A stretch of DNA of 64,000 bases from Verrucomicrobiota bacterium (GTDB lineage Bacteria > Verrucomicrobiota > Verrucomicrobiia > Limisphaerales > UBA1319). The stretch covers positions 74,041 to 138,040 of the forward strand of contig JAKLFB010000013.1 of the NCBI GenBank assembly GCA_022711435.1, given 5' to 3'. Numbering within the stretch: position 1 is the stretch's first letter; every line of letters starts with the position of its first letter. Below the pieces are notes generated by a model. That model was not told the origin of the DNA. It made no database searches and was given only the letters and a program-made list of their open reading frames with translations. This document shows positions 1 to 64,000 of the stretch, piece after piece. Made by a program: the position numbers and the translations under genes.

Positions 1-8406: not shown

Positions 8407-11400
8407 CTATTTCCGCAGGCGATAGAATACCTTCGCTTCGGTGGGCACGGTTTCATAGATATTGGGCGCCGTGGGGGTGAGGATGGACCAGGAGGATGCC
8501 GGCAGCTCGCTGGCCCGCTCGAGCTGGCCGGGGCCTTCCCAGGTGATTCGGACCTTGCCGTCCGCCAGGGCCGCCGTCAGCGGCCCCAGCGCCGCCGGAG
8601 CCAGCGCATACTCGACTGCGGCGTCGAAGAGCTTCAGGCCGTCATCGTTGAGGTTGGCGAACGCGGTGTTCTGCAGGAAGATATGAATCCGAAGCGCGGG
8701 CGCCGGCGCGCTGTTCGCGAGGATCGCGCCCTCCTCGTAGACGTAGATGCACGCCTCGCTGGCGTTGCCGGCGATGGTGGCGATGACCTGGGCGTTGGCA
8801 TTGGGGCGGCCTGCCGTGAAGCCCTGTGCACTATTGACCACCGTGCGCACTCCCGCCGCCAAACCCGCTGCCAGCGGATGCGCAGGGCTGACGATGTCGA
8901 TGTCCGTCTGGCTCGGGCGATCGAATCCGTCCGACGAAGCCGCCACCATGGCCATGTCGTCCTGGAGCCCGGCTTCCCAGTTGATGAACGGAACAGCCGT
9001 GTCGCGGAACTTGGCGCCGACATTTCCCGAGCTCACCGAGGAGGAGCAAATGATCAGCTGCTTGCCGTCGCCATGGCTGGTCTGGACCGCCGTGTGGCCG
9101 ACCACGGTCACGTCGCATCCCAGGTCGGCAGCGAGATGATCCCGGACCGCGCGATCGCTCGCGTCGGTGGCCGACGTCCCTGTTGGATTGGCGACGATGA
9201 AGAGCACGTTGGGCGGCGCCTGGCCGATCAAGATGTTCACGGATGGCGAATCGCCGGCGTTGCCCACCGCATCGTAGGCGCGGGCCAACAGGCTCCATCG
9301 GCCATCGGCCGCCCCGGTCCAGGTGAATCCGAACGGCGCGCTGGTGGATTCGCCAATGGACTCGCCGTTGGCGAGGTACTGGACGCGGACAACCCCGACG
9401 TTGTCATCCACGCTCACGGCGATGGGCACATTAGCGCCGGAGGCGAGCGCGGCATTGGCGGACGGGCTGGTGATGGCGACCGTGGGCGGGGTGACGTCGC
9501 CGACGTTGACGGTGACTTCCGCGGTCCGTTCGAGGCCCAGTGTGTCCTTGGCAACGGCCGCCAGCGTGTGCACCCCGGCCGTGGCTTTCGCCCACGATCC
9601 CGCGTACGGGCTGGTCGTGTCCTCGCCGATCTTCACGCCATCAAGGTAGAAGGATACCTTTTCGATCGCGTTGCTGCCCGGAGCCGCCGTGGCAGCGATC
9701 GGAACAGCGTTTCCGACGGAAAAGCTTTGGCCGTTGGTGGGAGATGTGATGCCGGCGGCGGGGGGCGCCGCTCCCAATCCGTAGAAGACAGCGGCATTGA
9801 ACAGCGCCAGCCCGGTCGAGTTGAGCACGCTGAACGTGGTGTCGCGGAAGAAAATGTGCATGCGGCGGGCAGGCGCGGGCGTGAAGCCGTCCGCCAGCAG
9901 TGCGCCGGGCTCGTAGGCGTAGATGCACCCGCGGCTCGGGTTCGAGGCCAGAACGGCAATGGTCTGGCCGCCGGGGCCAGGGTTGCCCGATGTCCAGTTG
10001 TTGGGGCTGCCGGTGATGACCGTGTAGGTGCCCGCTGCCAGCCCTGCCGCCATCGGATGCGACGGATCCACAATGGTCAGGGCCGTCTGGGCGTCGACGT
10101 CGCCAAACTCGCCTGCGACCGACATCAGCATGTCGTCCTGGAGCCCGCTCTCCCAATTGAGGAAGGGGACCGGCGAAAGCTGGAACTTGGTGTTCACATC
10201 CCCCGACGTCACGGTGGATGAGTTTACGATGAGCTGCTTGCCGTCGGCGTCGGTGGTCTGGGCGATGTCCTCATCGAGAACCTGAACGTCCAGCCCGTAT
10301 GTTTTCAGGTGGTCGACGACCATTGCGTCGGTGATCCGATTGACGTGGGTCAAGGCCAGCTCGTCGATCTTGCCGACGAACAGGACGTAGGGCGCGAGGT
10401 CGGTGCCCACGACAATGCTGACGATCTCGGATGCGGTGTTGTTGCCCAGGACGTCATAGGCGCGGGCGACCAGGTCATACCGGCCATCGTCGGGCGCCGT
10501 CCAGGTGAAGCTGAAGGGGGCGGCGGTGGACTCCCCGATCTTCCAGCGGTCGGCGAAATACTCGACGCGCGCGACGCCGGCATCGGATTGGGCGCTGGCG
10601 GTGATGGGGACGCTCGATCCGCTGGCGAACGCGGCGCCCTGGGCTGGGCCTGAAATGGCCACGGTAGGCGGCATCGGCGCCAGGGTGGAGAAGGCCCATT
10701 CGTTGGTGTAGGAGTTGGCGCCCGCGTCGCTGAACACCACCTTCGCCGAGTGGATCGAGGAGTAAGCCAGCGGCGGCGCCGGCTGATAGGCGATCGTTGC
10801 CCCGCCAGAGATCGCCGCGCGCGCGCTCGAGGCGGTGACGTTGGTGCTGTCGAGGAAGAGCTGGATCGAGTCGAGCATCACGGACAGGGTGCTGCGGTTC
10901 ATGATGGTCGCCGAAATGGGCGTGTGAATGCTGGCGGCGGCGCCGGGCGCGGGCTCCTGGACGGTGACCACGGGCCCCAGCGGCGTGACCGGCTCCGAAG
11001 TCGGAACCGCGACCAGGAAGTTCGGGAACACGTTGTTCGCCGCCGACCCGGCCGCCAGCCGGAGGGTCTGCACGCCGCTGAGGTTCAGCACCAGGGCCGC
11101 GGCGGTCCCCAGGTCGCGCAGCGGGATGTATTCGTAGCCCGCGGTGGCGGGGATCTGGAATTCACCCAGCATCTGGATGGCCTGGTTCGGCTGCGTGCGG
11201 TTGCCGGTGACCCGGCTCAAGGTCAGGGTTTGAGCGGCGGTGGCGCGGGCGCGCAGGTAGATCATGTAATTGGTGCTGGCGAACGTGCGGGTGTAATTGA
11301 GCCACTCGCCGGCCTGCACCTGGTTCAGGTCCAGGTCCCAGGCGGCAATGTCCAGATCGAGATACTTCTTGCGGCTCAAATCGCCCGTGGTGGCAGCCCC

Positions 11401-12756
11401 GACGGCGGTGCAGGCGCGATAGCTGTTGATGCAGCTCAGGGTGGTGCAGCCGATGGCCGTCGTGGTGTCGGAATAATCCACGCCGGGGACCGCGTAGGTG
11501 TCGAGATAGCCGACGCCGCTGCCGTGGACGGGAACCTGGGCGGGCGTGAATCCCGATGGCGGCGGATCATCCTGGAAGCCGCCTCCCGAGGCCACGGGCG
11601 GGGGCTCGATATTGCCGGTGGTGCAGAACTTGGTGGCCGGCTGGCTGGCCGCATCGACTCCGTAGTTGTAATCCTCGTTTTCGATCACGACGCCTCCGGC
11701 GCCCATGGTGTCGAAGCTGAAGGTGTCGCGGGTGCCGTGTCCAGCGGTGTCGGTCACAAGAATCTGCACGTTGGTATAGAGGGTGTTGCCTGCCAGACCC
11801 GCGTAGCTGACGGCGCGATCCGTGCCCGAGCCGCTGATGGCGAGGCTCGCGGAAACATCGGCGCCGTTGACGATGAGACGGATGCCGGAGGGCTCGATGC
11901 TGTTGGGGGGGGCTGTCCGCGCGTGGAATGCGATGCCGCTCGAGGGGGGATGCAGCAGGGCCAGGTTGGCCGGCGAGCGTTCCTCGATCCGTGGCGCGGC
12001 GTCGGCGGCGGCGCCGGCCGGCTGGACGACGATGCAATACATGTTGTTCCCGATGTACTGGTGGAAGGCGACCGTTCCGGCCGGGACGTTCTCTTTGCGG
12101 TAGACGGTGCTGTACTGGTTGATGCTCTGGCCGGGGCCGGTGCCGATCCCCTCGCCGCCTTCGTCCATGCCGACCTCGTCGGGCACGTCAACCAGGTTGG
12201 ATCGGTTGATGCCGTTGCCCGTCACCCGGCTCCAGCCGGCGTCGATCAGCCACTGGAGATTGGTGTTGCCCGAAGCCGATATGTTCGGCGGGAGGGTGTT
12301 GGTCGAGCCGTTTCCATAGCGGTTATCGACCAGCACGTAAACATGGGCAGGCTGGGAAAGGGTGACCTCGAGCCGATAAGGCGGGCTGCTGGTCGTCTCG
12401 GGGTTGTTGTTGCTGTCGTTGGCGATCATGATGTACTCGCCGCCAACCAGGTAGCTGGGGATGTCCATGATCCCGCCATACACGCTCAGGAAGCCGTTCC
12501 AGTTGTGGGCCCGGTCGGTGTAGGCGAAGGCGTCCTCGCCGAAGGCCGGCACGGTGTAGTACCGGTTCACCGCCGCCCCGGTCCGCTGGTTCGCCAGCCA
12601 GAAGGTCTGGCCCGTGTATTTCGGGGCCGGCCCGTCGGCGTCGCCTCCGGACTCGACGACATCGACGATGATGGGGGCCGCGATCAGCGGCTGGGCCAGA
12701 GAGGCCATCGCGAGGACGATGGCGATCAAAGAACGATGCTGGGCTGGTTGTTTCAT
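8407..12756 (-). CDS. Large secreted multidomain protein (about 1450 aa) with a signal peptide ([28 protein letters not shown]), several Ig-like domains and an internal super-repeat.
   Basis: The start was set at Met92 of the 1540-aa track ORF, which has a signal peptide. Two homologous units of Ig-like domain plus a ~210-aa module are present: ...VLFVGKIDE...[11 protein letters not shown] and ...[10 protein letters not shown]...[11 protein letters not shown]. Confidence 0.75.
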
Positions 12757-12919
12757 GGACGGGTCCTCGTTGAGGGGTTGCGGATCGGGAAAGCTTGGGC
12801 TGCGCTGAAACGACAGATCTCCGGCGGGCCGATAAAACAGGCCCACACTCGCCCGTAAGCCGGCTGGATCATACGATGGGCCCAGCGTTACATGATCGGG
12901 GTCCCGTGTCAAACAAATC

Positions 12920-12930
12920 TGGTATGACCA
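12920..12930. promoter_or_regulatory. Candidate GntR/FadR-type operator TGGTATGACCA (TGGT-N3-ACCA), copy 1 of a 15-bp direct repeat AATCTGGTATGACCA.
   Basis: The palindromic half-sites TGGT/ACCA have a 3-nt spacer. The site lies in the divergent intergenic region between the giant secreted protein gene and the GntR gene. Confidence 0.5.
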
Positions 12931-12971
12931 GAGGAGTCGTGCTTGACTCGGGGCGGGATCCGCGCGCAATC

Positions 12972-12982
12972 TGGTATGACCA
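12972..12982. promoter_or_regulatory. Candidate GntR/FadR-type operator TGGTATGACCA, copy 2 (52 bp downstream of copy 1).
   Basis: It is identical to copy 1, including the flanking AATC. Confidence 0.5.
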
Positions 12983-12983
12983 C

Positions 12984-13916
12984 ATGCCAGCAGTGGACAA
13001 AGGTATCGAAGCGCGTTCTGCGGCGGCATCGGCGGGCCGGAGCCGCCGGGCGCGGCGGCTGTCCGAACCCGCGAATGGCCCGGCGCGTCCGATGCGGGGG
13101 GCCGCGGATGGCCGCCCCCGCCGCTCGGACGACGTGCTGCGCCGGCTGCTGAGCCTCATCTTCGAGGGGCGGCTCAGCCCGGGGGCGCGCCTGCCCTCGG
13201 AGCGGGAGCTCTCGCAGAGGCTGTCGGTGAGCCGCACCACGCTGCGGGACGCCATGAACCGGCTCGAGGCGCGCGGGTTCGTCGAGCGCCGGGCCAAGAG
13301 CGGCAATTATGTCTGCACGGCCCTGCCCCCGGCGGTGCGCGATCCCATCCAGGAGGCCGTGGGCGCCCAGGTGGCCCGCCTGGCGGATGTCGTCGCCATC
13401 CGCAAGGTGCTCGAGCTTTGGGCGGTCGAGCAGGCTGTCCAGCAACGCCAGCCAGCCCTGCTCCGAGCGATGGAGAAGCGCATCGCCGCCATGCGGGCCG
13501 CCATGCGCTTCCGAACCGACGAACAGTTCGAGCGGTACCGCGGCGCCGACCTCGAGTTCCATCAGATGCTCGCGCGAATGACCTGCAACCCGATCTATGT
13601 GCACCTGATCGACTTTCTGCACCGGCTCATCCGCGACTCGATCGCCATCAGCCGCGAGCTGGTGGCGGGCGATTACGGCCAACGGAACCTCCGGGCCCAC
13701 GAGCGGATCCGCGCTGCCATCGCCCGGCAGGATGCCCCCGGGGCGCGCCAGGCAATGCTCGATCACTTCTCCCTCGTCGAGCAGCGCCTGGGCGCAAGCA
13801 GAAGCCAGCCTGCAGCCCCGGCGGATTCGAGGCCGTCCCGGCATGGCAGGGCGATGCCCCGCCGCCTTGAGGGCGGCCCGCACCGATCCCCGCCAACGTC
13901 CCTTTCCCACTCCTGA
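12984..13916 (+). CDS. GntR family transcriptional regulator (FadR/FCD subfamily).
   Basis: The wHTH LSPGARLPSERELSQRLSVSRTTLRDAMNRLEARGFVERRAKSGNYV is followed by a helical FCD-like C-terminal domain. The start is uncertain: ATG 12984 and ATG 13092 are alternatives, and both lie downstream of the operators. Confidence 0.8.
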   Translation: MPAVDKGIEARSAAASAGRSRRARRLSEPANGPARPMRGAADGRPRRSDDVLRRLLSLIFEGRLSPGARLPSERELSQRLSVSRTTLRDAMNRLEARGFVERRAKSGNYVCTALPPAVRDPIQEAVGAQVARLADVVAIRKVLELWAVEQAVQQRQPALLRAMEKRIAAMRAAMRFRTDEQFERYRGADLEFHQMLARMTCNPIYVHLIDFLHRLIRDSIAISRELVAGDYGQRNLRAHERIRAAIARQDAPGARQAMLDHFSLVEQRLGASRSQPAAPADSRPSRHGRAMPRRLEGGPHRSPPTSLSHS

Positions 13917-13917
13917 T

Positions 13918-14967
13918 ATGACCCGAACGATCAACCCGTTCGATGTGGCCACCTGGTGGCGGCCGTTCCGCTCCGATACGCGCCGGTTCCAGGAGGTGTT
14001 TCCGCACCACGCCGAGCACGCGAGCCTGCTGCGCAGCAGCGAGACGCTCGCCTACCTGATCCGCAGTTTCACCGTCTACGAGATGACCTGCGCGGCCCTG
14101 GGCCATCCGGGCGGCAGCCTGTCCGAGTCCGACTTTCTGGCGGTCCTCTTCAATCACATCCTCCGCTTCGACGCGAAGCATCCGCAATGGCCCCAGCGCG
14201 ATGCGTTCTACCTTTCGAAGTGCCACGCCTGCCCCGCGCTCTACGCGGCGCTCGCGCTGTTCGGCTATTTCCCGCTCCGAGATCTCGAGCGATACGGCGC
14301 CTGGGATTCGCACCTGGAGAGCCACCCCGACAGCACGCGCACGCCGGGCATCGAGATTTCGGGCGGGTCGCTGGGCCAGATTCCGGGCGTGGCGGTGGGG
14401 CGCGCCCTGGGCATCCGGCGGCTCGGTCCGGACCATGCGGACCGCATGGTGTATGTGTTGCTGGGCGACGGCGAGTGCAACGAGGGCTCGGTGTGGGAAG
14501 CGTTCATGGCGGCCGGGCATTACCGGCTGGACAACCTGGTCTTCATCATTGACTACAACAAGGTCATGGCCAAGGGATTCGTCCACGCCGACATGTCGCT
14601 CGAGCCGCTGGCGGACAAGCTGGCCGCCTTCAACCTCGAGCCCCGCGTCCTCCGGAACGGGCACGACGTGGCCGAGCTGGTCGACCTCGGCAACCATCTC
14701 GCCGTGCAGCGGCATGGCAGGCCCGCCGCCGTCGTGCTCGACACGATCAAGGGCAAGCAGGTCGCCTGCTGCCAGTACAATCCCAACTGGCACACGAGCG
14801 CGCCCCGGGACGCCGCCACCGCCCAAGCCTGGCTGCGCGAGCTCTGGGAACGCGATGGGCGGCGCCTCGGGATCCCCGAGGAGTTCGCGGCCGCCTTGGG
14901 CCAGGCCATCCGCATCGTTCCTCCGCAGCACGCCAACCCGGATCGCATCACCGAAAAGCAGGCCTGA
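13918..14967 (+). CDS. Transketolase, N-terminal (TPP-binding) subunit of a split transketolase.
   Basis: The TPP motif region is GDGECNEGSVWEA. The segments HPGGSLSESDFL and SKCHACPALYAALAL resemble the N-terminal half of transketolase. The start is 1 nt after the GntR stop. Confidence 0.9.
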   Translation: MTRTINPFDVATWWRPFRSDTRRFQEVFPHHAEHASLLRSSETLAYLIRSFTVYEMTCAALGHPGGSLSESDFLAVLFNHILRFDAKHPQWPQRDAFYLSKCHACPALYAALALFGYFPLRDLERYGAWDSHLESHPDSTRTPGIEISGGSLGQIPGVAVGRALGIRRLGPDHADRMVYVLLGDGECNEGSVWEAFMAAGHYRLDNLVFIIDYNKVMAKGFVHADMSLEPLADKLAAFNLEPRVLRNGHDVAELVDLGNHLAVQRHGRPAAVVLDTIKGKQVACCQYNPNWHTSAPRDAATAQAWLRELWERDGRRLGIPEEFAAALGQAIRIVPPQHANPDRITEKQA

Positions 14968-14980
14968 AACCGGATTTCCC

Positions 14981-15952
14981 ATGGCACAATTCACCATCCC
15001 GCCCCGCGAGGCCACCCAGGAGATGCGCTACCAGATGGGTTATGCGCTGGCGGATCTGGCCTTCGAGTTCCCCCAGATCGTGGCGCTCGACGGCGATCTG
15101 CGGACCAGCTCCGGCCTTCACATCTTCGAGCACTTCCATCCCGACAAGCTCCTCAAGGCTGGCATCGCCGAGCAGAACATGATCAGCATGGCGGCCGGCC
15201 TGAGCCAGGAAGGGTTCATCCCGTTTCCGTGCACGTTCGACGCGTTCTGCCGGCGGTTCATGGACCAGCTCTACGTATCCGTCGCCTACAGCCATGCCAA
15301 CGTGAAGGTCCTGGGCGCCTACCCGGGCCTCTATACCGGCAAAGCGGGCGCAACCCATCAGAGCGACAAGGAGCTGGGGCTGCTGCTTCGCATCCCGAAC
15401 CTGCGCGTGATCGAGCCCGGATGCCATCTCGAGATGCGCCAGGCATTGCGGGTGGCGGTGGAAACGCCCGGGCCGTTCTACTTCCGCATCGTGCGCTGCG
15501 AGGTGGCCGAGAACGAGCTGGCCGCCGGCTACCAGTTTCGATTGGGCCGGGGTGTCACCGTGCTGGACAACGGCTGCGACGTCGGCCTGGTGAGCACCAG
15601 CCTGATGGTCAAGACGGCCAAGCTGGCGGCCGCCAAGCTCGAGCGCAAAGGCATCCGCGTCCGGCTGGATCATCACCCGAGCCTGAAGCCGTTCGATCGC
15701 GATCTGCTCTACGACCTGGCGGCCCGGACGCCCGCGATCGTCACGCTCGAAAACCACTGCACCAGCGGCGGCCTCTTCTCGCTCGTGGCCGAGGCGCTCG
15801 CCGCCAAGGGCGCCCCCGTCCGCGTCGGCGCCATCGGGACCGACCCTGACGATTTCATCCACACCGGCCATGTCAACGACCTCATGGCCCGCTACCGAAT
15901 GACCTCGGACGACGTGGTGCGAAAGGTCGAGGAGATGCTCGCAAAGCCATGA
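14981..15952 (+). CDS. Transketolase, C-terminal (pyrimidine-binding) subunit.
   Basis: The segments AYALADLAFEFPQIVALDGDL and GIAEQNMISMAAGLSQEGFIPF fit this subunit, and a C-terminal transketolase domain is present. Confidence 0.9.
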   Translation: MAQFTIPPREATQEMRYQMGYALADLAFEFPQIVALDGDLRTSSGLHIFEHFHPDKLLKAGIAEQNMISMAAGLSQEGFIPFPCTFDAFCRRFMDQLYVSVAYSHANVKVLGAYPGLYTGKAGATHQSDKELGLLLRIPNLRVIEPGCHLEMRQALRVAVETPGPFYFRIVRCEVAENELAAGYQFRLGRGVTVLDNGCDVGLVSTSLMVKTAKLAAAKLERKGIRVRLDHHPSLKPFDRDLLYDLAARTPAIVTLENHCTSGGLFSLVAEALAAKGAPVRVGAIGTDPDDFIHTGHVNDLMARYRMTSDDVVRKVEEMLAKP

Positions 15953-16809
15953 ATCCCCGCCCTCTGATTCACGATCCCGTCCGCCTTTTCGGCGATTACA
16001 TGGCCGTCACCGGCGTGCCCGCGCTCGAGCCCGAACCCGATCTCCCTTTCTCCGGCAAGAAGCTCGGCGTGGTCAACGGCGCCTCCTGGACCAGCCTCTG
16101 GTCGACTTACTTCGCCCGGCGCGAGCTGCCCGGCGTGCAGGTGGTCAACGCGGGCAACGAGGGCGTCCAGCTCCACTTCATGCGCGCCCACCGCGAGGGG
16201 CGGCCCTGTCCGCCCCCGATCAATATCGAGCTCTTCTGCCGCTACGCGCGCGACCTGTTCGACCTCGCCCGAGTCGACGCGATCCTCATCTCCTGCTCGA
16301 CGATGAACCGTGCGTTTGCCCGGGTGCAATCGGATCTGGCCCCGCTAGGCGTGCCCGTGGTCCAGATCGACGAGGCCATGATGGAGGAGGCGGTGCGGCG
16401 GTGCGGCCGGATCCTCATCATCGCCACTCACGGTCCGACCGTCAAGAGCACGCAAAGCCTGATCGAGGAAACGGCCGCCCGGCTGCGGCTGCCGGTCGAG
16501 TTCACCGGCGCCACGGTCGAAGACGCGTTCGAGCTGCTCGGCGCGGGCCGAATCGCCGACCACAACCGCGCGATCGCCGACGCCATCCGCCAGGCGCAGC
16601 GCCGTGAGCGGGTCGACATCGTCGTTCTGGCGCAGATGTCCATGTCGGTCTTTGCCTTCAGCCATCCCGATCCGGAGAAGGATTTCGGGGTCAAGGTGCT
16701 CAACAGCGGCGAGACGGGCTTTCGACGCGCCGGCGAGGTCCTTCTCGCCAAAAACCGGGAAGCTGAGGATCGGATCCAACCGCCCGGTCCGGGGGCCGGG
16801 CCTCACTGA
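15949..16809 (+). CDS. Asp/Glu/hydantoin racemase superfamily protein (arylmalonate decarboxylase / maleate isomerase-like), a putative isomerase.
   Basis: Two pseudo-symmetric Cys/Ser-containing motifs are present (ILISCSTM and VVLAQMSMS). It overlaps the transketolase C-subunit stop (ATGA). Confidence 0.55.
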   Translation: MNPRPLIHDPVRLFGDYMAVTGVPALEPEPDLPFSGKKLGVVNGASWTSLWSTYFARRELPGVQVVNAGNEGVQLHFMRAHREGRPCPPPINIELFCRYARDLFDLARVDAILISCSTMNRAFARVQSDLAPLGVPVVQIDEAMMEEAVRRCGRILIIATHGPTVKSTQSLIEETAARLRLPVEFTGATVEDAFELLGAGRIADHNRAIADAIRQAQRRERVDIVVLAQMSMSVFAFSHPDPEKDFGVKVLNSGETGFRRAGEVLLAKNREAEDRIQPPGPGAGPH

Positions 16810-18080
16810 ACTCGGAGCCATTTCGGCCGGCCGAAGACCAGCGCGATCACCCAGGCAAACGTCGCCAGCCCTGCCAGGACGAAGAACACGGGATTGAAAT
16901 CGGCGGTTTCCTTGGTGAACAGCCCCACCCGCTGGATGACAAATGCCGTGAAGCCCGTCTCGATGGCGCCGACCAGGGCTGCCACGGTCGCAACCTGCCT
17001 CCGGTCCACATCCTGCTTGAAGGCGTGCTGGTTTCCCAGGAACGCCCCGATGCCGCACACGTAGAGGCAGAGAAACACGACGCTGGCGTTGATCGACGAG
17101 AGCCGGGGCACGACGAGGACCGACAGCATCAGCGCATACGCGCAAGTGATGACCACCTTGCGGGACGCGAGGACTGGCAGACCGCGGCGGCTGAGCCAGA
17201 GGACGGCCGCGCCGCCTGCCCACAGGCCGACGTCCTGCATGAAGTAGATCGCCGATAGCTTGAAAGCCAGCGACTGGTCGTAGGGATGATCCAGTTGCTG
17301 CGTGAAGAATGACGGAAACCACTGGGTGGCGAAATAGAGCGAGGGGATGATCCCCAGACCCATGAGCGCAACCCCCCAGAATCCGGGCTGACGGAGCACG
17401 TGGACGAGGCTGGCGCCCCAGCCGGCATGCCAGCCCTGGGGCATGCCCCCCGCCGTGGCCGCCAGGCTATCCGTCTGCCAGCGGGACGCCCGCCGCTCCG
17501 GCTGCCGAAAGATCAGCAGCCACGGCGCCAACCACAGAAACCCCAGCGCGCCGGCCAGCAGAAACGAATACTGCCAGTGATGGCGGGTCGAGAAGTAGAT
17601 CGCGACGGGCGGAGCAGCCAGGGTGGCCAGAAAAGCGCCGCTGGCGAAAACGCCCGACGCCAGGCTGCGCTCCTCGGCGGGGAAGATGCGGCTGATGATC
17701 ATCAGGCAGATCGGGAAGTTGGCCGCCTCCCACACGCCCAGGAGCATGCGCAGCCACAGGATGTGCTCGTAGCTCTTGGCCAGCCCGACCAGCATCGTGC
17801 TCGCCGACCACCCCGCCACCATGATCGGAAAGAAACGGCGGACGTTGCGAAACCGATCCACCACAAAGCCGAAGAACAGATGGCAGAACGCATACGAGTA
17901 GATGAACGCCGAAAGCAGGTTGCCCCGCTGCGCGTTGTCCAGACCGAACTGCCTGGCGATGGGATCCATCGTCGTGCCGAGCATCTGGCGGTCGAAGTAG
18001 TTGAGGAACGTGGCCAGAAAGAGCGTCCCCAACACGAACCACCGCCACTGCCGGTCGAAAAACGAATGCGTGGTGTTCAT
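16803..18080 (-). CDS. MFS transporter (sugar-acid/hexuronate-like ACS family).
   Basis: It has 12 predicted transmembrane segments. The MFS motif region is LNYFDRQMLGTTMDPIARQFGL. The start was set at MNTTHSFFDRQW (Met47 of the track ORF). Confidence 0.85.
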   Translation of the reverse strand: MNTTHSFFDRQWRWFVLGTLFLATFLNYFDRQMLGTTMDPIARQFGLDNAQRGNLLSAFIYSYAFCHLFFGFVVDRFRNVRRFFPIMVAGWSASTMLVGLAKSYEHILWLRMLLGVWEAANFPICLMIISRIFPAEERSLASGVFASGAFLATLAAPPVAIYFSTRHHWQYSFLLAGALGFLWLAPWLLIFRQPERRASRWQTDSLAATAGGMPQGWHAGWGASLVHVLRQPGFWGVALMGLGIIPSLYFATQWFPSFFTQQLDHPYDQSLAFKLSAIYFMQDVGLWAGGAAVLWLSRRGLPVLASRKVVITCAYALMLSVLVVPRLSSINASVVFLCLYVCGIGAFLGNQHAFKQDVDRRQVATVAALVGAIETGFTAFVIQRVGLFTKETADFNPVFFVLAGLATFAWVIALVFGRPKWLRVQ

Positions 18081-18084
18081 CGTC

Positions 18085-19671
18085 TCATTCCGCCGATCGG
18101 CGCAAACGGAGGATCCAATCGTCCCCATGGGAGGGGGGCTCCAACACCTGGCCCGTGCGCACCGCGCCGCCAGCCTCGAGCCCGGACGGCTGCCGCGCAT
18201 TCGTCCACGTTGCCTCATACGGCCCGCCTTCGAGCGTCACGATGACTGGCGCTGTGCGCTCCAGGTAAATCAGATACTCCCTGCCCGGGTCGGCAAGGCA
18301 GAAGGCATGGCGGCCGGATACCGCGCCTGGACACGGCTGCAGATGGGCGAAGGGCAGGGCGGCGCAGAGATCCCAGGCCAGGCGGACGGCGTCGTGCCGG
18401 TTCTGCCGGCAATCCTTCGGGTCCATCGTCCCGCTGTACCCGCTCGATGAGTCGCCGTCGTTGTCCGCGAACACCAGGGAAGCCGCCGAGAAATGGATCA
18501 CGATGGCGTTCTTCCGCAGGTCGTCGTCCGTGTAATCACGCCGGATGGATCGGATGTGGTTGATGTTGCCCGACCAAAGCGTTTCCTGGGCGAGGAGCGG
18601 CTTTCGAGGATGATGGTTGCGGAGCAGGATTGCGGCGAGAGCGGCGCGGTCGACGGTTTTCGGCCCCTGCAGGGTTCCGTAGGTCAGCCACGGCTCGTCG
18701 AGGAACAGGTCGTTGCCGGTCGGGTTATGGATGGAGATCGGCTTGGCGAAGACGTTCAGGCGCTGGATATCGCTGCCCAGCCGGTTCACCTGATCCCGGG
18801 TGAGATAGGCGTTGTTGGGGAGCAGCGGCTCCGGGCCGGCGACGTTCAGCAACAGGTTCCAGTAAGCTCCAAGCCGCGCATACGTGTATCGAAGGTAAAG
18901 CGCCTGATCGGCCGGGTTGTCGGGATAGGACGAGGAACGCCCGAAGAACCCGGCGAACGGATACGCGAGGATTCGGCGCGAGGCGAGGTCGTCGAGGACC
19001 GCTTCCATGGATTGGTATTCAGCGGCGCTGAGGGGCCAGAGTTTCGGCGTGTTCCAGCCGCGGCCCCGGCCGGCGCTGTTGCGGTTGAGGTAATGGCTGG
19101 CGACGGAGAGCAGGTTGTAGCCCTGGCGCTGCGCCCAATCGAGAAACGCGGAGCGCCGTTCGCCGTCGGCCGGGTTGGCCGGATCGTCCCAGTTCCGAGC
19201 GAAGAACCGGTCGCCCACATGCAGCCCGCGTACCAGGACGGCATCCCCCCCGCGATAGCCGAACCAGGCCGGGTTTGACTCGTCGGGGGCGATCATGCCG
19301 GGCAAATCGGAGGGGACGCAGAGGAACGCGCCTTGGGCGGCTGGCGGGCCGTCGGAGAACCGCGCTTCGTATCTCCACTCCCCCGGCTGGTCGGGCATGA
19401 ACCGCATTCGCCACGTTTGCCCTCCGTCGTAGAATCCCCAGAACCGGACCGTGCCCCCGTCGGGGCGCGTGAAGACAGCATCGAGCGAGACGTCACGATA
19501 AGGGTTGGCGTAGGGTCTCGGATTGACGATTGCCGTCTCGAAGCGGCCCCAGAGGGGCGCCTGCACGCGGATGGGGAGAATCGCCCTCTCGAGGACCCGG
19601 GGCAGAGTGTCTCCGCGGGATGCCGGGGCGGCCAGCAGCGCGATCGCGGTGAGCACAAGAAGTGGTTTCAT
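18085..19671 (-). CDS. Secreted putative glycoside hydrolase (DUF5060/DUF4038-like; compare GH140). The family assignment is tentative.
   Basis: It has a signal peptide (MKPLLVLTAIALLAAPASRG). An N-terminal beta-sandwich-like region is followed by a TIM-barrel-like region. The family was called from memory of domain architecture only. Confidence 0.45.
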   Translation of the reverse strand: MKPLLVLTAIALLAAPASRGDTLPRVLERAILPIRVQAPLWGRFETAIVNPRPYANPYRDVSLDAVFTRPDGGTVRFWGFYDGGQTWRMRFMPDQPGEWRYEARFSDGPPAAQGAFLCVPSDLPGMIAPDESNPAWFGYRGGDAVLVRGLHVGDRFFARNWDDPANPADGERRSAFLDWAQRQGYNLLSVASHYLNRNSAGRGRGWNTPKLWPLSAAEYQSMEAVLDDLASRRILAYPFAGFFGRSSSYPDNPADQALYLRYTYARLGAYWNLLLNVAGPEPLLPNNAYLTRDQVNRLGSDIQRLNVFAKPISIHNPTGNDLFLDEPWLTYGTLQGPKTVDRAALAAILLRNHHPRKPLLAQETLWSGNINHIRSIRRDYTDDDLRKNAIVIHFSAASLVFADNDGDSSSGYSGTMDPKDCRQNRHDAVRLAWDLCAALPFAHLQPCPGAVSGRHAFCLADPGREYLIYLERTAPVIVTLEGGPYEATWTNARQPSGLEAGGAVRTGQVLEPPSHGDDWILRLRRSAE

Positions 19672-19761
19672 CGTCGTGCCGTTGGAGAAGGGATCATTGG
19701 CCATGAGCCCGCGAATGTCCAGCGCGGCGTCCGGCCATGCATCCCGCGAATGACCCGAACG

Positions 19762-22455
19762 CTATGGCTGAAGATTGAAAAAGGCTGCCGCTTCGAGCGC
19801 GCGATAGCGTTCCGGATGGCAGGTGAGGATGACAATCTGGAGCGCGCCCGCAGATTCCTCGAGGAGGGTGAGCAGCCGGGCCAGGCGGCCGGTATCGGTC
19901 GCGTTGAGCACGTCGTCGAGGACCACGAGCTGGCGTTCGTTCTGGGCGAGGACCTGGCCCAGCGCCAGGCGAGTGATGAGAAACAGCTGCTCCTGCTCGC
20001 CGCCCGAGAGGTTGTCCAGCTCAACCGCTTCGCCCAGGGCTTTGGGCTCAATGCCGGCTGGCACAAACTCGCCGGTCAGGCGAACGGGGCCGAGACGCGG
20101 TCCGGCAACGCGCTCGAGCATTCGGCTGGCCGTGCGCTCGACCGGCGCGGCCACGGCAGCGACGGCGGCCGCTTTGCACGATGCCACGGTGTCGTGCAGG
20201 AGTCGGAGGGCGTCCATGCGAAGCTTCTCACGCCGGATTCGGCCCGTCAGATCGGCCAGTCTCTCCTCGCAGGCCGACAGCTTCGAGTAGGCGCCCGCGG
20301 CGGCCAGGCTCTGCAGCCGCCCTTCAGCCTTCTTCTCATCATCCCGGGCGGCGGCTTCTGCTGCCTCCAGCGCCCGCAACTGAAGCTCCATCTTGTCCAG
20401 GGACTTCTGCGGGTCATCGCCGATTTCTTCGAGCTTGCGCTTGCACTCCTCGGCTTGAGCGCGGGCTGCTTCCCAAGCCATCGAAGCCTCCTGCCGGGCG
20501 GTTTGGCGGTCATGGTCCGACAAGCCGTCCCGGGTGAAATCGGATCGGCGCCGGTCGGCCGCCTCGAGAGCCAGGCGCGCACCCTTGAGCGCGGCTGCGG
20601 TCTCAGTATGGCGTTTCTCGACCCCCTGCGCGCCAGCTTGGGCCTCGTCGAAAGCATCCTCAGCCTGCACCACGGCGGTCTCGATTGCCTTGCGCTGCTC
20701 CTCGAGAGCGGATTGCAGAACGCTCAGGGCCGGCGGCTGGTCTTTCCATGCAGGGAACCGTCCGGTTCGCTCCAGGATGCGGGCATCGAGTTCGGCCAGA
20801 TCGCCTTGCAGCTCCTCCGTGGTGTCATCGCCCAGGAGCTCCCCGATTTGGCGCTCGAGAACCTCGATCTTCTGGTCGAGCTCCTTTGCCTGGTCGCGAA
20901 CGAGCTGGAGCCGGTCCGGGTCCTGGGTTCCGTAGGGTTGGGTTAGCTTTGCCAGTTTCCTGTCCGCCTCAGCCATTTCCCCTCGCAGCGCATCCACGTC
21001 CATCTCGGGGCCGGCCGCGTGAATGCTGCCGAACCCCTCGATTTCGATGCTCACCTCGGGAGAGCCGGCAAACGTCGCGGCCTCCCCTGCAGAGATCGCT
21101 CTGGTTTCCTCCGGGGATTTCCTGGTCGCGGTGGCCGCCCGATGCGGACGAACTGTCAGACGAATGAGCGATGCCTGAAGAGCGGCTTCCGCCTTTCCCC
21201 TGGCCGCGAGATGCTTTCGGACATCGCGAATGGCTCGATCGTCCGGCGCCACCAAGACCGCGCGCGATTGTCTCTCTGCCGTGAAACCGGTCTGGAGCTG
21301 CTGGAGCTTCTCAAGCCGGGCGGCCAGGGCCTGCCGGGCCTTCGTGTCGGCCAGGAACGCCCGGGCATCCTCGACTTCGGCGGTGCGCTGGCTCAGAGAG
21401 GCGCGCCTCGACCGGGCTTCCTCGCGTTGGCGGCGGCGTTCATCCGCACGCGCGCTGGCGGTTTTCAGCTCGGCAGCCAGCTCGCCCAGCAGCGCCTCGT
21501 CCCGCTCGATTTGAGCCTTCAAGCCGGCGGCCTCCCGCCGCGCGTCAGCGATCAGCTCGATGGTCCGTCCAATGGACTCGTGCCTCTCCTTGGCGGTTTG
21601 TTCCGTCTGGCGTTTCTGCTGCAAGTCGCTTTGGAGCCGTTGAAAAGACTCGGCCAGCTTTCGCGTCTGGCCCAGCGGCTCTCGGAGCGCGTCGGCTTCG
21701 CGCCGCGCCTGGGCGCGCCGTTGTCGGGCATCCTCGACGGCGCCGGCAGCCTCCTCGAAGCTCTGCTGTTGCGCCAGGAGCTCGTGCCGCTCCATGGCCA
21801 TCTCGGCGAGCTGCGATTCCATGGCCAGGATCGGAGCCGCATCTTTGCCCGCGCGCGGCTTGCCGCTCCTGGTAAACAAGGACAGGTATTGCTCCTCGAG
21901 CAGCTCTTCGAGCCGAGTGCCGCTTTCCCCGGTCAGCTGGACCCCCAGGGCGGCGCGAAGGTTCTCCGAAACGCTCGACGACACGAAGCTGAGGCTCAAA
22001 GCGCCTTGCGGCGCCCAGAGGACCTGAGCCAAACCCCAGTGCTCCTGCTTCGACAGGCCGCGTCCCGGCGTGTCCCTCGCAGCCAGAATCTCGCGTAGCT
22101 CCGAATCCGCATTGCGGCCATCCGCCAGCGGCACGAACTCGCCGTCTTCGAGCCGGGACAGCCGCGCGCTGGGGCTGTCCAGAAACACTTTTTCGATCCG
22201 GTAGCGGACGCATCCCTGGGAGAACTCGACCATCACCTGGGGCGCCAGCGAACGCCCCCACGGGCGCACGGCTTCGATTTCCTTGCCTGTCACAAGGTGC
22301 GCGTCGAACAGCGCCCGCCGCATTGCCTCGAACAAGGACGATTTCCCCGTCCCGTTCGGAGCATGGATGACATTCAGGCCCTCGACAAAAGGGCCCACCT
22401 CAGTCGGCTGGAGAAGGCTCCGCCAATGCGTGACACGCAGGTTGTGCAGGATCAT
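19762..22455 (-). CDS. sbcC: SbcC/Rad50-family DNA double-strand-break repair ATPase.
   Basis: The N-terminal Walker A is HAPNGTGKSSLFEAM. A long coiled coil follows. The C-terminus carries LSGGEQEQLFLITRLAL ... QLVVLDDVLNATD (signature, Walker B, D-loop). Confidence 0.85.
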   Translation of the reverse strand: MILHNLRVTHWRSLLQPTEVGPFVEGLNVIHAPNGTGKSSLFEAMRRALFDAHLVTGKEIEAVRPWGRSLAPQVMVEFSQGCVRYRIEKVFLDSPSARLSRLEDGEFVPLADGRNADSELREILAARDTPGRGLSKQEHWGLAQVLWAPQGALSLSFVSSSVSENLRAALGVQLTGESGTRLEELLEEQYLSLFTRSGKPRAGKDAAPILAMESQLAEMAMERHELLAQQQSFEEAAGAVEDARQRRAQARREADALREPLGQTRKLAESFQRLQSDLQQKRQTEQTAKERHESIGRTIELIADARREAAGLKAQIERDEALLGELAAELKTASARADERRRQREEARSRRASLSQRTAEVEDARAFLADTKARQALAARLEKLQQLQTGFTAERQSRAVLVAPDDRAIRDVRKHLAARGKAEAALQASLIRLTVRPHRAATATRKSPEETRAISAGEAATFAGSPEVSIEIEGFGSIHAAGPEMDVDALRGEMAEADRKLAKLTQPYGTQDPDRLQLVRDQAKELDQKIEVLERQIGELLGDDTTEELQGDLAELDARILERTGRFPAWKDQPPALSVLQSALEEQRKAIETAVVQAEDAFDEAQAGAQGVEKRHTETAAALKGARLALEAADRRRSDFTRDGLSDHDRQTARQEASMAWEAARAQAEECKRKLEEIGDDPQKSLDKMELQLRALEAAEAAARDDEKKAEGRLQSLAAAGAYSKLSACEERLADLTGRIRREKLRMDALRLLHDTVASCKAAAVAAVAAPVERTASRMLERVAGPRLGPVRLTGEFVPAGIEPKALGEAVELDNLSGGEQEQLFLITRLALGQVLAQNERQLVVLDDVLNATDTGRLARLLTLLEESAGALQIVILTCHPERYRALEAAAFFNLQP

Positions 22456-23564
22456 TCGCGGCTCCTTTCGTGGAGGTCGAACAGCTGCAGGAGCGCCTGC
22501 GATGCCGTGGCCTGCTGGTCCGTGCCGGATGGCTGCGACGCCAAGGCGCGCAGCTTCCGCGCCGCATCCTGGAAGGTCCCGGCGGGCAGGGATTCGATCC
22601 AGCCCTCGCCGTCCGGCGCCGGCTTCAATCCTTCCGCCTCGAGCGCGCCAAACAAGAATCGCGTTGCCAGCAGCTCCTCAAGCCGCCTCAGCGCGCCGCG
22701 ATCCTCGGGAAAGAGCATCCCATCCAGGCGCATGCGGACCAGCGTCGATTCTGGCTGGGCGATCTCGGCCAATTGCTGAACAAGGGATTCCAGCGTGCAC
22801 GGCTGGGCCACCGAATGCTCGACGGTCCGCCAGTCCAGCCCCCCGGTCCTTATCGAGGTCAAGGCGGGCGGCCCGCCCCGGCGGGTGATCTCCACCAGGA
22901 TCGCGTTGCCGCTGTCCCGCTCGCCGAACCCGGTGGTTTCGTGGGTGCCGGAATACGCCATGCGGCACTCCCCGTTTGGATCCTCGTAGCGGGCCAACGA
23001 ATGCCAGTGCCCCAGGGCGAGGTAGTCCAGGCCCCGGCGATTCGCGGTATCGCGAGGTATCGGGTAGTCCGGCTCGCCGCTGGGGATCCCCTCGACATTT
23101 CCGTGCGCCAGCCCGATGGCTGGCTTCGCCGCCGCGCGCCCGTTGATCCACGACGTTGGATCTTTGGTCGAGTATTTCTCCCGCAACGGACAAGGAAACA
23201 GCACACACGTCTCCAGCTCGATCGGCTCGCTCCTCGTGCAGACGGTGATGTTCCCCGCCTCCGCCCACACGGGGTGCTCCCACACCGAGCCTGGGCTCAG
23301 CGGATCATGGTTCCCTGGAATGATGTAAACCGGTCCCGGAAATCGGCGCAGGATTTCACCGGCCTTCCGCACCAGAAGCCGGTCCACGGCGTTGTCCTCG
23401 AAGACGTCGCCGGCCAGCAGCAGCATTTCGGCGCCGTGGTCGCGCGCCGCCTGAACCACCCGCTGCGCCGCGGCCAGCCGCTCCTCCCGCACGCGCTCCG
23501 CCATCTTGCCGGCCGACTCGGCGCGCATCCCGATCTGCCAGTCCGCTGTGTGAATGATCTTCAT
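22452..23564 (-). CDS. sbcD: SbcD/Mre11-family nuclease (calcineurin-like metallophosphoesterase).
   Basis: The MKIIHTADWQIG motif is present, with GDVFED and GNHD phosphoesterase motifs. It overlaps sbcC by 4 nt. Confidence 0.85.
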   Translation of the reverse strand: MKIIHTADWQIGMRAESAGKMAERVREERLAAAQRVVQAARDHGAEMLLLAGDVFEDNAVDRLLVRKAGEILRRFPGPVYIIPGNHDPLSPGSVWEHPVWAEAGNITVCTRSEPIELETCVLFPCPLREKYSTKDPTSWINGRAAAKPAIGLAHGNVEGIPSGEPDYPIPRDTANRRGLDYLALGHWHSLARYEDPNGECRMAYSGTHETTGFGERDSGNAILVEITRRGGPPALTSIRTGGLDWRTVEHSVAQPCTLESLVQQLAEIAQPESTLVRMRLDGMLFPEDRGALRRLEELLATRFLFGALEAEGLKPAPDGEGWIESLPAGTFQDAARKLRALASQPSGTDQQATASQALLQLFDLHERSRE

Positions 23565-23686
23565 GGAGCCGTGCCCCCCCAACAGACCGGACGCGGCCCG
23601 ATCCGGGCAGGAGCATGTTGTCGCGGAAATTTAGCGAACCCGGTCCGGGATGGCCATACAAAATCCAAAGTGCATCAAACAATGGG

Positions 23687-23814
23687 AACAATGGGGTCGC
23701 GTCTAAATAATTGACAAATGGGCTCTGGCGGCTTCGCAGCAGGGGATCCAGCAGGACAGGAGCGCCGAGGGGGGGGGAGAGAAATGTCAAATATTTAGAT
23801 GTGACCCCATTGTT
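23687..23814. repeat. Imperfect 30-bp inverted-repeat pair (AACAATGGGGTCGCGTCTAAATAATTGACA ... TGTCAAATATTTAGATGTGACCCCATTGTT), separated by about 68 bp that include a G9 run.
   Basis: The reverse complement of the left arm matches the right arm at about 25 of 30 positions. It lies between the isomerase stop and the sbcD start. Confidence 0.5.
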
Positions 23815-23854
23815 CCAGGGCGTGCTTCAAAGCGTTCAGAGCCGATTTCTTTTG

Positions 23855-24796
23855 TCAGAGGGCGGCGGCCTTTTGCAGGGCGGCGCCGACGGTGCGGAGG
23901 GCTTGGTCGGGCGGCATTTGGCGCAGCGCCGGGTTGAACGGCTCGCAGGCCACCGGGCCGTCATAGCCGATCTGGATGAGGGCGCCGAGAAAGGCTCGGA
24001 GATCGATCACGCCGGTGGCGCAGGGCAGCTCGCGCCGGCTGTCGACCTGCTGGGCCACCGGGATGTCCCTGGGGGCATCGTTGACATGGCACATGACGAC
24101 GTCGCTCGCCCGCAGCGCCAGCAGATCCGCCTCGGTTTCCTGGGCGCTGTACCAATGCCAGCTATCGAGGAGGAATCCGACGTTGTCACGGCCGATCTCG
24201 GCGATCAGGTCCTTCATCTCTGCCATGGTATGGATGAAAGGAAAACGATGGGCCGACCAGGAGGTTTTGGGGCCCACGTATTCGAGCCCCAGGCGGATCC
24301 CGTGGTCGCCGAGCACGCGGGCGATTTCGCGGAGGCGCCGGGCATGGAGCCGGAAATTGGCCAGGTAGGTCAACGATTTGTGGCCCGGCGTGAGCCACGT
24401 GGCGGTCCGGGTCACCCCGGCTCGCTGGAGAGATTCGGCGTAGCCGGGCAGCGAGCCGATGCCCTGATCGTAAGCGGGGTCGGCGCCGCGGAAATCGACG
24501 GGCACGCCCGCCGAGCCCCAGGCGAGGTTGCGGGCTTTCATCTCGTCGCGATAGGTCTGGAGCTCGGGATCGGACAACCTGGCGAGGAACGAGGCGGGGG
24601 GCTCGATGGATTCGAAGCCGTATTGGCTGGCCCAGCCGATCAGCTTGCGTGGGTTGGCGGGGACGCCAATCATGCCGCAGGCCAGGCAGAGAGTGAACTG
24701 GCGCTTGCGTTTCGGTTCGCCCACGGCCCGGGTCGAGCCGATGCGAAGGCCGGCCAGACCGGCGGTCGTGGTCCTGATGAAATCTCTTCGGTTCAT
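23855..24796 (-). CDS. Sugar phosphate isomerase/epimerase (xylose isomerase-like TIM barrel) with a TAT signal.
   Basis: The N-terminus MNRRDFIRTTTAGLAGL is a twin-arginine motif, followed by a TIM-barrel AP-endonuclease-2 / xylose-isomerase-like body. Confidence 0.8.
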   Translation of the reverse strand: MNRRDFIRTTTAGLAGLRIGSTRAVGEPKRKRQFTLCLACGMIGVPANPRKLIGWASQYGFESIEPPASFLARLSDPELQTYRDEMKARNLAWGSAGVPVDFRGADPAYDQGIGSLPGYAESLQRAGVTRTATWLTPGHKSLTYLANFRLHARRLREIARVLGDHGIRLGLEYVGPKTSWSAHRFPFIHTMAEMKDLIAEIGRDNVGFLLDSWHWYSAQETEADLLALRASDVVMCHVNDAPRDIPVAQQVDSRRELPCATGVIDLRAFLGALIQIGYDGPVACEPFNPALRQMPPDQALRTVGAALQKAAAL

Positions 24797-24862
24797 ATCC
24801 CGCGGGCGACTTCTCCACACCCGGCGGGCGATGTCAAGGAAGCGTCGCGGGGAGCGTCCCGG

Positions 24863-25231
24863 CTATTTCTTTGCCGCCCGGCCTTTTCGGGTGCGCTGGG
24901 CGGTTCGGCGGGCCTTGGGCTTGGGCTTGCACTGGCATGCAGCCGAGGCGACCGGGGGCGGCGCGGCGCCGGCGGGAGCTTGAGCGGGCGGGGCCTCCGC
25001 CGGTTTGGGGGCGGTCTTTTCGTGGATGGTCTGGCGCATCCGCTCGAGCTTCTGGTCGACCTTGGTCTTCGCCTTGGCGACGGTGGACTGGGCGAAATTG
25101 ACGGTATCGGTCAGGAGCTTGCATGCCTTGCGGACGCGCTGGGTGTAGGCGCCGTCCTTGAACTCGATTCCCTTGTTTTGGAGGAAAGCGCTCAAGTGCT
25201 GGTAGAGCTCGTCTTGGTCGATCTTTTTCAT
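24863..25231 (-). CDS. Small hypothetical protein with a basic Lys/Arg/Ala/Pro-rich C-terminus.
   Basis: The start was set at MKKIDQDELYQHL (Met37 of the track ORF). No homology was recognised. Confidence 0.45.
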   Translation of the reverse strand: MKKIDQDELYQHLSAFLQNKGIEFKDGAYTQRVRKACKLLTDTVNFAQSTVAKAKTKVDQKLERMRQTIHEKTAPKPAEAPPAQAPAGAAPPPVASAACQCKPKPKARRTAQRTRKGRAAKK

Positions 25232-25338
25232 ATCTGCCTTTTCGATAACCGGGCTGGTCACTGAGCCGGGGCGCACGGGCAGCCTCGATGGCGGCCGTGC
25301 GACAGCATCAATATGACGAAAAGGGCGGGTGAATTCCA

Positions 25339-26796
25339 TTATAAGCTTCCGGGTGAATTGTAACGCGAGGGGAATGACTGGGCGATGGCGTGGCGGAGGA
25401 CGGCCATCATTCGGCGGACCTGGTCAGCGGAAGCGGCATAGGGGGGCATGATGACCAGGACATTGCCGATGGGGCGGGTCAGGACGCCGTTCCGGGCCAT
25501 GGCGGCGCAGACGCGGGCGCCGGCGCGGGCTTCAAGGGGCCAGGGCTCGCGGGTGCGCCAGTTGCGGACCAACTCGACGCCGAGGATCAAACCGATCTGG
25601 CGGACATCGCCGACGGCGGGCAGGGTCCAGAGGGGGGCGCTTTCCTCGCGGAGGATTTGATCGAGGCGCTGGCGGTGCCGGATGCTGGCGGCGGACTCGA
25701 GGAGCCGGATGCTCGCGAGGGCGGCGGCGCATGCCAGCGGATTGGCGGTGTAGCTGTGGCCATGGAAGAAGGTCTTGAACTCGCGGTATTCGCCCAGGAA
25801 GGAGTTGAAGATGGTGCGGGTGGCGAGCGTGGCGCCCAGGGGCAGATAGCCGCCGGACAACCCTTTCGAAACGGCCATGAAATCGGGGCGCACGCGTTCC
25901 TGATGGCAGGCGAAGCAGGGCCCGGTGCGGCCGAACCCGGTCATGACCTCGTCGGCGACGAGCAGGGCGTCATGGGCGCGCGCGAGGCTGGCGGCGCGGG
26001 CGAGCCAGCCGGCGGGCTGGGGGATCATGCCGGCGGCGCCCTGGACGAGCGGTTCGACGACGAGGGCGCCGTAGGGGCGGCCGCGGCGGCGGGCTGTGGC
26101 GAGCATGGCCTCGAGGCGGTCGGTGCACTCCCAGCGGCAAGCGCGGTGCTGGCGGGCGTCGAGGCGGTCGGGCCGGGCGCGGTTATGGGGGCAGCGGTAG
26201 CAATAGGGGGCCATGACCGTGTCGGTCCGAAAGAGCAGTCCGCGGTAGGCGGCGTGGAACAAGTCGATATGGCCGAGGCTGACAGCGCCGATGGTATCGC
26301 CGTGGTAGGCGCCGCTGGGGGAGAGGAACCGGGGCTGCTTGCTGTGTCCGGACCGCCGGCAGTGCTCGTAAGCCATCTTCAGGGCGACCTCGAGCGCGGT
26401 GGAGCCATCATCGGAATAGAACACCTTGGCGAGGGATGGGCCGGGGCGGGTGCGGGGGGCCGGCGCGCGCCTCCAGCCGCTGCGGGCCAGGCGGATCAGT
26501 TCGGCGGCCACCCGGGATGCGGGCTCGTTGGCCAGGCCGAGGGCGGAGCAGTGGGCGATGCGGCCGATCTGCCGCTTCAGGGCGGCGTCGATAGCCGGAT
26601 GCCGGTGCCCGTGAAGATTGGTCCAGATCGAGGCATTGGCATCGAGATACTCGCGTCCGCGGTGATCGCGCAGGAGCGCGCCTTGGCCGGACAGGATGAG
26701 GATGGGCTCCCGGGCGCACCACTCCTTCATCTGCGTGAAGGGGTGCCAGACGTATTTGCGATCGAGCCGGACGAGGGGGTGGATGGGGCGGATCAA
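25339..26796 (-). CDS. bioA: Adenosylmethionine-8-amino-7-oxononanoate aminotransferase (class III PLP aminotransferase).
   Basis: It has the YVWHPFTQ N-terminus and the SKGLSGGYLPLGA PLP-lysine region typical of BioA. Confidence 0.8.
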   Translation of the reverse strand: MIRPIHPLVRLDRKYVWHPFTQMKEWCAREPILILSGQGALLRDHRGREYLDANASIWTNLHGHRHPAIDAALKRQIGRIAHCSALGLANEPASRVAAELIRLARSGWRRAPAPRTRPGPSLAKVFYSDDGSTALEVALKMAYEHCRRSGHSKQPRFLSPSGAYHGDTIGAVSLGHIDLFHAAYRGLLFRTDTVMAPYCYRCPHNRARPDRLDARQHRACRWECTDRLEAMLATARRRGRPYGALVVEPLVQGAAGMIPQPAGWLARAASLARAHDALLVADEVMTGFGRTGPCFACHQERVRPDFMAVSKGLSGGYLPLGATLATRTIFNSFLGEYREFKTFFHGHSYTANPLACAAALASIRLLESAASIRHRQRLDQILREESAPLWTLPAVGDVRQIGLILGVELVRNWRTREPWPLEARAGARVCAAMARNGVLTRPIGNVLVIMPPYAASADQVRRMMAVLRHAIAQSFPSRYNSPGSL

Positions 26797-27146
26797 AGGG
26801 CGGCATCCTGCCGCTGGCGCTTGCCGCGGGCCGCATCGGAATGCCAGCGGGCCTTGTACTTGCTCTGGCGTTTGCGGATCTGCTGCTCGATCTTTTTGGC
26901 GACAAGATCGATGGCGGAGTAGAGGTCGCTCTCGGCGTCTTCGGCGAAGAGGTCGGGACCCGGGACCGAGAGGCGGACGGAGCAGGAGTATTGGCGGTCG
27001 GGTGCGCGGGTATGGTCGTGATCGAGGGTGACGCGGGCATCGAGGGCGAACCGGTTGAGGCGCCCGAGCTTTTCCATCCTGTCGATCACGTGATCCTCGA
27101 TTGCCTTGGTCAGCGTGACGTTATGGGTCGAGAGCACTAATTTCAT
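26793..27146 (-). CDS. hpf: Ribosome hibernation promoting factor / RaiA family.
   Basis: The sequence MKLVLSTHNVTLTKAIEDHVIDRMEKLGRLNRFALDARVTLDH fits the sigma-54 modulation protein / S30EA fold. It is translationally coupled to bioA (ATGA). Confidence 0.8.
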   Translation of the reverse strand: MKLVLSTHNVTLTKAIEDHVIDRMEKLGRLNRFALDARVTLDHDHTRAPDRQYSCSVRLSVPGPDLFAEDAESDLYSAIDLVAKKIEQQIRKRQSKYKARWHSDAARGKRQRQDAAL

Positions 27147-27195
27147 AGCTGAGGGTATATTGGACTGCAAACGGCAAGAAATCCAGCGCGGCTTT

Positions 27196-28722
27196 TCACG
27201 GCGCCATCTGGCGGTGGCGGAGGAACAGGGGGCGGAGGGCGAGCGAGATCTCGTCCTGGAGCGACTGGAGAGCCTGATAGCGCTGGACGTTGGATGGAAT
27301 GGGCTCGGTGGATTCGGACCGGTTGAGCTGGACGAAGCGGTCGGTGATTTCCTCGATGGAGACGGCCTCGCCGGCCTGGCGGCGCCAGCACCAGAGGGCC
27401 TGGAGGGCGGCCCCGTAGGCGGCGCCTTCGCCCACCTTGAGCGTGACGACTTCGGCGTTGAAGACATCGGCCATGATGCGGCGCCAGACTCTCGAGCGCG
27501 CGCCGCCGCCGGTGGCGCGGATCTGGGTGCAGCGGACCCCGAGCTCGGCCAGGCGCCGGAGGCCGTAGTTCATGCCGAGCGTGACGCCTTCCATGGCGGC
27601 TCGAGCCAGGTGGGCCGGCTGGCAGGTGCGGGTGTTGACGCCGAAGAACACGCCGGTGCCGGCGGGGACGTTGGGGGTGCGCTCGCCTTCGAGGTAGGGC
27701 AGGAGCAGCATCCCTTGGGCGCCGGGGGGCGATTGGGCAACCATGGCATCGAGCCGGGCAACGTCCCAGCCGAAGCAATGGCGGACCATCTCGGTGGCGA
27801 CGGTGACATTCATCGTGCAGAGAAGGGGGAGCCAGCGGTTGGTGGAATCGCAGAACGCAGCGATTTCACCGCGGGGATCGACGACGGGCGTGCTGGAGCA
27901 GGCGTAGATGGTGCCGCTGGTTCCGAAGCTGGCGGTGATCACGCCGGGGCGGGTGTTGCCGGTGCCGATGGCGCCCATCATGTTGTCGCCTCCGCCGGCG
28001 CTGACGATGACATCGGCCGCGAGGCCGAGCTGGGTTGCGGCCGATGCCTGGAGGCGGCCGACAGGCTCGTCGCTGGAGATCAGCGGAGGCAGCTTCGAGG
28101 CCAAGTCGTCGTCGATGGACTGGAGCGCGGCGGGCGCCCACCGGCGCCTGCGCACATCGAGCAGGGCGGTCCCGCTGGCGTCCCCCGGCTCCATGACCGC
28201 CCGGCCGGTCAGGACGAAGTTGAGATAATCGTGGGGCAACAGGACGGCAGCCAGCCGCCGGAAATTCTCCGGCTCGTGTTTTTTCAGCCAGAGGATCTTG
28301 CCGGCGGTGAACCCGGGGAGGACGGCGTTGCCCAGGATTCGGATGGCGGCCTTGAGCCCTCCGAGCCGGGCGGTGATCTCCTCGCATTCGGGGGCAGTCG
28401 AGGTGTCGCACCAGAGCTTGGCGGGGCGGATCACGCGGCCCTCGGAGTCGAGGGGGACGAACCCGTGCTGCTGGCCGCTGATGCCGATTGCCTTGACTTC
28501 ACCGGGGCGGGCGCCGGCTGTCCGGAGGGCTTGGCGGATGGTCTTCAACATGGCATCGCGCCACGTGTGCGGATGCTGCTCTTTGGCGCCGGGAGGGAGG
28601 CTGGGGATCAGGTCGTAGCCCTGAGCGGCTGAGGCCAGAACCCGGCCGTTTCGGGCGTTGACCACCAAGGTCTTGGTCGACTGCGTCCCGCTGTCGATTC
28701 CCAGAATGAGCGTTCTCATCAT
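27196..28722 (-). CDS. xylB: FGGY carbohydrate kinase, xylulokinase-like.
   Basis: The motifs ILGIDSGTQSTKTLVV, GISGQQHGFVPLD and the C-terminal ATGGGARS are present. Confidence 0.7.
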   Translation of the reverse strand: MMRTLILGIDSGTQSTKTLVVNARNGRVLASAAQGYDLIPSLPPGAKEQHPHTWRDAMLKTIRQALRTAGARPGEVKAIGISGQQHGFVPLDSEGRVIRPAKLWCDTSTAPECEEITARLGGLKAAIRILGNAVLPGFTAGKILWLKKHEPENFRRLAAVLLPHDYLNFVLTGRAVMEPGDASGTALLDVRRRRWAPAALQSIDDDLASKLPPLISSDEPVGRLQASAATQLGLAADVIVSAGGGDNMMGAIGTGNTRPGVITASFGTSGTIYACSSTPVVDPRGEIAAFCDSTNRWLPLLCTMNVTVATEMVRHCFGWDVARLDAMVAQSPPGAQGMLLLPYLEGERTPNVPAGTGVFFGVNTRTCQPAHLARAAMEGVTLGMNYGLRRLAELGVRCTQIRATGGGARSRVWRRIMADVFNAEVVTLKVGEGAAYGAALQALWCWRRQAGEAVSIEEITDRFVQLNRSESTEPIPSNVQRYQALQSLQDEISLALRPLFLRHRQMAP

Positions 28723-28821
28723 AGCCATGGTTGCATGGTGTTTGCGCAGGCCCAAGGATGGGCGACAGACGATAGCGTGTCGATCCTTTTCAGGTCGCGG
28801 GAGCGGGGGCGGGTGGGGGAT

Positions 28822-30342
28822 TCAGGGGGCTGCGTCCGGCGGAAGGGCGGCCCGCCATCCGGCGGCCAGGAGAGCGGCCATATCGGCCCGCGCTCGAGCG
28901 TGGGCGGGATCGTTGGCGAGGTTGGCCGTTTCCCAAGGATCCTGGGCCAGATCAAAGAGGGCGACGGGGACGGGCCCTTTCTTGAATTCCATATAGCTGA
29001 AGCGGCGGTTGCGGGCGACCTGGTTCAGGTCGCTTTCGACCATGAAAACGGCCTTCTTCCAGGGACGATCGACCTGGACCAGGAGGGGGGCGAAACTGAT
29101 CCCTTCCAGATTGGACGGGAGTTTCAGCCCGAGCAGATGCCCCATGGTGGGAACGAGATCGACGAACTCGACGAACTCGCGGCAGGTTTTGCCGTTGGCG
29201 GGCGCGCCCGGCACGCGGATCCAGAGGGGGGCGCGCCGGGTGGCTTCGAGCATCGAGTATTTCGACCAGAACCCGTGGTCGCCCAAGTGGAATCCGTGGT
29301 CGCCCAGCACCGCCACGATGGTGTTGTCAGCCAGGCCGTGGCGGTCGAGCGCGTCCAGGATCAGGCCGACGTTCTCATCGACGAAACTGACGCAGGCGTA
29401 ATAGGCGGCGATGGCCTCGCGCGTTTGCCGGGCGGTGGGCTGACCTTGCATGAAGATGTCCGGATTGCCATTCGTGACGCGCTTGGGGTAGAGGCATTCC
29501 TGGACAGCGGCTGGCGGCGCCGGCGGCATCGGGATCCGATCCGGATCGTAACGGTCGATGAACGGTTTGGGGGCGATCAGCGGGGTGTGCGGGCGGGACT
29601 GGTGGACCGACAGAAAGAAATGGCGCTTTTCACGCGCGAACTCCCCGAGCAACGCGATGGCGGTGCGCGCGATCCGGCGGTCGCCTTCCTCCTCGATCCC
29701 GAGCCCCGAGTCGCCGTATCGATCCGAGTGGCGGGCGCGCCAGAGGCGGTATTCGCGGCTGGCCTTGTCCGGGGGCGCAGGATCGCGATTCGCCCGGGTG
29801 ACCGGAGGGAATTTCAGGATGGGGTCCGGTCCGGTCCACCCTGGCGGCTTGCCGTACATCTCGATGCGATCGAATGTGGAAAGCGGCTTCTCAGCATACT
29901 CGACCTGATGGAAGAACTTCCCGATGACGGCGGTGTAGAATCCTGCGTTCTTGAGATACTCCGGCAAGGTCAGAGTGCCGGGGGGGAGGCGTCGGTCCAT
30001 CTCTTGTCCGTTGGACCAGACGCCGCTGGTCAGCGGCCGGAGACCGGTCAGGAACGAAGATCGGCTCGGGTTGCAGCAGACCGCCTGAACATAGGCCGAA
30101 TCGAACCGGACCGCCGTGGAAGCGAACCGGTCCATGTGAGGCGTTTGGCAGATCGCATTGCCGTAGCAGCCCCACACCCCGGCGTTGCAGTCCTCGATGA
30201 TGACGAACAGGAGGTTCATCCGCGATGTCTCGGGGAGACCCGGGACGGCCGACGCGGCCCTGACGGGATTGGGTGAAGCCAATAAGGCAGCCAGTCCGGC
30301 GAGACAAGGGAAAGACAATCGAAGCCAGGAGAATCGGTTCAT
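28822..30342 (-). CDS. Formylglycine-dependent sulfatase, secreted.
   Basis: It has a signal peptide, the LFVIIEDCNAG region and the CCNPSRSSFLTG signature (C-x-P-x-R). Confidence 0.85.
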   Translation of the reverse strand: MNRFSWLRLSFPCLAGLAALLASPNPVRAASAVPGLPETSRMNLLFVIIEDCNAGVWGCYGNAICQTPHMDRFASTAVRFDSAYVQAVCCNPSRSSFLTGLRPLTSGVWSNGQEMDRRLPPGTLTLPEYLKNAGFYTAVIGKFFHQVEYAEKPLSTFDRIEMYGKPPGWTGPDPILKFPPVTRANRDPAPPDKASREYRLWRARHSDRYGDSGLGIEEEGDRRIARTAIALLGEFAREKRHFFLSVHQSRPHTPLIAPKPFIDRYDPDRIPMPPAPPAAVQECLYPKRVTNGNPDIFMQGQPTARQTREAIAAYYACVSFVDENVGLILDALDRHGLADNTIVAVLGDHGFHLGDHGFWSKYSMLEATRRAPLWIRVPGAPANGKTCREFVEFVDLVPTMGHLLGLKLPSNLEGISFAPLLVQVDRPWKKAVFMVESDLNQVARNRRFSYMEFKKGPVPVALFDLAQDPWETANLANDPAHARARADMAALLAAGWRAALPPDAAP

Positions 30343-30364
30343 GGCCGATCATGTTCAACGCTCT

Positions 30365-31159
30365 TCACGCAGTGTCAAGTTTTCCGGTGCGCAGGGAGGG
30401 TTTGGGGATGACAGGGGGCGGGCGAGGGATGACGGGCGGGGAGGGGGTGGTATTGGCGGCGCGCTCGCGGGCGATCCAGGCTTCGACGCCGAATGCGGGA
30501 TCGCCCACCTTGGCATCGAGGCTGAGGGGCGCGAGGACGGGCGGCAGGGGGTTTGGAGCCGCCATTTCGAGATCGGCCGGCGAGGCAAGGGCTGCGGTCT
30601 TGGGCTCGGGGGCGGCCTGGTAGCCGTTGACAATCCATTCGAGGCGGCCGGATTCGATGTCGATCATCAGGCCGTGGACGGGGATATGGGGGGCGACGAG
30701 AGGGCTGCTTCGGACGAAGGCGGCGGCCCGGGTGACGTTCTGGCGTTCGCTGGCGAACAGGCCGAAATAGTCGGCGAGGCCATCGGGCATGCGGGTGCAA
30801 TCCAGGCCCATGGATTGGAAGGCGGCGGCGAGCTCGAGGGCGGAGAGCCGCTGGATCTGGCAGTCCGAGTGGCCGAGGATGACGATTTCGCGGCCGCCCT
30901 TGACAGCGCAGGCCAGGGCCAGAGACCGCAGCGTGCTGGTGAGGGGGCCGGTGATGATGTTGCCGGCGTTTCGGAGCCAGATGAAGTCCTCGTCGGGGAT
31001 CCCGAGGGCGGCGGGGATGAGCCGGTTCAGCCGGGGATCGATGCACGTGAGCGCCACCACGGGGAGGGCGCCGGCATGATCGGCAATCCGGACCGAGGCG
31101 GCGGGATCGCCTGCGGCGGCGCGCTGGTTGGCTTCGACGATGGCTTCGAGCAGTTTCAT
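30365..31159 (-). CDS. Beta-class carbonic anhydrase with a Pro-rich C-terminal extension.
   Basis: The zinc ligand motifs CIDPR and GHSDCQ are present, with a C-terminal PPVIPRPPPVIPKP tail. Confidence 0.75.
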   Translation of the reverse strand: MKLLEAIVEANQRAAAGDPAASVRIADHAGALPVVALTCIDPRLNRLIPAALGIPDEDFIWLRNAGNIITGPLTSTLRSLALACAVKGGREIVILGHSDCQIQRLSALELAAAFQSMGLDCTRMPDGLADYFGLFASERQNVTRAAAFVRSSPLVAPHIPVHGLMIDIESGRLEWIVNGYQAAPEPKTAALASPADLEMAAPNPLPPVLAPLSLDAKVGDPAFGVEAWIARERAANTTPSPPVIPRPPPVIPKPSLRTGKLDTA

Positions 31160-31238
31160 CGACGGATCAGTTGGCCGCGTCCGGGGAGGAGGAGGCGCGG
31201 GGGGGGCGTCTCCTCCTCGGCCCGGTGCGGGAGGGGTA

Positions 31239-32762
31239 TCAGGCTTTGGGCGGGGTTGGCTTTTCGCCGGCGGGCTTGAGGCCGGGGATGTTCTGGATGA
31301 GCTTCTCGAGCTGGACGCCGGTGAGGCCCTCGATGACGGGCGGCAGCTGGCTGATGATGGAGGTGACGTCGCCGGTGAGCTTGCTGGCGCCGCCGCCGGG
31401 GCCGTTGTTGATGATGATCATGCGCTCGGTGCGGGCGAGGGGCTCGCTGATCTTGCCGGCGACTTCGGGCAGGGTGCGCATGATGAGCTCGATGATGGCG
31501 GCCTGGTTGTATTCCTTGAACGAGTCGGCTTTCTCGTGCATGGCCTCGGCGGTGGCTTTGCCCTGGGCGGCAATGATGGCGGCTTCGGCGAGGCCGCGGG
31601 CCTTGTGAGCTTCGGCCTCGGCGAGGCCGGTGGCCTGGCAGACCTCGGCGGAGGCGAATCCTTTGGCGCGGGCGGCAGAGGCGGCGCCGGCGGCCTCGGT
31701 TTCGAGCTGGAACTTGGTGGCGTTGGCGAGGGTCTCCATGCGGTAGCGCTCGGCATCGGCGGGCTTCTGGACGTTGGCCTCGAGCTCGCGCTGGCGGCGG
31801 AGGATCTCCTGCTGCTGCAGCTCGATCTGCTTCTGTTTCTCGATGATGTGGACCTGGATCTCCTCGGCCTTGACGAGCTGGCCGGTCTTGAACTTCTGGA
31901 GGTCATAGGCGAGGTCGGACTCGGCCTTGCGCTGGTTGACGGCGGCCTGGTATTGGGCGACGCCGATCTGGTAATCGCGCTGGGACTCGGCGATCTTGGT
32001 ATCGGCAGAGAACTTGGCCTCCTGGCCGGCCTGGGCGGCCTGGGCGCTCTTGATCATGGCATCGCGGTCGGCCTCGGCCTGGGCGATGATGGCATCGCGT
32101 TTGACCTGGGCGATGCGGGGTTTGCCGAGGGCTTCGAGGTAGCCCTGGGAATCGCGGATATCGCGGATGGTGAAGCTGACGATGCCGAGGCCCATGTTGG
32201 CCATGTCGCCGGCGGCCACCTCCTGGACCTTGGCGGCGAAGGCATCGCGATTCTGGTAGATCTCCTCGACGGTGAGGGTGCCGAGGATGGCGCGCAGGTG
32301 GCCCTCGAGGGTCTGGGTGGCGATGCTGCGGATCTCGTTGGCGCCCTTGCTGAGGAACTGCTCGGCGGAGGTGGCGATCGAGATGTCGTCGCCTTTGACC
32401 TTGATCTGGGCGACGCCGTCGACGCGGACGGGGACGCCCTTGCTGGTGTAAACCTCGGGGGTTTGGACATCGATGGTGAGCAGCTCGAGGGAGAGGATGT
32501 CGACCTTTTCGAGGACCGGGATGACGAACGTGCCGCCGCCTTTGACGACGCGGAATCCGCGAACGCGCGGGGTGCCGTCAGGATCGGTGAACTTGTGGGG
32601 GCGGCCGGAGACGACGAGGACCTCGTTGGGGCCGACCTTGGTGTATCGGCTGGCCCAGACGAGGATGAACAGGAAGATCACCAGGACGATGCCGATGATT
32701 CCCACCGACGCGACGGCGCGAGCCGTCATGTCGAATTGAGCCAGGAACAGGGTTGGGTTCAT
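31239..32762 (-). CDS. Flotillin / SPFH (band 7) domain protein.
   Basis: An N-terminal transmembrane segment and SPFH domain are followed by a long Ala/Glu-rich coiled coil (EAEAHKARGLAEAAIIAAQ). Confidence 0.85.
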   Translation of the reverse strand: MNPTLFLAQFDMTARAVASVGIIGIVLVIFLFILVWASRYTKVGPNEVLVVSGRPHKFTDPDGTPRVRGFRVVKGGGTFVIPVLEKVDILSLELLTIDVQTPEVYTSKGVPVRVDGVAQIKVKGDDISIATSAEQFLSKGANEIRSIATQTLEGHLRAILGTLTVEEIYQNRDAFAAKVQEVAAGDMANMGLGIVSFTIRDIRDSQGYLEALGKPRIAQVKRDAIIAQAEADRDAMIKSAQAAQAGQEAKFSADTKIAESQRDYQIGVAQYQAAVNQRKAESDLAYDLQKFKTGQLVKAEEIQVHIIEKQKQIELQQQEILRRQRELEANVQKPADAERYRMETLANATKFQLETEAAGAASAARAKGFASAEVCQATGLAEAEAHKARGLAEAAIIAAQGKATAEAMHEKADSFKEYNQAAIIELIMRTLPEVAGKISEPLARTERMIIINNGPGGGASKLTGDVTSIISQLPPVIEGLTGVQLEKLIQNIPGLKPAGEKPTPPKA

Positions 32763-32807
32763 ACAGGGAGGGGTTGGGTTAGTGGGTTGGGGGTGGAACG
32801 AGCACGG

Positions 32808-33377
32808 TTAGATTCGGGTGACGAAGAACTGGGTGCCGGCCAGGCGGGTGATCACGACGGGTTCTCCGTGGGGGACGGGGGCGCCATCCTCGGTGCGGGC
32901 GGGGGCGGTGTAGCGGCTGCCGCTCTGGATGTAGGCGATCTCGCCAACCCCCTGGGAGGGGATGGCGGTGATGGTGGTGGCCGATTGCCCGATGAGGTCG
33001 GAGACGCGCGACTCGCTCGAGCTCTGGGTGCGCCGGAAGATCTGCTGGAACAGGACGAAAACGGCGGCGGCGATGGCGAGGCCGCCGAGCACGGCCAGGG
33101 GGGCGCTGATCCAGGGGTTGGACGTGATCGAGATCTTCGTGAAGACCATGCCCAGGCCGCCGAACGCGGTGACGAAGGCGGCGATGGTCGTGGGGCTCAG
33201 CGGGGAGAATCCAGGCATGTCGTGGCTTCCGAAGCCGGCTTCGGCATGGCCGTCGGCGCCGGCGCCGTCGACGTGGATGTCATGGCCCCCGAACGCATCG
33301 GCAAGAAATGCGCTGATGAGCGTGAAGAGCAATCCCACTCCAAAACAGACGAAATAGAGCCAGAACATGAATTCCAT
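32808..33377 (-). CDS. NfeD-like membrane protein (flotillin-associated, YuaF/YqiJ-like).
   Basis: Transmembrane helices are followed by a C-terminal OB-fold-like beta region. It lies immediately upstream of the flotillin gene. Confidence 0.7.
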   Translation of the reverse strand: MEFMFWLYFVCFGVGLLFTLISAFLADAFGGHDIHVDGAGADGHAEAGFGSHDMPGFSPLSPTTIAAFVTAFGGLGMVFTKISITSNPWISAPLAVLGGLAIAAAVFVLFQQIFRRTQSSSESRVSDLIGQSATTITAIPSQGVGEIAYIQSGSRYTAPARTEDGAPVPHGEPVVITRLAGTQFFVTRI

Positions 33378-33566
33378 ACGCGCTCTCCGGTTGACGACAT
33401 CCAGTGTTTCATCAAGTCGGGGGGCTGACAAGCCCGACCCGCGGCACGCCTCGAGATTCCAGGGATAATGTATGCGATGGCGGGAAGCGCGCCATTATAA
33501 AGGGAGGCGGGATTTGTATCTGGGGTTGCGGACGGCCTCTGGGGTTGGGGATCGCAGGCATGAGCA

Positions 33567-34094
33567 ATGGGTTTGACAGACGGGATGACGGGTCTACTCT
33601 CGGGGGCGATGCAATCCCATGAATTGCTGCGCGAAGTGCTGCAAAGCACGAACGCGAAAGAGGTTGCCGCGGAGATGGCGTTGTCGCTCTCGATGGTCTA
33701 CAAGTGGGCCGAGCCGGTGAGCGACACGGGCAGCGGGGCGCCCAATCCGCTGGATCGGATCGAGGCGCTGGTGCGGGCGACGCGGGATCCGCGGATCGTG
33801 CAGTGGATCTGCGAGCGGGCGGGTGGCTTTTTCATCAAGAATCCCCGGCAGGAGCGCCCGCACGCCTATTTTCTGGTGCCGGCGACGAACGAAGTGATTC
33901 AGGAATTTGCGGATCTGCTGGCGGTGGTGGCGACGGCGGCCTCGGACAACCACATCTCTCCGAAGGAATCCGAGAAGATCCGCCAGCGCTGGGAGGAGCT
34001 GAAGTCCGTGACCGAAGGGTTTGTGCGCTGCTGCGAGGAAGGGAATTTTGCGCCGATGCGGAGCGTCTCCTCGTCGGCGGAATCACCGATATGA
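33567..34094 (+). CDS. Hypothetical protein with a predicted helix-turn-helix (NAKEVAAEMALSLSMVYKWAEP).
   Basis: It is a track ORF. An HTH-like segment is present. The stop overlaps the start of the downstream URO-D-like gene (ATGA). Confidence 0.45.
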   Translation: MGLTDGMTGLLSGAMQSHELLREVLQSTNAKEVAAEMALSLSMVYKWAEPVSDTGSGAPNPLDRIEALVRATRDPRIVQWICERAGGFFIKNPRQERPHAYFLVPATNEVIQEFADLLAVVATAASDNHISPKESEKIRQRWEELKSVTEGFVRCCEEGNFAPMRSVSSSAESPI

Positions 34095-35284
34095 GCGGGA
34101 ACGAGAGCCAAGGGGGGCCGGGCTGGAGCCGGCGCCGCCGAGTCGAGGCGGCCTTGAGCCACCGGGAAGCGGACCGGGTGCCCTACGATTTGGGGGGGAC
34201 GATTCTGACGGGGATTCACGAGCGGGCCTACGGGAACTTGCGCCGGCATCTGGGGCTGCCGGCGGGCGAGGTCGAGATCGAGGATCTGCACCAGCAGTTG
34301 GCGCGGGTGGAGGAGGATGTGAAGCAGCGGCTGGAGGTGGACGTGTATGGGGTGAGCCCGCGCAAGCCGCGGGGGCTTGCGCTGCCGAGGTGGAGCGAGG
34401 GCGGCTACGACAAGATCCGGGACGAGTGGGGGATCGAGTGGTGGAAGCCGCAGGAAGGGGGCTTTTATTTCGACATGCGAGGGCATCCGCTGGCGGGGGT
34501 GGAGTCGGCGGCGGATCTCGCGAAGCATCGGTTTCCGGACCCGCTGGATCCGGGGCGTTTCGAGGGGATGGCGGAGGCGGCGGACGCGGTGATGAACGGG
34601 CGGCAGGCGGCCTATGTGCTGGGCCGCAATGCGCCAGGGATCTTCGAGGTGGCGCTGTGGATGCGGGGGTTCGAGAACTTCTACTGCGACCTGCTGCGGC
34701 AGCCGGCCCTGGCGGAGGCGCTGCTGGACATCATCTGCGAGATCAAGATGAAGTATTGGGAGCGGGCGCTGGGAGTGGTGGGGGCGAACGTGATGATCGT
34801 GTCGGAGGCGGACGACCTGGCGAGCCAGGATCGGCTGCTGGTGGCGCCGGCGCTGTATCGGCGTTTTCTGAAGCCGCGCCACGCGCGGCTGTTCGCGCAC
34901 ATCCGCCGTTGCGCAGCGGTGCCGGTGCGGATCTTTTTTCACTCCTGCGGGGCGGTGGCGGAGCTGATACCGGACCTGATCGAAGCAGGGATCGACATCT
35001 TGAATCCGGTGCAGGTGAGCGCGCGGGGGATGGAGACGCGGGAGCTGAAGCGTCGGTTTGGGAAGGACCTGACCTTTTACGGCGGGGGTGTGGACACGCA
35101 GCGCGTGCTGCCGCGGGGGACGCCGGCGGAGGTCCGGGACGAGGTGCGGCGGCGGGTGGACGATCTGGCGCCGGGTGGAGGGTTCATCTTCGCGACGGTT
35201 CACAACATCCAGGCGGATGTGCCGCCGGAGAACATCCTGGCGATGCGGGAGGCGCTGCGGGAGTACGGGCGATATGAGGGGTGA
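34091..35284 (+). CDS. Uroporphyrinogen decarboxylase (URO-D) family protein (MtaA/CmuA-like methyltransferase-type).
   Basis: URO-D-fold family hallmarks are present (ADRVPYDLGGTILTGIHERAY ... DILNPVQVSARGMETRELKRRFGKDLTFYGG). Confidence 0.7.
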   Translation: MSGNESQGGPGWSRRRRVEAALSHREADRVPYDLGGTILTGIHERAYGNLRRHLGLPAGEVEIEDLHQQLARVEEDVKQRLEVDVYGVSPRKPRGLALPRWSEGGYDKIRDEWGIEWWKPQEGGFYFDMRGHPLAGVESAADLAKHRFPDPLDPGRFEGMAEAADAVMNGRQAAYVLGRNAPGIFEVALWMRGFENFYCDLLRQPALAEALLDIICEIKMKYWERALGVVGANVMIVSEADDLASQDRLLVAPALYRRFLKPRHARLFAHIRRCAAVPVRIFFHSCGAVAELIPDLIEAGIDILNPVQVSARGMETRELKRRFGKDLTFYGGGVDTQRVLPRGTPAEVRDEVRRRVDDLAPGGGFIFATVHNIQADVPPENILAMREALREYGRYEG

Positions 35285-35401
35285 GCCGAGGGCGGGAAGG
35301 GCGGCGGGCCTGCAAAGGGCGGGCGCGGCGCCGAGGATCGCGGCCGAGCAGAAGGGCCGACTTTGCTGTTTACAGGATTGGCGCGGGGGGTACTATTTTA
35401 A

Positions 35402-35764
<363 letters not shown>

Positions 35765-36136
35765 ATCCGGGCGGCGGAGCGGCGGGGCCGGCTCGGTGAA
35801 TAATCCGTGAATAAGAGTTAATATGTTCTCCTGGCCAGAGGGGTTGAATTTGCATAGAACATCGGCCCGACCTGAGCCAGCGATCCGGGGGCATGGAGAC
35901 GAGAGCGGGGCGGCGATTTTTTCTGGCGGTTGTGGTTTTTCTTTGTAGCAGGTTGATTAGTAAAGCTTTATGAATCCAGCGGTCCGACTTTTTGCTTGCG
36001 TTGCCGGCCCACTTGCAGCGGTGGGGAGCGGGGCGAGCCGCGGGATAAGGATTGTAAACGATTGTTGAATGGGCTGTTACAATTCGGCGGTACCGGCAGG
36101 TGAATAAAACGCGGTGGCAGCGGGGACAGGCAGGAC
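35765..36136. other. Candidate chromosomal origin region (oriC) upstream of dnaA. It is relatively AT-rich, with at least 3 DnaA-box-like GTGAATAA motifs (about 35805, 35812, 36099) and an AT-rich stretch at about 35915..35975.
   Basis: Matches to TGTGNATAA are 8 of 9: GGTGAATAA, CGTGAATAA, GGTGAATAA. There is a local GC drop next to dnaA. Confidence 0.4.
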
Positions 36137-37498
36137 ATGCACGCTTCGGCCGAGAAGGTATGGGCCAGGGCGCAGGAGTTGTTGCGTTCGATGGTGAATC
36201 CGGAGATTTACCGGCTATGGTTTGCGCCGATTCGGGCGCGGCAATCGGACGAGCGCTCCATCACCCTGGAAGTGGCGAATGATTTTTGCGGGGTTTGGCT
36301 CAAAGAGAACTACCTGAGTCTGATCCAGGATGTGCTGATGGATGCGACGGGGCAGCCATTGCGGGCGATGTTCCAGGTGGCGGATGCGCCGCGAGGGGAG
36401 CCGGAGCCCGGCGAGGTGAAGCGGGCGCATGCGCGTCCGCCCAACGGGGAGGCGGAGCGGCGGGCCGTGGAGGCGGATCTGCTGTTGAATCCGAAGTACA
36501 CCTTCGAGACGTTCGTGGTGGGGAGCAGCAACCATTTCGCGCATGCGGCGGCGGTGGCGGTGGCGCAGTCGCCGGGCAAGGCCTACAACCCGCTGTTCGT
36601 GTATGGGGGGACGGGGCTGGGCAAGACGCATCTCTTGAACGCGATCGGGCAATACGTGGCGCATCACAAGAAGGGGGCGCGGATCGCCTATGTCTCGTCG
36701 GAGAAGTTCACCAACGAGTACATCGACGCCCTGCAGAACAACCAGGTGATGCGGTTCCGGAGGAAGTATCGCCAGACGGACGTCCTGCTGATCGACGACG
36801 TGCAGTTCCTGGCGGGGAAGGAGCGGATCCAGGAGGAGTTTTTCCACACGTTCAACGCCCTGCACGAATCGCACAAGCAGATCGTGCTGAGCTGCGACCG
36901 GCCGGTGAGCGAGATTCAGAACCTGGAGCAGCGGCTGGTGTCGCGTTTCGAGTGGGGGCTGACGACCGATCTGCAGCCGCCGGACGTGGAGACGCGGGTG
37001 GCGATCCTGCGGAAGAAGGCGGGGTTGCTGGGGGTGCCGCTTCCGGAGGATGTGGTGCAGTTCCTGGCGGGGCGGATTCGGACGAATGTGCGGCGGCTGG
37101 AGGGTGCGTTGATCCGGGTGGCGTCGTATGTGAGTCTGACGGGCAAGCCGGCGGACATGGACCTGGTGGAGAACCTGCTGCGGGAGGTGCTGCACGAGGA
37201 GGGGCGGCAGACGATCAACATCGAGACGATCCAGAAGCGGGTGGCGGAGCATTTTGACATTCGGCTGGCGGACATGACGAGCAAGCGCCGTCCGGAGAAC
37301 ATCGCCTTTCCGCGCCAGATCGCGATGTATCTGGCGCGGCAGATGACGGAGAGCTCGCTGAGCGTGATCGGGGAGGCGTTTGGCGGGCGGGATCACGGGA
37401 CGGTGCTGCATGCGTGCCGGCTGGTCAAGGACCGGATGGAGGTGGACGCCAACGTGCGCCAGGTGGTGCAGTATCTGGAGAAGCAGCTTCTGCGATAG
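36137..37498 (+). CDS. dnaA: Chromosomal replication initiator protein DnaA.
   Basis: The AAA+ Walker A is NPLFVYGGTGLGKTHLLNAIG. Box VII and the C-terminal DNA-binding domain are present (IAMYLARQMTESSLSVIGEAFGGRDHGTVLHA). Confidence 0.95.
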   Translation: MHASAEKVWARAQELLRSMVNPEIYRLWFAPIRARQSDERSITLEVANDFCGVWLKENYLSLIQDVLMDATGQPLRAMFQVADAPRGEPEPGEVKRAHARPPNGEAERRAVEADLLLNPKYTFETFVVGSSNHFAHAAAVAVAQSPGKAYNPLFVYGGTGLGKTHLLNAIGQYVAHHKKGARIAYVSSEKFTNEYIDALQNNQVMRFRRKYRQTDVLLIDDVQFLAGKERIQEEFFHTFNALHESHKQIVLSCDRPVSEIQNLEQRLVSRFEWGLTTDLQPPDVETRVAILRKKAGLLGVPLPEDVVQFLAGRIRTNVRRLEGALIRVASYVSLTGKPADMDLVENLLREVLHEEGRQTINIETIQKRVAEHFDIRLADMTSKRRPENIAFPRQIAMYLARQMTESSLSVIGEAFGGRDHGTVLHACRLVKDRMEVDANVRQVVQYLEKQLLR

Positions 37499-37526
37499 GG
37501 GAGGCGAGCGAACCCAAGCGGGCATG

Positions 37527-38501
37527 GCGGCGATCGAAGTCGAGCGACTGGGGAGGGTGTTTCGGACCTACAAGAAGCAGCCGGGCTTTTGGGGGGCGGT
37601 GCGGGGGCTGGGGCGGCGCCGTTATGAGTCGGTGTGGGCGGTTCGGGAGGCGAGCTTCACGCTGGAGGAGGGCGAGCTGGTGGGATTTCTGGGGCCGAAC
37701 GGCGCCGGCAAGACGACGACCCTGAAGATGCTGGCGGGGCTTCTGCATCCGAGCACGGGGCAGGCGCGGGTGCTGGGGCACGTGCCCTGGGAGCGCCGGG
37801 AGGCCTATCGGCGGCAATTCGCGCTGGTCCTGGGCCAGAAGAACCAGATGTGGTGGGATCTGCCGGCCCGGGAGTCGCTCGAGCTGAACCGGACCATTTA
37901 CGAGATCCCGCGGGACCGTTTTCGGAGGACGGTGGAGGAGCTGACGGCGCTGCTGGAGGTGGAGGATCAGCTGGACGTGATGGTGCGCGAGCTCTCGCTG
38001 GGGGAGCGGATGAAATTCGAGCTGATCGCGGCGCTGCTGCACCAGCCGCGCGTGCTGTTTCTGGACGAGCCGACGATCGGTTTGGACGTGGTATCGCAGC
38101 ACAAGATCCGGTCGTTTCTTGGCCGGCACAACCGGGAGCACGGGACGACCGTCTTGCTGACGAGCCACTACATGGCGGACATCGAGGAGCTGTGCCGGCG
38201 GGTGATCATCATCAACCACGGCGCGGTGACGTTCGACGGGCTGCTGAGCGAGGTGATCGACCGGTTTGCGGATGACAAGCTGGTGACGATCCATCTGGGG
38301 ACGGATGGCGGGGGTGGGTTGGCGGGGCTGGACGGATACGGGGAGGTGATCGAGGCGGGGCCGGCGCGGGTGCGTCTGCGGGTGAGGCGGGACCGGGTGA
38401 TTGAGGTGTGCAAGGCATTGCTCGATGGCCTGCCGGTGCGGGACATCGACATCGAGGAGATACCGATCGAGGAGGCGATCCGGCGGGTGTTTGGGGCGTA
38501 G
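37527..38501 (+). CDS. ABC transporter ATP-binding protein (no permease adjacent).
   Basis: Walker A GPNGAGKTT, signature LSLGERMK and Walker B VLFLDEPT are present. Confidence 0.85.
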   Translation, partial: AAIEVERLGRVFRTYKKQPGFWGAVRGLGRRRYESVWAVREASFTLEEGELVGFLGPNGAGKTTTLKMLAGLLHPSTGQARVLGHVPWERREAYRRQFALVLGQKNQMWWDLPARESLELNRTIYEIPRDRFRRTVEELTALLEVEDQLDVMVRELSLGERMKFELIAALLHQPRVLFLDEPTIGLDVVSQHKIRSFLGRHNREHGTTVLLTSHYMADIEELCRRVIIINHGAVTFDGLLSEVIDRFADDKLVTIHLGTDGGGGLAGLDGYGEVIEAGPARVRLRVRRDRVIEVCKALLDGLPVRDIDIEEIPIEEAIRRVFGA

Positions 38502-38627
38502 AGGGGCCGGTTTTGCTTGCGCGGTGTTTTAGGGAGGGACTACGGTGGCGGGGACGAAGATGGGCCGGCCACCCAGGCGCGCATCGGAGGGGGTGGGCTG
38601 GCGGATCGGCGTCCATTGATCCAACGG

Positions 38628-39413
38628 GTGAAGATCCTATTTATTGGCGACGTGGTGGGGGAGCCGGGCCGGCGGGCGGTGGCGGGGCTCGCGGCGAAGC
38701 TGCGGGCGAGGATGGGGGCGGATGTGGTGGTGGCGAACGGGGAGAATGCGGCGGGGGGGGCGGGCATCACGCGGAACACGGCGCGGGAGCTGTTTGCGGC
38801 TGGGGTGGACATCATCACGACGGGCGACCACATCTGGGATCAGAAGGAGGCGGCGCAGCTGCTGCCGGAGGAGCCGCGGCTGTTGCGGCCGGCCAACTAT
38901 CCGGCGGGGACGCCGGGCCAGGGCTCGGTGGTCTGGCCATCGGAGGGATCGGCCATTCTGGCGGTGATCAACCTGCAGGGCCGGGTCTTCATGCCGGCGA
39001 TGGACGATCCGTTTCGAGCGGCGCGGGATGAAGTGGCCCGGGCGCGGTCCTACACGTCGACGATCCTGGTGGATTTCCATGCGGAGGCGACCTCGGAAAA
39101 GATCGCGCTGGCGCGCTGGCTGGATGGGCAGGTGAGCGCGGTGATCGGGACGCACACGCATGTGCAGACGGCGGACGAGCAGGTCATGCCCGGCGGGACG
39201 GCCTTCTTGTGCGACGCGGGGTTTACGGGGCCGCACGATGGGGTGATCGGGCGGGAGGCGGCTCCGGTGATCGAGCGGTTCCTGACGGGGATGCCGCGGC
39301 GGTTCGAGGTGGCGCGCGGGCGCGTGCATCTGCAGGGTGCGCTGATCGATGTGGACGAGGCGACCGGGCGCGCGCGGGCGATCGAGCGGGTGTCGGAGCC
39401 GCTGGGCGGGTGA
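38628..39413 (+). CDS. YmdB-like metallophosphoesterase (TIGR00282 family).
   Basis: It starts at GTG with VKILFIGDVVGEPGRRAV. The motifs GENAAGG and GDHIWD are present. Confidence 0.75.
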   Translation: MKILFIGDVVGEPGRRAVAGLAAKLRARMGADVVVANGENAAGGAGITRNTARELFAAGVDIITTGDHIWDQKEAAQLLPEEPRLLRPANYPAGTPGQGSVVWPSEGSAILAVINLQGRVFMPAMDDPFRAARDEVARARSYTSTILVDFHAEATSEKIALARWLDGQVSAVIGTHTHVQTADEQVMPGGTAFLCDAGFTGPHDGVIGREAAPVIERFLTGMPRRFEVARGRVHLQGALIDVDEATGRARAIERVSEPLGG

Positions 39414-39417
39414 GGTC

Positions 39418-40830
39418 ATGGGCCGCTCGAGCACATCGCCGTGGGATTTCGGCGAGCTGTTCCCGGCGTCGGCGGGCCGCCGGGTCTATACGGTGTCGGA
39501 GCTGACGGGGGACGTCCGGCGGTTGCTCGAGCGGCATGTGGGTCGGGTGTGGGTGAGCGGGGAGGTTTCGAACGTGCGCGCACAGAGCTCGGGCCACATC
39601 TACTTCACCCTGAAGGATGCGGGCGCGCAACTGGCGTGCGTGCTGTTTCGGGGGGAGACATCGGTTCGGCGGGAGTGTTTGCAGGACGGGCGCAAAGTGG
39701 TGGCGCACGGGGAGGTGACGGTGTATGAGCCGCGGGGCCAGTATCAGCTGCGGGTTCTGGCAGTCGAGGAGCAGGGGTGGGGGGCTTTGCAGGCGGCGTA
39801 CGAGCGGCTGAAACGGAAGCTGCAGGCGGAGGGGTTGTTCGACGGGGCGCGGAAGCGGCCCTTGCCCCGTTTCTGCAGGCGGATCGGGGTGGTGACGTCG
39901 CCGACGGGGGCGGCGCTGCGGGATGTGGTGCATGTGATCGGGCGGCGCCAGCCGTTTCTGGAGATTGTCCTGGCGGCGTGCCGGGTGCAGGGCGAAGGGG
40001 CGGCGGCGGAGGTGGCCTCGGCGATCGCGGCTTTGAACCAGTGGGCGTCGGGCACGGAGGGGGTGGCGCGGGGCGGGCTGGATCTGATCCTGGTGACTCG
40101 GGGCGGGGGGAGCCTGGAGGATTTGTGGGCATTCAACGAAGAGTCGGTGGCGCGGGCGATCGTTGCTTCCAGCATCCCGGTGGTGTCGGCGGTGGGGCAC
40201 GAGATTGATTTCACGATCAGCGACGGGGTGGCGGACATGCGGGCGGCGACGCCGAGCGCGGCGGCAGAGCTGATCACCGAGGGAGTGCACTCGAGCCGCT
40301 CCTGGGTGGAGGGGGCAGGTCGGCGGATGGCCGTGCTGGCGAGCCAGCGGGTGGGGCGGGAGCGGAGCCAGTGGTCCGAGTGGCAGGCGCGACTGGTGCG
40401 GCGGCATCCGCGCCGGGTATTGGGCGATCGGTATCAGCGCTGGGACGACGTGGTGGGGCGATTGGCGCAAGGGATGCGGTATGGGATTCGAGAGCGGCGG
40501 TCGCAGGTGCAGGAGTGGGGATATCGGCTGCGGGCCTGCCGGCCGAGCCAGATTCTGGCGGATCGGCGCCAGCAGTGGCGGGAGCTGGTCCGGCGCCTGG
40601 TCGGAGAAGCGAAGGAGAAGGCTCGCCGGGCTCGGACCGGCTGGGATCAGGCGCGAATCCGGCTGGGCTTGCTTTCGCCCGAATGCGTGCTGGCGCGAGG
40701 GTATTCGATCACGCGGGATGCGCTGACGAACGCGATCATCCGGCGAGCAGATCAGGTCAAGCCAGGGCAGCGGCTGGCGACCCGTTTAAGCAAGGGGGAG
40801 ATCCGGAGTGTGGCGGAGGAGCAGGGGTGA
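39418..40830 (+). CDS. xseA: Exodeoxyribonuclease VII large subunit.
   Basis: An OB-fold N-terminus (VWVSGEVSNVRAQSSGHIYFTLKD) and the catalytic region RIGVVTSPTGAALRDV...RGGGSLEDLWAFNEE are present. Confidence 0.85.
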   Translation: MGRSSTSPWDFGELFPASAGRRVYTVSELTGDVRRLLERHVGRVWVSGEVSNVRAQSSGHIYFTLKDAGAQLACVLFRGETSVRRECLQDGRKVVAHGEVTVYEPRGQYQLRVLAVEEQGWGALQAAYERLKRKLQAEGLFDGARKRPLPRFCRRIGVVTSPTGAALRDVVHVIGRRQPFLEIVLAACRVQGEGAAAEVASAIAALNQWASGTEGVARGGLDLILVTRGGGSLEDLWAFNEESVARAIVASSIPVVSAVGHEIDFTISDGVADMRAATPSAAAELITEGVHSSRSWVEGAGRRMAVLASQRVGRERSQWSEWQARLVRRHPRRVLGDRYQRWDDVVGRLAQGMRYGIRERRSQVQEWGYRLRACRPSQILADRRQQWRELVRRLVGEAKEKARRARTGWDQARIRLGLLSPECVLARGYSITRDALTNAIIRRADQVKPGQRLATRLSKGEIRSVAEEQG

Positions 40831-40957
40831 CGGGCCTGGCATGGGCGCCGGGCAGGTGAGCTGCATCTCGGTGAAGAGATCCGGCTGGGGTGAGCCGGGC
40901 TGGCCTCGGCGGGATTTCGAAATGCGCCTCTGAACACGAGCCTGTCGATCGCGGCCA

Positions 40958-42127
40958 TCAGCGGGCGCCGTCGACCACCTGGCAGACGATCGGCTCGAGG
41001 CGATGGCCGGATTGGCGCTCGTATTCCCGGGCGATGGTGTGGCAGAAGGCGGGGGTGTGGGCGCGCTGGACGAGGTTGAGCGTGGCGCCGCCGAAGCCGC
41101 CGCCGGACAGGCGGGCGCCGAGGCAGCCGGGCAGGGGGCGGGCCAGGGCGACGAGCAGGTCGAGCTCGGGGCAGCTGTTCTGGAAATGGAGGCGCGAGCT
41201 TTCGTGGCTGTCGAACATGAGCTGGCCGAAGCGATCGACGTTGCCGGACTGGAGGAAGCTCGAGCCGAGCTCGACCCGCCGGTTTTCGCCGACGATGTGC
41301 ATGGCGCAGGCGAGCTCGCGCGGGGCCAGGCGGGGGCGGGCGGCGGCGACGGATTCGGGGGTGGCGTCGCGGAGGGCTGGGACGCCCAGGATGCGGGCGG
41401 CGGCCTCGCACTGGCGGCGGCGCTCGTTGTATTCGCCGGCGACGAGGGCATGTTTGACGCCGGAGGGGCAGACGACGGCATCGAGCCCATCGGCCAGGGG
41501 CAGATGATCGATGGCGAGCGAGCGGCAGTCGATCCGGATGGCGTGGCCGGCCCTGCCGAAGAGGGAGGAGATCTGATCGAGCAAGCCGCACTGGACTCCG
41601 ACGAAGCGGTTCTCGGCGGCCTGGCAGAGGCGGGCCAGCTCGAGCCGTTCGGTGCCGTCGCCGGTGTCGGGGCTCGAGGGGGCTGGGGTCAGGCGATAGG
41701 GGAAGAGCTTGCGAAGGACCAGGGCGGTGGAGACCTCGAGGGCGGCGGAGCTGCTGAGGCCCGCGCCGATCGGGAGGGTGCCATGGATGGCCGCCTGAAA
41801 TCCGCCGAGGGAGATGTGACGTTCCAGCAACTGCTCGAGCACGCCTTGGACGTAGCTGGTCCAGGGGCTTTCCGGCTGGGGGCGGAGGGCGTCGAGGGAG
41901 AATCGGGCCATTTCGGGGAACGCGGAGCTGACCAGCTCGACCGTGGGATCCTGGCGGGGGGCAGCGGCGATCGAGATGTGGCGGTTGATGGCCAGGGCCA
42001 GCACCAACCCATCATTGTAATCGGTGTGATTGCCCAGCAGCTCGAGCCGGCCGGGGGCGGTGGATTCGGCGATGGGATCGCGGCCGAAGCGGCGGCGAAA
42101 CAAATCGGAGGCGGATGTGATCTGCAT
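40958..42127 (-). CDS. galK: Galactokinase (GHMP kinase).
   Basis: The motifs PGRLELLGNHTDYNDG, GAGLSSSAALEV and C-terminal LSGGGFGGATL are present. Confidence 0.85.
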   Translation of the reverse strand: MQITSASDLFRRRFGRDPIAESTAPGRLELLGNHTDYNDGLVLALAINRHISIAAAPRQDPTVELVSSAFPEMARFSLDALRPQPESPWTSYVQGVLEQLLERHISLGGFQAAIHGTLPIGAGLSSSAALEVSTALVLRKLFPYRLTPAPSSPDTGDGTERLELARLCQAAENRFVGVQCGLLDQISSLFGRAGHAIRIDCRSLAIDHLPLADGLDAVVCPSGVKHALVAGEYNERRRQCEAAARILGVPALRDATPESVAAARPRLAPRELACAMHIVGENRRVELGSSFLQSGNVDRFGQLMFDSHESSRLHFQNSCPELDLLVALARPLPGCLGARLSGGGFGGATLNLVQRAHTPAFCHTIAREYERQSGHRLEPIVCQVVDGAR

Positions 42128-42153
42128 GGGTATTGGACAGGGGAGAGGAGCGG

Positions 42154-42678
42154 TCAGGGCGCCAGCCAGCGGAAGGGAGCGACGGGCAGATTGCGGAGGA
42201 CGCCGAAACCCATCACGATGGCCGTGAGCCACCAGAGGGCGGCATTGGGATGGCGGCGGAATTTCGAGGCCAACCACGAATCGGATCTGAAGATCGTCCG
42301 GGATTGGAGTGAGGAGCCGCGGGCTCGGCTCGGAGATCCGCGCTCACACGATCCGAGGCCGTCTGCTGGATGCATCAGGGATCGCCCGAAAACGGGATGA
42401 GCGCGCCATGCGAGCCAGGAGGCGATCAGGGGCATGGCCGCGAGCGAGCTCAGGAGGAGCGCATTGGCCTGGAAGGCGGCCTGGAGCTGGCCATGGAGCA
42501 GCAGGTGAATGGCTCTCAACGAGCCGCATCCTGGGCAGAGGCAGCCGGAGATCTGATGGAACATGCAGCGGGGGTAGAACGGCCATTCGACGGGGGGGAA
42601 GCGATAGAGCGTCCAGGCTGCGGCGGCGCTGGCGGCTGCGAAGATCAACGCCAAGCCGATCCAGCCGAGGCGTTTCAT
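42154..42678 (-). CDS. DUF2752-like membrane protein with a CxxC pair.
   Basis: The CPGCGSLRA motif sits between transmembrane helices. Confidence 0.55.
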   Translation of the reverse strand: MKRLGWIGLALIFAAASAAAAWTLYRFPPVEWPFYPRCMFHQISGCLCPGCGSLRAIHLLLHGQLQAAFQANALLLSSLAAMPLIASWLAWRAHPVFGRSLMHPADGLGSCERGSPSRARGSSLQSRTIFRSDSWLASKFRRHPNAALWWLTAIVMGFGVLRNLPVAPFRWLAP

Positions 42679-43175
42679 CGGAGGAACTCCTCGAGGACGC
42701 GCCGGGTGACGCCGGAGGCGGTGAGCAGGGCGGAGAAGATGAACCCGGTGACGGCAATGATGATGCCGGCGACAGCGAAGGCTTTGCCGCCTTCGGTGGC
42801 GGGGTTGTTATTGATCTGGACCAGAGCGACGACGGAGAAGATGAGGCCGAGGCTGCAAATGAGCGGCGGGCAGCATCCGAGCCCGAGGGCGCTGAGGACC
42901 AGGCCAGTGATCGCGAGGCTGTTGGTGCGCGGCGGAGCGGGCGGGGAGTGGAGGGGCGGAGCGGTGCGGAAGGATCCTGCGGGGGGCGGCGAGGGCGTGG
43001 GCGGCTGGAAGAGGTCGGCGAACTCAGGGATGGAGCCGAGGGGTTTCCATCCGCCTTGGCCGCCGATCTGGACGAGAGTCTGTGCGTTGGCGCGATTCTG
43101 CTCGATCCATTGGCGGAGCATCTCCGCCGGCACAGGTCCGTACTCCTTATGGTCGGCCCCGATGATTCGATACAT
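42675..43175 (-). CDS. DUF4339 (GYF-like) N-terminal domain protein with a C-terminal membrane domain.
   Basis: The N-terminus MYRIIGADHKEYGPVPAEMLRQWI is followed by a Pro-rich linker and a transmembrane region. It overlaps the downstream gene by 4 nt. Confidence 0.55.
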   Translation of the reverse strand: MYRIIGADHKEYGPVPAEMLRQWIEQNRANAQTLVQIGGQGGWKPLGSIPEFADLFQPPTPSPPPAGSFRTAPPLHSPPAPPRTNSLAITGLVLSALGLGCCPPLICSLGLIFSVVALVQINNNPATEGGKAFAVAGIIIAVTGFIFSALLTASGVTRRVLEEFLR

Positions 43176-43227
43176 GATCGGAACCTGACGGAAATCCGCG
43201 GGAGCGTCAAGACTCGGGGACAGGGGA

Positions 43228-45339
43228 TCAGGTTGCGGTTTCGAACACGACGATCTGATGGCCGCGGACCTCGGGCACGGCGACGCAGGCGTAGCCGTCG
43301 CGGTAGCTGAGGGGGAGGGGCTGGCGCTGGGGGGCGAGGTAGGCTCGGGCGGGGGCGCGATCCAGGCGAAGAGCCAGATCGATGTTCACCAGAGGGATAA
43401 CATCTTCGACGATATCCAGGTCAGGAGCGCGCCGTTCGGCGGGGTAGTGGAGGAGATGGACCATCTGGCGGCCGGGCTGTTGGGTGACGGTGACGTGGGC
43501 GGTGGAAGGAGCCGAGCAGCGGACGAGGGGGTGAGGGAGCAGGCGCCGCAGGCAGGCGGCGGCCAGGAGCTTGTCGAACTGGCGGCTGTGGCGCGCGTAG
43601 GCGCGAAACACGGGCATCGAGAGGTAGATGACGGGTCCGCGCTCGGTGATGGCGGCGAACTCGGTGGGGCGGGAGACGGGGGTTTGCCGGTGCGAGCTGA
43701 AGTGGAGGTAATTGCGATCGAAGTAGGATTGCCAGAGGCGCGCGAGGATGCGCGTGCCGGTTTGGGGGGAGACATGGACGGCGGGCTCGTAACTGACCTG
43801 AATCATGCCGGACAGATCGGGGTCGAGATCGGGCAAGGCCTCGACATATTCGGTCTGGTCGGCGGCGGGGCCGTGGTAATCGAGCCCGAGCTGGGGCAGG
43901 GCGAAACCGAGGCCGTCGGGATCGAGACCGGACTGATGGCTGAGGAGCAATTTGCCGCCCTGGCGGAGGTAATCCTGGAGGCGGCCGCGCTGGGCGGCGT
44001 CGAGCCGGTGAGAATCGGGGAGGATGAGGACGGGATAGGGCTGGAGGTCGGCGGACGGGTCGAGGGCATCGAACTGCTGGTGCAGCTGGATGAGCATGCG
44101 GGCGGCGCCCTGGTCGGATTCGGCCAGGGCGATGGGGAGGCGGTCGGGGGTGGCGAGCCAGAGGCCGATTTCGGTTCGAGGGCGGGCATTTTGGCACCAG
44201 GGCTCTTTGTCGGCGACGCTGCGGTAGGTGCGGCCGATGCGCTGGTAGACGGCGGGATCGAGCCGGCCGCGGGGGTGGAGCTGGTCGCCGATCGAGCAAA
44301 GGGCGCCCTGGGCGAGCATGGAGAAGCACTCGTAATCGAGGGCGGCCTGGTTGCGGATGGTGCCGAAGTCGCCCCAGCTTCGATGGAACCGGCCCGTCAT
44401 GCCGACGATGGGACGGCCGAGGGTGCGGGCGTGGCGGGACATGATCTGGAAGTGCAGGTAGCCCCAAGCGCCGCCGGGGAGGGATTCGAGCTCGAGATGC
44501 GTGAAATGTTCAAGCTCGGAGCGGATGCCGGGGCGCGTGCGCGAGTTGAAGAAGATGCCGGCTCGAGGGCGGTGTTGGCGCACGATCGACGCGAGCCGTT
44601 TCATGCCGGTCTGGATGGCCTCGAGGGCATGCTGGCGGCGGTGATCGGGCTGGGCGGGATCGCGTCCCTGGCGGAGGAGATCCTGCCGGCAATGGGGGCA
44701 GAGGCAGCCAGAGTCCGAGCATCGCATGATGTCAAAGAAGAGGCCGTCGGCATCGTAGCCGCGGACGAGCTCCTCGGTCTGGGCGGCGAGGTAATCCATG
44801 TACGGGGTGTGGAGGCAGAGGCGGCGCCAGCCGGCCTGGAGCGGGCCGGGCCCGTCGGGCCTGCCCGATTCGTCGCGCACGAGCCAGTCCGGGTGGAGAT
44901 CGGCCATGGCTTCATCCCAGGCGGCGCTCATGTAGACGGGGGTTTGGATGCCGGCGCGGCGGCATGCCTCGATCGTTTCGCCGAGCAGGTCGAAGGAGAG
45001 ATGGGGGTGGCGGACGCCGACTTTGGTGGGGTAGTAGGACATGCCGTGGTGGCATTTGGCGAAGACGGTCACCGAGTTGACAGAGGCCTCCTTCAGGATC
45101 TGGACGAACTCCTCGGGATCGAAATCGGCGCCGATCTCGGGGATGAGCGGCGAGGTATGGAAATCGAGATGGACCTGGCGGAAAGGGAGGAGGAACGGGG
45201 CGGAGGGAGCGGGCGCAGAGTTCGGCGCGGGCAGGTTCGGGGCGGCCTGGGCAGCCTTGGCGACTGAGCGGGAGCCGGACAGGGCGAGAGCGCCGCCGCC
45301 GAGCGAGGCCAAAAAACCGCGGCGATTCAAGGGTTGCAT
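43228..45339 (-). CDS. TAT-secreted putative glycoside hydrolase (GH42/GHL6-like TIM barrel with a Cys cluster CSDSGCLCPHC).
   Basis: The TAT signal is MQPLNRRGFLASLGGGALAL. The start was set at Met183 of the track ORF. The family call is tentative. Confidence 0.55.
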   Translation of the reverse strand: MQPLNRRGFLASLGGGALALSGSRSVAKAAQAAPNLPAPNSAPAPSAPFLLPFRQVHLDFHTSPLIPEIGADFDPEEFVQILKEASVNSVTVFAKCHHGMSYYPTKVGVRHPHLSFDLLGETIEACRRAGIQTPVYMSAAWDEAMADLHPDWLVRDESGRPDGPGPLQAGWRRLCLHTPYMDYLAAQTEELVRGYDADGLFFDIMRCSDSGCLCPHCRQDLLRQGRDPAQPDHRRQHALEAIQTGMKRLASIVRQHRPRAGIFFNSRTRPGIRSELEHFTHLELESLPGGAWGYLHFQIMSRHARTLGRPIVGMTGRFHRSWGDFGTIRNQAALDYECFSMLAQGALCSIGDQLHPRGRLDPAVYQRIGRTYRSVADKEPWCQNARPRTEIGLWLATPDRLPIALAESDQGAARMLIQLHQQFDALDPSADLQPYPVLILPDSHRLDAAQRGRLQDYLRQGGKLLLSHQSGLDPDGLGFALPQLGLDYHGPAADQTEYVEALPDLDPDLSGMIQVSYEPAVHVSPQTGTRILARLWQSYFDRNYLHFSSHRQTPVSRPTEFAAITERGPVIYLSMPVFRAYARHSRQFDKLLAAACLRRLLPHPLVRCSAPSTAHVTVTQQPGRQMVHLLHYPAERRAPDLDIVEDVIPLVNIDLALRLDRAPARAYLAPQRQPLPLSYRDGYACVAVPEVRGHQIVVFETAT

Positions 45340-45689
45340 GGGCGAGCGGGATGGATTGGCGTTGGTCGAGGGTGGGGCGGGGGGCATGCACCGGGCATGC
45401 AGCGGGCTGATTTGAATGCCGGCGCACCACGCGCTGCGACGGGGGTCGTCGCCTCCGTCACCCGTCGGGCGCTTTGAACCGGCCCCGGAAAACGGGGAAA
45501 GCGACGCAGGCCGCCCGGAGGGAAGGGGTGGCCGTTCACGGGATCTGGAGGAGCGTGTGGGCGACGGCGGCGGGGACGGTTTGGGCGGCAAGGAACGCCG
45601 TGATCGGCAGAAAGAAACTGCAGGTCCAGTGCATGGCAAAGGAGTGTGCCTGCGGGTCGCTGGGCGCGCGAGCTGAAAAAGCGGGGAGA

Positions 45690-46484
45690 CTATGATTGCC
45701 GGGCGCGGACAGCGACCTGGAGGGCGCCGGGGACGGGTTCGGCGGATGCGACGATGAGGTAGCCGCCGCCGCAGCCGGAGAACATGGCGCCCGGGTAGCG
45801 TCGCTGGTAGGCCTGGAGAAGCGCCATGAGATCGATCCGGATGAGGGGGTGCCGGACGACGCGGGGTAGTAGGATCTCCCAGCATTTCATGTTGAGGTTG
45901 AGGGAGGCGCCGAGGGCATGGACATCGCGGCGGCGGATGGCGTCGAAGCAGTCGCGGCCTGACTGTCCGAGCCGGGCGATCCAGTGCGGGTCGAGGTTTT
46001 TGCGGCCGAGGGGCGAATAGCCGGCCGGCCGAGGCTCGACAGGCAGGAGATGGAGGACGCGCTCGAGCCAGCGGGCGGTGCGGGGATCGTTGAGGGATTC
46101 GATGCGGGCGGGGAACACGCCGCCTTCGACATCGAAGTCGTAATCGAGCCGGCTGATGCCGGGGTAGATGAGTCCGATCATGTCCTGGGAACCGCTGGGG
46201 CTGTTTTTGCCTTGGTTTTCAGCGGCATAGAGCTCGCGGACGAGCTGGGGCAGCGGGCGGCGGGGGATCCTGTTCTTCCACAGGCGGGCGGCGACGGCGC
46301 GGGTGCCGGTGGCGAGCCCGGAGCGGTCCATGGGGCGGAAATCGGGTTCGATCTGGACGACGACCATGGCGCCCGGGGGATGGGGATTGCGCCGGGAAAC
46401 GAACGGCTGGTCAATCCAGCCGCCAGCCAGCTGGAGGCGATAAGGAATGGGGCCGAGGGCGTGCCGGACGGGATTGCTCTTCAT
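45690..46484 (-). CDS. GHMP sugar kinase, HddA/fucokinase-like (short, 264 aa).
   Basis: GHMP motifs are present: RLQLAGGWIDQP, SGLATGTRAVAA and SGCGGGYLIV. Confidence 0.6.
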   Translation of the reverse strand: MKSNPVRHALGPIPYRLQLAGGWIDQPFVSRRNPHPPGAMVVVQIEPDFRPMDRSGLATGTRAVAARLWKNRIPRRPLPQLVRELYAAENQGKNSPSGSQDMIGLIYPGISRLDYDFDVEGGVFPARIESLNDPRTARWLERVLHLLPVEPRPAGYSPLGRKNLDPHWIARLGQSGRDCFDAIRRRDVHALGASLNLNMKCWEILLPRVVRHPLIRIDLMALLQAYQRRYPGAMFSGCGGGYLIVASAEPVPGALQVAVRARQS

Positions 46485-46492
46485 GGCGCGGC

Positions 46493-47551
46493 CTAGCCGA
46501 TGCCGACGCGGCGGCCCTGTTTGCGGATTGCGTATTGCTGTTTGATCCAGCGGTAGGTGATGGCAAGGCCCTTGTCGAGGGGCGTGCGGGGCTCCCAGCG
46601 GAGGACCTGTCGAATAAAGGTGTTATCGGAATTGCGGCCGGCGACGCCCTGGGGGGCGTGGAGATCGTAGGTGCGCTGGAGCTTGACTCCTGCGATCCTC
46701 TCGACCTTGGAGACGAGCGTGTTGATCGAGACCATCTCGGAGGAGCCGAGGTTGACGGGGGTGGCGATGAGGCGGTCGCAGTGGGTGATTTTGTCGATGC
46801 CCTGGACGCAGTCATCGATGAACATGAAGCTGCGGGTTTGCTCGCCGTTGCCCCAGATATCGATGCGGAGGTCGTTGTGATCGATGGCCTCGACGATCTT
46901 GCGGCAGATGGCGGCGGGGGCCTTTTCGCGGCCGCCGTCCCAGGTGCCGTGCGGGCCGTAGACGTTGTGGAACCGGGCGATGAAGGTCTTGAGGCCGCGC
47001 TCGTGCCAGTATTCCTGGCAGAACTGCTCGGAGATGAGCTTCTCCCAGCCGTAACCGCGCTCGGCCATGGCGGGGTAGGCGTCGGATTCCTTGAGGGCGC
47101 GGACGTTGGGATCCTGCTGGAGGGAGGTGTTGTAGGCGCACGCGGAGCTGGAATAGAAGTAGCGGCGGGCACCGGCGCGGCAGGCGGCTTCGACCATGTG
47201 CGTGTTGATGAGGATGGACCGGAGGCACTCGACGCGGAAGCGCTCGATGAACCCCATGCCGCCCATGTCGGCGGCCAGGTTGTAGACCTCGACAGCGCCT
47301 TCGCAGGCGCGCCGGCAGTTGTCCTCGAGGGAGAGATCGAGGCAGAGGCACTGGACGCCCGGGACGCGGAGGTACCATTCGTAGAGCGGTTTCTTGTCGA
47401 TGGCGCGAATCCGGGTGAATCCTTTCCGGGAGAAGTAGAGGGCCAGGTTGCCGGCGATGAACCCGCCGGCGCCGGTGATGATGATCCAGTCATCCTTCCG
47501 GAGCGGAGGGTCCTTTTCCACGGTCCGTTGGGCTGCGTGCATCGATGGCAT
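46493..47551 (-). CDS. GDP-mannose 3,5-epimerase-like NAD-dependent epimerase (SDR extended family).
   Basis: Blocks remembered from plant GME align strongly: IITGAGGFIAG, NLAADMGGMGFI, YSSSACAYN, RFHNVYGPHGTWDGGREKAPAAICRK, WGNGEQTRSF, GVAGRNSDN. Confidence 0.75.
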   Translation of the reverse strand: MPSMHAAQRTVEKDPPLRKDDWIIITGAGGFIAGNLALYFSRKGFTRIRAIDKKPLYEWYLRVPGVQCLCLDLSLEDNCRRACEGAVEVYNLAADMGGMGFIERFRVECLRSILINTHMVEAACRAGARRYFYSSSACAYNTSLQQDPNVRALKESDAYPAMAERGYGWEKLISEQFCQEYWHERGLKTFIARFHNVYGPHGTWDGGREKAPAAICRKIVEAIDHNDLRIDIWGNGEQTRSFMFIDDCVQGIDKITHCDRLIATPVNLGSSEMVSINTLVSKVERIAGVKLQRTYDLHAPQGVAGRNSDNTFIRQVLRWEPRTPLDKGLAITYRWIKQQYAIRKQGRRVGIG

Positions 47552-47790
47552 ACGGTAATGGTTTGGGCGACGGTCTTGCCGGCGACCGGGGCGGCGTGCC
47601 GCCGCGAGAGACACTACCGTGGGCTGGCGGACAATGGAATCGCGAAATTCAATCGTCGCGCTTGCCGGCGGGCCTGAGACGGTTCGGAGTCGCGCGCTGG
47701 GGCAGTTTGAGCTGCCAGCCGGGAATTTTTGATCTTTGCAGGGGGGGGCGGGGTGGCGTAAAAGAGCCGTTCCCGCGGCAGCGGGAGGCT

Positions 47791-49353
47791 ATGAAACCGG
47801 AAGTGTTCGTTTACGACACCACCCTGCGCGACGGGAGCCAAGGGGAGGGGATCAGCTTTTCGGTGAACGACAAGCTGCGGCTGGCGGATCAGCTGGACGC
47901 GTTCGGGATTCATTATATCGAGGGGGGCTGGCCGGGGTCGAACCCGAAGGACATCGAGTTTTTCAGCCAGGCGCGAAGGCGGCGGTTTCGGCGGGCGCGT
48001 CTGGCGGCGTTCGGGGCGACGCGGCGGAAGCACCAGCCGGTGGAGAGGGACGACCAGGTGCGGCTTCTTCTGGAGGCGGAGACGCCGGTGGTGACGGTTT
48101 TCGGGAAGACGTGGCTGCTGCACGTGAAGGAGGTGCTGGGAACGACGCCGGACGAGAACCTGGGGATGGTCGCGGACACGATTCGATACTTGAAGGATCA
48201 TGGGCGGGAGGTGGTGTATGACGGGGAGCACGCCTTTGATGGATACAAGGATGACGCCGAATACGCCATGGCGACGTGGCAGGCGGCGGAGAAGGCGGGG
48301 GCGGACACGATCGTGCTGTGCGACACGAACGGGGGCTGTCTGCCGAGCGAGGTGCGGCGGATTGTGGAGGCGGTGCGGGGGCGGCTGGCGGCGCCGCTGG
48401 GGATTCACACCCATAACGACGCGGGGCTGGCGGTGGCGAACGCGCTGGCGGCGGTCGAGGCGGGGGCGGCCCAGGTGCAGGGAACGATCAATGGCTATGG
48501 GGAGCGGACCGGCAACTGCAATCTCACGACCGTGATTCCCAACCTGGCGTTCAAGATGGGCAAGCGGATCCTGTCGGAGGCGCAGCTGCGCCGGCTGCGG
48601 GATCTGTCGCAGTTCGTGGATGAGATCGCGAACATGCGGCACGATCCGCGGCAGCCCTGGGTGGGAGCGACCGCGTTTGCGCACAAGGGGGGAATGCACG
48701 TCAACGCGGTGCAGAAGCTGGCGCGGACGTTCGAGCACATCGATCCGGCGGTGGTGGGGAATCGACGGCGCGTGCTGGTGAGCGATCTGGCAGGGCGGAG
48801 CAACATCGTGATGAAGGCGCGCGAGCTGGGATTTCCCATCACACACGAGACGCCCGAGCTGAAGACGGTTTTGAACCGGGTCAAGGAGCTGGAGTATCAG
48901 GGCTACGAATTCGAGGCGGCGGAAGGCTCGCTGATCCTGCTGATCCGGAAATGTCTGGCGCAGGTGGAGCCGCGGTTTCGGGTGGAGACCTATCATGTGT
49001 CGATGCGCGGCGGGGGGGAGTCCTCGGTGTGCGAGGCGACGATCAAGGTGCGGGTGGGCGATCGCCAGGCGCACACCGTGGCCGACGGGGACGGCCCGGT
49101 GAACGCGCTGGACCAGGCGCTGCGGTCGGCTCTGGCGAGCTTCTATCCTGTCCTGAAGAAGGTCCGGCTGACCGATTACAAGGTGCGGATCCTGGACAGC
49201 ACGAGCGGGACGGCGGCGCTGACGCGGGTTTTGATCGAGTCGAGCGACGGCCGGCGGCAGTGGGGGACGGTGGGGGTGAGCGGCAACATCATCGAGGCGA
49301 GCCTGCAGGCGCTGACAGACAGCCTGGAGTATTGCCTGATGAAGGGGCGGTGA
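47791..49353 (+). CDS. cimA: (R)-citramalate synthase / LeuA-family alpha-isopropylmalate synthase homologue.
   Basis: The DRE-TIM N-terminus VYDTTLRDGSQGEGISFS and a C-terminal LeuA dimerisation/regulatory domain are present. Confidence 0.7.
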   Translation: MKPEVFVYDTTLRDGSQGEGISFSVNDKLRLADQLDAFGIHYIEGGWPGSNPKDIEFFSQARRRRFRRARLAAFGATRRKHQPVERDDQVRLLLEAETPVVTVFGKTWLLHVKEVLGTTPDENLGMVADTIRYLKDHGREVVYDGEHAFDGYKDDAEYAMATWQAAEKAGADTIVLCDTNGGCLPSEVRRIVEAVRGRLAAPLGIHTHNDAGLAVANALAAVEAGAAQVQGTINGYGERTGNCNLTTVIPNLAFKMGKRILSEAQLRRLRDLSQFVDEIANMRHDPRQPWVGATAFAHKGGMHVNAVQKLARTFEHIDPAVVGNRRRVLVSDLAGRSNIVMKARELGFPITHETPELKTVLNRVKELEYQGYEFEAAEGSLILLIRKCLAQVEPRFRVETYHVSMRGGGESSVCEATIKVRVGDRQAHTVADGDGPVNALDQALRSALASFYPVLKKVRLTDYKVRILDSTSGTAALTRVLIESSDGRRQWGTVGVSGNIIEASLQALTDSLEYCLMKGR

Positions 49354-49455
49354 GCGGGGCGCGAGGCGGGTGGGAGATCCGCTGGGGAAGTAACACGAAA
49401 CCAGGGGCTGGCGGGCGGCGGGCGCCGGCCCATGACATGGACTGTTGAGCTGACA

Positions 49456-52185
49456 ATGGCTGACATACCGAAGGCATACGAGCCGGGAGCGGTCGAGGCG
49501 CGGTGGTATCAATACTGGGTGGACCAGGGCTGTTTCACGGCCGATCCGCAGAGGGTATCCGAGCGCCGACCGGCCTATTCGATCGTGATCCCGCCCCCGA
49601 ACGTGACGGGCGTGCTGCACATGGGGCATGTCCTCAACAACACGATCCAGGACATCCTGGCGCGGAAGGCGCGGATGGACGGACGGGAGGTCCTGTGGCT
49701 GCCGGGGACGGACCATGCGGGGATTGCGACGCAGGCGGTGGTGGAGCGGACGCTGCGGCAGCAGGGGGTGATGAAGCATCGGGATGATCTGGGGCGGGAG
49801 CGGCTCCTGGAGCATGTCTGGCAATGGAAGGAGAAGCACGGCGGGATCATCATCCAGCAGCTCAAGAAGCTGGGCTGCTCGTGCGATTGGACGCGGGAGC
49901 GGTTCACGATGGACGCCGCCTACTCGAGGTGCGTGCAGAAGGTGTTTGTGGAGCTGTATCGGAAGGGGCTGATCTACCGGGGGCTGAGGATGGTGAACTG
50001 GGACCCGGCGGCGCGGACGGCGCTGTCGGACGAGGAGGTCGAGATGGTCGAGGAATCGAGCCATCTGTGGCATATCCGGTATCCCCTGCTCGACGAGCAC
50101 GGGCGGCCGCGGCCGGGCGAGCATCTGGTGGTGGCGACGACGCGGCCGGAGACGATGCTCGGGGACGAGGCGGTCGCGGTCAACCCGCGGGACGCGCGCT
50201 ACCAGTCGGTCGTGGGCGGGCGCTGCCTGCTGCCGTTGCGGAACAAGCCGATCCCGATCATCGCCGACGACCTGGTCGATCCGGAGTTTGGCACGGGGTG
50301 CGTGAAAGTGACGCCGGCGCACGATCCGGCAGACTACGACATGGCGATGCGGCACGCGCTGCCGGTGACGATTGTGATCGGGCCGGACGGGACGATGACG
50401 CGGGAGGCGGGGGAGGCGTATGCGGGCCTGGACGCGAAGGAGGCGCGGCGGCGGGTGGTGGAGGCGCTGCAGGCGGAGGGTCTGCAGGTGAAGGTCGAGC
50501 CTTACGTGCATCACGTCGGCTACAGCCAGCGCAGCCACGTGGCCATCGAGCCGTATCTGAGCGAGCAGTGGTTCCTGCGGTACCCGTCCGTGGCGGCGTC
50601 GGCGTCGGCGGTCGAGCAGGGGCGGATCCGGTTTCATCCGGACCGATGGGCCAAGACCTACACGCACTGGATGCAGAACCTGCGGGACTGGTGCATCAGC
50701 CGGCAGCTATGGTGGGGGCATCGGATCCCGGTCTGGTATCGGCGGGAGGCGCTGGCGGCGCGGGGCCGGACGGGGGTGTCGGGGGCGGACTGGGATCCGG
50801 CCGACATTCATTGCGATGTGAATCCGCCGGCCGATCCGGAGAACTGGGAGCAGGATCCGGATGTTCTGGACACGTGGTTCAGCTCCTGGCTGTGGCCATT
50901 TGCGACCATGGGCTGGCCGGAGAAGACCGGGCTGTTGCAGGCGTTTTATCCGACGAGCGATCTGGTCACCGGGCCGGACATCATCTTTTTCTGGGTGGCC
51001 CGGATGATCATGGCGGGGGAGGAGTTCATGGGGGAGGCGCCGTTCCGGAACGTGTATTTCACGGGGATCATTCGGGACAAGCTGGGCCGGAAGATGAGCA
51101 AGAGCCTGGGGAACTCGCCGGATCCGCTCGGGCTGATCGACCGGTATGGGGCGGACGCGCTGCGGTTCGGGGCCATGCGCAGCGCGCCCCTGGGCCAGGA
51201 TGTGCTCTTTGACGAGAAGGACGTCGAGCTGGGCCGGAACTTTTGCAACAAGCTGTGGAACGTCTGCCGGTTCCGCCAGATGCAAGGGGGCGAGCTCGAA
51301 GGCGAGATCGATCCCGCGCTGCTCACGGGCGATGACCGGTGGGTCTTGCGGCGGCTGGACGCGGCGGTTCGGGAAGTGGATGCGGCCTTTGCGGCGTATC
51401 GGTTCAACGAGGCGACGCAGACGCTGTATCGGTTCTTCTGGAGCGAGTTTTGCGACTGGCACATCGAGTCGAGCAAGGCCGCGCTCTATGGGGCGGATGC
51501 GGCGCTGAAGGCCAACAGCCTGGCGGTGATCGATTTCGTGCTGAGCCACGTGCTGCGCCTGTTTCACCCGTTCCTGCCGCACATCACGGAGGAGCTGTGG
51601 CAGGGGATGGGATTCAGCCGCGACCTGCCGGAAGGGCAGGGGGGGCGGACGATCATGACGGCGCGCTGGCCGAAGCCATGGGACGGCGAGTTCCAGGCGC
51701 ACTACCGGCTGGATGATGCCATCGAGCAGCGGGTGCAGGCCCGGAATGACCTGGTGGTCCAAGGGCGGAACCTCCGTCGCGAGGGCAACCTCGCGGCCAA
51801 CCGGAAGGTGCGCTTTGTTTTCAAACCGGTCGAGGCGTGGTCGGAGCACGAGCTGGCTGCGCTCCGGCTGCTGCTGAATGCGGATCCGCTCGAGGTGGAC
51901 GGCGCCTATGTGCCTCCCAAAGGCACACCGGCCGCCCGGAGCGCGCTCGGGGAGCTGTATCTCCCCCTGGAAGGGTTGATCAATATCGATGCCGAGCGCG
52001 GGCGGCTTCAGAAGGCGCTCGAGAAGATCGACTCGGAGATCGCGCGGATCGAGGCGAAGCTCCAGAACGCGGCTTTCGCGGCCAAGGCGCCGCCGGCGGT
52101 GCTCGAGGAGCAGCGCAAGCGTCTGGCCGAATGGCAGGGCAAACGGCAGCAGAGCCTGGCCGCACTCGAGCATTTGGGGTCGTGA
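49456..52185 (+). CDS. valS: Valine--tRNA ligase.
   Basis: The HIGH motif is PPPNVTGVLHMGH and the KMSKS motif is present. The C-terminal coiled coil is IARIEAKLQNAAFAAKAPPAVLEEQRKRL. Confidence 0.9.
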   Translation: MADIPKAYEPGAVEARWYQYWVDQGCFTADPQRVSERRPAYSIVIPPPNVTGVLHMGHVLNNTIQDILARKARMDGREVLWLPGTDHAGIATQAVVERTLRQQGVMKHRDDLGRERLLEHVWQWKEKHGGIIIQQLKKLGCSCDWTRERFTMDAAYSRCVQKVFVELYRKGLIYRGLRMVNWDPAARTALSDEEVEMVEESSHLWHIRYPLLDEHGRPRPGEHLVVATTRPETMLGDEAVAVNPRDARYQSVVGGRCLLPLRNKPIPIIADDLVDPEFGTGCVKVTPAHDPADYDMAMRHALPVTIVIGPDGTMTREAGEAYAGLDAKEARRRVVEALQAEGLQVKVEPYVHHVGYSQRSHVAIEPYLSEQWFLRYPSVAASASAVEQGRIRFHPDRWAKTYTHWMQNLRDWCISRQLWWGHRIPVWYRREALAARGRTGVSGADWDPADIHCDVNPPADPENWEQDPDVLDTWFSSWLWPFATMGWPEKTGLLQAFYPTSDLVTGPDIIFFWVARMIMAGEEFMGEAPFRNVYFTGIIRDKLGRKMSKSLGNSPDPLGLIDRYGADALRFGAMRSAPLGQDVLFDEKDVELGRNFCNKLWNVCRFRQMQGGELEGEIDPALLTGDDRWVLRRLDAAVREVDAAFAAYRFNEATQTLYRFFWSEFCDWHIESSKAALYGADAALKANSLAVIDFVLSHVLRLFHPFLPHITEELWQGMGFSRDLPEGQGGRTIMTARWPKPWDGEFQAHYRLDDAIEQRVQARNDLVVQGRNLRREGNLAANRKVRFVFKPVEAWSEHELAALRLLLNADPLEVDGAYVPPKGTPAARSALGELYLPLEGLINIDAERGRLQKALEKIDSEIARIEAKLQNAAFAAKAPPAVLEEQRKRLAEWQGKRQQSLAALEHLGS

Positions 52186-52207
52186 GGCTTTGGCCGCGCG
52201 TGTTTTT

Positions 52208-52434
52208 AAGAGCCAAGTCTTGGATGGCCGCAAGGAACGCAAAAATACGCAAAGAGGATTTTCCTGATGAAAGATCGTGTGCTCTGCCTCTGTGACATGG
52301 TCCGGGAGACGGGGTTCGAGATTCCGCCGAGTTTTTGCGTGTTTTTGCGTTTCTTGGGGCAGAAGGTTCGAGAGCCGAGTCTTGGACTTGGATAGCCGCA
52401 AGAAACGCAATAATACGCAAAAAGGAATTTCCTG
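52208..52434 (+). repeat. Tandem direct repeats upstream of and including the 5' end of the GxxExxY gene. Each unit holds a hairpin-forming element of about 100 bp (TTTTTGCGTGTTTTTGCGTTTCTTG ... CAAGAAACGCAATAATACGCAAAAA) plus the first 57 nt of the gene. Unit 1 is partial.
   Basis: The sequence gagccaagtcttggatggccgcaaggaacgcaaaaatacgcaaagagga...atgaaagatcgtgtgctctgcctctgtgacatggtccgggagacggggttcgagatt is repeated at 52324 onwards with more than 90% identity. Confidence 0.65.
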
Positions 52435-52836
52435 ATGAAAGACCGTGTGTTCTGCCTCTGTGACATGGTCCGAGAGACGGGGTTCGAGATTCATCGCTAC
52501 CATGGACCAGGCCACATGGAAAAAGTTTACGAGAACGCGCTGGTCCATCGGCTTCGAAAACGTGGATTGAAAGTCGAACAGCAATGTCCGCTCAGAGTCT
52601 ACGACGAAGATGGCACGGTGCTGGGCGAATATTTTGCGGACTTGATGGTCGAGGAGATGCTCATCGTCGAAGCGAAAGCGGCCAAAGCTGTGGCGGTCGA
52701 ACACGTGGCGCAACTCCTGGGCTACCTGCGGGCCAGCCGGGTCGAGCACGGACTTCTTGTGAACTTTGGGGCTCCCGTGTTCTTCATCAAGAAATATGTG
52801 GTGTCCGATACAATGGCCACGATCGACGGGATTTGA
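52435..52836 (+). CDS. GxxExxY family protein (PD-(D/E)XK nuclease-fold, PDDEXK_3-like).
   Basis: The GHMEKVYENAL (GxxExxY) and DLMVEEMLIVEAK (D..E.K) motifs are present. Confidence 0.8.
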   Translation: MKDRVFCLCDMVRETGFEIHRYHGPGHMEKVYENALVHRLRKRGLKVEQQCPLRVYDEDGTVLGEYFADLMVEEMLIVEAKAAKAVAVEHVAQLLGYLRASRVEHGLLVNFGAPVFFIKKYVVSDTMATIDGI

Positions 52837-52854
52837 TCCCGGCACGATTACTTT

Positions 52855-52952
52855 CCGCCCAGTTTTTGCGAGTTTTTGCATTTCTTGGGGCAAAGGATTC
52901 GAGAGCCGAGTCTTGGATAGCCGCAAGGAACGCAAAAATACGCAAAGAGGAT
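52855..52952 (+). repeat. Third copy of the ~100-bp hairpin-containing element, directly downstream of the GxxExxY gene.
   Basis: The sequence ccgcccagtttttgcgagtttttgcatttcttggggcaaaggattcgagagccgagtcttggatagccgcaaggaacgcaaaaatacgcaaagagga matches the 52324..52428 copy. Confidence 0.65.
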
Positions 52953-52979
52953 ACCCGTGAAAATGGAGGATGGCGTGTT

Positions 52980-54107
52980 TCAGTCTGCGGGATGGGCGGC
53001 TTCAGCCTGGAGGCGGAGCTGGCCGCAGGCGGCGTCGATGTTGTCTCCTTTTTCGATGCGGAGGGTGGCGGTGACGCCGGCCTTTTTGAGGGCATGGAGG
53101 AAGGCGGTCTGGGCGGGGGGGGCGGGGCGGCGCCAGGGGAGGCCATGGACCGGGTTGCAGGGGATGAGGTTGATCTTGGCGCGAAGGCGACGGGCCAGGG
53201 CTGCCAGGGGATGCGCCTGATCGAGGCCATCGTTGACCCCGTCGATGAGGATGTATTCGAGCGAGATCATCCGGCCTTTGCGGGCGAGGTAATGCTCACA
53301 GGCCGAGATCAGCTCGGAGAGGGGGTATTTGCGGTTGACGGGCATGAGGCGATTGCGGATGGCGTCGGTGGCGCCATGGAGGGAGATGGCGAGTCGGAAC
53401 TGGGGGGATTCCTCGGCGAACCGGCGGATCTGAGGGGCGAGGCCGCAGGTGGAGACGGTGATGTGGCGGGCGCCGATGGCGCCGCCCCAGGGGGCGTTGA
53501 GGATGGCGAGCGCTTTCGAGAGGGCATCGTAATTGGCCAGAGGCTCGCCCATGCCCATGACGACGAGGTTATCGATTCGGCGCCGGGGCGGAGAGGGGCG
53601 GAGCGAGGGTGTCTGCGAGGACGCGTTGGCAGCGAGCCAGCGTTCGGCGGCGAGCACCTGCTCGACGATTTCGTCGGGACCGAGGTTACGTTTCCAGCCG
53701 TGGAGGCCGCTGGCGCAGAATTTGCAGCCGAAGGCGCATCCGACCTGGGTAGAGACGCAGAGCGTGAGGCGGTCGCTCGGTTCGGCGTAGAGGGCGGGAT
53801 TGGCGGGGATGAGGACGGATTCGATATGGGCGCCATCGGCGAGGCGCCAGAGGAACTTCCGGGTTTGGCCGGGGGCGCCTTGGCAGCGTTCGAGGGTGAG
53901 GGGATGGAGCTGGAAATGGGAGGCGAGGCGGTGGCGGAGCGGGCGGGGGAGATTGGTCATGGCATCCCAGGATGCAACGCGCCAGGCATAGAGCCAGGAG
54001 AGGACCTGGGGGGCGCGGAACGGCGGCTCTCCCCAGGCGGCGAGGAGGGCGGACAGTTCATCCCGGGTTTGAGAGCGGATGTCGGGGCGGAGGGTGGGCG
54101 GCTTCAC
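52980..54107 (-). CDS. rlmN: 23S rRNA (adenine2503-C2)-methyltransferase, radical SAM.
   Basis: The radical-SAM cluster motif VSTQVGCAFGCKFCASG and the C-terminal GQLRLQ region are present. The start is proposed at GTG 54107 and overlaps the glgP stop (GTGA). The track ORF extends to 54212, overlapping glgP. Confidence 0.8.
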   Translation of the reverse strand: MKPPTLRPDIRSQTRDELSALLAAWGEPPFRAPQVLSWLYAWRVASWDAMTNLPRPLRHRLASHFQLHPLTLERCQGAPGQTRKFLWRLADGAHIESVLIPANPALYAEPSDRLTLCVSTQVGCAFGCKFCASGLHGWKRNLGPDEIVEQVLAAERWLAANASSQTPSLRPSPPRRRIDNLVVMGMGEPLANYDALSKALAILNAPWGGAIGARHITVSTCGLAPQIRRFAEESPQFRLAISLHGATDAIRNRLMPVNRKYPLSELISACEHYLARKGRMISLEYILIDGVNDGLDQAHPLAALARRLRAKINLIPCNPVHGLPWRRPAPPAQTAFLHALKKAGVTATLRIEKGDNIDAACGQLRLQAEAAHPAD

Positions 54108-56242
54108 GAGGCGTCGGGCTGGTAGTATTTCCGGGCATAATCGCGGACCATGCGCCAGGTGTTGAACTGAGGGATGAGAGTGGCCATGGCGCGGCGGATG
54201 CGGGCGATCCACTGGCGGGGGATCCCTTGTTCATCGCGCTGGTAGAAGAGGGGGATGACCTGTTCGGAGAGGACGCGGTAGAGGTTTTCGCTGTCGCGGC
54301 GGTCCTGTTCCTCGACGGAATCGGGGTGGGAATCGTCCCCGATGGCGAATCCGTTGGCGCCGTCATATCCTTCGCGCCACCAGCCGTCGAGGATGCTGAG
54401 GTTGAGGGCGCCATGGATGGCGGTTTTCTGGCCGCTGGTGCCGGAGGCTTCGAGGGGGCGGCGGGGGTTGTTGAGCCAGACATCGCAACCGGACACCATC
54501 TGGCGGGCGACGTGGATATCGTAATCCTCGAGGAACACGAGCGATCCCTGGAGGGAGGAATACTTGCTGAGATGGATGATATGCTGGATGAACCGTTTGC
54601 CGTCCTGGTCCTGGGGGTGGGCTTTGCCGGCGTAGATGAACTGGACGGGCCGGGCGGGGTTGGAGGCCAGGCGGACGACGTCGTCGAAACGCTGAAAGAT
54701 GAGGGGGGCGCGCTTGTAGGTGGCGAACCGGCGGGCGAATCCGATCGTGAGCGCATCGGGATTGAGGAGGCGGTCGAAGCTGATAAAGTCGCGTTTCTCG
54801 AGGCGCCGGTCCTGGAGGAGGAGGCGGCGCCGGGCGAACTCGATCAGCTCGCGGCGCATCTGGAAACGGAGCGCCCAGATCTCCTCGTCGGTGACGAACT
54901 GAGGATCGGCCATGCATTTCCAGAAATCGGGGTCCTGGAATCGGGACTGCCAGTCGGGGCCGACCTTGCCCTGCCAGAACCGCTGGGTGGCTGCTTTCAT
55001 CCATCCGGTGAGATGGATGCCGTTGGTGATGTGGCCGATGGGGATTTGGTCTTCGGTTTTGCCGGGGTACAGGTCGAGCCACATGCGGCGGCTGATGCGG
55101 CCATGGAGTTCGCTGACGCCGTTGGCGGCGCGGCTGGCTTTGAGGGCGAGGACGGTCATGCAGAACGGTTCGCCGGCCTGGTCGGGGCGGACCCGGCCCA
55201 GGGCCATCAGCTCCGAGATCGAGAGACCGAGCTTCTTGATGAAGTCGCCGAACACGTAATGGACCAGATCGAAATGGAACCGGTCATGGCCGGCTTCGAC
55301 GGGCGTGTGGGTGGTGAAGACGCAGCGTTCCTTGACCCAGGCGAGGGCGGATGGAAAGGAATGACCGGCCTGGATTCGCTCGCGCAGCAGTTCGAGGATG
55401 AGGAAGGCCGAATGCCCCTCGTTCATGTGGTAGAGGGATGGCTCGATGCCGAGCTTGCGCAAGACGCGGATCCCCCCGATGCCGAGGACGATCTCCTGCA
55501 TGATGCGCATCGTCTTATCGCCGCCGTAGAGGTGGAGGGTCAGATCGCGGTGGGAGGGCTCGTTCTCGGGCCGGTTCGTGTCGAGCAGATAGACGTGGCA
55601 ACGTCCGACGTTGACCCGCCAGAGCTGGAACTGGATCCTGCTGGTGGCGATTTCGATCGAATCCAGGATCGGTTCGCCTCGGCTATCGAGGACGGGCTCC
55701 ATGGGCAGGCTGGCCGGATTGAGCTGCGTGTAGTGCTCGACTTGCCAGTTCTCGTGGTTGAAGGATTGCTGGAAGAATCCCTCGCGGTAGAAGAGGCTGA
55801 CGCCGACCAGACCGAGGCCCAGGTCGCTGGCGGCCTTGGTGTGGTCGCCGGCCAGGACGCCCAGGCCGCCCGCGGCAATCGGCAGCGTCTCGTGGAAACC
55901 GAACTCGGCCGAAAAATATGCGACAGGATTCTTCGTCAAGGACGGGACATGGCAGCTGGCCCAGGTCTTTTCCCCGGCCATGTAATCCTCGAACCTGGCC
56001 AGGACATCTCGGACGCGGGCGGCGAAGGAGGGATCGAGCAGGCGGACACGGAGCTCGTAATCGGACAGCTCATGGAGGACGGCGACGGCGTTGTGGTACA
56101 GGTTCTGCCAGGCGCGAGGCGACAGCTCGTGGAAAAGCTCCTGGGCATCATGGTTCCAGGTCCACCACAGGTTGTGAGACAGGCGATTCAGGCCCTGGGC
56201 CAGTGCTTCGACATCCATCATGGTCAACGGTTTACTATTCAT
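54104..56242 (-). CDS. glgP: Alpha-glucan (glycogen/maltodextrin) phosphorylase, GT35, short bacterial/archaeal-type form.
   Basis: The sequences VAYFSAEFGFHETLPIAAGGLGVLAGDH and the PLP region FARRFATYKRAPL are present. Confidence 0.85.
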   Translation of the reverse strand: MNSKPLTMMDVEALAQGLNRLSHNLWWTWNHDAQELFHELSPRAWQNLYHNAVAVLHELSDYELRVRLLDPSFAARVRDVLARFEDYMAGEKTWASCHVPSLTKNPVAYFSAEFGFHETLPIAAGGLGVLAGDHTKAASDLGLGLVGVSLFYREGFFQQSFNHENWQVEHYTQLNPASLPMEPVLDSRGEPILDSIEIATSRIQFQLWRVNVGRCHVYLLDTNRPENEPSHRDLTLHLYGGDKTMRIMQEIVLGIGGIRVLRKLGIEPSLYHMNEGHSAFLILELLRERIQAGHSFPSALAWVKERCVFTTHTPVEAGHDRFHFDLVHYVFGDFIKKLGLSISELMALGRVRPDQAGEPFCMTVLALKASRAANGVSELHGRISRRMWLDLYPGKTEDQIPIGHITNGIHLTGWMKAATQRFWQGKVGPDWQSRFQDPDFWKCMADPQFVTDEEIWALRFQMRRELIEFARRRLLLQDRRLEKRDFISFDRLLNPDALTIGFARRFATYKRAPLIFQRFDDVVRLASNPARPVQFIYAGKAHPQDQDGKRFIQHIIHLSKYSSLQGSLVFLEDYDIHVARQMVSGCDVWLNNPRRPLEASGTSGQKTAIHGALNLSILDGWWREGYDGANGFAIGDDSHPDSVEEQDRRDSENLYRVLSEQVIPLFYQRDEQGIPRQWIARIRRAMATLIPQFNTWRMVRDYARKYYQPDAS

Positions 56243-56615
56243 GCAAACGGCCAGACGATACCACGTCGGTCGTTGATGGCAATATCGTAGTATCAGAGAA
56301 CGACGTTATTATCGCGATTCATGTTATATGCAACCTGTTTTCGATCAACGTAGTTAACGTTGTAGTTTTCCGGGGACTAACGAGGAATATCAGTTGTAAA
56401 CATCTCAATGTGAAATTTTTGTGATTAATCTATTCTTGCCAGGGCAAAATCGGGATCTGGTGAAAATGATCGGTTCCATTTTTTTGTTTTGTTTGCTTGA
56501 CATTTTGGTTTATGTGGAGGAGGATACGCTTACTCGAGAATGAATGACCAATGCCGCACGGGATGGCGATAGGCATTGTTTGGACGTTTTTGATGAAATT
56601 GGGTCATATCAGCAG

Positions 56616-57452
56616 CGAAAGCCTATGAAAAGTGCAATCCGTTGGATCGGAGTTGTGGTGGTGTTGATGTGCCTGACGCCTGCGTTGCTCGCGCAACCAT
56701 CAACGCCGTTGCCCGGTATCACCAAATGGAGCCAGTTGCCGGATCTTGAGACTGGATGGGATGTCCTGTCTCAATACCCATATCAGCCAGGAGTTCAATT
56801 TGGCAAGCTGCTAGCGGACGATTTTCTATGCACTCAAACAGGGCCGATCACCGGAGTCCGTGTTTGGGGATCGTGGTGGAATGATTTCGATAACCCTCTC
56901 CAATCATTCCAGCTCACTTTTTGGTCAGATGTGCCGAAGGGGGCTGATCCTAACACGCTTTATAGTCATCCGGGGATTCCGCTATGGACGACTGCAGCTC
57001 TCGGCCTTGGCATACCATATGCGCACGTTCTCCAGGAAGGATTTTGGGATCCCAATTTACCTGGACAAATCGGAGTTGATAATGTCGTTTGGCAATACGA
57101 TTTTCTCTTCCCAGCCGGCATGGCTTTTCAACAGACTGCGGGCAACATCTATTGGCTTTCGGTGCAGCGGATCAACAATCCCATGCAACCGGACCCATTC
57201 ACCTGGGGTTGGAAAACCTCATTCGAGCAATGGAACGATGACGCAGCTTGGACCGACAACTTTATTGATCCCTCGAGTGGCTATCCGGTGCCGACACGTT
57301 GGAGTGAGTTATTTATACCGGATCCAACAGGTCTTCAAGTGTCTCGCGACATGGCGTTTCAATTGGCCACCGTGCCTGAGCCGGTGACAGCCTCGTTGAT
57401 AGCGGGGTTGGGGCTGTTGGGGTTTGCAGCCGTGCGGAGGTTCCGCGGATAA
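56616..57452 (+). CDS. PEP-CTERM sorting-domain protein, encoded in a low-GC (about 50%) island.
   Basis: It has a signal peptide (MKSAIRWIGVVVVLMCLTPALLA). The C-terminus is TVPEPVTASLIAGLGLLGFAAVRRFRG. An AT-rich upstream region spans 56250..56615. Confidence 0.75.
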   Translation, partial: RKPMKSAIRWIGVVVVLMCLTPALLAQPSTPLPGITKWSQLPDLETGWDVLSQYPYQPGVQFGKLLADDFLCTQTGPITGVRVWGSWWNDFDNPLQSFQLTFWSDVPKGADPNTLYSHPGIPLWTTAALGLGIPYAHVLQEGFWDPNLPGQIGVDNVVWQYDFLFPAGMAFQQTAGNIYWLSVQRINNPMQPDPFTWGWKTSFEQWNDDAAWTDNFIDPSSGYPVPTRWSELFIPDPTGLQVSRDMAFQLATVPEPVTASLIAGLGLLGFAAVRRFRG

Positions 57453-57475
57453 GTTGGCTCAATCGAAATTTGCGA

Positions 57476-64000: not shown

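Follow-up and report, generated by a model that had tools for sequence, protein, structure and literature searches.

Genes and features of the locus

Third-position GC frame analysis together with ORF reading placed six genes between positions 13092 and 19671 of the 64-kb window (the whole stretch of DNA analyzed), and Pfam matches likewise agreed with the original prediction of a six-gene locus with a convergent hydrolase. The forward strand encodes a GntR regulator of the FadR subfamily with a winged helix-turn-helix and an FCD domain (13092 to 13916; alternative start at 12984); TK-N, the 349-aa N-terminal subunit of a transketolase (TK), which carries the thiamine-diphosphate-binding PP domain (13918 to 14967; PF00456); TK-C, the 323-aa C-terminal subunit with the Pyr and C domains (14981 to 15952; PF02779 and PF02780); and RACE, a 286-aa Asp/Glu-racemase-fold enzyme (15949 to 16809; PF01177). 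On the reverse strand are genes for a 425-aa MFS transporter of the anion:cation symporter (ACS) family (16803 to 18080; PF07690) and a 528-aa secreted glycoside hydrolase (18085 to 19671; PF16586; alternative start at 19704). The NCBI names for exactly these proteins are generic.

As the stop codon of the GntR gene lies 1 nt ahead of the TK-N start, TK-N and TK-C are 13 nt apart, and the RACE start codon and the TK-C stop overlap by 4 nt, these four genes form one operon. The hydrolase and MFS genes share the reverse strand with a gap of 4 nt and thus form a second, convergent operon. No sugar kinase was found inside the cluster, and an FGGY kinase lies approximately 10 kb away (27196 to 28821), both as predicted; the latter is the xylulokinase XylB (TIGR01312, 548 bits; cut-off, 380). 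Neither a DUF1537 kinase nor a second transketolase was visible in the 64-kb window. Sulfatase genes flank the locus at 6129 to 7580 and 28822 to 30348.

Conservation of the cassette

A search of 185,579 GTDB species genomes for RACE homologues gave 158 candidate stretches, from which 80 loci were kept. The homologues share 51 to 92% identity and are distributed over 80 species genomes from many phyla, with Verrucomicrobiota, Planctomycetota, Bacteroidota, Kiritimatiellae, Spirochaetota, Chloroflexota, Sumerlaeota, Acidobacteriota, and Bacillota among the groups represented. Gene association was counted from RACE outwards only, and neighbor counts come from the 49 loci in which 4 kb or more of DNA was available on each side. 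TK-C and TK-N were present in 45 and 44 of these 49 loci, respectively. In the wider set of loci they lie directly upstream of RACE (median offsets, −966 and −1915 nt) and on its strand in 70/73 and 65/67 cases. A transporter was found in 37/49 loci and a clan GH-A type hydrolase in 36/49, the gene for the latter in several loci being placed between the TK and RACE genes. In dozens of species the same set of genes surrounds a RACE homologue, a clustering far beyond chance, and both the gene-neighborhood conservation named as a check on the original prediction and the link it drew between the TK, a transporter, and a glycosidase were borne out.

Other neighbors were a GntR/FCD regulator (20/49 loci), a DUF1537 kinase (PF07005 plus PF17042, “four-carbon acid sugar kinase”; 19/49, or 39%), and sulfatases (10/49). 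A divergent transaldolase of the FSA family was identified in six loci and a glycerol-1-phosphate-dehydrogenase-like enzyme (Fe-ADH) in three. Homologues of UxaC, UxaA, UxuA, and UxuB were found in none of 85 neighborhoods; thus, the cassette stands alone. In the literature library searched, no publication linked these families or described the cassette.

The split transketolase has an altered substrate loop

TK-N matched Transketolase_N (PF00456) with 135 bits, while TK-C matched Transket_pyr (PF02779) with 96 bits and Transketolase_C (PF02780) with 63 bits. In E. coli numbering, TK-N conserves H26, H66, H100, D155, N185, and H261 and TK-C retains R358, S385, E411, H473, and R520; all ThDP-cofactor and ketol-binding residues are retained in the window-type TK family. 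The substrate loop of TK-C (GAYPGLYTGKAGATHQ) is altered, with H461, E468, and D469 replaced by Tyr, Lys, and Ala. Across the RACE-linked TKs, position 461 is Tyr in 69 of 73 sequences, position 469 is Ala or Cys in 69 of 73, and position 468 is Arg or Lys in 60 of 72, whereas the housekeeping split TK 6YAJ (with H461, E468, and D469) and human TK retain H...GEDG. Asp469 of TK reads the 2-hydroxyl of the acceptor aldose, and its loss beside a new positive charge would fit a substrate with an anionic group, or with no hydroxyl, at that point. These replacements and the conservation of the cassette support the view, expressed in the original prediction, that the split TK is a dedicated catabolic enzyme and not the pentose-phosphate one.

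The suggested likeness to E. coli AptA and AptB did not hold when the comparison was run. Identity was 38% for TK-N and 28% for TK-C, and both subunits scored higher against the housekeeping split TK (6YAK/6YAJ), TK-N reaching 214 bits against 6YAK. AptB carries A358, N461, P468, L469, and G520 where the window-type family has R, Y, K/R, A/C, and R/K.

RACE is a candidate isomerase

RACE matched Asp_Glu_race (PF01177) with 50 bits (cut-off, 31). Its AlphaFold model (pLDDT 80) matched hydantoin, Asp, and Glu racemases in Foldseek at 13 to 20% identity, and the best sequence matches in a profile search were the AMDase-like 2DGD and maleate isomerase. RACE shares with the Asp/Glu/hydantoin racemase superfamily (which includes arylmalonate decarboxylase and maleate isomerase) a pseudo-symmetric two-domain fold and a first catalytic Cys within a C-[ST]-T motif, here Cys116 in SCSTMNR. 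It differs from the superfamily in that the second-Cys site holds an invariant Gln229, and its identity to every solved member is 13 to 20%. This combination of Cys116 and Gln229 argues against a two-base racemase, and it is proposed from the sequence that the single catalytic Cys fits RACE as a one-base isomerase feeding the TK. An isomerase step would be needed because a glycosidase yields a reducing sugar and TK requires a 2-ketose; RACE, already predicted as a candidate, is the only one, since it is the sole enzyme besides TK in the minimal cassettes. To our knowledge there is no precedent for an aldose-ketose isomerase with the Asp/Glu-racemase fold, which counts against this role, and we know of no member of the superfamily in sugar catabolism beside a transketolase. 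Median identity across phyla is 62% for RACE, 47% for TK-N, and 39% for TK-C. A shorter RACE paralogue with the same Cys/Gln motifs occurs in another module, arranged GFO dehydrogenase - IolO-like epimerase - IsoDH - OtnK-like kinase - DUF6282.

The secreted hydrolase is a distant fold relative of GH140

The hydrolase comprises a signal peptide, a DUF5060 beta-sandwich, a (beta/alpha)8 clan GH-A-like catalytic domain, and a beta-sandwich at the C terminus, and its only Pfam match is PF16586 (DUF5060; 76 bits) at the N terminus. PF13204 (DUF4038/“Apiosidase”) did not match the catalytic part at E ≤ 0.01; however, about half of the homologues at 52 to 67% identity carry both PF16586 and PF13204. 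Using Foldseek, the AlphaFold model (pLDDT 88) was ranked closest to 4N0R (TM 0.67), followed by the GH5 mannanase ManDH5 (0.65) and then the GH140 apiosidases (5MSY/8T9W; TM 0.56 to 0.71), so that in the model comparison the hydrolase is no nearer to GH140 than to a GH5 mannanase. BT_1012 (GH140 beta-D-apiofuranosidase; 3KZS/5MSY) and BVU_0362 (DUF5060 plus DUF4038; 4N0R) share the (beta/alpha)8 clan GH-A and beta-sandwich domains with it at TM values of 0.56 to 0.71 and 13 to 16% identity. All of 28 homologues conserve E292 (following beta4) and E374 (within beta7), giving a Glu/Glu pair versus Asp187/Glu284 in BT_1012. The predicted DUF4038/GH140-like label is thus valid only as a distant fold relationship; the window protein itself misses the PF13204 profile.

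Regulator, operator-like sites, and transporter

The regulator (Pfam GntR, 70 bits; FCD, 76 bits) had its best NCBIfam matches, every one below cut-off, to the carboxylate-sensing regulators NanR, PdhR, LldR, GlcC, and UxuR, and is approximately 30% identical to E. coli UxuR. Upstream of its gene, on the forward strand, lies an operator-like site (TCTGGTATGACCA; 12918 to 12930) with a TGGT-N3-ACCA core, and pattern matching located an identical site 52 bp downstream (12970 to 12982). The core resembles operators of FadR-subfamily GntR regulators. The pattern has only these two matches in the 64-kb window, both in the intergenic region before the GntR gene, and the same 11-mer adjoins the GntR gene in two related loci, L006 (Verrucomicrobiota) and L048 (Sumerlaeota). 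The regulator may bind these putative sites; the GntR control originally predicted for the locus is borne out only in part, as operator-like sites lie upstream of the TK operon but the pattern search of the window found no copy at the hydrolase-MFS operon.

The transporter matched MFS_1 (PF07690) with 135 bits, its best NCBIfam match being TIGR00893, the D-galactonate transporter subfamily, and its best PDB match DgoT (6E9N; E = 4.5e-27). Residues D30, R31, and E118 align with D46, R47, and E133 of DgoT, so the carboxylate-binding and proton-coupling residues are kept. Identity to E. coli ExuT is 26%. Some related loci carry GntP permeases instead, which share approximately 30% identity with the fructuronate transporter of E. 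coli. By sequence type, the transporters, the regulator, and the kinases of related loci all appear to point to an anionic sugar.

Comparison with known systems and alternative interpretations

Our favored reading, in which we have about as much confidence as doubt, is that these genes make up a self-contained catabolic cassette, centered on a specialized TK and distinct from the AptAB pathway, whose substrate is an anionic sugar bearing a carboxylate. Sulfo-TK sulfoglycolysis consists of the SqwI isomerase, the SqwGH transketolase, and the SqwF reductase. It has in common with the cassette a catabolic split TK on an anionic sugar, xylulose-5-phosphate passing to central metabolism, and an arrangement in which a single isomerase-TK pair could work in two rounds, first on C6 and next on C4; the cassette differs in lacking a sulfoquinovosidase, reductase, and exporter, in the racemase fold of its isomerase candidate, and in its anion, likely a carboxylate. 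That the anion is instead a sulfonate or sulfate, and the route a sulfo-TK-type one for a sulfoquinovose-like sugar, is very improbable. Sulfo-TK does set the precedent for a catabolic TK with two rounds of action on an anionic sugar, sulfatase genes flank the locus and sit inside related operons, and a sulfo group would be accommodated just as well by the anion-transporter and TK features; however, no GH31 sulfoquinovosidase, YihS/SqwI-type isomerase, sulfoacetaldehyde reductase, or isethionate or sulfite exporter was found in the cluster or among recurrent neighbors. Moreover, sulfatases are in just 10/49 loci and suggest sulfate removal before uptake, while DUF1537 kinases and GntP permeases are those of carboxylate-sugar systems. 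That the TK pair is a housekeeping split transketolase with unrelated neighbors has next to no probability. In its favor, the catalytic residues are all intact, the top PDB match is to a bona fide split TK, and the window shows no second TK. Against it, many phyla preserve the tight operon with RACE, the cassette is rare (158 candidate stretches in 185,579 species genomes), H461, E468, and D469 are replaced yet kept in 6YAJ, and the start codons show translational coupling to a catabolic regulator and to RACE.

The E. coli Ashwell hexuronate pathway (ExuT, GntP, ExuR/UxuR) shares with the cassette an ACS-family MFS transporter, a GntP-family permease, and a FadR-type GntR regulator but not UxaC, UxaA, UxuA, or UxuB, which TK and RACE would replace. 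DUF1537 acid-sugar pathways (DtnK, DenK, OtnK, OiaK), reportedly described by Zhang et al. in 2016 and Carter et al. in 2018, share the PF07005-plus-PF17042 kinase that adjoins the TK and RACE genes in 19/49 loci, whereas their PdxA2, OtnC, OtnI, and RuBisCO-like partner are lacking; the cassette kinases score 45 to 83 bits against cut-offs of 350 to 700 (NF047819, NF043035, NF042436) and so form a separate subfamily. It is unlikely that RACE, instead of being an isomerase, is an AMDase-like enzyme that decarboxylates a beta-keto acid sugar (perhaps once the DUF1537 kinase has phosphorylated it) or a beta-eliminase of a uronate 4-O-substituent, the product being a deoxy or shortened ketose then cut by TK. 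The single-Cys site mirrors that of arylmalonate decarboxylase, with one of two Cys, the best profile matches are 2DGD and maleate isomerase, and the module of the paralogue has every tetronate/apionate-type oxidative step except the decarboxylase. A 4-deoxy donor would also explain the loss of Asp469, and the MtaA-like methyltransferase genes and CN_hydrolases present at some loci may be a sign of substituted sugars. However, minimal cassettes (hydrolase, transporter, RACE, and TK) would be left without a ketol-making enzyme, no polysaccharide lyase or dehydrogenase was consistently found in related loci, and the DUF1537 kinase is missing from 61% of loci and from the window.

The D-apiose TK pathway, as far as it is outlined in PMC13001218, comprises an apiose isomerase or reductase pair, the FGGY kinase AplK, and AptA/AptB (Carter et al. 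2018). The cassette resembles it in using a split TK for the committed C-C cleavage, in the isomerase-to-TK logic, in the canonical Asp469 being missing from both AptB and the window-type TK, and in a possible link to DUF4038/GH140-type glycosidases; it differs in having no FGGY kinase, TIM-barrel isomerase, SDR pair, or RbsB-type ABC importer and in its anion-type uptake and regulation. The predicted apiose/rhamnogalacturonan-II (RG-II) pathway is not upheld: AptA/AptB identity is low, the AptB substrate-site residues differ at 358, 461, 468, 469, and 520, and apiose isomerase, apulose kinase, and an RbsB-type ABC system were all absent. Apiose as the substrate also sits poorly with the DgoT-type MFS residues and with the GntP permeases and DUF1537 kinases in related loci. 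It is unlikely that non-orthologous parts make up an apiose-type pathway for a branched-chain sugar, in which RACE would turn apiose or an acidic relative such as aceric acid into a tertiary-alcohol ketose for TK to cut as AptAB cuts apulose-4-phosphate; what is left would be a C3/C4 ketone, for example dihydroxyacetone(-P), hydroxypyruvate, or 2-keto-3-hydroxybutyrate. In keeping with it, the hydrolases fall in the DUF5060/PF13204 “apiosidase-like” group, AptB likewise has no Asp469 (Leu there), the optional DUF1537 kinase belongs to a family that phosphorylates HOCH2-CO-R acids including 3-oxo-isoapionate, and this kinase, the FSA-family protein, and Fe-ADH could process a dihydroxyacetone- or hydroxypyruvate-type product; the transaldolase and glycerol-1-phosphate-dehydrogenase-like genes are at least as compatible with a C3 ketone product, like that of the apiose pathway, as with glyoxylate, if not more so. 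A few loci contain RGL11-like proteins and members of GH127, the family of aceric-acid hydrolases, and one hydrolase homologue adjoins a distant ApnL-like protein, but the match of the latter is 87 bits against a cut-off of 750. The organic-anion type of transport and regulation speaks against neutral apiose, the Glu/Glu pair of the hydrolase against a BT_1012-like enzyme, and, as RG-II is not sulfated, the sulfatases inside several related operons against RG-II as the source; the 80 kept loci include none from a Bacteroides or Prevotella RG-II degrader.

A proposed route for acidic-sugar breakdown

Under the favored carboxylate-sugar reading, the secreted DUF5060/DUF4038-like clan GH-A glycosidase would free the sugar from a glycan, often sulfated in marine relatives, and the DgoT/ExuT-like proton symporter would take it up. 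RACE would convert the free reducing sugar to a 1-hydroxy-2-keto (ketol) compound by one-base proton transfer, and the split TK would transfer the C1-C2 ketol unit to glyceraldehyde-3-phosphate, giving xylulose-5-phosphate and a shorter aldehyde-acid that would feed central metabolism. The preferred version, a “carboxy” counterpart of the sulfo-TK pathway, would begin with isomerization and cleavage of a uronic-type sugar, and in a second round the C4 aldehyde-acid would become 3-oxo-tetronate and be cleaved to glyoxylate, with the DUF1537 kinase as a possible side exit in the minority of related loci. Several points run counter to the acid-sugar reading: the window has no DUF1537 kinase and only 39% of related loci do, the hydrolase-MFS operon lacks the operator motif, the only characterized relatives of the hydrolase family are apiosidases (GH140) and a mannanase, not uronidases, and the loss of Asp469 is of no obvious help if the first donor is a normal hexuronate-derived ketose. 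The FadR-type GntR regulator would repress its own operon via the two TGGT-N3-ACCA sites, with derepression when the acid sugar or a pathway intermediate binds the FCD domain. The cassette thus probably encodes an undescribed route of acidic-sugar breakdown that recurs in many phyla.

Two convergent operons make up the cluster

The G+C content is ~66% across the window and long spurious ORFs are therefore frequent; gene calls were based on third-codon-position G+C (one coding frame per stretch), the translations and a check of start codons. The plus strand encodes a regulator with GntR and FCD domains (13092-13916, with an upstream ATG at 12984 possible; PF00392, 70 bits; PF07729, 76 bits), the split transketolase subunits TK-N (13918-14967; Transketolase_N) and TK-C (14981-15952; Transket_pyr and Transketolase_C), and RACE, an Asp/Glu-racemase-fold protein (15949-16809; Asp_Glu_race, PF01177, 50.4 bits against a cut-off of 31). 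On the minus strand are an MFS transporter (16803-18080; MFS_1) and a hydrolase (18085-19671, alternative start 19704) for which DUF5060 is the sole Pfam match. Spacing between the four plus-strand genes is tight (1 nt, 13 nt and a 4-nt overlap, in order), and the MFS and hydrolase genes are 4 nt apart, indicating two convergent operons. The 3' ends of the RACE and MFS genes overlap by 7 nt (16803-16809), leaving no room for separate terminators. The six genes of the original prediction were thus all confirmed, with Pfam support for each protein and one correction, as the hydrolase misses the DUF4038 profile. The C-terminal tail of the window RACE is ~15 residues longer than in its homologues. 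Exact matches to the window proteins were found in Verrucomicrobiota MAGs, all under generic public names.

The flanks are unrelated to the cluster genes. On the left, all on the minus strand, lie genes for a sulfatase (6129-7580), a DUF1559/prepilin-type (N-terminal-methylation) protein (7629-8576) and, divergent from the GntR operon, a secreted, internally duplicated protein of 1,448 aa (8407-12753) that contains three Big_7 Ig-like domains and might bind the target glycan. Big_7 proteins also adjoin a hydrolase homologue in a related locus, L089. On the right is sbcCD (19762-23630), followed by a mixed minus-strand run (23855-30348) encoding BioA, XylB, a second sulfatase and a xylose-isomerase-like TIM-barrel protein that weakly matches hydroxypyruvate and 2-oxo-tetronate isomerases; no evidence of cassette membership was seen for any gene in this run. 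The FGGY kinase 10 kb from the cluster was rejected as a missing pathway kinase, being XylB (NCBIfam, 548 bits; cut-off, 380) encoded beside bioA and the sulfatase. The window holds no second transketolase, DUF1537 kinase (tblastn), transaldolase or GH5/DUF4038b paralogue.

Across the whole window, GC skew is about zero or negative until ~24 kb and strongly positive beyond. Because of this switch, together with the presence of dnaA (36104-37498, plus strand; Bac_DnaA, DnaA_N and Bac_DnaA_C domains), the window probably adjoins the chromosomal replication origin. A patch of low G+C (56000-58000; 0.53 versus ~0.66) may be recently acquired DNA, and includes an ORF (56544-57452, plus strand) for a 302-aa protein with a PEP-CTERM-like C-terminal sorting signal (VPEP...hydrophobic...RRFRG).

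Two identical copies of TCTGGTATGACCA, 52 bp apart, are present in the divergent intergenic region (12918-12930 and 12970-12982). The window has no further match, even at two mismatches, nor any other TGGT-N3-ACCA core. Of the related loci, only two share the exact 11-mer, in each case beside the GntR gene: L006, from the closest relative, and L048, from Sumerlaeota. As an operator general to all loci, TGGT-N3-ACCA was rejected, with 24 sites against ~39 expected and no enrichment. No copy of the motif precedes the hydrolase-MFS operon; thus, the proposed GntR control is plausible only for the transketolase operon, with its two putative operator sites. An unrelated direct repeat, CATTCGCGGG, is present in two copies just upstream of the hydrolase start (19705-19760) and may control the hydrolase-MFS operon separately.

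The cassette is conserved across many phyla

RACE has more than 1,200 database relatives, of which the best 120 are 64 to 99% identical to it. Clustering at 50% identity leaves some five full-length representatives of the entire family in the library searched, and a score gap sets the family apart from a broad sister family of ~220 residues. A pattern search for RACE using one genome per GTDB species returned 158 candidate stretches among 185,579 species genomes. The 80 loci kept derive from Verrucomicrobiota (the closest, at 92% identity), Planctomycetota, Bacteroidota, Kiritimatiellae, Spirochaetota, Chloroflexota, Sumerlaeota, Bryobacteraceae, Clostridia, Limnochordia and others; one carrier is the cultured strain Mariniflexile sp. 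HMF6888 (L013).

Every ORF within 10 kb was clustered by BLASTP and representatives were annotated, with genes counted over the 49 loci having at least 4 kb of flanking sequence on each side. This neighbourhood check identified the cluster as a conserved cassette. Immediately 5' of RACE, in the same orientation, are TK-C and TK-N, with TK-N found in 44 loci and TK-C in 45. A DUF5060/DUF4038-like or GH5-like hydrolase was present in 36 of the 49 and a transporter in 37 (ACS-type MFS, 25; GntP permease, 5; ABC components, 10), with GntR/FCD regulators in 20, an optional DUF1537 "four-carbon acid sugar kinase" (PF07005 and PF17042) in 19, sulfatases in 10 and a divergent transaldolase in 5. The hydrolase gene is sandwiched between the transketolase and RACE genes in L003, L009, L042 and L024, and in four loci the hydrolase still neighbours RACE where the transketolase is absent. 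Three RACE homologues looked up independently had the same neighbourhood by precomputed Pfam labels. Conservation is highest for RACE, whose median identity to the window protein is 62%, compared with 54% for the MFS transporter, 47% for TK-N and 39% for TK-C. The kinase and the transaldolase were considered as mutually exclusive alternatives, but their lack of co-occurrence (0 versus ~1.9 expected by chance) was not significant.

The transketolase carries an altered substrate site

The cluster had been proposed to salvage apiose or side chains of rhamnogalacturonan II. The reference subunits AptA and AptB were taken from the apiose cluster of E. coli ST131 (SE15), with locus tags as given in PMC13001218. 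TK-N shares 38% identity with AptA (149 bits) and TK-C 28% with AptB (114 bits), and both match the housekeeping split transketolase of Carboxydothermus (6YAK/6YAJ) more strongly, at 214 and 184 bits, respectively. The SE15 apiose cluster also has an apiose isomerase or oxidoreductase pair, an FGGY apulose kinase and an RbsB-type ABC importer, all of which are absent from the window cluster and from 85 related neighbourhoods.

Approximately 70 family members were aligned with E. coli TktA, whose numbering is used here. The ThDP-binding/catalytic and ketol-binding residues (H26, H66, H100, D155, N185, H261, E411 and H473) are kept in the window protein and at least 60 family members. Three of the four phosphate-site residues are also conserved (R358, S385 and R520, or K at the last). 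The substrate loop differs from the canonical form: Tyr replaces His461 in 69 of 73 sequences, Asp469 is replaced by Ala in 55 and Cys in 14 (69 of 73 together), and Glu468 gives way to Arg or Lys in 60 of 72. In the window this loop reads GAYPGLYTGKAGATHQ, with Y...G-K-A-G in place of H461...G-E468-D469-G, whereas 6YAJ and human transketolase retain SH..GEDG. AptB differs at the substrate site from both the cassette and canonical enzymes, with A358, N461, P468, L469 and G520 against R, Y, K, A and R in the window according to the MAFFT alignment. The subunits therefore diverge from the housekeeping type without being Apt-like: the pair is not AptAB, given the weaker match, the different substrate-site residues and the missing pathway partners. 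Judged from the alignment, Y461, K/R468 and A/C469 form a putative new transketolase specificity signature.

Asp469 of transketolase hydrogen-bonds the 2-hydroxyl of the acceptor aldose, which corresponds to the 4-hydroxyl of the donor ketose. As this residue is replaced and a positive charge lies adjacent, the signature points to a substrate that would lack a conventional hydroxyl at the position read by Asp469 and possibly carries an anionic group there.

The hydrolase is a likely glycosidase of a distinct family

The hydrolase has a signal peptide and an N-terminal DUF5060 domain, and among solved structures its sequence matches only 4N0R. Its own sequence has no PF13204 (DUF4038) match at an E value of ≤0.01, and about half of its 52 to 67% identical homologues have a precomputed one. 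The predicted model (pLDDT 88) ranked 4N0R first by fold (TM score, 0.67 to 0.70), followed by the GH5 mannanase ManDH5 (0.65), with E values of ~1e-22 to 1e-24 for these two, and then the GH140 structures. The GH140 apiosidases 5MSY and 8T9W (TM score, 0.56 to 0.71; E value, ~1e-17) and the related 3KZS and 4QFU together span TM scores of 0.54 to 0.71, and identity to all matched structures is 13 to 16%. E292, after β-strand 4, and E374, on β-strand 7 (positions read from the secondary structure of the model rather than by superposition), occupy clan GH-A positions and are invariant in 28 homologues. The corresponding pair in GH140 BT_1012 is Asp187/Glu284, and Asp is found at the first site in 82% of PF13204 members. 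Because of this invariant Glu/Glu pair, the hydrolase is likely an active retaining glycosidase of a distinct uncharacterised family. The GH140/DUF4038-like label fits at most as a remote similarity in fold, the catalytic pair differs from that of BT_1012, and no feature links the protein to apiose in particular. An "apionate lactonase" beside a hydrolase homologue (L087) was discarded as proof of apiose use, since it scored 87 bits against a cut-off of 750 and the match was confined to the C-terminal portion of the model.

The glycans from which the sugar is released are probably diverse and decorated. Accessory genes vary by lineage and encode sulfatases (some inside the operon), a sialate-O-acetylesterase-like protein, GH29, GH2, GH4, GH116 and GH127. 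A secreted carbon-nitrogen hydrolase (PF00795, 110 to 115 bits) is encoded in five cassettes (L020, L072, L010, L021 and L046), fused to a DUF4038-like glycosidase in L020 (6165-8453) and located between TK-N and TK-C in L072 (8054-9013), which suggests that amide or carbamoyl groups decorate the substrate glycan of these species. The window also encodes an MtaA/CmuA-like (URO-D family) methyltransferase (33623-35284, plus strand), 38 to 39% identical to the products of URO-D-like genes directly 3' of the DUF1537 kinase where the cassette occurs in Chloroflexota (L074:12239-13372 and L075:5455-6675); such genes hint at O-methylated sugars in some lineages.

Transporter, regulator and kinase families point to a probable acidic substrate

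The substrate is probably an acid. The best NCBIfam match of the MFS transporter is the D-galactonate transporter subfamily and its best solved structure is DgoT, in which D46, R47 and E133 are the proton-coupling and carboxylate-binding residues. These align (6E9N) with D30, R31 and E118 of the window protein, the TM1 Asp-Arg pair and TM4 Glu of ACS-family symporters. The transporter is also 26% identical to ExuT, and the permeases that related loci have instead share ~30% identity with GntP, the fructuronate transporter of E. coli. The regulator has the FadR-subfamily architecture, with an N-terminal GntR wHTH and a C-terminal FCD domain; its best NCBIfam matches (NanR, PdhR, LldR, GlcC and UxuR) are each carboxylate sensors, and cassette regulators are ~30% identical to UxuR. 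The DUF1537 kinases of the cassettes score 45 to 83 bits against the DtnK, OtnK and OiaK models, which have cut-offs of 350 to 700, and therefore form a new subfamily. No homologues of UxaC, UxaA, UxuA or UxuB were found in any related neighbourhood; thus, if the sugar is uronate-like, the cassette would replace the classical route rather than feed it.

RACE has a single conserved cysteine

The AlphaFold model of RACE (286 aa; pLDDT 80) retrieved hydantoin, aspartate and glutamate racemases with Foldseek at 13 to 20% identity, with a probability of 1.00 against 2EQ5, 5ELL, 3IST and 1JFL. Placement in a specific racemase subfamily by sequence was abandoned, as profile-versus-PDB E values were 0.016 or worse. 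The sole invariant cysteine in 19 aligned members is Cys116, within L-I-S-C-S-T-M-N-R at the start of helix 117-133; in the alignment it corresponds to the first of the catalytic Cys residues in glutamate racemase. The second Cys of racemases normally follows the equivalent strand in the second domain. At this site, after strand 224-227, the family reads V-L-A-Q-[LM]-S-M-S with Gln229 invariant in the 19 sequences, and we infer from the motif, spacing and secondary structure that Gln229 takes the place of the second catalytic Cys. A two-base racemase is therefore unlikely.

One-base enzymes can perform a 1,2-proton shift (as in aldose-ketose isomerisation, for which RpiB uses a Cys), decarboxylation or β-elimination. 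A glycosidase releases a reducing sugar and transketolase needs a 1-hydroxy-2-ketose, and in minimal cassettes RACE is the only enzyme between the two. Parsimony therefore favours RACE as a ketol-forming isomerase, in keeping with the earlier suggestion that the racemase-fold protein is a candidate isomerase. A second module linked to the same hydrolase family (L089:10001-20402) encodes an MFS transporter, a Gfo/Idh/MocA dehydrogenase, an IolO-like epimerase, an isocitrate-dehydrogenase-family enzyme, an OtnK-like DUF1537 kinase, DUF6282 and a RACE paralogue of 222 aa that shares the Cys/Gln motifs. The shorter paralogue shows that the fold was recruited more than once to acid-sugar metabolism, and in a Bryobacteraceae locus (L061) the cassette and the second module lie side by side.

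Proposed pathway and alternatives

In the general model, the secreted glycosidase would release an acidic sugar, the DgoT/ExuT-like symporter would take it up, RACE would turn it into a ketol and the specialised transketolase would move C2 units onto glyceraldehyde-3-phosphate, giving xylulose-5-phosphate and a short aldehyde-acid. We regard the case for such a transketolase-dependent acid-sugar cassette as evenly balanced. A specific version, a carboxylate analogue of the sulfo-TK pathway, is the one that uses most of the evidence: a uronic-type C6 acid would be isomerised and cleaved, the resulting C4 aldehyde-acid would be converted to 3-oxo-tetronate by the same isomerase, and a second transketolase cleavage would yield glyoxylate. 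The carboxylate of 3-oxo-tetronate would fall exactly at the replaced Asp469. DUF1537 kinases accept 3-oxo-tetronate and could provide an alternative exit from the pathway. That all these particulars are correct is rather doubtful.

The nearest competitor concerns RACE itself, which may be a decarboxylase or eliminase. Arylmalonate decarboxylase performs decarboxylation with one Cys, and the module with the RACE paralogue keeps the decarboxylase reading alive; the position of RACE as sole link between glycosidase and transketolase favours isomerisation, and we consider the decarboxylase or eliminase reading unlikely. Less probable again is a route for a branched sugar such as apiose or aceric acid. 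Its strongest remaining support comes from the accessory genes for a transaldolase and a glycerol-1-phosphate-dehydrogenase-like protein, which would suit a C3 ketone product and thereby a branched sugar; against it stand a transketolase pair unlike AptAB and the absent apiose partners. It is highly improbable that the substrate is a sulfo-sugar, an anionic class with a known transketolase route. By gene content, the cassette differs from the sulfo-TK (SqwGH) pathway, whose sulfoquinovosidase, SQ isomerase, sulfoacetaldehyde reductase and isethionate exporter were not found by Pfam or NCBIfam in the cluster or its recurrent neighbour families. A housekeeping transketolase with coincidental neighbours would fit the stronger match to the Carboxydothermus enzyme, but the rarity of the cassette (158 stretches in 185,579 species genomes) argues against this role, to which we assign a negligible probability.

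The clustering originally noticed is upheld, but not its specific interpretation as an apiose or RG-II unit. The cassette is best described as a dedicated, widely distributed, transketolase-dependent sugar pathway with an unprecedented partner enzyme. To our knowledge, the apiose route and sulfo-TK are the sole catabolic pathways with a dedicated transketolase described so far, and a full-text literature search found no publication on this gene combination. We tentatively propose, at somewhat less than even confidence, that it represents an undescribed pathway for acidic sugars and the carboxylate counterpart of sulfo-TK sulfoglycolysis, in PVC, Bacteroidota, Chloroflexota and other glycan degraders. 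RACE would then be a single-Cys ketol-forming isomerase and the first sugar-metabolising enzyme of the Asp/Glu-racemase fold, and the transketolase would represent a new specificity class (Y461, K/R468, A/C469). Should the substrate be an ordinary uronate or apiose, the finding would shrink to a non-orthologous replacement of known steps. The cassette is small, with five or six genes, a candidate operator, a candidate ligand-sensing regulator and a cultured carrier, and the hypothesis is therefore directly testable.

If correct, the proposal would account for the use of acid sugars after release by DUF5060/DUF4038-type glycosidases without the classical uronate pathways. It would provide a first function for the RACE family and its ~220-residue sister family, for the divergent DUF1537 kinase subfamily and for the DUF5060/DUF4038-like glycosidases common in PVC and Bacteroidota loci. 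A third catabolic transketolase pathway, kept in many phyla of polysaccharide degraders, would add a carbon route from acidic sugars to xylulose-5-phosphate and a small aldehyde-acid to the metabolism of communities living in marine sediment, soil and gut.

Follow-up and report, generated by a model that had tools for sequence, protein, structure and literature searches.

Introduction

The closest described counterparts of the locus analysed here are the IVSs of 23S rRNA genes. The Coxiella IVS consists of a four-helix-bundle ORF enclosed by a 28-bp terminal-repeat stem; it is cut by RNase III and its GC content lies below that of its genome (PMC4990558). ORF-containing 23S IVSs are sporadic, being acquired horizontally and kept vertically afterwards (PMC4990558). 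In the 64-kb window (the whole stretch of DNA that was analysed), the spacer between valS and rlmN shows a comparable design: an insert of 430–570 bp, oriented with the host transcript and lower in GC than the host, whose terminal inverted repeats of about 28–37 bp can form a stem that encloses a single small ORF. It differs from the rRNA IVSs in lying after valS and not in an rRNA helix (9, 25 or 45), in encoding an unrelated PD-(D/E)XK family (PF13366) and not an S23p/four-helix-bundle protein, and in forming a tandem array.

Other known elements resemble it in part. Co-transcribed MITEs (Correia in Neisseria, ERIC/IRU in enterobacteria) are likewise short, end in inverted repeats and lie in transcribed intergenic DNA, where they fold in the mRNA; Correia hairpins are RNase III substrates. 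MITEs, however, have no ORF, carry target-site duplications and exist as many near-identical copies per genome, whereas the cassettes described below have an ORF, no target-site duplication and one context per sequence. Integron cassettes and CALINs share with them promoter-less small ORFs in co-oriented tandem arrays, imperfect palindromes of 60–140 nt in between and a varied cargo that includes nucleotidyltransferase-type genes, but here core sites are absent, the ORF lies between two mutually inverted arms and single cassettes occur inside housekeeping operons. Free-standing homing endonuclease genes are also small nuclease genes wedged between conserved genes; they too are present or absent at the same site in relatives, a likeness that applies to the pyrB–pyrC site discussed below and not to the window's own. 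They lack long bounding inverted repeats, whereas the cassette arms do bound the gene and also carry non-nuclease cargo.

The best explanation of the whole, to which we give a probability of roughly 60%, would be an array of inverted-repeat-bounded GxxExxY cassettes of IVS-like design, possibly processed at the RNA level.

Anatomy of the valS–rlmN array

As regards identity and anatomy, we have little doubt that the valS–rlmN spacer is a decayed tandem array of three inverted-repeat-bounded GxxExxY cassettes, co-oriented with valS. Each cassette runs from an R arm through the ORF to an L arm. The R arm (about 30–45 nt) is purine-rich, contains three CRCAA motifs spaced by 9–10 nt and ends at the ribosome-binding site/start codon; the ORF of about 125–133 codons encodes a Cas4-like minimal PD-(D/E)XK nuclease; and the pyrimidine-rich L arm, 3′ of the ORF, is the reverse complement of R. 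Cassette A is internally deleted, cassette B is intact and cassette C comprises an R arm and a short stub. A prior sequence-only reading of the window had described three copies of a hairpin element, two of them framing the gene as direct repeats of about 100 bp; the sequence features it listed all lie where it placed them. This hairpin is the L arm of one cassette, a spacer of 28–34 nt and the R arm of the next. Repeats of about 95 nt are indeed present, but those that bound the unit are inverted (R…gene…L), the direct repeat being the junction of adjacent cassettes. Of the three copies, the first (52190–52266) is incomplete, having only the right arm and a 10-nt left-arm vestige and folding no better than its shuffles (z = 0.13); only the other two are full hairpins.

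All features of the array lie on the + strand. At its upstream edge, 14 nt past the valS stop (52185), an L-arm vestige (GCGTGTTTTT, 52199–52208; a weak assignment when taken alone) matches the beginning of the L arms in units B and C, the remainder of the arm being absent. Spacer copy A (AAGAGCCAAGTCTTGGAT…, 52209–52226) separates this L arm from the following R arm and belongs to direct-repeat family D2 (52209–52259, 52377–52427 and 52902–52952). The R arm of cassette A (GCCGCAAGGAACGCAAAAATACGCAAAGA, 52227–52255) is purine-rich with three CGCAA motifs, and the 5′ remnant of its GxxExxY ORF (52267–52324), an ATG and 19 codons, is 92% identical to 52435–52492. Codons 20–133 were lost by deletion between TTC microhomologies, with the junction at the TTC of 52322–52324: past …GAGATTC, cassette A continues with CGCCGAGTTTTTGCG, matching the sequence 3′ of the intact gene (TTTCCGCCCAGTTTTTGCG). 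The resulting pseudo-ORF (52267–52395), whose peptide is 42 aa long and not 41 aa as previously given, extends into the cassette's own L arm (TTTTTGCGTGTTTTTGCGTTTCTTGGGGC, 52332–52360), a pyrimidine-rich complement of the R arms that takes part in inverted-repeat pairs I1, I2 and I3.

Between cassettes A and B lies spacer B (52361–52394), which has a small hairpin of its own and, with the flanking L and R arms, makes up the ∼95-nt ‘hairpin element’. In cassette B, the R arm (52395–52423) overlaps the ribosome-binding site (AAGGAA) of the intact GxxExxY gene (52435–52836) and stops 11 nt short of its start codon; the gene encodes a minimal PD-(D/E)XK nuclease of 133 aa. The L arm of this cassette (52863–52891) falls in direct-repeat family D3 (52853–52917 versus 52322–52386, 91% identity) and is followed by spacer C (52892–52919), which separates cassette B from cassette C. 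The latter's R arm (52920–52948) has no partner L arm and matches that of cassette A exactly over 27 nt. The diverged stretch beyond it (GAGGATACCCGTGAAAATGGAGGATGGCGTGTTTCAGTCTG…, 52949–52990) aligns with the leader and first codons of A and B and may, on this weak indication, be a third ORF start; it runs into the opposite-strand rlmN stop codon (52980–52982), and the matches of RlmN homologues end at residues 369–375 of 375.

The repeat between cassettes A and B covers 106 nt (52219–52324 versus 52387–52492, 92% identity, period 168), ATG and 19 codons included. It had been read as a tandem duplication of the promoter and the first 19 codons, but we found no sigma-70-like promoter in 51900–53200, so the ‘promoter duplication’ is unsupported; what was taken for a duplicated regulatory module is a second cassette without codons 20–133. 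The 27-nt arm pattern (up to three mismatches) occurs four times in the window, always within 52227–52946, with 0 expected, and no further copy of the element was found elsewhere in the 64 kb. Since the three units share spacers as well as arms, the array itself grew by local tandem duplication. Its structure, duplication included, recurs in two more contigs of the same species (L002 and L005), and the identical GxxExxY protein is found on 13 contigs. The immediate neighbours of the array are valS, rlmN and a phosphorylase.

The encoded protein and the folding of the arms

The placement of a GxxExxY gene between valS and rlmN is borne out both by the identities of its neighbours and by its profile matches, to TIGR04256 (E = 1e-33, 116.2 bits for a cut-off of 35) and PF13366 (PDDEXK_3; E = 4.5e-31, 108.1 bits for a cut-off of 22). 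Residues G26, E29 and Y32 of the GxxExxY motif and the PD-(D/E)XK catalytic residues D69, E79 and K81, invariant across 39 aligned relatives, are all present in the window protein, which was also assigned a restriction-endonuclease-like fold. A sequence search of solved structures and a search of PHROGs returned no match for it, and PADLOC only marginal ones (E ∼0.01), Cas4 among them. No recognised transposase (DDE, HUH, serine or tyrosine) is present in the element, the sole ORF being the 133-aa PD-(D/E)XK protein. The GC content is 50–55% at the gene and element compared with 66–68% in the flanks, and GC3 is 66% compared with 80–87%.

The internal inverted repeat does fold as a stem, as had been proposed: its arms (52332–52360 and 52395–52423) are 29 nt long, 90% complementary and 34 nt apart, and the first full hairpin reaches −54.2 kcal/mol as + strand RNA (z = −7.3). 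The second full copy (52853–52960) reaches −42.6 kcal/mol (z = −4.5). Pairing around the ORF is also favourable: as RNA duplexes, the R arm at 52227–52255 with the L arm at 52332–52360 gives −46.1 kcal/mol, and the R arm at 52395–52423 with the L arm at 52863–52891 gives −33.3 kcal/mol, with at least the approximately 25 bp of an IVS stem. The window's arms fold better on the + strand, a difference that rests on few positions.

From the valS stop to the first start codon, nothing resembling a terminator was found. A terminator scan gave three matches in the region for 1.2 expected and nothing at the hairpins beyond chance, and the hairpins have no U-tract. The Rfam scan returned only sub-threshold microRNA-like hairpin matches (best E 0.28–7), far under the gathering scores. 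The features of an intrinsic terminator or a known regulatory RNA are lacking, there being neither a U-tract stem nor an Rfam family match. The structured regulatory RNA unit previously suggested finds no Rfam counterpart either, and strand asymmetry is neutral towards it. No rRNA match was found in 51900–53300.

Homologous loci in other phyla

The possibility that the element occurs only here, for which the sequence-only reading had allowed, is contradicted by our census: homologous arms flank homologous genes at 78 of 80 loci, from about ten phyla. Of 132 strong arm matches, 104 are no farther than 150 nt from the gene; this zone accounts for 2.9% of the sequence. The arms were counted in the very loci that had served to train the arm model; the independent controls are rlmN loci, of which 80 gave one weak arm match, and an inverted-repeat score, which from flank to flank was at least 14 for 44 of 79 genes and for none of 385 control positions. 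This ungapped score replaced the RNA duplex energy of whole flanks as the chance control, as the latter is uninformative because GC-rich random flanks score equally low. Among 80 rlmN relatives (62–70% identical), neither the arms nor a GxxExxY gene adjoin rlmN in any, no exact empty site for the window's locus was found and none has valS downstream.

The upstream host gene is co-directional at 65 loci and opposite at five. The distance from the upstream gene's stop codon to the block is about 20 nt or less at most loci, and that from the block to the following start codon about 15 nt or less; the spacers occupied co-directionally include pyrB–pyrC, nuoD–nuoE and fabD–fabG. Ten loci were scanned for an rRNA context of GxxExxY cassettes and none was found. 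Besides full cassettes, we found 44 miniature R-x-L units of 70–250 bp, some of them kilobases from any GxxExxY gene, which resemble co-transcribed MITEs. Tandem arrays occur in the window and at three further loci (L030, L031 and L046), and an alternative arrangement, (R-x-L)-gene-(R-x-L), which lies outside the simple cassette model, is found at about 14 of the 80 loci. In a Verrucomicrobiota MAG, an 81%-identical gene sits in an RND efflux operon, where three R-cargo-L units follow one another and the gene is the cargo of one of them. An NTP_transf_2 gene occupies the third of these units in one strain; in another strain, this unit is a 5′-fragment plus L-arm deletion derivative, the kind of decay seen in cassette A.

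The two arms of a cassette match each other better (51.8) than shuffled partners do (39.0 ± 1.0). Repeat position 8 is G:C in 22 cassettes, A:T in 14, G:T in two and A:C in none, and it switches at least four times on the protein tree. Compensatory changes (G:C to A:T) keep the two arms of a cassette complementary. Sense-strand mismatches of the G·U type (45) are fewer than those of the A·C type (70), and the arm duplex energies are −43.4 kcal/mol for the sense and −45.6 kcal/mol for the antisense strand. With no sense-strand signal in favour of RNA-level pairing, the covariation fits DNA-level symmetry or gene conversion equally well. Moreover, the motif period of 9–10 nt could reflect protein binding on one face of duplex DNA.

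Relationship to 23S rRNA IVSs

The design extends beyond close relatives. GxxExxY genes of 32–40% identity (Sphingomonas fabD–fabG; Bacteroides after radA) have arms of 25–30 nt that differ in sequence and share the layout, and arm periods of 8–9 nt are found in other subfamilies. All five four-helix-bundle (IVS-protein family) genes examined also show the cassette design. One of them lies within a 23S rRNA gene (Azospirillum, L190) and has 36-nt arms; this IVS and the four-helix-bundle genes in operon spacers have periodic purine-rich/pyrimidine-rich arms like those of GxxExxY cassettes. Because the inverted-repeat-bounded nuclease-cassette design recurs across many phyla and matches that of 23S IVSs, the locus is a member of a large class of gene cassettes that apparently has not been described before.

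Persistence, turnover and alternative explanations

Eleven genomes have a cassette between pyrB and pyrC. There, GxxExxY identity follows PyrC identity (Spearman 0.87), and the arms, unlike the scrambled spacers, are conserved. Among relatives, the same site holds a cassette in L174, L195 and others, has been reduced to short remnants bounded by repeats in L197 and L199, and is empty in L193. The occupants include two GxxExxY cassette lineages, with CGC-type and CAC-type arms, and L199 holds a mini-cassette with unrelated AAGCTCC-type arms. The cassette is inherited vertically, with no sign of recent transposition. Recent transposition was rejected on the ground that each identical protein has a single context: three identical proteins map to one context each, and none was found in different contexts. 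No target-site duplications were detected, the flanks of 38 cassettes being similar to shuffled flanks and the few 3–5-nt matches being A-runs. The view of the gene as cargo of a small mobile element bounded by repeats holds as far as its foreign GC and GC3 and the arms at 78 of 80 loci go, and not for any recent movement.

A DNA transposon-like element would account for part of this picture. The arms would then be terminal inverted repeats recognised by the GxxExxY nuclease, which would mobilise both full-length copies and the 70–250-bp miniatures in an autonomous/MITE-like relationship, and the window would hold three insertions or duplications at different stages of decay. A single nuclease gene bounded by inverted repeats is what such an element would look like, and the cassette has the terminal inverted repeats of a MITE or IS; the 44 miniatures, some far from any GxxExxY gene, the conservation of the arm motif across phyla together with the protein, the motif period close to one DNA helical turn, the absence of G·U tolerance in the arms and the variable occupancy of the orthologous pyrB–pyrC site all agree with it. 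We nevertheless regard it as unlikely. An NTP_transf_2 gene is carried on the same arm type and non-nuclease four-helix-bundle genes on the same design, the 8–9-nt periods of other subfamilies do not fit a helical-turn rule, and neither target-site duplications nor a second context for identical proteins were found. The arms remain conserved and co-varying over a long vertical residence, during which transposition ends should decay, and to our knowledge a PD-(D/E)XK nuclease of 125 aa has no known strand-transfer activity.

More improbable still is a cassette-exchange system, in which the arms would be portable homology or recombination sites (as integron attC sites are, or through recombination between resident hairpins) and cargo would be swapped into existing R-x-L sites by host recombination. 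Differing cargo between arms of one type, the mixture of arm types at the pyrB–pyrC junction, the tandem arrays and the promoter-less, co-oriented ORFs are in its favour. However, GTTRRRY is absent from both strands of 51409–54160 (which includes 52186–52979), so that there is no attC core, and the order of the unit is R-ORF-L and not ORF-attC. Arms of 30–45 bp and about 85% identity are short for RecA-dependent exchange, and the first arrival at a new site would be left unexplained. An integron cassette in the strict sense was rejected, as RYYYAAC/GTTRRRY core sites are lacking in 51409–54160. Finally, the locus might be no more than an accident of local duplication at a regulatory or terminator hairpin belonging to this gene, without wider meaning. 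The growth of the array by local duplication of arms and spacers and the absence of other copies in the window agree with this reading, but it is hardly credible given the homologous arms at 78 of 80 unrelated loci, which together with the inverted-repeat control already contradict it, and given hairpins with no U-tract, no terminator signal beyond chance and no Rfam family match.

A possible mechanism and its implications

In the preferred reading, that of IVS-like cassettes processed at the RNA level, the array would be transcribed by read-through from valS, since there is neither a promoter-like site nor a terminator-like site before the first start codon. R and L would pair as a stem of 27–35 bp, either around the ORF or as local junction hairpins, and the stem would be an RNase III substrate as in IVSs; this cleavage is known for rRNA IVSs and would apply to the cassettes by analogy. 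In this way the insert might be looped out of the RNA or excised from it, so that its presence in operons or rRNA would be tolerated. The encoded nuclease would have a conserved role, and spread would proceed by horizontal transfer followed by long vertical residence. RNA-level processing as the function of the arms is put forward tentatively, the odds leaning slightly against it.

One may go further and ask whether GxxExxY cassettes, those of the four-helix-bundle ‘IVS protein’ and some of those with a nucleotidyltransferase gene belong to a single, so far unrecognised superclass, ‘intervening gene cassettes’, in rRNA and essential-operon spacers of at least ten phyla. With their self-complementary purine/pyrimidine arms, the inserts could be taken out of the RNA, whether RNase III or the encoded nuclease makes the cuts and perhaps with the ends rejoined, and the PD-(D/E)XK protein would serve its own element in mobility or maintenance. 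We consider this speculative and somewhat unlikely; were it true, bacterial operons would in effect have an intron-like solution that depends on a protein.

With 16,168 clusters at 50% identity, the GxxExxY family is a large one, and it has no known function. The open literature that we searched on GxxExxY/PDDEXK_3 mentions it only incidentally, and no account of the cassette was found there or in work on MITEs in Verrucomicrobia/Planctomycetes. The arms account for recurring annotation artefacts, namely C-terminal tails such as …LFASLCALCG, N-terminal extensions and pseudo-ORFs of 40 aa. Two families of ‘hypothetical proteins’ become one definable genetic element with a shared, co-varying inverted-repeat frame. 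This bears on the nature and origin of rRNA IVSs: they would represent a minority, residing in rRNA, of a far broader class that sits between the genes of essential operons (pyr, nuo, fab, RND efflux and CRISPR type III) and has cultured carriers in Pontiella, Gemmata, Stieleria, Sphingomonas and Bacteroides.

A repeated cassette in the valS–rlmN spacer

The stop codons of the convergent genes valS (49432–52185, + strand) and rlmN (52980–54212, − strand) enclose a spacer (52186–52979) that contains a GxxExxY ORF of 133 codons (52435–52836, + strand). In a profile search its product exceeds by far the curated thresholds for both TIGR04256 (‘GxxExxY protein’) and PF13366 (PDDEXK_3). The copies of an inverted repeat described around this gene in the sequence-only reading were recovered by the repeat search: two 29-nt arms (52332–52360 and 52395–52423; 90% complementary, 34 nt apart) and a further copy 3′ of the gene (52853–52952). 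The reported duplication of the first 19 codons was likewise confirmed as a 106-nt direct repeat of period 168 spanning the ATG and these codons (52219–52324 versus 52387–52492, 92% identical). A 27-nt arm pattern, allowing up to three mismatches, has four matches in the 64 kb, every one of them in this spacer (expected 0). Two of the three hairpins proposed earlier are complete and fold far better than shuffled sequence; the first has a right arm only and folds no better than shuffles. The insert is foreign by composition (GC 50–55% versus 66–68%; GC3 66% versus 80–87%). An identical GxxExxY protein occurs on 13 contigs from several metagenomes, and the repeat structure and the duplication were seen again in two of those contigs that were checked (L002 and L005, from the same species). 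For the duplicated promoter and the structured RNA suggested earlier, scans of the array region detected neither a promoter-like site nor an Rfam family match; no terminator was detected from valS to the first ATG.

Among 80 rlmN relatives there is no comparator for the valS–rlmN junction: on the downstream side of rlmN, none has valS, any arms or a GxxExxY gene. The convergent valS–rlmN adjacency (49432–54212) is itself lineage-specific, as valS lies 3′ of rlmN in 0/80 of these relatives (62–70% identical; L094–L173), about one third of which retain the phosphorylase gene upstream of rlmN. Elsewhere in the window, a GC dip (56544–57452; about 52–54% versus 66%) codes for a 302-aa secreted protein with a C-terminal PEP-CTERM-like sorting signal (VPEP...GLGLLGFAAVRRFRG).

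The repeating unit is legible around an 81%-identical GxxExxY gene located within an RND efflux operon of a Verrucomicrobiota MAG. This block begins with a purine-rich R arm, AATAGCCGCAAAGAACTCAAAAAGACGCAAGAA, overlapping the stop codon of the upstream gene, comprises three consecutive R–cargo–L units and closes with the L arm, the reverse complement of R, 4 nt 5′ of the next ATG. In one strain the cargo of the third unit is an NTP_transf_2 gene; in another, just the first ~100 nt of this gene are left, joined to the L arm. This truncation is the same type of decay as the 19-codon duplicate of the window. Re-reading the window with this R–cargo–L key gives the order L vestige, spacer, R arm of cassette A (52227–52255), 19-codon remnant, L arm (52332–52360), spacer, R arm of cassette B (52395–52423), intact gene, L arm (52863–52891), spacer, R arm of cassette C (52920–52948) and a short, diverged third-ORF stub. 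The ‘hairpin-containing direct repeat’ is thus not the unit itself: it is the L(n)–spacer–R(n+1) junction of adjoining cassettes. The remnant in cassette A ends in ...GAGATTC, followed by CGCCGAGTTTTTGCG; the sequence 3′ of the intact gene, TTTCCGCCCAGTTTTTGCG, matches this continuation; hence codons 20–133 were lost by deletion between TTC microhomologies. Since the spacers are repeated as well as the arms, the array grew by tandem duplication of entire units. The stub (52949–52990), similar to the GxxExxY leader and first codons, overlaps the rlmN stop codon (52980–52982, − strand). As alignments to RlmN homologues cease 0–6 residues short of the C-terminal end, the final few rlmN codons may derive from the cassette.

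Distribution and covariation of the arms

The GxxExxY family is large (16,168 clusters at 50% identity) and its catalytic residues are invariant; a sequence search returned no solved structure of a relative, and there was no match of note to defence-system or phage families. Five proteins of 250–270 aa (P0187, P0206, P0219, P0254 and P0256) contain two GxxExxY stretches each and are probably tandem cassettes fused by read-through. Another (P0079) is called as a GxxExxY–sulfatase fusion.

Occurrence at this locus only, which the sequence-only reading had set against its own proposal, is not what we found. In a census of one genome per species (80 loci, proteins 60–81% identical), an nhmmer arm model found arms in 78/80 loci, and the cassette is widely distributed, in Verrucomicrobiota, Planctomycetota, Acidobacteriota, Hydrogenedentota, Nitrospirota, Kiritimatiellota, Deltaproteobacteria, Armatimonadota and Actinomycetota. 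Of 132 strong matches, 104 are no farther than 150 nt from the gene, a zone that makes up 2.9% of the DNA, and 80 unrelated Verrucomicrobia (rlmN) loci gave one weak match. A model-free score agrees, with flank-to-flank inverted repeats of at least 14 at 44/79 genes versus 0/385 control positions (control maximum 13). The arms are about 71% purine in the R orientation, and 145/165 contain three CRCNA motifs spaced by 9 or 10 nt; in many annotated homologues they are translated as tails (...LFASLCALCG) or N-terminal extensions. The arrangement is R–gene–L in about 39–45 loci and (R–x–L)–gene–(R–x–L) in about 14, and short R–x–L units (n = 44, x = 13–190 nt) also occur, some of them kilobases away from the gene. 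A Verrucomicrobiota MAG (L030, 5402–7096) has five tandem R–(86–105 nt)–L miniatures with repeated spacers around one GxxExxY gene, an array far longer than that of the window. Distant GxxExxY genes on a Fusobacteria plasmid (L185, 1210–1900) and in Prevotella (L187, 1300–1990) lie between direct, not inverted, repeats (for example CAGATTTAATCCGTGTACCTAT on either side), similar to the minority arrangement.

The two arms covary. Arms from the same cassette are more alike than arms across cassettes (51.8 versus 39.0 ± 1.0). Repeat position 8 pairs as G:C in 22 cassettes, A:T in 14, G:T in two and A:C in none, with at least four switches from G:C to A:T on the protein tree, and several further positions behave in the same way. 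Sense-strand mismatches of the G·U type (45) do not outnumber those of the A·C type (70), and no strand difference in duplex energy was found. Complementarity is therefore maintained, be it at the level of RNA or of single-stranded DNA, or through conversion.

Insertion sites and turnover

The cassettes are co-oriented with their hosts: the upstream host gene runs in the same direction in 65 loci and in the opposite direction in five. At most loci the block begins no more than about 20 nt past the upstream stop codon and finishes no more than about 15 nt ahead of the next start, at junctions that include pyrB–pyrC, nuoD–nuoE, an RND operon and a holA-like gene. Identical proteins share one genomic context each. 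Vertical persistence is seen at pyrB–pyrC, occupied in 11 genomes, where GxxExxY identity (62–99%) follows PyrC identity (67–96%; Spearman 0.87). The arms of these cassettes are conserved beside unalignable spacers, and are thus selected, or homogenised, in situ. This conservation weakens the main rival explanation, a DNA-level element whose nuclease recognises its inverted repeats, as do the non-nuclease cargo of some cassettes and the comparison of cassette flanks, which revealed no target-site duplications.

Turnover is evident at the same junction in relatives with 81–93% identical PyrC, where it is occupied (L195), reduced to short repeat-bounded remnants (L197, 1674–1801, a weak one; L199, 1655–1801) or empty (L193, 1758–1801, a 42-nt spacer, and one further contig, 10 nt). 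The L199 mini-cassette has arms of an unrelated AAGCTCC type. Among Opitutales relatives, full GxxExxY cassettes with two arm types also occur at pyrB–pyrC in different genomes, and the junction has the appearance of a turnover hot spot.

Relationship to rRNA intervening sequences

On complete replicons, distantly related GxxExxY genes (32–40% identical) have a different arm sequence and the same design, as in Sphingomonas fabD–GxxExxY–fabG (TTCACGCGAAGGCGCGAGGACGCGA and its complement) and Bacteroides radA–GxxExxY (TTCACCACAGAGGACGCAGAGGACACGGAG and its complement). This design also surrounds all five genes examined for four-helix-bundle proteins (‘23S rRNA IVS protein’): in Pontiellaceae between two exbD-like genes (L077, 5050–5500; own inverted repeats GTCGAAAGTC... 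/ GACCTTCGACCTTCGAC...), in Riemerella after an Fe–S assembly gene, in Gemmatirosa (37-nt arms, (GGAGGGCA)n), on a plasmid of Picosynechococcus sp. PCC 7003 inside a type III-B CRISPR operon, where it separates cas10 from cmr3 (L192, 556–982; 29-nt purine/pyrimidine arms), and in Azospirillum lipoferum within a 23S rRNA gene (36-nt arms). The Pontiellaceae gene is followed, about 500 nt downstream, by a GxxExxY cassette, so that two cassette types are adjacent in one operon. In Coxiella, the intervening sequence (IVS) is 428–444 nt long, with a 28-bp terminal-repeat stem around a four-helix-bundle ORF and a GC content below that of the genome; RNase III cleaves it, and its origin is termed unclear (PMC4990558). 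A search confined to open literature yielded no published description of the cassette, just incidental mentions of the family.

Given this shared design and the Coxiella features, the window element is built like an ORF-bearing IVS and would work like one. By definition it is no IVS, as it does not lie in rRNA and its ORF is from a different family. The array would be transcribed by read-through from valS, and R would pair with L to form putative RNase III substrates (candidate stems of −46.1 kcal/mol for cassette A and −33.3 kcal/mol for cassette B; −43.9 and −35.9 kcal/mol for the local junction hairpins). Cleavage of these stems would keep the insert and the host transcript insulated from each other.
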